DNA from: Haloferax volcanii DS2 | GTDB taxonomy: Archaea > Halobacteriota > Halobacteria > Halobacteriales > Haloferacaceae | Length of the DNA stretch: 32,000 nt | Reading direction: 5' to 3' | NCBI RefSeq assembly: GCF_000025685.1 | Contig: NC_013967.1 | Span: 1,110,001 to 1,142,000, forward strand | In this document: positions 1-32,000 of the stretch, piece after piece | Numbering within the stretch: the first letter of the stretch is position 1 | Layout of the letters: the number at the start of each line of letters is the position of its first letter | Position numbers and translations under genes: made by a program | Notes under the pieces: generated by a model | What the model was told of the DNA's origin: nothing | Database searches by the model: none | What the model saw: only the letters and a program-made list of their open reading frames with translations

Positions 1-2
1 AG

Positions 3-353
3 CACGTCAAACAGGGCCAGACGGTCACCTCCGAGATAACGCTCGACTCGCGGCGGAAGATGAACATCCTCGGGCGCTACCTCAGACTCGTCTACCACTG
101 GATAAAGTCGGGCGTCCGCGACGTCGAAATCACCGAACAGGGCCTCGAAGTCCTCGTCGGGCTGTACTCCGCCGGCGAGATGGCCGCCGAGGTCGACTTC
201 AGCGAACTCCTCGGCGTCGAAGGGGAAGTCCTCGAAGCGGAACTGGAGACGCTCCACGAGGAGGAACTCATCGGCGACGACGAACTGCCGACCTCGCTGA
301 CGCCGCAAGGGCGGTTCGTCGTCAACGAGGAAATCGAAGACGTGAACGTCTGA
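3..353 (+). CDS. CheF-family taxis protein paralogue, C-terminal part; the 5' end lies outside the window
   Basis: The frame of ORF 60..353 stays open, with GC-rich third positions, back to base 3 (HVKQGQTVTSEITLDSRRK-MNILG...). Its tail (VEITEQGLEVLVGLYSAG..DFSELLGVEGEVLEAELETL..LTPQGRFVV) aligns by eye with the C-terminal tail of the cheF ORF at 849..1715 (IELSETDKQVLTALYSGVSPFDIPNFLGLDVDEVEELFQRL..LNARGRSI). A T6 run follows the stop. Confidence 0.55.
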   Translation, partial: HVKQGQTVTSEITLDSRRKMNILGRYLRLVYHWIKSGVRDVEITEQGLEVLVGLYSAGEMAAEVDFSELLGVEGEVLEAELETLHEEELIGDDELPTSLTPQGRFVVNEEIEDVNV

Positions 354-358
354 CGCTG

Positions 359-364
359 TTTTTT
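359..364 (+). terminator. Oligo-T run (TTTTTT) 6 nt after the stop at 353; archaeal-type intrinsic termination signal
   Basis: The sequence reads tgaCGCTGTTTTTTCTGG. Archaeal RNA polymerase terminates at oligo-T tracts. Confidence 0.5.
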
Positions 365-428
365 CTGGCGGAAGCGGTTCCGTCGGGTGGTTGCGAAGAA
401 CCATCAACTGGTCAACTAATCAGACACC

Positions 429-791
429 ATGCGGACGCGGACTTCGTCGCTCGTCGGCCTGGCAATCGGAAGCGTGGTCAGCTACTCCTTCGGCTTCCGA
501 CACGGCGACGCGTTGGTCGGCGTCACCCTGCTTCTCACGTACACAATTGTGGGCTTCGGATTCGTTGCCTTTCCCGCGTACCGCTGGCGATGGTCCGGGC
601 CGAACGACCACTTCTGGTACAGCATAATCGGCGTCCTGAGCGCTCTTTTACCAATCCTCGCGATTCATGGCCTAGGCCTCGAACCCGGAGAGCGCGTGCG
701 GGGCATCGTTCTCTTGGCCGGGGTCTGGTTGGGAGGCGTCTACGGTGGAATCGCGCTCGAACGGGCCTCTCAGCGCGCGAGCGACGACTGA
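429..791 (+). CDS. Small integral membrane protein (about 4 TM helices), unknown function
   Basis: 120-aa ORF with four hydrophobic stretches (LVGLAIGSVVSYSF, VGVTLLLTYTIVGFGFVAF, YSIIGVLSALLPILAI, IVLLAGVWLGGVYGGIAL). Third positions are GC-rich. It sits between two convergent cheF-like genes. I recognise no family. Confidence 0.55.
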   Translation: MRTRTSSLVGLAIGSVVSYSFGFRHGDALVGVTLLLTYTIVGFGFVAFPAYRWRWSGPNDHFWYSIIGVLSALLPILAIHGLGLEPGERVRGIVLLAGVWLGGVYGGIALERASQRASDD

Positions 792-848
792 CGAGCGCGA
801 CGCGTCGCTCTCGGTTCGACGACTGCGCCGCGAAAAACCGAGTGCTGG

Positions 849-1715
849 CTACTGCTCGTTGATGGCGTCCGACGCGATACTGCGGCCGCGAGCGTTGAGT
901 TGCACCTCGTGGCGCACGCGAATCTCCTCGACGACGTTGTGGTCGATGAGTCGCTGAAAGAGTTCCTCGACTTCGTCCACGTCGAGGCCGAGGAAGTTCG
1001 GGATGTCGAACGGCGAGACGCCGGAGTACAGCGCCGTGAGGACCTGTTTGTCCGTCTCGCTCAGTTCGATGGAGGTCTCCGAAAGCTCCTCGCCCTCGCG
1101 GAGGAGCGTGTAGAGGAAACTGACGGCGCGGTCGGAGCCGGAGATGTACGTCTGGAGGCTCGTCCCCTCGTCGTCGGAGTGTTCGACCTCGATGACGCTG
1201 CGGTGTTCGTCGACGATGGTCCGCTCGCCGGTCTTCACGTCGCCGATGTCGTCGAGGCGGATTTCGACGAACTTGCCGCCGACGGTCGCCATGCTCACGG
1301 CCTCCGTCTCGACTTTGAGCCGGGATTTCTCCCACTCGGTGTTCTGGACGACGCCGCCGGCGACCGCGGGGTGTCGCGCGAGGAACTGCTCGGTGTTGAG
1401 GAGCGCGCCGAAGAAGTCCGTCTCGAACTCGTCGTAGTCGACGGGCGCGAGCAGGACGACGCCCGACGGGATGTGGACGCTGAAGTAGTCGGAGACGGTC
1501 GCGATGCGTTGGTTCACGTCGTACCGGCCGCCGAACTCCTGTATCTTCGAGAGCTGAATCGTCCGCTTGCCGCCCGTGCCCGCGAGGATGAGCCGCCGGT
1601 TCGAAAGCAGGATGCGGCCGCTCGTCCAGTCCACGTCGTGCATCTCCCGGCCGTTCTTGACGACTTGGAGGAACCGCCCGCGCGTGTCCCCGAGCTTTTG
1701 CTCACCGGGTTTCAT
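849..1715 (-). CDS. cheF: Archaeal taxis protein CheF (DUF439 family), adaptor between CheY and the archaellum switch
   Basis: 288-aa ORF that starts 3 nt after the cheR stop and is the last gene of the cheB-cheA-cheR operon. Its size and position are typical of haloarchaeal cheF. No CheC, CheD or CheY motifs are present. The call rests on context and recollection of the family, not on a search. Confidence 0.7.
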   Translation of the reverse strand: MKPGEQKLGDTRGRFLQVVKNGREMHDVDWTSGRILLSNRRLILAGTGGKRTIQLSKIQEFGGRYDVNQRIATVSDYFSVHIPSGVVLLAPVDYDEFETDFFGALLNTEQFLARHPAVAGGVVQNTEWEKSRLKVETEAVSMATVGGKFVEIRLDDIGDVKTGERTIVDEHRSVIEVEHSDDEGTSLQTYISGSDRAVSFLYTLLREGEELSETSIELSETDKQVLTALYSGVSPFDIPNFLGLDVDEVEELFQRLIDHNVVEEIRVRHEVQLNARGRSIASDAINEQ

Positions 1716-1718
1716 CGC

Positions 1719-2561
1719 TCACCTCCCGACCGCGGCGTCGCTCGCGCGGTAGATGCGGAGTCGTTTCTCGACGGGGTCGAACTGCTGTCTGCACGTCGGC
1801 GGGATGGTTTCGGTCATGCCGATGGTGAGGTAGCCGTCCGGGTTCAGCGCGGAGCCGAGCGTCTCGAAGACGGCGCGCTTCGACTCGGCGTTGATGTAGA
1901 TGAACAGGTTCCGGCAGACGACGAGGTCGAACGTCCCCGGCGGCTCCTCGCGGATGAGGTCCCGCCGCTCGAAGCGGACCATGTCGGTGACGGCGTCTTT
2001 CACCCGGAAGGTGTCGTCGTCGCGGTCGACGAAGCGCTCCCAGCGGCCGATGGGGTCGAGCTGTTCGGCCACGTCGTTCGTCTCGGAGGCGCGGTACTCG
2101 CCGGCTCTGGCGGCGCGCAGAATCTCGCGTTTGATGTCCGTGCCGACGATTTCGATGCGGCGCTCGTCGACTCGGTCGTCGTCGTGGGCGAGCATCGCCA
2201 GCGAGTAGGCCTCGCGGCCGTCCGAGCAGGCCGCACTCCATATCTTGATTGGGTCGTGGCGGCTCCCCCGCGAACTCAGGTCGCGGAGCACCTCCCGGAG
2301 CGCCTCCCACACCTCGGGGTTGCGGAAGAAGCTCGTCACGTTGACCGACAGCGCGTCGAGGAGCGCCTGCTGTTCTTCCTCGTCGTCGGTGAGGAGGTCG
2401 TGGTACGACCCGTAGTCGTCGATGCGTCGTCGCCGCATCCGGGCGGAGATTCGGCGGTCGAGGTAGGCGTCGTTGTACGAACTCGTCTGGAACTGCAGGG
2501 AGTCTTCGATGTAGTCCAAGAGCCGGTCGAACGCCGGGTCGTCGGTCGCCGACGACGGCAT
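1719..2561 (-). CDS. cheR: Chemotaxis protein methyltransferase CheR
   Basis: 280 aa. It has the CheR N-terminal helical domain (LSVNVTSFFRNPEVWEAL) and a SAM-methyltransferase core (IKIWSAACSDGREAYSLAM, DLVVCRNLFIYI). The start overlaps the cheA stop by 1 nt. Confidence 0.93.
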   Translation of the reverse strand: MPSSATDDPAFDRLLDYIEDSLQFQTSSYNDAYLDRRISARMRRRRIDDYGSYHDLLTDDEEEQQALLDALSVNVTSFFRNPEVWEALREVLRDLSSRGSRHDPIKIWSAACSDGREAYSLAMLAHDDDRVDERRIEIVGTDIKREILRAARAGEYRASETNDVAEQLDPIGRWERFVDRDDDTFRVKDAVTDMVRFERRDLIREEPPGTFDLVVCRNLFIYINAESKRAVFETLGSALNPDGYLTIGMTETIPPTCRQQFDPVEKRLRIYRASDAAVGR

Positions 2562-4831
2562 CAGTCGGCCGCCTCCTCGGCGGTGTCGGGGAGCTGGCTC
2601 GGGTCGAACTCGCGCATCGCCTGCTCGCCGTCGGCGGGAAGTTGAAGCGTCGACACGTCGAGGATCGGGATGACGTTCCCATCGCCGATGACGGCCGTCC
2701 CCGACAGCCCGCCGACGCCCGACAGCGGCCCTTGGAGGGGCGTCACGACGACCTCCTCCTGTTTCGTCACGCCGTCGCAGTGGAGCGCGACCTGCCTGTC
2801 GTCGGGGCGGATGCGGACCACCATCCCGTCGTCGGGCTCGGGCGAGTCGATTTCCAGCGCCTCGCGGAGCCGAATCAGGGGGAAGATGGTCTCCTCGTGG
2901 ACGATGACCTCCGCGCCGTTGACCGTCTGGACGCGGTCGCGGCGGCTAATCTCGTCGATGTACTTGATGGGGACGCCGAACTCGCGGTCTTCGACCTGAA
3001 CGAAAAGCACCTTGATGATGGCGACCGACACCGGCAGCCGGATGTTGAACGTGCTCCCCTCGCCGGGGTCGCTCTCGACCGACACCGAGCCGTCGAGCGA
3101 TTCGACGGTCGTCTTCACCACGTCCATGCCGACGCCGCGGCCGGACACGTCGGTGATTTCGTCGTTGGTCGAGAAGCCGGGATGGAAGATGTAGTCGTAC
3201 ACCTCGCTGTCGGGCATCTGGTCCAGTTCCTCGCGGGTCGCAACGCCCTTGTCGATTGCCTTCTCGCGGACGGCGTCGGCGTCGATGCCGCTCCCGTCGT
3301 CCTCGACGGTCACGATGACGGTGTCGTGTTGGCGGCGCGCGGAGAGCCGGATGGTCCCCGTGCGGGACTTGCCGTTCGCCTCGCGAACGTCGGGGTCTTC
3401 GATGCCGTGGTCGACGGCGTTCCGGAGGACGTGCATCAGCGGGTCGGAAATCTCGTCGAGGATGGTTCGGTCGAGTTCGATGTCCGCGCCCTCGACTTTG
3501 AACGAGACGCGCTTGTCCTGCTCGCGGGCGAGGTCGCGCACGAGTCGGGGGAACTTGTCGAACACCTTCTTCAGCGGGATGAGCCGCATGTCCATCACGG
3601 TGTTCTGGAGGTTCGACGAGATTTTGTCCAGTTCGTCGAGCGTGTCGAGCGCCGTCGTCTGACCCACGTCGATGGCGTTTCTGAGCTTGATTCGGCTCGT
3701 GACCAACTGCTCGACGAGCTCGTGGAGTTCGTCGAGTTGGTCGACGTCCACGCGGACGGACTTGACCGCCGAGATGGAGCGTGCCTCCTTTTTCTGCTCC
3801 GCGCCGTCGCCCTCGTCCGCGTCGTCCGCGTCGTCCGCGTCGTCCGCGTCGTCCGCGTCGTCCGCGTCGTCGCCGTCGGTCGATTCGGCTCCGTCGGCGT
3901 CTCCCTCGGAGCCGTCGTCGCCCGCCTGTTCGTCGGTGGCCGCGTCCGCGCCGGTGTCGCCGGCAGTGTCAGCGTCGGCGTCGGCGCTCGACTCGGTCTC
4001 GTCCGGCGCCGAGGCGTCTCTCTCGGCGTCCGCGTCGGAGTCGGCGGCCGGCGCGTCGCTTGCAGTCGCGGTCGCGTCCCCGGCGGCGAGCGCGTCGGAC
4101 ACGTCGGTCGTCTCGACCGCGGAAACCTTCCAGAGGCCGTCGAGTTCGCTTTCGACGACGGCGGCGTCGCGCTCCGCGACGAACAGGTCGAAGCCGTCGC
4201 CGAACTCGCCGTCTTCGATGGCGTCGCGGGGCGGGTTCGCCCCGACCACGTCGAGGTCCTCGGGAATGCTGCTGAGGAAGATGCCGGCGTCGACGCCCTT
4301 CATCTGGCCGGCGTCGAGTTCGACGTGGGCGTGGGTGAGTGTGGTCGCGTCCAACGCGTCCGCGTCGACGCAGTCGGCGGCGAGAGAGCCGAGGTCAACC
4401 GACTCGCGGTCGGCCTCGTCAGACGCCGCCGGATTCGAGTTTCCCGCGTCACCGCCGTCCTCGACGGCCGCGCGAATCTCCTCGACCGTGTCGCTCGGGT
4501 CGATGGTTGACTCGCCGTTCTCCTCGATGTCGTGGAGGATGTCCACGATGAGGTCCATCCCGTCGAAGACGAGGTCCATCCGCTCGGCCGTCACGTCGAG
4601 TCGCTCGTGGCGAATCTCGTCGAGGAGGTCCTCGACGGCGTGGGCGACGGTCGCGGCGTTGTCGAAGCCCATCGCGCCGAAGTTCCCCTTCAGCGTGTGG
4701 GCCTGCCGGAAGATGTCGTCGATGGCCTCGGTGTCGTCCGGGTTCGACTCCAGCGACAGAAGCGAGTTGTTCAACTGCGTGATGCTCTCTTCGCTCTCGG
4801 TGATGAATGCTTGGTAGAGTTCTTCGTCCAT
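2561..4831 (-). CDS. cheA: Chemotaxis histidine kinase CheA with a hyper-acidic low-complexity linker
   Basis: 756 aa. Elements seen: Hpt/P1 with the phospho-His motif (FRQAHTLKGNFGAMG), a P2-like region, an acidic linker of about 100 aa, a dimerisation helix, HATPase boxes (HVLRNAVDHGIE, VEDDGSGID, GRGVGMDVV) and a C-terminal CheW-like P5 (REFGVPIKYIDEI...VVTPLQG). Confidence 0.95.
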   Translation of the reverse strand: MDEELYQAFITESEESITQLNNSLLSLESNPDDTEAIDDIFRQAHTLKGNFGAMGFDNAATVAHAVEDLLDEIRHERLDVTAERMDLVFDGMDLIVDILHDIEENGESTIDPSDTVEEIRAAVEDGGDAGNSNPAASDEADRESVDLGSLAADCVDADALDATTLTHAHVELDAGQMKGVDAGIFLSSIPEDLDVVGANPPRDAIEDGEFGDGFDLFVAERDAAVVESELDGLWKVSAVETTDVSDALAAGDATATASDAPAADSDADAERDASAPDETESSADADADTAGDTGADAATDEQAGDDGSEGDADGAESTDGDDADDADDADDADDADDADEGDGAEQKKEARSISAVKSVRVDVDQLDELHELVEQLVTSRIKLRNAIDVGQTTALDTLDELDKISSNLQNTVMDMRLIPLKKVFDKFPRLVRDLAREQDKRVSFKVEGADIELDRTILDEISDPLMHVLRNAVDHGIEDPDVREANGKSRTGTIRLSARRQHDTVIVTVEDDGSGIDADAVREKAIDKGVATREELDQMPDSEVYDYIFHPGFSTNDEITDVSGRGVGMDVVKTTVESLDGSVSVESDPGEGSTFNIRLPVSVAIIKVLFVQVEDREFGVPIKYIDEISRRDRVQTVNGAEVIVHEETIFPLIRLREALEIDSPEPDDGMVVRIRPDDRQVALHCDGVTKQEEVVVTPLQGPLSGVGGLSGTAVIGDGNVIPILDVSTLQLPADGEQAMREFDPSQLPDTAEEAAD
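3812..3874. repeat. 9-bp tandem repeat (GTCGTCCGC; 5 perfect and 2 variant units) inside cheA, encoding (DDA)n
   Basis: Perfect units at 3821-3829, 3830-3838, 3839-3847, 3848-3856 and 3857-3865. Variant units at 3812-3820 (CTCGTCCGC) and 3866-3874 (GTCGTCGCC). On the minus strand this translates as DDADDADDADDADDADDA. Confidence 0.9.
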
Positions 4832-4833
4832 GG

Positions 4834-5934
4834 TCAGGTAGTGAGCCCGCTGAGTGCTTCGTCCGCGATTCGCCCGTCGGCCGCGACGGTGTCGACACAG
4901 CCGGCCTCGATGGCCCGCTTCGGCATTCCGAAGATCGCGGAGGTCGCTTCGTCTTGTGCGACCGTGTGGCCGCCCGCCCGCTCGATTCGGGTCATCCCCT
5001 CGACGCCGTCGCGGCCCATGCCCGTGAGCAGGACGCCGGCTAGCGGCGCGTCGACCGCCTCCGCGGCCGACGCCATCGTGAGGTCGATCGCCGGTTTGAC
5101 GCCGTGCAGCGCCTCGTCGTCGGAGAGTTCGAGCCGGAGGCGTCCCGCGCGGTCGCCGGTCACGAGGAGGTGCGAGCCGCCCGGTGCGATTCGAATCTGT
5201 CCGGGGCCGATTCGCTCGCCGTCTTCGGCCTCGCGGACCTCGTAGTCACAGCGGCCGTCGAGCCGCGCCGCGAAGCGCTTCGTGAAGCCGGCCGGCATGT
5301 GCTGGACGACCAGCACGCGGAGGCCGGCCTCCGCGGGGAGCGCCGCGAGCACTCGTTCGACGACGTTCGGCCCGCCCGTGGACGCGCCGATAATCAGCGT
5401 CGAGCCCTCGGTCGGGAGCGACTCGGTCGTCTCCGACGCCGCCGATGTCGACCCTGCGGTCGCCGGCGACTTCGACTCCGCTTTCGGTGGGCGAGAGCCC
5501 CGGCGCGTCGCCGAGAGGTCGACCGCCGCGGCGGACTGAATCTTCTCGACCAGTTCCCGCTTGACGCGGGGCATCTCGGAGGTGACTTCGCCGCCCGGTT
5601 TCGTCACGAAGTCGACCGCCCCCCGGTCGAGCGCCTCGAACGTCACGTCGGCGTCCTCCTCGGCGTGCGCCGAGAGCATGAGGACGGGCGTTGGACACTC
5701 CTCCATGATGGCCTCGACCGCGTCGAGGCCGTTCATCTCGGGCATCTCGATGTCCATCGTCACCACGTCCGGTCGGTTCTCCTCGACCACCGAAATCGCC
5801 TCGCGGCCGTCGGCCGCCTCGGCGACGACCTCGACGTCTGCGTCTTCGAGGAGCGTGCGAATCAGCGTCCGCATGAACCGCGAGTCGTCGACGACGACCG
5901 CTCGCGTCGGTCCCGCGCCGGCGGTCGAACTCAT
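4834..5934 (-). CDS. cheB: Chemotaxis response regulator protein-glutamate methylesterase CheB
   Basis: Receiver domain (RAVVVDDSRFMRTLI, VVTMDIEMPEMNG) plus methylesterase domain (LIIGASTGGP, VVQHMPAGFT, LTGMGRDG). ATG at 5934 is preferred (MSSTAGAG...). The ORF track begins at an upstream GTG at 5943, which I cannot exclude. Confidence 0.93.
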   Translation of the reverse strand: MSSTAGAGPTRAVVVDDSRFMRTLIRTLLEDADVEVVAEAADGREAISVVEENRPDVVTMDIEMPEMNGLDAVEAIMEECPTPVLMLSAHAEEDADVTFEALDRGAVDFVTKPGGEVTSEMPRVKRELVEKIQSAAAVDLSATRRGSRPPKAESKSPATAGSTSAASETTESLPTEGSTLIIGASTGGPNVVERVLAALPAEAGLRVLVVQHMPAGFTKRFAARLDGRCDYEVREAEDGERIGPGQIRIAPGGSHLLVTGDRAGRLRLELSDDEALHGVKPAIDLTMASAAEAVDAPLAGVLLTGMGRDGVEGMTRIERAGGHTVAQDEATSAIFGMPKRAIEAGCVDTVAADGRIADEALSGLTT

Positions 5935-6063
5935 CGCCCCCACCCGTTGGTGCCGAGACGGCGGTCCCGCTGAGTCGTCGAGTGGGCCCCCCGTCGAGGG
6001 CTCGGTGGCTTCGTTAGTGTGCCGTTTCGTTGACCGCTCATCTACCTCCGTGGTTCGGAAATC

Positions 6064-6123
6064 GGGTATATAAACACTCGGCGGGGATAATCACGGCTGA
6101 TAATCGAGTACGTATCTTTATAG
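6064..6123. promoter_or_regulatory. Divergent cheB / cheW control region with two TATA-like boxes and a GATAATC direct repeat
   Basis: An AT island sits in an otherwise GC-rich spacer. TATATAAA at 6067-6074 reads TTTATATA on the minus strand. CTTTATAG lies at 6116-6123, about 40 nt upstream of the cheW ATG. GATAATC occurs twice (6086-6092 and 6099-6105), 6 bp apart. Confidence 0.4.
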
Positions 6124-6162
6124 GCTGAATCTCACCACTCTGAAGCAGACAGGTGGCGGCGG

Positions 6163-6657
6163 ATGTCGCCGCCGGGGTTGACCATGCGACAAGATGCAAT
6201 CACGACCGAGATGAGCGCGGACGAGACCGACGCGGAGGACTCCGCCGAAGAAGTACAGGTGCTGGAATTCCAACTCGGACCGGAGACGTACTGCGTCGAC
6301 ATCGAGTACGTGAGCGAAATCGTCGACAAGGGCCAGCTCACGGCGGTGCCGAACGCGCCGGACTACGTCGAGGGCGTGATGGACCTCCGCGGGCGGACCA
6401 CGTCCATCATCAATCCGAAGTCGCTTCTCAGCATCGACGCCGGGGGCGAGTCGAAGCGCATCGTCATCTTCGACCCGAACAAGTTCGAAGACGAGGCGGC
6501 GACCGGCTGGCTCGTCGACGAGGTGTACCAGGTCGTGCGCGTCTCGATGGACGACGTGGAGGACCCGCCGCTGGAAAAAGACGACTCCATCGAGGGCGTC
6601 ATCAAGCGCGACGGCGACCTCGTCGTCTGGATTTCGCCGGTGCACGCCATCGAGTAA
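6163..6657 (+). CDS. cheW: Chemotaxis coupling protein CheW
   Basis: 164 aa with a single CheW-like domain (VLEFQLGPETYCVDIEYVSEIV, VPNAPDYVEGVMDLRGRTTSIINPKSLL) after an acidic N-terminal tail. It is divergent from the cheB operon. Internal in-frame ATG codons shortly downstream of 6163 are possible alternative starts. Confidence 0.9.
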   Translation: MSPPGLTMRQDAITTEMSADETDAEDSAEEVQVLEFQLGPETYCVDIEYVSEIVDKGQLTAVPNAPDYVEGVMDLRGRTTSIINPKSLLSIDAGGESKRIVIFDPNKFEDEAATGWLVDEVYQVVRVSMDDVEDPPLEKDDSIEGVIKRDGDLVVWISPVHAIE

Positions 6658-6696
6658 GGCGGTTCGACGACCGGCCCCGCTTTCGTTTTCGAGACC

Positions 6697-7185
6697 CTAA
6701 TCGGCGAGCGACTGCTCTCCCGCCGCGACGCCCCGACCGCCGGTGAGCAACACCACGACGAGCGCACAGCCCACGACGACGCCCGCGAGCCCGAACGCCG
6801 CGACGTAGCCGGCGGCGTCCGCGACGAGGCCGCCGAGCCAGCCGTAGCCCTGATAGTGGTTGAGGACGCCGAAGCGGCGGTCCCACTCCTTCGAGGGGAC
6901 GCCCTCGACGACGATGAGGTTCAACACCGGTGCGGCCGCGGCGACGGCGAACCACAGGAGGGCGTTGGCGACGAGGACCGCGACCGGCGATGCGGCGACG
7001 GCGGTGAGAGCCAGCGCGCCCGCGGTCGCGGCGATGAGGCCGACGAACAGCGCGCTCGCCCCCAGTTCGATGGCGTACAGCGGGACGACGAGCGACGACG
7101 CGCCCACCGCGGCGTAGCCCAGCGCCCAGCCGAACAGCCATCGGTCGCGGTTCCCCGCCGCCGAAGCGCCGTGTCGGTCGGTCAC
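6697..7185 (-). CDS. Polytopic membrane protein, possibly a truncated or internally deleted MFS-type transporter remnant
   Basis: 162 aa with 4-5 TM segments. Stretches such as VVPLYAIELGASALFVGLIAA and LVANALLWFAVAAAAPVLNLIVVEGVP..WDRRFGVLNHYQGYGWLGG resemble N-half MFS segments as I remember them from haloarchaea. The TM2-TM3 loop motif (G-x-L-x-D-R-x-G-R-R) and the whole C-terminal six-helix half are absent. Confidence 0.4.
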   Translation of the reverse strand: MTDRHGASAAGNRDRWLFGWALGYAAVGASSLVVPLYAIELGASALFVGLIAATAGALALTAVAASPVAVLVANALLWFAVAAAAPVLNLIVVEGVPSKEWDRRFGVLNHYQGYGWLGGLVADAAGYVAAFGLAGVVVGCALVVVLLTGGRGVAAGEQSLAD

Positions 7186-7312
7186 ACGTCACGAATGAAA
7201 CTGGTGAAACAAACTCGTTACTCCCCGAACGCGCGCGAAAAGCAGGACATATATAGTCTGAACAAAATCCTCGGACAACTATGTTCGGGAGCGAACCGCC
7301 ACATACGGGGGG

Positions 7313-8905
7313 ATGGTCGTGACGGACGACTCCTCTCCCTCTTCGTTCGTGCAGTACGGTATCGACGACAAACCGCCTCTTCCGACCGCTCTCCTTCTCG
7401 GCGCCCAACACTACCTCACCATGGTGGGCGCGAACATCGCCGTTCCCCTCATCCTCGCCGGAGCCCTCGGCATGCCCGCCGACGTGATTCCGCGGTTCGT
7501 CGGGACGTTCTTCGTCGTCTCCGGCATCGCGACGCTGATGCAGACGACGTTCGGGAACCGCTACCCCATCGTGCAGGGCGCGCCCTTCTCGATGCTCGCG
7601 CCGGCGCTCGCCGTCATCGGCGTGGCGACGGCGGCCGACCAGTCGGGCGTCGCGTGGCAGAGCGCGCTCTTGCAACTCCAGGGCGCGATTATCGTCGCGG
7701 CCGTCGTCGAGGTGTTCGTCGGCTACTTCGGCCTGCTCGGACGCCTCCGGAAGTTCATCTCGCCGGTCGTCATCGCGCCGACCATCGCGCTCATCGGGCT
7801 GTCGTTGTTCAACGCCCCGCAGGTCGCGTCCGCCACGAACAACTGGTGGCTCCTCGGCCTGACGCTCGCGCTCATCGTCCTGTTCTCGCAGTATCTCGAC
7901 ACCGCGCACCCGGCGTTCAAGCTGTTCCCGGTGCTGCTCGGCGTCATCGTCTCGTACGTCGTCGCCGCCGGCCTCTCGGTCGCGGGCGTCATCGCGCCCG
8001 GCGCGGCGGGTTACGTGAACCTCCAGACGGTCATCGAGGCCCCGGCGCTCATGCCCATCTACCCGCTTCAGTGGGGCTTCGCGGGCGGCGCGGGGACGAC
8101 GACCGTCTCGCTCCCCGTCGTGGGGTCGGTCGCCTTCGGCATCCCGCAGTTCACGACCTCCTTTATCATCGGGATGCTCGCCGGCGTCGCGGCCTCGATG
8201 GTCGAATCGTTCGGTGACTACCACGCCGTCGCCCGGCTCTCGGGCGTCGGCGCGCCCTCCGAGCGCCGCATCAATCACGGCATCGGCATGGAGGGCGCGA
8301 TGAACGTCTTCTCGGCCGTCATGGGCGGCAGCGGCTCGACCTCCTACTCCGAGAACATCGGCGCAATCGGCCTGACGGGCGTGGCCTCCCGCTACGTCGT
8401 GCAGGTCGGGGCGGTCGTGATGCTCGTCATGGGCTTCGTCGGCTACTTCGGCCAGCTTATCGCGACGATTCCCGACCCCATCGTCGGCGGCCTCTACGTC
8501 GCCATGTTCGGCCAAATCGTCGCCGTCGGCCTCTCGAACCTGAAGTACGTCGACCTCGACTCCTCCCGGAACGTGTTCATCGTCGGCGTCACCATGTTCG
8601 CCGGTCTCGCCGTCCCCGCCTACATGGGGAACGTCGGAAGCGCGGCGGCGTTCCGCGAGGGGATGCGACAGGTCGCGCTCGTCGGCCCCGTCCTCGGGAC
8701 CCAACTCGTCGCCGACACCGTCTTCGTCATCGGTTCGACCGGCATGGCAGTCGGCGGCCTCATCGCCTTCTTCTTCGACAACACCATCGCGGGGACCCGC
8801 GCCGAACGCGGCCTCGAAGAGTGGGAAGACACCGTCGAAGACGACGACGATTTCGAGTCGGCGCTGGACCGCTTCCGCGGCGACGAGTCCGCGACGGCCG
8901 ACTGA
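7313..8905 (+). CDS. Nucleobase:cation symporter-2 (NCS2/NAT, xanthine/uracil permease family)
   Basis: 530 aa with more than 12 TM segments. QHYLTMVGANIAVPLIL is typical of the family. The NAT signature-like motif SENIGAIGLTGVASR is present. Confidence 0.85.
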   Translation: MVVTDDSSPSSFVQYGIDDKPPLPTALLLGAQHYLTMVGANIAVPLILAGALGMPADVIPRFVGTFFVVSGIATLMQTTFGNRYPIVQGAPFSMLAPALAVIGVATAADQSGVAWQSALLQLQGAIIVAAVVEVFVGYFGLLGRLRKFISPVVIAPTIALIGLSLFNAPQVASATNNWWLLGLTLALIVLFSQYLDTAHPAFKLFPVLLGVIVSYVVAAGLSVAGVIAPGAAGYVNLQTVIEAPALMPIYPLQWGFAGGAGTTTVSLPVVGSVAFGIPQFTTSFIIGMLAGVAASMVESFGDYHAVARLSGVGAPSERRINHGIGMEGAMNVFSAVMGGSGSTSYSENIGAIGLTGVASRYVVQVGAVVMLVMGFVGYFGQLIATIPDPIVGGLYVAMFGQIVAVGLSNLKYVDLDSSRNVFIVGVTMFAGLAVPAYMGNVGSAAAFREGMRQVALVGPVLGTQLVADTVFVIGSTGMAVGGLIAFFFDNTIAGTRAERGLEEWEDTVEDDDDFESALDRFRGDESATAD

Positions 8906-8920
8906 CCCGGACGACGAGTA

Positions 8921-8925
8921 TTTTT
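8921..8925 (+). terminator. Oligo-T run (TTTTT) 16 nt downstream of the permease stop
   Basis: The sequence reads tgaCCCGGACGACGAGTATTTTTCGG. Confidence 0.4.
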
Positions 8926-8977
8926 CGGCCTGCCTAAAAATCGACGCGCTTTTCTACTATTAGGCGTACCTAAAACC

Positions 8978-11443
8978 ATGGAATACAGCAGACGACGTCT
9001 CTTGCAGACGACGGGGCTCGCAGTCGCGGCCGCGGGGCTCGCGGGCTGCAACGGCCGATCGAGCGATGAGACGACCACCGCCGCCGAGACCGATTCGGAG
9101 ACGGAGACCGCGGCCGAAACGACCACCGAGGACGCCGAGTCGTCGGTGAGCGTCGACGCCGCCGTCGCCGTCGCGGCCGAGTGGAACGCGATGCGCGCCC
9201 GCCTCTACGACACCGTCGCGCTGGCCGCCGCGGGGCGACTGGGTACCGCCGCCCGCGTCACCGGCGACGTGTTCGCCCGCTTCGAGCAGTCTTCGGGCGA
9301 GTGGGGCGCACACGAGCAGTTGGAGGCGACGAACGAACAGAACTACGAGACGTTCGAATCGCACCTCGGCGGCGCGAGAGAGGCGTACGCCGCCGGCGAC
9401 GCCGAGCGCGGGTCGGACCTCGCCGTGCAGGCGGCCGACAACCTGCTTGCGGCCCAGCGCGGCCGCGTCGACGCCGCCGTGGTCGACGCGCTGGAGGTCC
9501 TGCTGTTCGGCGCTCGCGCCCGCGACGCCGGCCTGCTCGCCGCGGCCGGCGAGGTCGACGCCGCGGCCGAACTGGCGAACGCGGTGTACGAGGACTTCGA
9601 GGACGCGCCCGCCCACTCGTCGCTGGAGTCCGCCTCGGGCGAACTGTACGAGACGTTCGAGGCGGCCGTCGAGGGCGCGGCCGACGCTGGCGACGCCGAG
9701 ACCATCGCCGCCTCGGCCCGGACCGCCGCCGACGCGACGGTCGACGCGAGCTACGAACTCGCTCCCGAGGCGGTCGCGGGCGCGAGTCACCTCGCGCTCA
9801 TGCAGGCGGTCGGCTTCGACGCCGAGGTGCTCGCCGGGCTCGGCGGTCCCGGCGACGAGTTCGCCCACGCGGCCGCGCTGTCGCTCTACCGCGCCCGCGC
9901 CGCCGACGTGCCACGGCTGGTCGCCGCGGGCGAGGCCGACTTCGCCGCGACGGTCGCGAGCGACGTGTTCGCCCACTTCGAAGGCGCGCGAGCGCACGAG
10001 GCGTTAGAGGAGGCCGACCACGACGCCTACGAGGGCTTCGAGGGCGGGCTGGAATCGCTGACCGAGGCCGCCGAATCGGGCGACGGTGCGGCGGCCGAGG
10101 AGGCGGTGGCGACGGTGGACGAGAACCTGCTCGCGGGAATCTCGGCGCTCGTCGGCGGCGAGGCCGCGACGGTGCTCGAAGCGGCGTTCTTCCGCGCCCG
10201 CCTCGGCGACGCCCGCGAGCTGGTCGCCGTCGGCGAGACGGACCGCGCCGCCGCCGTCGGTGAATCCCTCTTCGCCCGGTTCGAAGAGAACGAGGCGAAC
10301 CTCCACGAGTCCGTCGAAGAGGAGTCCGAAGAGCTCTATCACCGCTTCGAAGAGGAGCATCTCGCCGGCCTCGTCGAGGACGCGGCCGCCGGCAACGCCG
10401 ACGCCGCCGCGGCCCACGCCGAGGGCGCGATGGACGCGCTGTTCGAGTTCGAGGCGGCCGTCGGCGCGACCGCCGAAGTGTCGGCCGCGGAGGCCGCGTT
10501 CTTCGGTGCCCGCGGATTCGACGCCGCCGCGCTCGCGCAGGTCGGCGCGTCGGCCCGCGCCGGCTCGGTCGTCCAGTCCACCTTCGCCTTCTTCGAGAGC
10601 GGCGCGGGCGGCTATCACGAGACCTTGGAAGAGGCCGACCACGACCTCTACGAGTCGTTCGAGGGCGCGCTCGGCTCAGTCCGAACCGCGGCCGAGGAGG
10701 GCGGCGACGCCTACGGCGCGGCCAAGACCTACGGTCAGAAGGCGGTCGATTCGATGTACGCCGTCGTCGCCACCGCGGCCGCGGACGCCGGCCTCGGAGC
10801 CGCCGCCTCGGAGCGCATGACCGGCGTCTTCCAGACGTTCGAGGAGGCCCGCGTCCACGAGGCCTTAGAGGGGGCCGACCGCGACGCCTACGAGAGCTTC
10901 GAGGCGGCGCTGTCCGACTACGTCGACGCGTTAGCGGACGGAAGCGAAGTCGACGCCGCCGCAGAAGCGTACGCGACGGCGACCGCCCGCGCCCAGTTCG
11001 CCGTCGTCGGTGAAGTCGGCAAGGCCCCCGAGGCGGGCAGCTCCGAAGACGGCGGCTCCGCCGACGCGGCGCTGTCCGGCGGGCCGAACGTCGTCGAGGG
11101 CGTCCCCGAGGACGCCGACCACGTCGTAGAGATGTCCGCCGTCGCGTTCGAGCCGGCGGAACTGACGGTATCGGCCGGTGACACCGTCGCGTTCGAGCAC
11201 GTCGGCGGCGAGGCCCACTCGGTCACGGCCTACGGCGACGAACTCCCCGAGGGAGCGGCGTACTGGGCCTCAGGCGGCTTCGAGTCCCGAGAAGCGGCCG
11301 AGACCGGCTGGAGCGAAGGGAAGGGCGCGGTCCAGTCTGGCCAGTCCTACGTCCACACCTTCGAGACGGCCGGCGAGCACGCGTACTACTGCGTGCCTCA
11401 CGAGGCCGCGGGCATGACGGGTACTATCGTCGTCGAGGAGTAG
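8978..11443 (+). CDS. Tat-exported lipoprotein: six ~100-aa acidic helical repeats plus a C-terminal type-1 copper (halocyanin/plastocyanin-like) domain
   Basis: Twin-arginine plus lipobox signal (MEYSRRRLLQTTGLAVAAAGLAGC), then a Thr/Glu-rich linker. Six repeats each carry F-x-x-F-E...H-E-x-L-E...Y-E-x-F-E, with the conserved His at aa 112, 213, 340, 443, 547 and 627. The C-terminal cupredoxin has the ligand pattern H747...C805-x2-H808-x4-M813 (EAHSVTAY...YYCVPHEAAGMTG). Confidence 0.85.
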   Translation: MEYSRRRLLQTTGLAVAAAGLAGCNGRSSDETTTAAETDSETETAAETTTEDAESSVSVDAAVAVAAEWNAMRARLYDTVALAAAGRLGTAARVTGDVFARFEQSSGEWGAHEQLEATNEQNYETFESHLGGAREAYAAGDAERGSDLAVQAADNLLAAQRGRVDAAVVDALEVLLFGARARDAGLLAAAGEVDAAAELANAVYEDFEDAPAHSSLESASGELYETFEAAVEGAADAGDAETIAASARTAADATVDASYELAPEAVAGASHLALMQAVGFDAEVLAGLGGPGDEFAHAAALSLYRARAADVPRLVAAGEADFAATVASDVFAHFEGARAHEALEEADHDAYEGFEGGLESLTEAAESGDGAAAEEAVATVDENLLAGISALVGGEAATVLEAAFFRARLGDARELVAVGETDRAAAVGESLFARFEENEANLHESVEEESEELYHRFEEEHLAGLVEDAAAGNADAAAAHAEGAMDALFEFEAAVGATAEVSAAEAAFFGARGFDAAALAQVGASARAGSVVQSTFAFFESGAGGYHETLEEADHDLYESFEGALGSVRTAAEEGGDAYGAAKTYGQKAVDSMYAVVATAAADAGLGAAASERMTGVFQTFEEARVHEALEGADRDAYESFEAALSDYVDALADGSEVDAAAEAYATATARAQFAVVGEVGKAPEAGSSEDGGSADAALSGGPNVVEGVPEDADHVVEMSAVAFEPAELTVSAGDTVAFEHVGGEAHSVTAYGDELPEGAAYWASGGFESREAAETGWSEGKGAVQSGQSYVHTFETAGEHAYYCVPHEAAGMTGTIVVEE

Positions 11444-11445
11444 AG

Positions 11446-11583
11446 TCAACTCCCGTCGCGCCCGGTCCGCCCGAGCGCGACGAGCACGAGGTAGCCGACG
11501 AACCCGGCGGCGAACAGCAGGACCGGAATCGCGAAGGGGCCGAACGTCTCGATGAGCCCGTCTACGGGACCGAGTTGGAGCAT
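11446..11583 (-). CDS. Candidate 45-aa single-TM micro-protein (below the ORF-track size cut-off)
   Basis: Hand translation gives MLQLGPVDGLIETFGPFAIPVLLFAAGFVGYLVLVALGRTGRDGS. It has an ATG start, one clear TM helix and GC-rich third positions. It lies 80 nt downstream of, and on the same strand as, the MscS gene. There is no family evidence. Confidence 0.35.
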   Translation of the reverse strand: MLQLGPVDGLIETFGPFAIPVLLFAAGFVGYLVLVALGRTGRDGS

Positions 11584-11663
11584 ATCCGAGCCACGGCCGC
11601 ATCGCGGTTAACGTTCCCGGCGAGAGTCGCCCCGGAGTGTCCACGGCGGGGTACTCCGGGCGC

Positions 11664-12844
11664 TCACTCGTCGTAGGCGCTGTCGTCTTCGTCCGCGTCC
11701 GCGACATCGCCGGCCGTCTCTCGGGCGCGCGTCGGCTGCCGCACGCCACTGTTCGAGAGCCCGGCCGCGGGCGACTGCCGGGTCGCCTCGGCGTCCGCCG
11801 AGTGGACGTGCACGTCCCGCTGGGGGAACGGGATGCCGATGCCCGCGTCGTTCAGGCGCTTGTATATCTCGCGGTTGAGGTTGTGCGTCGCCTTCCCGCG
11901 CTTGAGCGGACTGTTGACCCAGCAGACGAGTTCGTACTCCAGCGCGTCGGCACCGAACCGGCGGAACCGCGGCCGGGGTCGGGGGCTGTCGAGGACCAGC
12001 GGTTCGTCGAGGGCGATGTCGGTCAGGAGTTCCTCGAACGCGTCCACGTCGGTACCGTAGGTGACGCCGACCGGGACTTTCAGCCGGCGGCAGCGGTTCG
12101 GCGCGGACTCGTTGATGATTTTGGCGGCGTTGAGCACCGAGTTCGGCACCGTCACGAGCAGTTCGTCGCGGGTGAGAAGCGTGGTCGAGCGGATGCCGAC
12201 CTTGACGACCGTGCCGGCCTCGCCGGAGTCGAGGACGACGTAGTCACCGATTTTGTAGGTGTCGTCGAAGTACAGCGCGATGCCGCCGAAGAAGTTGGCG
12301 ACGGTGTCCTTGGCGGCGAAGCCGACGGCGATGCCGGCGATACCCGCGCCGGCGAAAAGCGGCGTGATTTCGATGCCCCAGATGTACAGGAGCGCGCCGA
12401 TAGTGCCGACCGAGACGACGATGGTCCAGACGTTCGAGAAGACGGGCGCGAAGTCGTAGCGACTGCCCTTGTCCTTGACCGCGTCGACGAGGCGGTTGAC
12501 GAGGCGGTTGAGGCCCACGCCCAGACGACGATGCCGACCGACAGCGACGGTAGGCCGAAGGAGTCGTTGAGCGTCGCCGCGTCGACGACGAACGCCTCCG
12601 CGACCGCCGGGGCTCTGGAAAACAGGAAGACGCCCGTCAGCGAGACGGTGACGACGATGGGCCACCGAAGCTCTTGGACGACGATGTTGTCGAGGGAGGT
12701 CTCGGTTCGGCTGGTGTATCGAAACAGGAGGCGGATGACCACCGTCTCCATGACGAACGCGCCGCCGACCGAGATGAGTAAGACGAGGGCCGTCACCTCA
12801 AGCGCCGACAGACCCGAGAGGAACGACGAGAGGTGTTGGCTCAT
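11664..12844 (-). pseudogene. MscS-family mechanosensitive channel interrupted by a -1 nt frameshift near 12512-12525
   Basis: The N-terminal TM part (MSQHLSSFLSGLSALEVTALVLLISVGGAFV...LSVGIVVWAWA) lies in one frame (start 12844). The rest lies in another frame and includes the pore helix and beta domain (LNRLVNRLVDAVKDKG...GIAGIAVGFAAKDTVANFFGGIALYFDDTYKIGDYVVL...GTVVKVGIRSTTLLTRDELLVTVPNSVL). The total span is 1181 nt, which is not a multiple of 3. One extra G/C in the run at 12514-12516 would restore ...WAWGLNRLV.... Confidence 0.75.
12488..12511. repeat. Perfect 12-bp tandem duplication (CGAGGCGGTTGA x2) inside the MscS gene, next to the frameshift
   Basis: Bases 12488-12499 and 12500-12511 are identical. 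On the minus strand they encode NRLV-NRLV. Confidence 0.9.
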
Positions 12845-12940
12845 GCCGCGAAAGTCGCGGCCACCGGAGATAACGATTGCTCCGCTGACGGTCGCGGAGG
12901 CCGAAAGGTTTTGTTCGCCGCGGGCGCGAGGGCACACCAG

Positions 12941-13435
12941 ATGTACCGATTCGGTCACTGGGGCGTCTCGCTCCTCGTGTTCGCTCCGCTCGGCTTCGCG
13001 CTCGTGCAGGCCGGCCGCCCCGAACTCGCCTTCGTCGCCGGCGCGGCGATGTGCTGGCTGGCGATGCTCCCCGACTACGACATGCGCGTCCCCGGCATCT
13101 CCCACCGCGGGCCGACCCACACCGTCCTCTTCGCCGCCCTCGTCGGCGGCGTCGGCGGCGGCGGGGCGTACCTCCTCGCCAGCAACGCGGGCCAACCCGA
13201 GGCCGCGGCGACGACCCTCGGCGCGTTCGGCTTCGCCGTGGGCGCGCTCACCGTCCTCGCGCACCTCGCGGCCGACGTGCTGACGCCCGCCGGCATCCGC
13301 CCCCTGTGGCCGCTTTCGTCCCGGAAGTTCACGCTCTCGCTGTGGACCGCGGACAACACCGTCGCCAACTACGGCCTGTTCGCCGTCGGCGTGTTCGCCG
13401 TGGCGGCGGCGGCGTACCTCTCGGTCGCGCTCTGA
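12941..13435 (+). CDS. Membrane-bound metal-dependent hydrolase, YdjM/DUF457-like
   Basis: 164 aa from ATG 12941 (MYRFGHWGVSLLVFAPLGF...). It has several TM segments and His motifs typical of DUF457 (SHRGPTHTVLFA, LAHLAADVLTPAGI). The longer track ORF from 12833 overlaps the divergent MscS start and has poor coding character. Confidence 0.65.
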   Translation: MYRFGHWGVSLLVFAPLGFALVQAGRPELAFVAGAAMCWLAMLPDYDMRVPGISHRGPTHTVLFAALVGGVGGGGAYLLASNAGQPEAAATTLGAFGFAVGALTVLAHLAADVLTPAGIRPLWPLSSRKFTLSLWTADNTVANYGLFAVGVFAVAAAAYLSVAL

Positions 13436-13533
13436 ACGCCCTGAAACTCGGAGTCGAACACCCCGGACTCGGGACGGCGAGCGCCCCTCGGATATGAGGA
13501 ATCGTTAAGGTCTGTCCGGGAGACCGGAGACGC

Positions 13534-14115
13534 ATGGACGACGACGCCATGCGCCGCTTTCCGGTGCCCGACCGCGACGACCTCCCGGACGACCTGCGCG
13601 AGCGCATCGACGACGAGACCGAGCGCGCCGGCTTCACGCCGAACGTCTTCGCCGCGTTCGCGTACAAACCCTCGCACTTCCGGCCCTTCTTCGAGTACCA
13701 CGACGCGCTCGTCGAGGACACCGACCTCGAACGCCACGAGGTGGAGATGATTATCGTGGCCGTCTCCGGCGTCAACCACTGTTACTACTGCAACGTCGCC
13801 CACGGCGCGCTGGTCCGCATCTACGCGAAAGACCCGCTGCTCGCGGACCAACTGGTCGCCAACTACCGCACCGCCGACATCCCCGAGAAACACAAGACGA
13901 TGCTCGACGTGGCGGTCAAACTCACCGAGTCGCCCGTCGAGGTCGGCGGAGACGACCTCCAGCGACTCCGCGACGCCGGCTTCTCCGAGGAGGCGATATG
14001 GGACATCGGCGCGGTTACCGCCTTCTTCAACCTCAGCAATCGCATGGCGATGTTCGCCGATATGCGGCCGAACGAGGAGTTTCACACTCTCGGCCGAGAG
14101 CCGCGCGACGACTGA
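13534..14115 (+). CDS. AhpD-like / carboxymuconolactone decarboxylase family peroxidase-related protein
   Basis: 193 aa with the CMD-family CxxC-x2-H motif (VNHCYYCNVAHGAL) and a conserved C-terminal segment (IWDIGAVTAFFNLSNRMA). Confidence 0.8.
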   Translation: MDDDAMRRFPVPDRDDLPDDLRERIDDETERAGFTPNVFAAFAYKPSHFRPFFEYHDALVEDTDLERHEVEMIIVAVSGVNHCYYCNVAHGALVRIYAKDPLLADQLVANYRTADIPEKHKTMLDVAVKLTESPVEVGGDDLQRLRDAGFSEEAIWDIGAVTAFFNLSNRMAMFADMRPNEEFHTLGREPRDD

Positions 14116-14200
14116 CTCGAAGGTGAGTAAACGAGTATCACGGTCATTGATAGCAATCGGCGGAATCCTTATGCCGCCAACCGATGAGTTTCGACACGCA

Positions 14201-14395
14201 ATGGCGAAAGGTAAGGTTGCGTTCTTCAAGTCCTCCGGCGGCTACGGCTTCATCGAGACCGACGACCACGACGACGACGTGTTCTTCCACATGGAGGACA
14301 TCGAGGGTCCCGACCTCGAAGAGGGTCAGGAAGTGGAGTTCGACATCGAGGAGGCCGACAAAGGCCCGCGGGCGACGAACGTCACGCGGCTCTGA
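14201..14395 (+). CDS. csp: Cold-shock protein (CspA family, OB-fold)
   Basis: 64 aa from ATG 14201: MAKGKVAFFKSSGGYGFIETDDHDDDVFFHMEDI. RNP1-like (GYGFI) and RNP2-like (VFFH) motifs are present. The upstream part of the track ORF (14123-14200) has no family support. Confidence 0.9.
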   Translation: MAKGKVAFFKSSGGYGFIETDDHDDDVFFHMEDIEGPDLEEGQEVEFDIEEADKGPRATNVTRL

Positions 14396-14516
14396 GTCCG
14401 ACGCGTTCCGACCGACGGCGATTCGACAGCGAACCAGAGTTCCGCATTTTCAGGCCGCCAGCCGCGGCGCTCGCGGGTCGTGGCCGTCGGCCGTGGACGG
14501 TCGGCCGTCGCCCGCC

Positions 14517-16013
14517 TCAGAGCGTCCCCGCCCGGCCCATCCGCCGAATCTCGTCGGCCCGCGCCCGGATAGCTTCCCACTCCTCGTCGTCCTTGCGGTC
14601 GACGTGGGAGTACATGAGTCCCATCCGACCCGTCCCGCGGAGGCGTGCTTCGTTCTCCTTCAGGAAGTCCCAGTAGAGCGCGTTGAACGGGCAGGCGTTC
14701 TCGCCGGTCGTCTTCGACACCGCGTAGGGACACGACGAGCAGTAGTCGGACATCTTGTTGACGTAGTTGCCCGACGAGGCGTAGGGCTTCGACGAGAGCA
14801 CGTCGGTGGCGAACGACCCCATGGCGACCACGTTCGGCGTCGTCACCCAGTGGAAGGCGTCGACGAAGCCGAGATGGAACCAGCGGTCGAGTTCCGCCGG
14901 GTCGACGCCGTAGACCAGCGCGAAGTTCGAAAGCACCATCAGGCGCTCGATGTGGTGGGCGTAGCCGCGGTCGCGGACGTGGCCCACGGCCTCGGACAGA
15001 CAGTTCATATCGGTCTCGCCGGTCCAGTACGCCTCCGGGAGCGGTTCGGTCTGATCGAGTTGGTTCGCTTCGGCCAACTCGGGCATCGACCGCCGGTAGA
15101 CGTGCCGCACGAACTCCCGCCAGCCGAGGACCTGCCGCACGAACCCCTCGGCGCTGTTGAGCGGGGCGTCGCCCCGTTCGTAGGCTTCTTCGACGGCCTC
15201 GACCGCCTCGCGCGGGTGGAGCAGGCCGAGGTTGGTGGCCGCCGAGAGCAGGGAGTGACAGAGCGCCCACTCGCCGTCGACCATCGCGTCCTGATACGGG
15301 CCGAACTCGGGGAGGCGGACCTCGACGAAGTGCGACAGCGCCTGTCTCGCCGCCTCGCGCGTCACCGGCCAGACGAACGGCTCGGGCGACCCCCACGCGT
15401 CGGGGTAGCGCTCGCGGACGAGCTCGATGACCTCGCGCGTCGTCTCGTCCGGCTCGAACCGCGGTGCCTCGGGCGGCGTCCACCCCTCCGGCGGCGTCTC
15501 GCGGTTCTGGTCGTCGTAGTTCCACTCGCCGCCGACGGGGTCGTCGCCGTCCATCAGGACGCCCGTCTCCCGGCGGGCGTGGCGGTACCAGTGTTCCTGT
15601 CGGTAGCTGTCGGCGTCGCCGGCCCAGTCGTCGAAGTCGGCGGGCGTCGTGAGAAACAGGTCGTTCTCGACGAGCGTGAGCGACCCGCCGCGGGCGGAAA
15701 CGAGCCCTCGAAGCCGCTCGCCCGCGCCGTGGCTCGGGGGGTCCATCACGACGAGGTCGTCGCCGGGCGCGGCGTCGAAGTAGCGGTCGAGCCCTTCACC
15801 GAACGTCTCGGTTTGGAGGTACGTCACCTCGTAGCCGCGCTCGCGGAGGTCGTCGCGGAAGTGCCGCATCGCCGCAAAGACGAGCGCGAGCTTCTGGGGG
15901 TGGTACGGCAGTCGGTCGCCGAAGGCGTGCGCCTCGATCATCAGCACGCGGTCGTCGGACTGGAGCGGCGCGGCCGACGGGTCGAGTTGGTCGCCGAGGA
16001 CCCAGACGGTCAT
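14517..16013 (-). CDS. Cryptochrome/photolyase-family protein of the Fe-S cluster type (FeS-BCP / CryPro, (6-4) photolyase-like; COG3046)
   Basis: 498 aa with the N-terminus MTVWVLGDQL...VLMIEA..PYHPQKLALVFAAMRHF typical of photolyase-related COG3046 proteins. There are four cysteines in the expected Fe-S arrangement (MNCLSEAV ... DYCSSCPYAV...ENACPFNALYW). Confidence 0.85.
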   Translation of the reverse strand: MTVWVLGDQLDPSAAPLQSDDRVLMIEAHAFGDRLPYHPQKLALVFAAMRHFRDDLRERGYEVTYLQTETFGEGLDRYFDAAPGDDLVVMDPPSHGAGERLRGLVSARGGSLTLVENDLFLTTPADFDDWAGDADSYRQEHWYRHARRETGVLMDGDDPVGGEWNYDDQNRETPPEGWTPPEAPRFEPDETTREVIELVRERYPDAWGSPEPFVWPVTREAARQALSHFVEVRLPEFGPYQDAMVDGEWALCHSLLSAATNLGLLHPREAVEAVEEAYERGDAPLNSAEGFVRQVLGWREFVRHVYRRSMPELAEANQLDQTEPLPEAYWTGETDMNCLSEAVGHVRDRGYAHHIERLMVLSNFALVYGVDPAELDRWFHLGFVDAFHWVTTPNVVAMGSFATDVLSSKPYASSGNYVNKMSDYCSSCPYAVSKTTGENACPFNALYWDFLKENEARLRGTGRMGLMYSHVDRKDDEEWEAIRARADEIRRMGRAGTL

Positions 16014-16062
16014 AGGCGTCCCTTCGGCGGCGGAGAAAAGAGCGTGTCGGCCAGCCGAGGGG

Positions 16063-16857
16063 TCAGCGACGCGACCCCGGTTGGGGGTCGACGTGCACGG
16101 GTGCGAGCAAGTCGTCTATCGGCTGGTCGTCGAGCCACGACAGCAGGCGAACGAGCTGGTCGGCCGCGGCCTCGAACAGTTCCTCGCCGGCCTCGGGCGA
16201 CGCGTCGGTCTGGTCACCGAAGACGCCGTTTCCGGAGTTCTCGATGGCGTCGTAGAACGTCCGCGCGCCGTGTTCGCGGAGGTGGTCGTCGCCCAGGTCG
16301 ACGACGCCGCCGTCGCGGGCCGAGTCGAGTTCGCCCTCGCGGACGAGGTCGCGGGCGATGTGCATAATCATCGAGGTCTCCTTCGGCCCGCCGTGGGGAC
16401 CGGGGTGGTCGAACAGGTCGGTGACGAGGTCCGGAATCGACTCGTCCCACATCCACTCGATGGCGTACATGGTGCCGTCGTCGCGGAGGCGGCGACCGAC
16501 CTCCCGGAGGTGCTGGACGTTGCCGCCGTGGGCGTTGACGAACACGACCCGGTCGATGCCGTGGTACGCGAGGTTGCGCGTCAGCGACTCCACGTAGTCG
16601 CGGAACTGCGGCGGGTCGACCCACATCGTCCCGTGGAACTGGCGGTGGTGGGGGCTGACGCCGACGTTGACGGTCGGGGTACAGAGGTAGCCGGTCCGGT
16701 CGGCCGCCTCGCGGGCCAACGCCTCCGCGATGAGGTGGTCGGTGGCGAGCGGGAGGTGGGGGCCGTGCTGTTCCGTCGAGCCGAGGGGGACGACCGCGAG
16801 CGACGATTCGGCCACGTAGTCTCCGAGTTCGGGCCACGTCTGGTCCGCGATGTACAT
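16063..16857 (-). CDS. Creatininase-family amidohydrolase (archaeal ArfB-like deformylase is one possibility)
   Basis: Creatininase motifs are present (VVPLGSTEQHGPHLPLATD, VFVNAHGGN, GPHGGPKETS). ATG 16857 (MYIADQTWPEL) is preferred. The track ORF extends 13 codons further, to 16896. Confidence 0.85.
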   Translation of the reverse strand: MYIADQTWPELGDYVAESSLAVVPLGSTEQHGPHLPLATDHLIAEALAREAADRTGYLCTPTVNVGVSPHHRQFHGTMWVDPPQFRDYVESLTRNLAYHGIDRVVFVNAHGGNVQHLREVGRRLRDDGTMYAIEWMWDESIPDLVTDLFDHPGPHGGPKETSMIMHIARDLVREGELDSARDGGVVDLGDDHLREHGARTFYDAIENSGNGVFGDQTDASPEAGEELFEAAADQLVRLLSWLDDQPIDDLLAPVHVDPQPGSRR

Positions 16858-16926
16858 GGGCGTCACCAAGCGACGACGCCTAAAGAAAGGTGCCAAAGGG
16901 GAAATGGACTCCCGGAGCGCGCCGAC

Positions 16927-18534
16927 TCAGTCCTGCTCTCGGGACCGCAGTTCGATGCGGCGAATCTTCCCCGAGGAGGTCTTCGGTAGCTCCGCGACGA
17001 ACTCGATTTCGCGCGGGTACTTGTACGGGGCCGTCTGCGCTTTCATGAACGACTGGAGTTCGTCCACGAGGTCGTCGGAGCCCTCGTAGCCGTCGGTGAG
17101 GACGACGAACGCCTTGACGATGCTGCCGCGTTCCTCGTGGGGGCTGGCGACCGCGGCGGCCTCCGCGACCGCCTCGTGGGAGACGAGCGCGTCTTCGACC
17201 TCGAAGGGGCCGATGCGGTAGCCCGCCGAGATGATGATGTCGTCGGCGCGGCCCTCGAAGAAGAAGTAGCCGTCCTCGTCGCGGGAGGCGAGGTCGCCGG
17301 TGCGGTAGTAGTCGCCGGAGAACGTCTTCTCGTCGAGGTTCGGCTTCTCGTAGTAGCCGTCGAAGATGCCGGGGCAGCCGACCGGGACGGCGATTTCACC
17401 GATTTCGTCGACGCCGACTTCCTCCTCGTTTTCGTCGATGATGGTCGTGCCGAGGCCGGGCGTCGGCTTGCCCATGCTGCCGGGTTTCACGTCGATGCCG
17501 GGGTAGTTCGTCAGGAGCGCGACCGTCTCGGTCTGGCCGTAGCCGTCCCGCGGGGTGACGCCGAACGCCTCGCGGAACGCCTCGATGGGTTCGCGGTTGA
17601 GCGGTTCGCCCGCCGACAGCGCCTCTTTCAGCCGCAGGTCGTACGAGCCGAGGTCGCGCTGGGCGAACATCCGGTACTGAGTCGGGACGGCGCAGAGGCG
17701 GGTGACGCCCTCCTCTTCCATGATGTCGAGGAACGCGTCCGGTTCGAAGTCGCCGCGGTAGACGAACTGGGTCGCGCCGGTCGTCAGACCGACGCCGACG
17801 GGGCTCCAGAACCACTTGGCCCAGCCGGTGCCGGTCGTCGCCCAGAGCAGTTCGTCGGAGAGGTCATCGTCGGCCGTGACGCCCCACCAGTAGGGGGCGT
17901 TGACGAGTTCGAAACACCGCATCCAGCGGTGGCGGTGGCGGACCGGCTTGGGCTGGCCGGTCGTCCCCGACGTGTAGTTGATGGACATCGGGTCTTCGGC
18001 CCGGAGGGCGGGGCCGTCGTGTTCGGTGGACGCGTCGGCGACGAGGTCCGAAAACGAGGTCCAGCCGTCGGCGTCGCCGCCGAGGACGACGAAGTTCGAA
18101 AGCGGCGTCTCGTCGCGCACCTCGTCGACCATGCCGACGAGCGACTCGTGGACGACGGCGGTCGTCGCCTCGCAGTCGTTCGCGCGGAACGCGATGTCCT
18201 TGGGCTTGAGCATCGACGAACTGGGCACGAGTAGCGCGCCGCGCTTGAGCGCGGCGAGTTGGACGGCGAACACGTCGGGGTCGCGGGGGAGGAGGTGGAT
18301 GAGCCGGTCGCCCTTCCCGACGCCCATGGATTCGAGCGCGTTGGCGAAGCGGTTCATGTCGTCGCGGAGGTCGCCGTAAGTCCGCTCCTCGCGGCCGCCG
18401 TCGGCGTCGCGGAACCGGAGGGCGACGCGGTCGCCGAAGGCGTCGGCGTGCGACTCGATAACCGCGGGGATGTTGTAGTGCTCGGGGATGTCCCACTCGA
18501 ACGATTCCGACTCGGCCGCGTAGTCGACTGCCAT
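16927..18534 (-). CDS. AMP-forming acyl-CoA synthetase (ANL superfamily)
   Basis: AMP-binding motif INYTSGTTGQPKPV is present, with YGQTE, YRTGDLA and C-terminal PKTSSGKIRR. Start preferred at ATG 18534 (MAVDYAAE). An AT-rich TATA-like element (AATTATTATGG on the minus strand) lies about 25-35 nt upstream. Confidence 0.9.
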   Translation of the reverse strand: MAVDYAAESESFEWDIPEHYNIPAVIESHADAFGDRVALRFRDADGGREERTYGDLRDDMNRFANALESMGVGKGDRLIHLLPRDPDVFAVQLAALKRGALLVPSSSMLKPKDIAFRANDCEATTAVVHESLVGMVDEVRDETPLSNFVVLGGDADGWTSFSDLVADASTEHDGPALRAEDPMSINYTSGTTGQPKPVRHRHRWMRCFELVNAPYWWGVTADDDLSDELLWATTGTGWAKWFWSPVGVGLTTGATQFVYRGDFEPDAFLDIMEEEGVTRLCAVPTQYRMFAQRDLGSYDLRLKEALSAGEPLNREPIEAFREAFGVTPRDGYGQTETVALLTNYPGIDVKPGSMGKPTPGLGTTIIDENEEEVGVDEIGEIAVPVGCPGIFDGYYEKPNLDEKTFSGDYYRTGDLASRDEDGYFFFEGRADDIIISAGYRIGPFEVEDALVSHEAVAEAAAVASPHEERGSIVKAFVVLTDGYEGSDDLVDELQSFMKAQTAPYKYPREIEFVAELPKTSSGKIRRIELRSREQD

Positions 18535-18597
18535 GGCTCGACAGACAGAACAGACCATAATAATTGTTCGTCCGGTTCCCGCGTGGGAGGCGCGCCG

Positions 18598-19554
18598 TCA
18601 GGCCATCGGCGAGCCCTCTCGCGGGCCTTCGTCGGGCGCGCTCACGCTCTCGTCGCCGTCGTCGGCGGACTCCCCGCGGAGCGCCAGCGCGAACGCGCCG
18701 AGCCCGACGAGCAGGACGACGAATTCGAGGATTCCCCCGAGCGGGACGAAGTCGAGGACGGCCAGCACGAACAGGCCGGCGAACAGCGCGACCCAGCGGT
18801 TGTCGTAGTCCGCGAGCGACAGGAGCCACGTCCCGAGGACGAGCGCGCCGTAGACGCCCGCGACCCAGAGGACGAGCAGGAAGCCGACCCCGCCGGCCAG
18901 CGAGAGCGGGATGCCCACGATGGTCAAAAGCAGGAGCAGCAGGACGATGGGTATCGCGACGATAGCGAGGAGGCCGACGCCGCCGCTCCGAACGGCCTGC
19001 TTCGTTCCGAGGCCCGTCACGCGGCCGGCGAAGCCGGGGGCGACGAGGACGATAATCGCGCCGACGACGAAGTTGGCGAGGAACCAGTAGCCCGAGACCA
19101 CCCAGCCGGGGATGACCGGGCCTTCGAACTGGCCGAACTGGAACGGCGTCCCGGCGACGACGGGCGCGGCGACCGCGAGGTCGTCCACCTGCCGCACGCC
19201 GCCGTCGACGACGGCCGCGGCGTCGACGGTCGCGGTCGCCGCGTCGTATGCGAGCGAGCCGCCGACGCTGCCTTCGAGGGTCGCGGAACCCGCGACTGCG
19301 TCGAGGTTCCCGTTGACGACGCCCGTCTCCGTCACGAGGACGGTCCCTGCCGTCGCGGACACGTCGCCGGTTACCGTCCCGGCGACGACGACCGTGCCGC
19401 CGACCGCGTCGAGGTCGCCGTCGACGGTCTCGCCCTCGTCGACGACGACGGCCCCGCCGGCGGACGGTCCCTGTTGTGCGGCCGCGACGCCCGCGAGCGA
19501 CCCCACCACGAGGAGGCTCACGAGGAGCGCGACCAGTTGTTTCGTTGTGAACAT
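18598..19554 (-). CDS. Secreted or membrane-anchored bactofilin-like (polymer-forming cytoskeletal, beta-helix repeat) domain fused to a polytopic membrane domain
   Basis: From ATG 19554 there is a signal or anchor sequence (MFTTKQLVALLVSLLVVGSLAGVAAAQQ). Gly/Val/Thr/Asp beta-helix-type repeats follow (GETVDGDLDAVGGTVVVAGTVTGDVSATAGTVLVTETGVVNGNLDAVAGSATLEGSVGGSL). About five TM helices and an acidic tail come next. Confidence 0.6.
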   Translation of the reverse strand: MFTTKQLVALLVSLLVVGSLAGVAAAQQGPSAGGAVVVDEGETVDGDLDAVGGTVVVAGTVTGDVSATAGTVLVTETGVVNGNLDAVAGSATLEGSVGGSLAYDAATATVDAAAVVDGGVRQVDDLAVAAPVVAGTPFQFGQFEGPVIPGWVVSGYWFLANFVVGAIIVLVAPGFAGRVTGLGTKQAVRSGGVGLLAIVAIPIVLLLLLLTIVGIPLSLAGGVGFLLVLWVAGVYGALVLGTWLLSLADYDNRWVALFAGLFVLAVLDFVPLGGILEFVVLLVGLGAFALALRGESADDGDESVSAPDEGPREGSPMA

Positions 19555-19773
19555 CGGAATCACCGAGGCTACGCCTCGGGCTACTGACACGACTCCGGAG
19601 AGCATAAACCGAGAGAGACGGTTTCAAACCCCGGGAAACGCCGTTTTCTGATGACTGTCTCGGCCCGAGGACCGGCCGGGTGGTTGCGCGGGCCCGGCCC
19701 GGACGGTCGGCCGGTCCCCCGCCGCGGCTACCGCTTGGTCCATCTTTTTGCCGACTCGCGGGGATGTTCGCAC

Positions 19774-20748
19774 ATGGAGTACACGACGCTCGGAGACACC
19801 GGCATGGAGGTCTCCCGCATCTGTCTCGGCTGTATGAGCTTCGGCACGCCGGAGTGGCGCGAGTGGGTGTTAGACGAGGAGGCGGGGCTCGAACTGGTCG
19901 ACCGCGCCATCGAACTCGGTATCAACTTCTTCGACACCGCCAACATGTACTCGAACGGCGAGTCCGAGCGCGTCCTCGGGAAGGCGCTGGAGGGCCGCCG
20001 CGACGAGGCGGTCGTCGCCTCGAAGGTGTACTTCCAGATGGACGACGACGACCCGAACTCCGGCGGTCTCTCGCGGAAGGCCATCGAGCAGGAGCTCGAC
20101 AACTCGCTCGACCGCCTCGGGATGGACGCGCTCGACCTGCTCCAGATTCACCGCTACGATTACGACACCCCCATCGAGACGACGATGCGCGCGCTCGACG
20201 ACGCGGTTCGGCGCGGCAAGACGCGCTACGTCGGCGCGTCGTCGATGTGGGCCCACCAGTTCGCGGAGGCGCAGTACACCGCCGACTCGCTCGGACTGGA
20301 CCGCTTCGCCACGATGCAGAATCACTACAACCTGCTGTACCGCGAGGAGGAACGCGAGACGCTCCCGCTCTGCGAGAAGCAGGGCGTCGGCGTCATGCCG
20401 TGGTCGCCGCTCGCCCGCGGCTACCTCACCCGCCCTCACGAGGAGTTCGAGGCGACGACCCGCGGCCGGACCGACGAACACGCCAAGGGCCACCCGTACT
20501 TCGAGGGCGGCGGCCGCGAGGTGAACGAGCGCGTCGAGGAACTCGCCGACGAGAAGGGCGTCAAGATGGCGCAACTGGCCCTCTCGTGGGTGCTCCACAA
20601 GGACTGGGTTGACGCGCCCATCGTCGGCACGAGCAGTATCGAACACCTCGAAGACGCGGTGAAGGCCCTCGACATCACGCTCTCGGACTCCGACATCGAC
20701 TACCTCGAAGAGCCCTACCAGCCGGTCCGCGTCTCCGGCCACGACTAA
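19774..20748 (+). CDS. Aldo/keto reductase
   Basis: 324 aa from ATG 19774. It has the canonical AKR N-terminus MEYTTLGDTGMEVSRICLGCMSFG, then FFDTANMYSNGESE and LDLLQIHRYD. A T-rich element (ATCTTTTTG) lies about 25-33 nt upstream. Confidence 0.9.
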   Translation: MEYTTLGDTGMEVSRICLGCMSFGTPEWREWVLDEEAGLELVDRAIELGINFFDTANMYSNGESERVLGKALEGRRDEAVVASKVYFQMDDDDPNSGGLSRKAIEQELDNSLDRLGMDALDLLQIHRYDYDTPIETTMRALDDAVRRGKTRYVGASSMWAHQFAEAQYTADSLGLDRFATMQNHYNLLYREEERETLPLCEKQGVGVMPWSPLARGYLTRPHEEFEATTRGRTDEHAKGHPYFEGGGREVNERVEELADEKGVKMAQLALSWVLHKDWVDAPIVGTSSIEHLEDAVKALDITLSDSDIDYLEEPYQPVRVSGHD

Positions 20749-20791
20749 GCCCAAGGGAAACAGCCTTCAGCGCCCGCAGTGAGGGACGACC

Positions 20792-21286
20792 GTGTCCGGG
20801 ACCCTCGCACGACTCGCCCGCGACGAGCCGGAGACGGCGATTCTCGGCGTCGAGTCGCTGCTCGCGGCCGGCGTCCTCCTCGGCGTCGCGCTGACGCTCG
20901 TCTCGTCGCTCGCGCCGACGCTCCCGCTTGCCGACGTCGGCTTCGCGCTCGCGGCCGCCGCGACGCTCCTGCTGACGGCCGTCTCGCTTCTGGCCGCGTC
21001 GCGGCGAATCGCCCTCCTTCTCACCGGCCGCGGCGGCCTGCGAATCGAGACGTTCTGGCGGCTCCTCGAACTGCTGCTCGCGTTTCTCGTCGCCGGCATC
21101 GTCGCGTTCGCCGTCCAACTCGGCGAGTTCGCGGCGACCGTCCCCGACCCGCGGGGCGGCGGCGTCTTCGTCGGCCTGTTCTTGGCGTTCGTCCTCGCGG
21201 GCGTCGGCCTCGCCGTCGTCGTCTGCCTCCGCGGGATGTGGCTCGTCGTGAACGCAGAACTTCAGTCGGCGCTCGACGGGGTCTGA
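20792..21286 (+). CDS. Integral membrane protein (about 4 TM), unknown function
   Basis: 164-aa ORF with a GTG start, four long hydrophobic segments and GC-rich third positions. Its 3' end overlaps the convergent MFS gene by 25 nt. I recognise no family. Confidence 0.45.
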   Translation: MSGTLARLARDEPETAILGVESLLAAGVLLGVALTLVSSLAPTLPLADVGFALAAAATLLLTAVSLLAASRRIALLLTGRGGLRIETFWRLLELLLAFLVAGIVAFAVQLGEFAATVPDPRGGGVFVGLFLAFVLAGVGLAVVVCLRGMWLVVNAELQSALDGV

Positions 21287-22479
21287 GTCGCGTCGATGCC
21301 GTCGAGCCGCTTCACCGCCCGGAGCGCGACGAGCGCGATGGCAACCTCGGCGAAGCCGACGACGAGGAACGACGGGAGGTAGCCGACCACGTCGGCGACG
21401 ACGCCCCCGACGAGGAAGCCGGCGAGGAAGCCGAGGCTCCCGAAGACGTTGAACCCGCCGAGGGCCGCCCCGCGCTCGCCCGACTCGGCGAGGTCGGTCA
21501 CGAGCGCCATCGTCGCGGGCGCGACGAGCGCGCCGAAGACGCCGACGACGACCATGAGAGCGGCCGCGAGTTCGAAGACCGGGGCGACGCCGACGGCGAC
21601 GATTGACACGCCGTAGAGCATCGACCCCGCGACGACGGGGACGAACCGGCCGACGCGGTCGGACAGCGAGCCGAGAGGGTACTGCAAGAGCGCGAAGGGG
21701 ACGAAAAAGAGCGCGAGCACCCCGCCGGCGACGGCGGCGTTCACGCCGAACGCCTCGCGGAAGTAGTACACCCCGACGAGGGCGAAGAAGCCGGCGGTCA
21801 TGCGGTCGATGAAGCCGAAGGCGTACGGGACCGCGAACGCCGGGCGCGCGGCCAGTTTCTTGAGGACGACGCCGACGCCGACGCGGGTCGAATCGGGCGT
21901 CCTGTCGGTGACGGTCGTGACGAGCAGCGCGACGGCGGTGAGCGACGCGGCCGACGCGTACAGCGGCGCGAGGGGGTCGATGGTCGTGAGTTGGCCGCCG
22001 ACGACCGAGCCGAGCGCCGCGCCGAGGCCGATGGCGATGCCCGCCGCGCCCATGTTCCGGCCGTTGCCCCCCGAGAGGTCCGCGAGCATCGTAATCGACA
22101 GCGAGAACGCGCCGATGGTCATCGCGCCGCCGAGGAGGCGGACGATGAGGACCGCGCCGAACGTGGCGTCGAGCCACGGGAGCGTGGCGAGCGCGAGGAG
22201 CGCGACGTAGCTGGCCGCGCCGCCGAGCGCGCCCGCGACGATGAGCCACGTCCGCCGGCCGAGCGCGTCCGAGAGCGCGCCCCAGACGCTCGAAAAGGCG
22301 ACGAACGAGGCGAACTCGGCGACGAGAAACAGCATCCCGGCCGAGAGGTCGTACTCCCCTTGCCCGCCGCCGAGGGCGGTCACGAGGTCTGAGACGCCGG
22401 GATAGAGGAGCACCTGCGAGACGAGGACGCCCCAGACGGCGAGCGCGAGTGTCGCGCGTTCGCGGCGCGTCGAGTCCAT
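21262..22479 (-). CDS. MFS transporter
   Basis: 405 aa with 12 predicted TM segments. The MFS loop motif GALSDALGRRTWLI lies between TM2 and TM3. The two six-helix halves are repeated. Confidence 0.85.
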   Translation of the reverse strand: MDSTRRERATLALAVWGVLVSQVLLYPGVSDLVTALGGGQGEYDLSAGMLFLVAEFASFVAFSSVWGALSDALGRRTWLIVAGALGGAASYVALLALATLPWLDATFGAVLIVRLLGGAMTIGAFSLSITMLADLSGGNGRNMGAAGIAIGLGAALGSVVGGQLTTIDPLAPLYASAASLTAVALLVTTVTDRTPDSTRVGVGVVLKKLAARPAFAVPYAFGFIDRMTAGFFALVGVYYFREAFGVNAAVAGGVLALFFVPFALLQYPLGSLSDRVGRFVPVVAGSMLYGVSIVAVGVAPVFELAAALMVVVGVFGALVAPATMALVTDLAESGERGAALGGFNVFGSLGFLAGFLVGGVVADVVGYLPSFLVVGFAEVAIALVALRAVKRLDGIDATQTPSSAD

Positions 22480-22535
22480 ACGGGGTCGGTCGGCCCGGAC
22501 GGAAATAGCCCTGTCCTTGTTCGATTCGATTGCCG

Positions 22536-23597
22536 TTACCCGAGGCGGACGGGGTCGAATTCGAGGAAGGCCGTCTCGTACCCCTCGTGGCGGGCGACCT
22601 GCGGCGGCACGTCCACCGCGAGGTCCGCGGTCGCGTCGTCGCCGGCGAGCCCCGGAACCGACGCGCCGTAGTGGAACCCGAGGTCGGCGTCGAGGCCGGG
22701 TTCGAGGCGGCCGTCGAAGCGGGTCGACCCGCCGGATTCGACGGTCGCGGTGAGTCCCAGCCGCGGGACGAGAAGGCGGTTGTAGGGCGTCAGCGGGAAG
22801 ACGGCGAGGTACGGGTCGTCGCCGAAGCGGTCGGCGTCGAGGGCGGTACCGACGAGTCGGAGGCTCCCAGTCGTCGCGCCCCCTAGCGCCGTCCCCGGAA
22901 GCGTCTCGGGGCCGCGGCCGAGCGGAAGCCCGTCCATCTCCATCGGCCTGACCGCGCCGGGGTCGCCCTGCTGGTCGTCGAGCATCGTGTACGGGATGTC
23001 GTCGCGGTCGCCGGCGCTGTACTCGAAGTCGAGCGTCGCGCTCGCGGGGGAGTCGAACCGGCCGACGAGGTCACCGAAGAGGCGCAGCGAGGGCGCGCCC
23101 ACGTCCACCGTCACCTCGTAGGTGCCGTCGCCGTCGAGACCGAAGTTCGAGCCGTAGTGAAAGCCCATCCGCTGGGAGAGCATCGCGTAGACGACCTCCT
23201 CGATCACGAGGTCGCCGTCGCGGGCGATTTCGAGAGAGAGGCCCGTGTCGGGGACGACGACGCCCGTCTCGGGGTCCCAGACGGTCGCCATGAGATGCAC
23301 GTCGTCGCCGGGCTCGACCGACATCTTCGACGTGCCGAAGCCGTCGCCCTCGTCGGCCATCACCCAAAAGCGGTGGGGGTAGCTGTAAAAGACGCCCACG
23401 CGGAGGTCGCCGGCGTCCGCGCTCCCGACCATGCGCATCCCCTCGGTGTGGGTCGGGACGTACACCTCGTCCGGGCGGTTCGAGACGACCGGCGGCTCGT
23501 TCGACGTGTAGAGCCGACCGAGTTCGGCGAGACAGCCGGAGAGACCTGCGGCCGCGACGGCTCCGCTCGCCGCGAGGAACCGACGCCGACTCGTCAT
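22536..23597 (-). CDS. Tat lipoprotein with two tandem P19/FetP/Tp34-like (Fe2+ transport protein family) domains
   Basis: Signal MTSRRRFLAASGAVAAAGLSGC. Domain 1 contains HLMATVWDPE...AMLSQRMGFHYGSNFGL, which resembles the H-x-E ... M-x(n)-G-x-H-Y-G-x-N metal-site signature of P19-type periplasmic proteins as I recall it. Domain 2 repeats only LGFHYGASV. The start overlaps the SCO1 stop (ATGA at 23594-23597). Confidence 0.55.
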   Translation of the reverse strand: MTSRRRFLAASGAVAAAGLSGCLAELGRLYTSNEPPVVSNRPDEVYVPTHTEGMRMVGSADAGDLRVGVFYSYPHRFWVMADEGDGFGTSKMSVEPGDDVHLMATVWDPETGVVVPDTGLSLEIARDGDLVIEEVVYAMLSQRMGFHYGSNFGLDGDGTYEVTVDVGAPSLRLFGDLVGRFDSPASATLDFEYSAGDRDDIPYTMLDDQQGDPGAVRPMEMDGLPLGRGPETLPGTALGGATTGSLRLVGTALDADRFGDDPYLAVFPLTPYNRLLVPRLGLTATVESGGSTRFDGRLEPGLDADLGFHYGASVPGLAGDDATADLAVDVPPQVARHEGYETAFLEFDPVRLG

Positions 23598-24265
23598 GCC
23601 TCCCGGAGCGCGGTGAGGTCGTCGATGAGCGACTGTTCGTCCGGCTGGTTACCGCGGTAGGTCCGCTCGACGTAGCCGTCGCCGTTGACCAGCGAGATGA
23701 GGCCGAGGTGGGTGAACATGTAGTTGCCCTCGTCGTCCGGCTCGTTCTTCTCGAAGAAGACGCCGAACTGGTCTTCGACGACCGACTTCGCCTCGGACTC
23801 GTCGGCGGGCCGGAGGAAGTGCCAGTTGCCCGCGTCCATGTCCACGTTCATCTGGTCGGCCTCCGCGCGGAACGCGTCGGCGTCGTCGCGGGCGGGGTCG
23901 AACGTGATGGGGTAGAACGACACCTCGTCGGCGTAGCCCTCGCTGACCGAGTGAATCTGGACCTCGCGGAGCGCGCTGATGAGCACCGGACAGACGGTCA
24001 TGCAGTTGGTGAAAAAGTACGTGTGGAAGTGTGGCACGTCGATGTCGCGCACCGACACCTCGATCCCCGCGATGGGGTCAGAAAGCGTCACGTCGGGGAC
24101 CTGCTGGCCCCACGCCGGATACGGGAGGTCCTCGCTGGACACGTCGTTCTCGCGGTCGGGCCGCGACAGCGACACGTTCGGGTTGGCGTCGCCCCCACCG
24201 AGACAGCCCGCGAGGCCGACGGCCGCGCCCGCCCCGGCGGCGCGGAGATACGTTCGTCGTTTCAT
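23594..24265 (-). CDS. SCO1/SenC-family copper chaperone (thioredoxin fold), Tat lipoprotein
   Basis: 223 aa from ATG 24265. Signal MKRRTYLRAAGAGAAVGLAGC. The SCO CxxxC motif (FFTNCMTVCPVL) and the distal His (YMFTHLGLISLV) are present. The longer track ORF (to 24601) has an Arg/Ser/Ala-rich, non-coding-looking N-terminus. Confidence 0.85.
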   Translation of the reverse strand: MKRRTYLRAAGAGAAVGLAGCLGGGDANPNVSLSRPDRENDVSSEDLPYPAWGQQVPDVTLSDPIAGIEVSVRDIDVPHFHTYFFTNCMTVCPVLISALREVQIHSVSEGYADEVSFYPITFDPARDDADAFRAEADQMNVDMDAGNWHFLRPADESEAKSVVEDQFGVFFEKNEPDDEGNYMFTHLGLISLVNGDGYVERTYRGNQPDEQSLIDDLTALREA

Positions 24266-24410
24266 TACCCTCGCTAGCGCCCCGGCACTCAAATGCCGTT
24301 TGGTGTGCGTTTCGAACGGTAGCGCGCGTGTTCTCGTCCCGCACGCCGGAGGCGAAATCTTCGACGCACACACCAGAACGGACTTCCCCGCGAGGTCCCT
24401 AGCCGGGCGT

Positions 24411-25709
24411 ATGTTCGACGGGTCTCCGTCCCGCCGGGAGTTCCTGAAGGCCGCGGTCGCCGCCGGCGGCGCGGCGGCGCTCTCCGCCTGCCTCGACAGG
24501 GCACCGGACGACCCCGTTCCGGCGGGGACCGGCGCGTTCGAGGCGCTCCCGAGCCGGCAGCACGCGTGGAACGAGTTCTGTCGGGAAGACGACCACGGCA
24601 ACGTCGAGGTGCCCCGCCATCAGGTGCTCCTCTATCTCGACCTCGACGGCGAGGGACCGCCCGACGAGGCCGCCCGCGCGACCGTCGAGGGCGCCTTCCG
24701 CGCCCTCGACCGCGCCTACGAGCGGAGCCACGAGGGCGTCATCTGGTCGGTCGCCTACTCGCCGCGGTACTTCGACCGCTTCGACGACCCGCTTCCCGAC
24801 AGCGTGGACCTGCCCGAACCGCGGGCGCTGTCGCCGTTCGAGACGCCCGACTTCGACCGGCAGGACGCGCTCGTCCACCTCGCGTCCGACCGCGCCGACG
24901 CGGTTCTCGAAGCCGAACAAGCCCTCCTCGGCGAGGCGGACGAGGCCAACGGCGTCGCCGTCGACGCCGACCTCTCGGGCGTCTTTTCGGTTGCGTCCCG
25001 GCGGACGGGCTTCGTCGGGGCCGGACTCCCCGCCGAGCACCAGTCCGACCTGAACGGCATCCCCGACGGGAACCCCGTCCCCGAGGCGTCGCCGCTGTTC
25101 ATGGGGTTCAAAGCCGGCTTCGCCAAGAATCAGGCCACCGAGGAGTACGTCACCATCGACGACGGGCCGTTCGCGGGCGCGACCACGAAGCACGTGGCGA
25201 ACGTCCGCCAGCGCCTCTCGGACTGGTACGACGAGGAAGACCGCTACCACCGGGTCATGAAGCTATTTTCGCCGGAACACGCCGAACAGGGACTCGTCGA
25301 GGGCGTCGGCGACAACCTCGGCGACGACAGCGGCATCGACGCGATGCTCGACAGCCTCCGCGACGACGCCTTCGAATTCGGCCACGTCGGCCACGCCCAG
25401 AAGGCCGCCCGCGCCAACCGCGACGACGAGGGCAACGTCAGACTCCTCCGCAGACACTTCGAGTCGGACGACGACGGCGTGGCGAGCCTGCACTTCCCGT
25501 CGCTCCAGCGCGGTATCTCGGCGTTCGAGGAGGTCCGCGAGGCGATGAACGGCACCGACCTGACCGACGTGCCGACCGTCCGCCAGCGCGTCAACAACGG
25601 GATTTTAGAGTACATCTTCGTCAAGCGCCGCGGCAACTTCCTCGTGCCGCCGCGGGAGATTCGCGCGTTGCCGACGCCGACCGGCGAAGTTCCGGGGCTG
25701 GACGGCTGA
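24411..25709 (+). CDS. Tat lipoprotein with a DyP-type peroxidase (EfeB-like) C-terminal signature; function unverified
   Basis: 432 aa from ATG 24411. Signal MFDGSPSRREFLKAAVAAGGAAALSAC. The C-terminal order resembles DyP/EfeB: PLFMGFKAGF, then GHVGHAQKAARAN (candidate proximal His), RLLRRHF, SLHFPSLQR..AFEEV, ILEYIFVKRRGNFLVPP. The track ORF starting at 23979 is an antisense-overlap artefact. Confidence 0.5.
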   Translation: MFDGSPSRREFLKAAVAAGGAAALSACLDRAPDDPVPAGTGAFEALPSRQHAWNEFCREDDHGNVEVPRHQVLLYLDLDGEGPPDEAARATVEGAFRALDRAYERSHEGVIWSVAYSPRYFDRFDDPLPDSVDLPEPRALSPFETPDFDRQDALVHLASDRADAVLEAEQALLGEADEANGVAVDADLSGVFSVASRRTGFVGAGLPAEHQSDLNGIPDGNPVPEASPLFMGFKAGFAKNQATEEYVTIDDGPFAGATTKHVANVRQRLSDWYDEEDRYHRVMKLFSPEHAEQGLVEGVGDNLGDDSGIDAMLDSLRDDAFEFGHVGHAQKAARANRDDEGNVRLLRRHFESDDDGVASLHFPSLQRGISAFEEVREAMNGTDLTDVPTVRQRVNNGILEYIFVKRRGNFLVPPREIRALPTPTGEVPGLDG

Positions 25710-25739
25710 GCCGGCCGCTGCTCGCGCTTTCCTGCACCC

Positions 25740-26432
25740 TCAGACGTGTCCCAAGAACGACAGCGCCAGCCAAATCTGCCAGAGGCCGGCGAGCACCATC
25801 ACGACCGCGGCGGCTTTCTGGACCGAGCCAACGTAGCCCGACAGCGACCGGATTCGGTCGCCGCCGAGCGCGGCCGCGACGGTGACGACCGAAAGCGGGA
25901 GCGCCGCGGCGGCGGCGTAGGCTCCGAGCGAGACGACCGCCTGCGGGGTCGGGAGCGCGAGCGATTGCGTGACGACGCCGAGGAAAATCGGGACGACGCA
26001 GCCGGCCGCCGCGAGGCCGTACACCCCGCCGAAGACGGCGAATCCGGTCACGGACGACCGGTACTCCGGGAGGACGACGTGGAGGCTCGGCGCGCGCCCG
26101 GTGAACATGAGGACGCCGAAGCCGACGAGCGCCGCGCCGACGAGCGGTTCGAGGAGCGCGAGGTGCGAGGCGATGCGGCCGCCGACGACCGCGAGCGCGC
26201 TCCCGATAGCGCCGAGGACGACCAGCGCGGCGAGCGATGCGACCGCCCCGCGGACGACCGCGCCGCCGAGGTCGGCCTCCTCGCTGGAGAGGTAGTAGCC
26301 GACGTAGCCCGGGAGAAGCGGGTAGGCGCAGGGCGCGAAGAAGGTGGCGACGCCGGCGCTGACGGCGAACGCGAGCGTGCCGGCGAAGGCGGAATCGAAC
26401 CCCAGCGCGGGGCCGAGACCGAACCCGGGCAT
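25740..26432 (-). CDS. ccdA: CcdA/DsbD-family transmembrane thiol-disulfide electron transporter
   Basis: 230 aa from ATG 26432 (MPGFGLGPALGF...) with 6 TM segments. The two family cysteines sit in TM helices (FFAPCAYPLLPGYVGYY and AAAGCVVPIFLGV). The start overlaps the stop of the upstream thioredoxin gene (TGATG at 26430-26434). Confidence 0.85.
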   Translation of the reverse strand: MPGFGLGPALGFDSAFAGTLAFAVSAGVATFFAPCAYPLLPGYVGYYLSSEEADLGGAVVRGAVASLAALVVLGAIGSALAVVGGRIASHLALLEPLVGAALVGFGVLMFTGRAPSLHVVLPEYRSSVTGFAVFGGVYGLAAAGCVVPIFLGVVTQSLALPTPQAVVSLGAYAAAAALPLSVVTVAAALGGDRIRSLSGYVGSVQKAAAVVMVLAGLWQIWLALSFLGHV

Positions 26433-27022
26433 CAGGCGACGTCCTCGACGGCCGCGCGGAGATTCTCCTCGCTGGCGAGTCCGCGGTGGGTCCACGTCGC
26501 CTCGCCGTCGGCGTCGAAGACGACGAGATACGGGAGGCCGTTCGCGCGGACCGCGCGCATCAGGCTACTGTCGGGGTCGTGGCCGACCGTCCAGTTCCCG
26601 TCGTGTTCGGCCCACCAGTCGCGGATGTCGTCCATCGTGAGGCCGCCGCCGAGGCGCTCGTTCGTCACCGAGACGAACGCCACGTCGTCACCGAACTCCT
26701 CGTGGAGCGTCCGCAGCGACTCCATCTGGGCGACGCAGGGCGCACACCACGTCGCGAAGAGGTCGAGGACGGTCGGCGCGCCCTCGGCGGGGATTCGAAC
26801 CTCGCCGGCCGACGACCCCTGCGCGTCGACGGTGTCGACGACGAGCGGGAGGTCGCCGGAACCGGACCCCGACGACGCGGTGGCGGAGGCGGGGTCGGCG
26901 GCGTCGCTCGTCGTCTCGGCCGCGTCGCCCGCTTCGGCGGGTGCGGACCCGTCGCCGAGACAGCCCGCGACGCCGGCGACGCCCGCGCCCGCGAGCAGCG
27001 AGAGGAGGGCGCGTCGTCTCAC
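26432..27022 (-). CDS. TlpA/ResA-like extracytoplasmic thioredoxin, lipoprotein
   Basis: 196 aa with a GTG start. Signal MRRRALLSLLAGAGVAGVAGC, then a low-complexity linker and a thioredoxin fold with the WCAPC active site (VLDLFATWCAPCVAQM). Confidence 0.85.
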   Translation of the reverse strand: MRRRALLSLLAGAGVAGVAGCLGDGSAPAEAGDAAETTSDAADPASATASSGSGSGDLPLVVDTVDAQGSSAGEVRIPAEGAPTVLDLFATWCAPCVAQMESLRTLHEEFGDDVAFVSVTNERLGGGLTMDDIRDWWAEHDGNWTVGHDPDSSLMRAVRANGLPYLVVFDADGEATWTHRGLASEENLRAAVEDVA

Positions 27023-27169
27023 CGGGCGTCACCTCGTCGGGGTCGGGAGCGCGGTCGCGTCGTGTGCATACTCGTGGCTAGTGAATCCCGTCGTAAAGCG
27101 TCGCTGGTGTCGTGCGCGAATCCCGCGCGAGAGGTGGTGTGGGCGTCGAACCACGCGACTCGCGTCCGA

Positions 27170-27853
27170 TTACCGGGCGTTCTCGACGGCGCGCTGGAGG
27201 TCGGACCATCGCGGCGCGACCTGCTCGCCGTCGATGAGAACCGTCGGCGTCCCCTGGAAGCCGCGCTCGTCGACGGCCTCGGTCCGCTCGGCTTCGACGA
27301 GCGGGCGGTAGCGTTCGCGCGAAGCCGCCGCGGCGACCGAACAGCCGTCGAGGTCGGCGTCGGCGGCGAGCGACTGGAGCGTCGACAGCGACCCCTCGGC
27401 GTCGCCGCCGCCGAACTCCGATTGGTTCTCGTAGAGCGTGTGGGCGAAGTCGAAGAAGGTCTCGTCGTCGGCCTCGTCCTGGACGGCGCGGGCCGCCGAG
27501 GCCCCCTTCCACGACCACCATTCGTCCACCGGAATCGGGAAGTCGTGGTGGCGGTAGCGGACGATTCCCTCCGAGACGTACTCGGACCGGAGCTGCGGGG
27601 CGACGTCGACCGCGAACGTCGCGCAGTGAGGGCAGGCGAAGTCCTCCCAGACGTCGACGACGACGCTCGCGTCCTCGGACCCGATGACGGGCGTGGGGAG
27701 CGAACTGACCGTGTCGCGTTCGGGGACCTCACAACCGATGGCGGCGACGGCGTCGTTTCCGGACCCGCCGCTTCCGCCGCCGAGGCACCCGGCGGTGCCC
27801 AGCGTCAACGCACCCGCCGTGGCGGCGAGGTACGCGCGTCGTGTGTTGCGCAT
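27170..27853 (-). CDS. DsbA-family thiol:disulfide oxidoreductase, Tat lipoprotein
   Basis: 227 aa. Signal MRNTRRAYLAATAGALTLGTAGC. CPHC active site (VWEDFACPHCATF). The C-terminal GTPTVLIDG motif (cis-Pro loop region) is typical of the DsbA family. Confidence 0.8.
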   Translation of the reverse strand: MRNTRRAYLAATAGALTLGTAGCLGGGSGGSGNDAVAAIGCEVPERDTVSSLPTPVIGSEDASVVVDVWEDFACPHCATFAVDVAPQLRSEYVSEGIVRYRHHDFPIPVDEWWSWKGASAARAVQDEADDETFFDFAHTLYENQSEFGGGDAEGSLSTLQSLAADADLDGCSVAAAASRERYRPLVEAERTEAVDERGFQGTPTVLIDGEQVAPRWSDLQRAVENAR

Positions 27854-28036
27854 GGTCGGGGTCGGGGACGGACGAACTTAGATTCTCCGAGGCGAATCGC
27901 GGGGTTTCGGAGGGCGTTGCCGCTTTCCGTGGTTCGATTCGGGAACGCGGAACTCCGGCGACTCACGGCCGACGACCGCGATTTCAGCCGTCTCACAAAC
28001 GACACTGATTAAGCCTCCTGTGGCGTCACCTAACAC

Positions 28037-28414
28037 GTGCCAACCGTCCACTTCCGCGGCCGGGAAATCGAGTGCGACCGCGGGGACGTCCTCCGCGACG
28101 TGCTCCGCGCGGCCGGCGAATCGCCGCACAACGGTCACTCGTCGTGGTTCAACTGCCGCGGCGGCGGCTCCTGCGGCACCTGCGCCGTCCGGGTTCGCGG
28201 TCCCGCGACCTACCGGACGAAAAAGGAGCGCCGCCGGCTCCGATTCCCCCCGCACGACCCCGACTCGGGGCTCCGACTCGCGTGCCAGACGGTCGTCCTC
28301 GGCGACCTCCGGGTGGAGAAGTACCCCGGATTCTGGGGCCAACGCGTCGAAGCCGATGAGAGCGAAACAGGAGCTGTGCAGGACGCGGAAGACGCGCAGG
28401 AACCGACCGACTGA
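28037..28414 (+). CDS. Plant-type [2Fe-2S] ferredoxin-domain protein
   Basis: 125 aa with a GTG start. The Cys pattern C-x6-C-x2-C...C (FNCRGGGSCGTCAV ... LRLACQTVV) fits a 2Fe-2S ferredoxin-like fold. It has an acidic C-terminal tail. It is divergent from the DsbA gene. Confidence 0.65.
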   Translation: MPTVHFRGREIECDRGDVLRDVLRAAGESPHNGHSSWFNCRGGGSCGTCAVRVRGPATYRTKKERRRLRFPPHDPDSGLRLACQTVVLGDLRVEKYPGFWGQRVEADESETGAVQDAEDAQEPTD

Positions 28415-28427
28415 GCCGGCGGCCCGG

Positions 28428-29003
28428 TCAGTCGCCGGCGACGTGGTCGTACCACGACAGTAGGTCGTCGCGGTCGCGGGTGTCTGGCGGGAGCTCCGAG
28501 ACGCGGAACCACCGCGCGGCCGAGATTTCCTCGTCGGGGTCGTTCACGCTGAGTTCCGCGGCCCCGTCGACGCGGGCACGGTAGACGGGCATCACCCCCC
28601 ACGTCTGGTGGCCGTCGCAGCGGATGTCGACGCGGGTGGCCATCGCGAGGCCGCCGTAGTCGGCGGTGATACCGGCCTCTTCAGCGAGTTCGCGCCGGGC
28701 GGCCGCGGTGAACCCCTCGTCGCCGTCGACGCCGCCGCCGGGGAGGACCCAGAGGCCGACGCCCTCGTGGCGGACGAGCAGTATCTCGTCGTCGCGGCGG
28801 CGGACGACGGTGTGGACGCCGTAGGGCGTCCCCGTGGACTTCACGCGGGAGGCGAGCGTGCGGAACCGCGGGCGGGAGACGCGGCGGGTGTGAACCGGTT
28901 CGAGGTAGTCGGCGTCGGCGTGGTTCCGGCGCAGGCGGTGGTACGCTTGCTCGGCGCGCTGTCGCGCCTCGTCCGCGAGGAACCACAGGTCGTCGACCGT
29001 CAT
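28428..29003 (-). CDS. NUDIX hydrolase with an N-terminal extension of about 60 aa
   Basis: 191 aa from ATG 29003 (MTVDDLWFLADEA...). The Nudix box is GGGVDGDEGFTAAARRELAEEAGI. The track ORF extends to 29261 through sequence that looks non-coding. Confidence 0.85.
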   Translation of the reverse strand: MTVDDLWFLADEARQRAEQAYHRLRRNHADADYLEPVHTRRVSRPRFRTLASRVKSTGTPYGVHTVVRRRDDEILLVRHEGVGLWVLPGGGVDGDEGFTAAARRELAEEAGITADYGGLAMATRVDIRCDGHQTWGVMPVYRARVDGAAELSVNDPDEEISAARWFRVSELPPDTRDRDDLLSWYDHVAGD

Positions 29004-29166
29004 CGGCGCGCGGCCGGCGGTCGATGTGCGAGCGGGCGACTCGGCATACCGCACGGTTCGGCGCGACTCCACAAATCGGCTTCGACACGCGTCGTCGCGA
29101 GCGGCGGAGCCGGTGACTTCGCGTCCAATCATCGCCCTTTTATCCGGTGACGCGGAACCTGTGGGT

Positions 29167-29376
29167 ATGAGCTTCGAGAAAGACGACAAGGTCGTCCTGA
29201 ACGACAAGCACAGCGAGTTCGACGGCGAGACCGGCACGGTCACGCAGGTCATCGAGAGCATGTTCGGCGAGCCGACCTACACCATCAGCTTCGACGAGGG
29301 CCAGGAGGTCGGCATCGCGCAGGACCAGCTCGAAGCCGCCGACGGCGACGACGCGGACGAAGCCGACGAAGAGTAA
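29167..29376 (+). CDS. Small acidic protein (69 aa), SH3/KOW-like beta-rich core suspected; unknown function
   Basis: ATG 29167: MSFEKDDKVVLNDKHSEFDGETGTVTQVIESMFGEPTYTISFDEGQEVGIAQDQLEAADGDDADEADEE. Third positions are GC-rich. No family assignment. Confidence 0.55.
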   Translation: MSFEKDDKVVLNDKHSEFDGETGTVTQVIESMFGEPTYTISFDEGQEVGIAQDQLEAADGDDADEADEE

Positions 29377-29412
29377 GCGACCGACGACCGACCGACGCCT
29401 CTCAGACCCACC

Positions 29413-29841
29413 ATGCCACGCGTTCCGTTCCACTACATCGACCTCCGAACGTTCTGCTACGAGACGGAAGACCAAAAACGGGTCGAGGGGGCGCTTCGGA
29501 CGTTCCTCCCCGACGAGTTCGACGTCGACCGCGTCGAGAGCACCGGCCACCACGGCGACCGCATCATCGTCTTCTCCGCGCGCGTCGAGCGCGCCAACGA
29601 CGTGCGGTACGTCCTCGACAAGATACGCGACCTCCCCGACTTCGAGACGCTCCTGGACGAACTCGACCAGCGCGTCACGGACAACACGGAGTTCTTCCTG
29701 CGGCTGGACAAACAGGCCGCGTTCAAGGGCGAGGCCCGCCGCGGCGGGGGGCTCACCCTCCGCGCGAAAGTCGAGGCCTACCCGGCGAAGAAGGAAGCCG
29801 CGGTGGAGAACGCCCGCGACGCCCTCCTCGGCGACGAGTAG
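29413..29841 (+). CDS. UPF0201 / COG1931-type predicted RNA-binding protein
   Basis: 142 aa. The N-terminal segment FCYETEDQKRVEGALRTFLP matches the T-E-D-x-x-K-V signature I associate with archaeal UPF0201 proteins. The size is typical of the family. Confidence 0.6.
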   Translation: MPRVPFHYIDLRTFCYETEDQKRVEGALRTFLPDEFDVDRVESTGHHGDRIIVFSARVERANDVRYVLDKIRDLPDFETLLDELDQRVTDNTEFFLRLDKQAAFKGEARRGGGLTLRAKVEAYPAKKEAAVENARDALLGDE

Positions 29842-29883
29842 GGTCGTCCGCGAGCCGGTCGAATCGCTTCCGAGTGCGCTGTG

Positions 29884-30471
29884 TTACTCGTCTTTCCACT
29901 TGATGGAACAGCCCTGCGAGGGGTACTCCTCGACGGGGATGTCGTCGCCGGCGAGCAGCGCCTCGACGGCCGTCCGCATCTCGTAGTCGGAGACCTCGTC
30001 GTCGGGGCTCATCGCGTCGTCGATGCGGGAGTGGAACGCGAGTTCGAAGCCATCGCCGGTGTTCTCGAGGAGGAACGGGTCGGGCGTGCAGACCGCGCCG
30101 TAGTCGGCGGCGACCGCCTGGGACTCGTCGCGGAGGTAGGCGGTGTACCCAATCGTGCCGTCCGCGACGAGTTCCTGCATTCGTTCGAAGGAGTCCTCGG
30201 GGCGGTCCTCGGCGTCGTTGGGGTTGATGCCGACGACCGCGAGGTCGTCGTAGGCGCTGGCGAGGTGGTTCAGCTCCTCGAACTTCGCCTTCGCGTACGG
30301 ACAGTGGTTGCAGGTGAAGACGACGAGGACCGCATCGTAGTCAGCGAACGACGAGAGGGAGTACGTCTCGCCGTCGGTGCCGGGGAGTTCGAAGTCGGGG
30401 GCGGCGTCGCCGCGTTCGAGTTCGGAGTCGGATTCGAGCAGTACCATGTCGCCACGTTGGCCCGCGGACAT
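29884..30471 (-). CDS. Thioredoxin-fold (redoxin / AhpC-TSA-like) protein with a CNHCP active site
   Basis: 195 aa: APDFELPGTDGETYSLSSF..AVLVVFTCNHCPYAKA. There is no signal peptide, so it is cytoplasmic. An alternative start is ATG 30447. Confidence 0.8.
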   Translation of the reverse strand: MSAGQRGDMVLLESDSELERGDAAPDFELPGTDGETYSLSSFADYDAVLVVFTCNHCPYAKAKFEELNHLASAYDDLAVVGINPNDAEDRPEDSFERMQELVADGTIGYTAYLRDESQAVAADYGAVCTPDPFLLENTGDGFELAFHSRIDDAMSPDDEVSDYEMRTAVEALLAGDDIPVEEYPSQGCSIKWKDE

Positions 30472-30528
30472 GAAAAGCGGTTGGCCCGCGGCAGTGCTGC
30501 ATCGGCGTCGGCGGCTCCGAGACGCCCC

Positions 30529-30954
30529 TCAGTCGATGGAGACGAGGGCGATTGCGAGGACCGCGAAGCCGATGCCGGCCACCTTGCGAACCGTCAGCGG
30601 TTCGCCGAGCGCGACGATGCCGACGACAGACGAGACCGCGAGGAACATCCCGAAGATGGGAGCGACGATAGAGACGGGGCCGAGCGCCAGCGCCCGGTAA
30701 TACGAGAGGATGCCGACCGCGAGGCAGGCACCGGCGGCGAGAACGTAGGGCAGTTTCGGGCTGATGACCGAGTCTGTGACGCTCTGCCCGGAGACGACGA
30801 TGACCCCGACGGTTCCCACGACGAGCACGCCGTTAGCGACCAGTGCGGCCACGTCGCTCGGGATTTTGGCCTGGCCGGTCGTCGCCACTTTCATCAGCGG
30901 CGCGACGAGCGAGTAGGCCCCGAGCGCGACGACCGCCCACGAGAGATAGTTCAC
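30529..30954 (-). CDS. Single-EamA-domain (DMT superfamily, half-size) membrane protein
   Basis: 141 aa with 4-5 TM segments. The C-terminal pattern YYRALALGPVSIVAPIFGMFLAVSSVVGIVALGEPLT is typical of EamA repeats. Confidence 0.7.
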   Translation of the reverse strand: MNYLSWAVVALGAYSLVAPLMKVATTGQAKIPSDVAALVANGVLVVGTVGVIVVSGQSVTDSVISPKLPYVLAAGACLAVGILSYYRALALGPVSIVAPIFGMFLAVSSVVGIVALGEPLTVRKVAGIGFAVLAIALVSID

Positions 30955-31046
30955 GGGTAGAACGCCGCCCCGAGTCGTGTATAGGGTTACGATTCGACCG
31001 CAAGCCGACGGGAGTGAACCGCGATAACACGGTGACGGTTCGATAT

Positions 31047-31067
31047 TACTCGATTTAGAATCGAGTA
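31047..31067. promoter_or_regulatory. Perfect 9-3-9 palindrome TACTCGATT-TAG-AATCGAGTA in an AT-rich divergent intergenic region; candidate operator
   Basis: Read directly from the sequence. It lies between the minus-strand EamA gene (start 30954) and the plus-strand zinc-finger gene (start 31152). Confidence 0.45.
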
Positions 31068-31120
31068 TGTATTCTCTCCGGAGATAGATAAATGAGACTA
31101 GATGGCGCTATCGACCAAAT

Positions 31121-31128
31121 TTTTATCA
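31121..31128 (+). promoter_or_regulatory. TATA-like box (TTTTATCA) about 27 nt upstream of ATG 31152, suggesting a leaderless transcript
   Basis: The position and AT content fit the haloarchaeal promoter architecture (TATA centred near -27, with many leaderless mRNAs). Confidence 0.4.
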
Positions 31129-31151
31129 AGTATTATCGCGTATTGGTGTGT

Positions 31152-31349
31152 ATGTCTCAGGAAGTACAACCCTCAGTCATCGCGTACACGTGGGACGACC
31201 CGACTCGCTGTCCGTTCTGTCTCGACGAACTGGAGAGCGAAGGAGAGGGGTTCATGGACCACCTCGAAGAGAGCCCCATCTGTCAACAGGGGTTCGGCAT
31301 GTGGCGCGATGCGGTCGCCGACGACGTCCGCGGCGAGTGGTCCGGATAG
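31152..31349 (+). CDS. Small (65 aa) acidic zinc-finger-like protein (C-P-x-C ... H ... C)
   Basis: ATG 31152: MSQEVQPSVIAYTWDDPTRCPFCLDELESEGEGFMDHLEESPICQQGFGMWRDAV.... The 20 upstream codons of the track ORF (31092-31151) are AT-rich with poor GC3, so I exclude them. Confidence 0.55.
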   Translation: MSQEVQPSVIAYTWDDPTRCPFCLDELESEGEGFMDHLEESPICQQGFGMWRDAVADDVRGEWSG

Positions 31350-31355
31350 GCGGCC

Positions 31356-31372
31356 AAAAATCGGTTGTTTTT
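31356..31372. terminator. Bidirectional oligo-T signals between convergent genes (AAAAA 31356-31360 serves the minus strand; TTTTT 31368-31372 serves the plus strand)
   Basis: The sequence reads GGCCAAAAATCGGTTGTTTTTCGCG. It lies between the stop codon at 31347-31349 (+) and the stop codon at 31388-31390 (-). Confidence 0.45.
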
Positions 31373-31387
31373 CGCGGGGCGGTCGGT

Positions 31388-31789
31388 TCACTCGGGCGCG
31401 ACGCCGAACTGTGACAGCATGGACATGCTGACGGTGCTGTTCCACTCCTCGACGCACAGTCCACCCTCGTAGCGCGCTTCCACGATGCCCCACGTGTCCA
31501 TCTTGCGGTGGGTCGCCGGGATGTCGCCGCGGGCGCTCCGGAGCGTCCCGTCGTGGGTGCCGGTCAGCCGATACCGACCGTAGACGCGGTCGTCCCGCAC
31601 CGTCACGTCGAACAGTTCCACGTGGAAGTCGGAGAAGGCGTCGTGGTACCGCCGCGCCCACTCCTCGACCGCGTCGGTCCCGATGATGCCGTCGGGGTCA
31701 GAGAAGGCGTGGACCTCGACCAGAGGGTCGTACTCCTCTTTGATGACCTCGTACTCGCGTTTGTTCCACAGTTCGTCCGCCACGCGCAT
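31388..31789 (-). CDS. SnoaL-like / NTF2-fold protein (ester-cyclase-like)
   Basis: 133 aa: ELWNKREYEVIKEEYDPLVEVH......HDAFSDFHVELFDVTVRDDRVYGRYRLTGTHDG. This matches the usual layout of SnoaL-like cyclase-family proteins. Confidence 0.65.
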   Translation of the reverse strand: MRVADELWNKREYEVIKEEYDPLVEVHAFSDPDGIIGTDAVEEWARRYHDAFSDFHVELFDVTVRDDRVYGRYRLTGTHDGTLRSARGDIPATHRKMDTWGIVEARYEGGLCVEEWNSTVSMSMLSQFGVAPE

Positions 31790-32000
31790 GAACGAGTCTC
31801 AGTGCTGTTGTTCTCGCTCGGATGTTGCTGCCATTTCCACCACCGTCCGGAGAGACGCGCGACGCTCGCTTAATTATGAATTGTTGTCATCATGAACGTG
31901 CCCGGAGAAGGGAATCGGGATTCGGGCACCCGCGACCGCGAAGTGTCAATAGAATTAACACCGCGGGGGCGGAATCACGGGGCATGTCCGCTGCTGTCTC

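Follow-up and report, generated by a model that had tools for sequence, protein, structure and literature searches.

A candidate copper-handling and redox gene island in Haloferax volcanii, with a tandem P19-type lipoprotein and a divergent DyP-like protein

Gene content and export signals of the island

The island lies in a 32,000-nucleotide stretch of Haloferax volcanii DS2 DNA, analysed as a whole and called here the window, in which 29 genes were called. It comprises genes for P19-like, SCO1, DyP-like (DUF7405), CcdA-like, TlpA-like, DsbA-like and ferredoxin proteins (Table 1), and the ORFs, signal peptides, overlaps and spacers described in the first-pass annotation were all found. Five of the six genes from P19-like to DsbA-like start with a twin-arginine motif followed by a lipobox (LSGC, LAGC, LSAC, VAGC, TAGC); the exception is CcdA-like. 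Read directly from the sequence, the SCO1 stop overlaps the P19-like start (ATGA, 23594-23597) and the TlpA stop overlaps the CcdA start (TGATG, 26430-26434), while SCO1 and DUF7405 diverge across a spacer of 145 bp (24266-24410). The clustering of lipoprotein signals is not due to chance, because only one other gene among the 29 in the window, encoding a DUF5059-cupredoxin, combines RR with a lipobox. As Tat-lipoprotein signals are frequent in secreted proteins of haloarchaea (PMC2945643), they prove surface anchoring only. We found no evidence for the suggested partnership of the DUF5059-cupredoxin with the island, which is 13 kb away; its C-terminal domain matches plastocyanins only.

Table 1. 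Features of the island and of its intergenic inverted repeat (positions within the window).
Feature	Position	Strand	Details
MFS transporter	21262-22479	-	PF07690, 114 bits
P19-like	22536-23597	-	353 aa
SCO1	23594-24265	-	223 aa
Inverted repeat, left arm	24296-24309	-	CGCACACCAAACGG towards SCO1; stops 30 nt short of the SCO1 start codon
Inverted repeat, right arm	24366-24381	+	CGCACACACCAGAACG; 29 nt upstream of the DUF7405 start codon
DUF7405 (DyP-like)	24411-25709	+	432 aa
CcdA-like	25740-26432	-	230 aa
TlpA-like	26432-27022	-	196 aa
DsbA-like	27170-27853	-	227 aa
Fer2 ferredoxin	28037-28414	+	125 aa

The identities proposed for SCO1, TlpA, CcdA and DsbA were confirmed, with active-site residues retained in all four. 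SCO1 carries a Tat lipoprotein signal and matches SCO1-SenC in Pfam (PF02630, 50.5 bits), and its C88xxxC92 and H186 align with B. subtilis Sco1 (1on4/1xzo, E 3e-7). The TlpA-like protein, an extracytoplasmic thioredoxin of the TlpA/ResA type and Tat lipoprotein with the motif WCAPC, matches Redoxin, AhpC-TSA and Thioredoxin_8 and, weakly, the NCBIfam families StoA, ResA and TlpA. The CcdA-like protein, a membrane thiol-electron transporter of CcdA/DsbD type, has no Pfam match; its profile aligns with Thermus CcdA in the PDB (5vkv, E 6.1e-6, residues 12-210 against 5-197), and its cysteines are Cys35 (FAPCAYP) and Cys145 (AGCVVP). The DsbA-like protein has a Tat lipoprotein signal, the motif CPHC and a match to Thioredoxin_4/DSBA (PF13462, 135 bits); H. 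volcanii DsbA (Hvo_1245) was shown by experiment to be a Tat lipoprotein (PMC2945643). The DsbA-like protein of the island is a predicted thiol oxidase whose membership in the module is uncertain. Two SCO paralogues are present in H. mediterranei, annotated merely as oxidase chaperones.

The reported lack of a metal permease was borne out for the FTR1 type: FTR1/EfeU was found neither in the window nor in the 80 haloarchaeal loci that we compared, each searched to 10 kb from its DyP-like (DUF7405) gene. It holds for that type only, because an MFS transporter gene, overlooked before, follows P19-like on the same strand, its start 56 bp beyond the P19-like stop. In 34 of the 80 loci an MFS gene follows P19-like (gap 34-139 nt) or, where P19-like is absent, SCO1 (47-120 nt). 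The gene in the window probably closes the SCO1/P19-like operon. The protein has a weak full-length match to MamH. The Fer2 protein, a plant-type 2Fe-2S ferredoxin (PF00111), has no signal peptide and is cytoplasmic; it occurs in 18/80 loci, all inside Haloferacaceae synteny. No evidence of partnership was seen for its earlier inclusion in the island, and it is probably not part of the system.

The P19-like and DyP-like proteins

A P19 fold had been proposed for the 353-aa protein, and both profile and structure searches agree with it. Pfam reports PF10634 (35 bits, cut-off 21) and DUF7350 (PF24041), and the AlphaFold2 model (pLDDT 84.7, pTM 0.83) has Tp34, HftA, FetP, FtrA and P19 as best Foldseek matches (E 4e-6 to 1.6e-4). 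The protein is a tandem P19-P19′ pseudo-dimer, in which a P19-type domain (about residues 40-205) is followed by a degenerate second one, DUF7350 (about 225-353); hhalign aligned the two with a probability of 96.6% and an E-value of 5.7e-10. When ligands were mapped by alignment, FetP H44, M90 and H97 corresponded to H101, M139 and H147, and FetP H127 to H337 in the second domain. These residues are predicted to form a composite His3Met copper site, where H337 of the degenerate domain would stand in for the His contributed by the second subunit of P19/FetP dimers. A second, Met-rich site (M54, M103, M144) is predicted beside it, at the position of the acidic iron site in P19. That iron or manganese site consists of E3, E44, D46 and D92 (PMC9174327). 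In the alignment M103, T105 and M144 stand opposite FetP E46, D48 and D94; three acidic iron-site positions are changed, two of them to invariant Met. Across P19-like paralogues (37-58% identity) M54, H75, H101, M103, M139, M144, H147 and H337 are invariant. In NCBI annotation it goes by the name 'iron transporter'.

The 432-aa protein was likewise rightly placed in the DyP superfamily. It matches PF24152 with 576 bits, and the best 50 PDB matches listed by Foldseek for its model, whose C-terminal half is poor (pLDDT 30-40), are DyP-family throughout, including DtpA and B. subtilis EfeB (E ~1e-5). Pfam Dyp_perox_C is matched by 11/60 divergent DUF7405 family members (best E 2e-6), and hhalign against E. 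coli EfeB gave E 6.5e-5 over 345 columns. The predicted haem-site residues are the proximal His H328 and the distal Arg R347/R348, and the Asp of the DyP GXXDG motif is A235 here (GFKAG). By these features it is a divergent DyP-type putative haem peroxidase and fits the published Halobacteria family, subclass I1 (PMC9719856), with which it has in common its restriction to Halobacteria, a Tat signal, borderline Pfam DyP matches, and a distal Asp changed to Ala or Ser while the distal Arg and proximal His are kept. VNG0798H of Halobacterium salinarum is the only subclass I1 member studied by experiment; its deletion reduced survival by 99.9% at 25 mM H2O2, and its predicted regulators are in common with iron-management genes (PMC2925529). 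We infer from the matching properties that it belongs to DUF7405. No mention of P19-like, SCO1 or copper neighbours was found in the searched parts of PMC9719856 and PMC2925529, and a full-text literature search with the DUF names of these families returned nothing.

Some database entries label the DUF7405 protein 'deferrochelatase/peroxidase EfeB'. EfeB and YfeX were at one time suggested to be deferrochelatases, and the DyP-like protein could by analogy extract iron from haem and feed it to the P19-like protein. Family resemblance to EfeB and such labels are what speaks for this; no haem transporter or haem-binding partner was found in the window, the P19-like protein does not retain the iron site, and the activity of EfeB and YfeX is itself disputed. 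We consider haem-iron extraction very improbable.

Linkage and promoter motifs across haloarchaeal loci

The widely conserved unit is the P19-like and DyP-like pair only. In 46/80 loci DUF7405 has a P19-like gene within 10 kb, and the P19-like gene takes at least four arrangements: upstream (12 loci) or downstream (7 loci) on the same strand, convergent (2 loci) and divergent through SCO1 (17 loci). SCO1, TlpA and CcdA are found in 23-24 loci each, the same loci and almost all of them Haloferacaceae; TlpA abuts or overlaps CcdA in 22/22 loci measured, and the 4-nt overlap of SCO1 and P19-like is retained in 13 Haloferax loci. DsbA-like genes occur in 35/80 loci. In Halobellus, MFS, DUF7405 and an adjoining DsbA are kept, and SCO1, P19-like, TlpA and CcdA are missing locally. 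The six-gene arrangement is conserved in Haloferacaceae only; the full order is restricted to three genera, Haloferax, Halogeometricum and Salinigranum, together with a few MAGs. Confined in this way, and accompanied by unrelated conserved neighbours (aldo-keto reductase, AKR, 40 loci; PF01877 RNA-binding protein, 33; AhpC-like, 31; EamA, 25), the six-gene order looks like ordinary synteny, and part of the island may be just that.

The spacer between SCO1 and DUF7405 carries an inverted repeat. Its left arm is kept in all Haloferax loci and in one further locus (L023), and its right arm is one instance of a cross-genus promoter-proximal motif of DUF7405 and P19-like genes. This motif, [CT]A[CT]CA[ACG]AA[CT], is located 30-41 nt upstream of DUF7405 in 30/84 cases and 24-37 nt upstream of P19-like in 11/58, where about 0.003 matches per upstream region are expected by chance. 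It was absent upstream of SCO1, MFS, TlpA, DsbA, Fer2 and three other gene types, and occurred twice upstream of CcdA.

These data bear on the possibility that there is no single system, and that an ordinary Sco1, TlpA and CcdA relay for assembly of CuA in cytochrome oxidase, a subclass I1 DyP for peroxide defence at the surface, DsbA as general thiol oxidase and an unrelated P19-like metal binder are chance neighbours in Haloferacaceae. The narrow range of the full order with its unrelated neighbours, the Halobellus loci, the peroxide sensitivity of the VNG0798H knockout and the plain oxidase-chaperone annotation of the H. mediterranei SCO paralogues are consistent with it. However, the P19-like/DUF7405 pairing recurs across families in several arrangements, both genes have in common a position-specific promoter motif that is missing from most other genes tested, the SCO1-side repeat arm mirrors the DUF7405-side motif, and the ATGA overlap is retained. 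Moreover, an independent locus (L072) unites TlpA-SCO1 with DUF7405-P19-like in a changed order. We regard chance neighbourhood as rather unlikely.

Metal context, precedents and proposed role

Paralogues of the P19-like gene were found mostly beside copper genes. In H. volcanii and H. mediterranei, P19-like shares an island with an 85-aa ORF and with genes for an orphan membrane protein and an HMA P-type ATPase, and a plasmid island contains an HMA ATPase, CDF, DUF7405, two P19-like genes, a multicopper oxidase, a ZIP-like transporter and a cupredoxin. In Halogeometricum pallidum a multicopper oxidase and a cupredoxin adjoin P19-like, and the Halobacterium hubeiense paralogue has NosL/NosD, a multicopper oxidase and a DsbA-DsbB pair alongside. 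The orphan membrane protein of these islands is His-rich. DtxR/Fe_dep_repress-type regulators adjoin some of the paralogous islands; together with the predicted regulators that VNG0798H has in common with iron-management genes they leave room for iron. The iron and haem-iron readings of the first-pass annotation are nevertheless weakened, because the acidic P19 iron ligands are replaced by invariant Met and genes for copper ATPases, multicopper oxidases and cupredoxins accompany the paralogues. Based on the alignment-based ligand mapping and the gene context, the island most likely handles copper, not iron.

Iron uptake of the EfeUOB or Ftr1-P19 kind would have the DyP oxidise Fe(II) with H2O2 and the P19-like protein capture Fe(III) beside its copper site, with import by a non-FTR1 carrier (the MFS of this island or, at other loci, the orphan membrane protein) and reducing power from the thioredoxins, as proposed for Campylobacter. 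It would be in keeping with the P19 fold and PF10634 match, the NCBI name, the EfeB-like, Tat-exported class of the DyP, the P19 operons known to include periplasmic thioredoxins (PMC6083913), the DtxR-type regulators and ZIP transporters near paralogues, the regulation of VNG0798H and the MamH match of the MFS. Against it stand the changed iron-site positions, the lack of FTR1/EfeU in the window and the 80 loci, the copper genes near paralogues (HMA ATPase, multicopper oxidase, cupredoxin, NosL) and the translational coupling of P19-like to a copper chaperone, and we judge it distinctly unlikely. As in EfeUOB of E. coli and B. subtilis and in FetMP, P19-cFtr1 and FtrABCD, a P19-fold or cupredoxin-type metal binder accompanies a DyP (EfeB) or redox partner, and as in the Campylobacter P19 operons thioredoxins are included. 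Unlike in these systems, the window and the 80 loci have no FTR1/EfeU/FetM permease, there is no EfeO (M75) protein, and the P19 unit is a single-chain pseudo-dimer with Met in place of the acidic iron site.

The view that the combination has no described counterpart did not hold, given the published DyP subclass and an analogue in Streptomyces lividans. By analogy, the closest precedent is the operon of sco (SLI_4214), ecuc (SLI_4213), a putative Cu transporter (SLI_4212) and dtpA (SLI_4211), in which DtpA is a Tat-exported DyP required for cuproenzyme maturation and the metal-redox or peroxide role suggested here for the DyP was proposed for it (PMC4736821). Both bring together a Sco1 lipoprotein, a second extracytoplasmic copper lipoprotein (predicted in the island), a membrane transporter and a Tat-exported class-I/A DyP, and a tie to cuproenzyme maturation would likewise be common to both. 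In the island the second copper protein is tandem P19-type rather than PCuAC-like ECuC, the transporter is MFS rather than CopC/CopD-like, the catalytic Asp is missing from the DyP, whose gene is divergently transcribed, TlpA-CcdA and DsbA stand alongside, and the host is archaeal.

The CcdA to TlpA to ScoI thiol-reduction relay serves CuA assembly in Bradyrhizobium and other bacteria. All three protein types occur at the same haloarchaeal loci with active-site Cys motifs, TlpA and CcdA being translationally coupled; in contrast to that relay, no cytochrome oxidase genes lie in the window, and Sco1 is coupled to P19-like, not cox.

Taken together, we see about an even chance that the genes form a module for copper handling and redox chemistry that is tethered to the membrane and works outside the cytoplasm. 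Copper would pass from Sco1 to the P19-like protein or in the reverse direction, with the MFS transporter next in their operon. In the manner of the CcdA to TlpA to Sco1 reduction relay established in bacteria, CcdA would bring reducing equivalents through the membrane and pass them to the TlpA-type thioredoxin, which would keep the Sco1 CxxxC reduced. With H2O2, the DyP may set the metal's oxidation state, Cu(I) to Cu(II), and/or clear peroxide beside redox-active copper. Clients might be CuA oxidase, halocyanins, NirK/NosZ and multicopper oxidases. Across Halobacteria, linkage and the common promoter motif suggest a co-regulated core pair, which would consist of the tandem P19-type lipoprotein and the Tat-exported subclass I1 haem peroxidase, and to which Haloferacaceae would add Sco1, translationally coupled to the P19-like gene.

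Composition of the island

The genes called here agree in coordinates and length with those that the first-pass annotation had placed at 22536-28414. Direct reading of the sequence confirmed the ATGA overlap of SCO1 with the P19-like gene, the TGATG overlap of the TlpA-like with the CcdA-like gene and the 145-bp spacer between the divergent SCO1 and DUF7405 genes. Signals with RR and a lipobox were found in five of the six island genes, as had been described, and in only one of the 23 genes called elsewhere in the window, so that the clustering of surface lipoproteins is real; signals of this Tat-lipobox type are common among haloarchaeal secreted proteins (PMC2945643). Hvo_1242 is an experimentally verified Tat lipoprotein with the lipobox LSGC and Cys26 (PMC2945643). 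Only the P19-like protein has an LSGC lipobox, but there the Cys is residue 22, and locus-tag arithmetic favours the DUF7405 protein as Hvo_1242.

Genes and sequence elements of the island and its surroundings (window positions, except where one of the other haloarchaeal loci, L091 to L097, is named)
Feature	Position	Strand	Length	Remark
Archaeal chemotaxis cluster	849-6657			
DUF5059-cupredoxin	8978-11443	+	821 aa	Tat lipoprotein
MFS transporter	21262-22479	-		begins 56 nt past the P19-like stop, same strand
P19-like	22536-23597	-	353 aa	
SCO1	23594-24265	-	223 aa	
Inverted repeat, arms	24296-24309; 24366-24381			each arm 29-30 nt from its start codon
DUF7405	24411-25709	+	432 aa	
CcdA-like	25740-26432	-	230 aa	
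TlpA-like	26432-27022	-	196 aa	
ACACCAGCGAC / CGACACCAGCGACGCTTTAC	27098-27113	-		about 75 nt upstream of the TlpA start
DsbA-like	27170-27853	-	227 aa	
2Fe-2S ferredoxin	28037-28414	+	125 aa	
AhpC/TSA-Redoxin protein	29884-30471	-		2 kb past the island
Orphan membrane protein family	L092 8001-9410; L093 10001-11512; L091 9693-11018; L094-L097			outside the window

The SCO1 protein (PF02630, 50.5 bits) has the thioredoxin-like fold, CxxxC and distal His copper ligands that mark SCO1/SenC, with C88xxxC92 and H186 aligned to the ligands of B. subtilis Sco1. The CcdA-like protein was not matched by the CcdA/DsbD model in the Pfam search; its profile matches the solved Thermus CcdA (5vkv, E 6e-6), and the match aligns both Cys motifs. 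As in CcdA/DsbD, the protein is polytopic and each of its two pseudo-repeats has a single conserved Cys. The active-site motifs are WCAPC in the TlpA-like and CPHC in the DsbA-like protein.

Two genes that had been connected with the system were rejected. The ferredoxin, counted earlier as part of the island, is cytoplasmic and is conserved only within Haloferacaceae synteny. The DUF5059-cupredoxin had been put forward as an EfeO-like partner; only its plastocyanin-like C-terminal domain, which follows a 620-residue DUF5059 domain, has matches, and it lies 13 kb away. It is the one Tat-lipobox protein of the window outside the island, and no evidence ties it to the latter. The window is high-GC DNA whose closest protein matches are Haloferax proteins (92-99% identical), and its remainder holds the che operon, a xanthine/uracil permease and housekeeping genes. 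The chemotaxis cluster is complete (cheF, cheR, cheA, cheB, cheW) and unrelated to the island. The second AhpC/TSA-Redoxin protein has no signal peptide and is kept, as part of Haloferacaceae synteny, in 31 of the 80 loci that we compared.

The P19-like protein and its predicted metal site

The P19-like protein belongs to the P19 family by profile and has the P19 fold by predicted structure, in keeping with its first description. PF10634 (Iron_transport) matches residues 106-175 at 35.0 bits against a cut-off of 21, DUF7350 is also present, and the 29 best Foldseek PDB matches of its AlphaFold2 model (pLDDT 84.7, pTM 0.83) were all P19-family structures, among them Tp34, HftA, FetP, FtrA and P19 (E 4e-6 to 1.6e-4, target-normalised TM-score 0.58-0.68). 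In a profile comparison residues 40-205 and 225-353 match each other (96.6% probability, E 5.7e-10), and DUF7350 is therefore a degenerate second P19 domain. The whole protein is predicted to be a single-chain version of the P19 homodimer.

As a reference for the metal site we used full-length FetP from an E. coli plasmid. All of its copper-site ligands (H44, M90, H97 and H127') are matched in the alignment, by H101, M139, H147 and H337. FetP DVH44LE46AD48 aligns with DDVH101LM103AT105 of the P19-like protein, M90, D94 and H97 with M139, M144 and H147, and PPSKAGMHRH127TDSE with PPQVARH337EGYE of the second domain. We take the fourth copper ligand of FetP, H127, to be donated by the other subunit of the dimer; in the P19-like protein H337 of the second domain can provide the fourth ligand of the predicted copper site in cis. 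H50/E52 was rejected as the P19 H-x-E motif, as the full-length FetP profile alignment gives DVH101LM103; residues 50-95 are an insertion relative to FetP, and H50 varies among paralogues.

P19 binds iron or manganese at an acidic site composed of E3, E44, D46 and D92 (PMC9174327). This patch is absent from the P19-like protein, where FetP E46, D48 and D94 are replaced by M103, T/S/V105 and M144, and two former iron-site positions are thereby occupied by invariant Met. The residues M54, H75, H101, M103, M139, M144, H147 and H337 are invariant across paralogues of 37-58% identity. Judged by its residues, the predicted site looks more like a soft site of the Cu(I) type than like a ferric one, and the NCBI name 'iron transporter' is probably wrong. 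A search for two REXLE motifs and for EfeU similarity found no FTR1-type permease (cFtr1, FetM, FtrC) in the window, and FTR1/EfeU was found in none (0/80) of the related loci. The earlier statement that the island has no metal permease therefore stands for FTR1/EfeU, but it had missed the MFS transporter gene; MFS genes are present in 34 of the 80 loci, following the P19-like gene, or SCO1 where the P19-like gene is absent. Iron uptake of the EfeUOB/P19 kind would agree with the P19 fold and would have to use a carrier other than FTR1; with the acidic patch gone, we consider it distinctly unlikely.

The DUF7405 protein and its linkage to the P19-like gene

The assignment of the DUF7405 protein to the DyP family, proposed at first sight, gains support from structural matches and from a deep alignment, but not from a Pfam search of the protein itself, which matched DUF7405 alone and no DyP family, and the C-terminal half is poorly modelled. 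The model is good in the N-terminal half only; among the matches listed, its top 50 Foldseek PDB matches are all DyP-family structures (E about 1e-5), including DtpA and B. subtilis EfeB. No DyP family was found among 35 close relatives in a Pfam search to E 10, the profile of the close-relative alignment (A1) gave E about 1 against the PDB, and a shallow hhalign comparison with EfeB gave P 0.044. A deeper alignment, built from an exhaustive representative search, was needed before the match to EfeB emerged. The exhaustive profile search yielded 466 relatives, and those whose source name was checked were from Halobacteria; Dyp_perox_C is matched by 11 of 60 divergent members (best E 2e-6), and with the deep alignment hhalign gives a full-length match to E. 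coli EfeB (E 6.5e-5).

H328 aligns with the His of the EfeB segment DSHIRLANPR, presumably the proximal haem ligand, and R347/R348 align with the distal Arg (EfeB LMLRRG); these residues do not vary in A1, and at least 90% of the deep, divergent set (A4) has them as well. Haem-iron extraction would accord with this likeness to EfeB; we consider it very improbable. GFKAG stands opposite GFKDG of EfeB, and the catalytic Asp of GXXDG is therefore replaced by Ala; A235 is invariant, with Ala or Ser across the wider family. From the alignments, the protein would have exactly the traits of the published DyP subclass I1, which occurs only in Halobacteria and has the catalytic Asp replaced by Ala or Ser (PMC9719856). 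The one member of this subclass studied experimentally, VNG0798H, is induced by H2O2 and paraquat, and its deletion lowered survival by 99.9% at 25 mM H2O2 (PMC2925529); it was not among the DUF7405 matches listed, and its membership of DUF7405 is putative. P0274 and P0399, from Halomicrobium zhouii, and about 25 other representatives are DUF7405 proteins that reach 600-830 aa through large insertions and extended C-termini. Another family member, P0341, was set aside as a P19/DUF7405 fusion; its start falls inside a domain, and the gene call is probably truncated or merged.

Conservation was examined in 80 genome loci from about 20 genera (±10 kb around a DUF7405 gene). A P19-like gene lies within 10 kb of DUF7405 in 46 of them: directly upstream (12) or directly downstream (7) on the same strand, convergent (2), divergent through SCO1 (17) or 2-7 kb away (8). 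SCO1 (24 loci), CcdA (23) and TlpA (23) co-occur almost only in Haloferacaceae, where unrelated flanking genes are also kept. Conservation of the gene neighbourhood, a check that the first-pass annotation had proposed, is thus seen for the P19-like/DUF7405 pair, in several arrangements, but hardly extends beyond Haloferacaceae for the other three genes. From these counts the robust unit is P19-like plus DyP, and Sco1, TlpA and CcdA are a set added in a particular lineage. Coincidental synteny of separate functions would explain an association so confined to one lineage; the ATGA overlap of SCO1 and the P19-like gene is preserved in 13 Haloferax loci, and in L072, a locus of an unrelated MAG, TlpA-SCO1 adjoins DUF7405-P19-like in a different gene order. 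We regard coincidence as unlikely, though by no means negligible. Outside Haloferacaceae, 14 loci (including L026, L031, L063, L069, L075 and L081) have three further genes with the pair, encoding a DUF7282 protein that is secreted, has an anchor resembling PGF-CTERM and begins His-rich at its mature N-terminus, a small DUF7471 membrane protein and an HVO_0163-type winged-helix regulator; the window contains none of the three.

An inverted repeat was found in the spacer between SCO1 and DUF7405. Its DUF7405-side arm belongs to a motif, [CT]A[CT]CA[ACG]AA[CT] (consensus about GyACCAGAAC; also written CACACCAGAAC), which the promoters of DUF7405 and P19-like genes share. In 30 of 84 cases DUF7405 is preceded by the motif at a distance of 30-41 nt, and in 11 of 58 cases a P19-like gene is, at 24-37 nt; the chance expectation is about 0.003 per upstream region. 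It was absent upstream of eight of nine other gene families tested, and was found twice upstream of CcdA. Its fixed placement, 24-41 nt before the start codons of both genes, recurs in many genera (loci L019-L076). It probably serves both genes as an operator or promoter element, and its distribution argues for co-regulation of the P19-like and DUF7405 genes, even where they stand apart. The similar sequence upstream of the TlpA-like gene was not counted, because its distance from the start codon is too great and its sequence diverges too much; its resemblance to the motif could be due to chance.

Paralogue neighbourhoods and the proposed copper function

The gene neighbourhoods of P19-like paralogues point to copper. 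H. volcanii and H. mediterranei have a row consisting of a P19-like gene, an 85-aa ORF, an orphan membrane protein, an HMA P-type ATPase and a HiPIP, and other paralogues are found with a multicopper oxidase, a cupredoxin and ZIP, or with NosL/NosD, a multicopper oxidase, CtaA and DsbA-DsbB. A metal island on a Salinigranum rubrum plasmid (L091) and in a Haloferax sp. (L093) combines a CDF transporter, an HMA ATPase, the orphan membrane protein and DUF7405 with two P19-like genes, a DtxR-type regulator, a multicopper oxidase, a ZIP-like transporter and a cupredoxin. Between Salinigranum, Haloarcula, Halomicroarcula and Haloferax the membrane protein of islands of this type shows 93-99% identity, which points to horizontal transfer in the recent past.

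The orphan family is haloarchaeal and polytopic (440-503 aa, about 1000 relatives), with the invariant His motifs AGYHLAHY and GHLLAxWxAH and no relative in Pfam or the PDB. Its gene adjoins a P19-like (DUF7350) gene in all six contexts looked up, often stands beside an HMA P-type ATPase gene and is usually preceded by an ORF of 85-88 aa. This family is our foremost candidate for the missing membrane partner, although the window contains none of its genes.

Copper trafficking and redox is in our view the most likely function of the island, and we give it about an even chance of being right. The chaperones would be Sco1 and the P19-like protein, working as a pair, with Sco1 maintained in reduced form by TlpA-CcdA, a relay that is established in bacteria. 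The DyP enzyme, a predicted peroxidase, would act with H2O2 on or beside the bound metal, as proposed for DtpA of the sco-ecuc-transporter-dtpA operon of S. lividans (PMC4736821). That operon unites Sco, the PCuAC-like ECuC, a CopCD-like transporter and a DyP (PMC4736821). The island has Sco and a DyP in common with it but lacks ECuC/CopCD (no PCuAC/ECuC-type chaperone was found in the island), has the P19-like and MFS genes instead, and its DyP is divergently transcribed; it is an analogue, not a member, of this type of copper-trafficking operon.

The first-pass annotation had seen no counterpart of the combination in described systems, which is too broad for the Sco-DyP link, already published in S. 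lividans. Every component family and DyP subclass I1 are likewise known, and a full-text literature search for the DUF names returned nothing. New are the tandem, Met-substituted P19 architecture, which identifies DUF7350 as a degenerate P19 domain, the conserved pairing and common promoter motif of P19-like with DyP subclass I1, the translational coupling of P19-like to Sco1, and the candidate orphan membrane partner.

More tentatively, Halobacteria may possess a copper system that operates without an FTR1-type permease. A single-chain P19 pseudo-dimer, its former iron site turned into a Met-rich Cu(I) site, would be metallated via Sco1, and an H2O2-driven, Asp-less DyP peroxidase would poise its redox state; paralogues, on islands passed from genus to genus, would pair with a CopA-type ATPase and with the orphan membrane protein, which is His-rich and polytopic. 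We consider this fuller scheme possible, with the balance against it. If true, archaea would have a new way of delivering or detoxifying copper at the cell surface, and the P19 and DyP scaffolds would have been put to a new use.

To our knowledge, it is largely unknown how copper is delivered to archaeal surface cuproenzymes such as halocyanins, CuA oxidases, NirK, NosZ and multicopper oxidases. The P19-like/DyP pair linked to Sco1 in the genetically tractable Haloferax is a concrete, testable candidate for such a pathway, and an uncharacterised membrane protein family is indicated as its likely membrane partner. If the copper function is true, the 'iron transporter' label on more than 1000 haloarchaeal proteins is probably wrong, and DyP subclass I1, so far known only by a peroxide-sensitivity phenotype, would acquire a physiological role.
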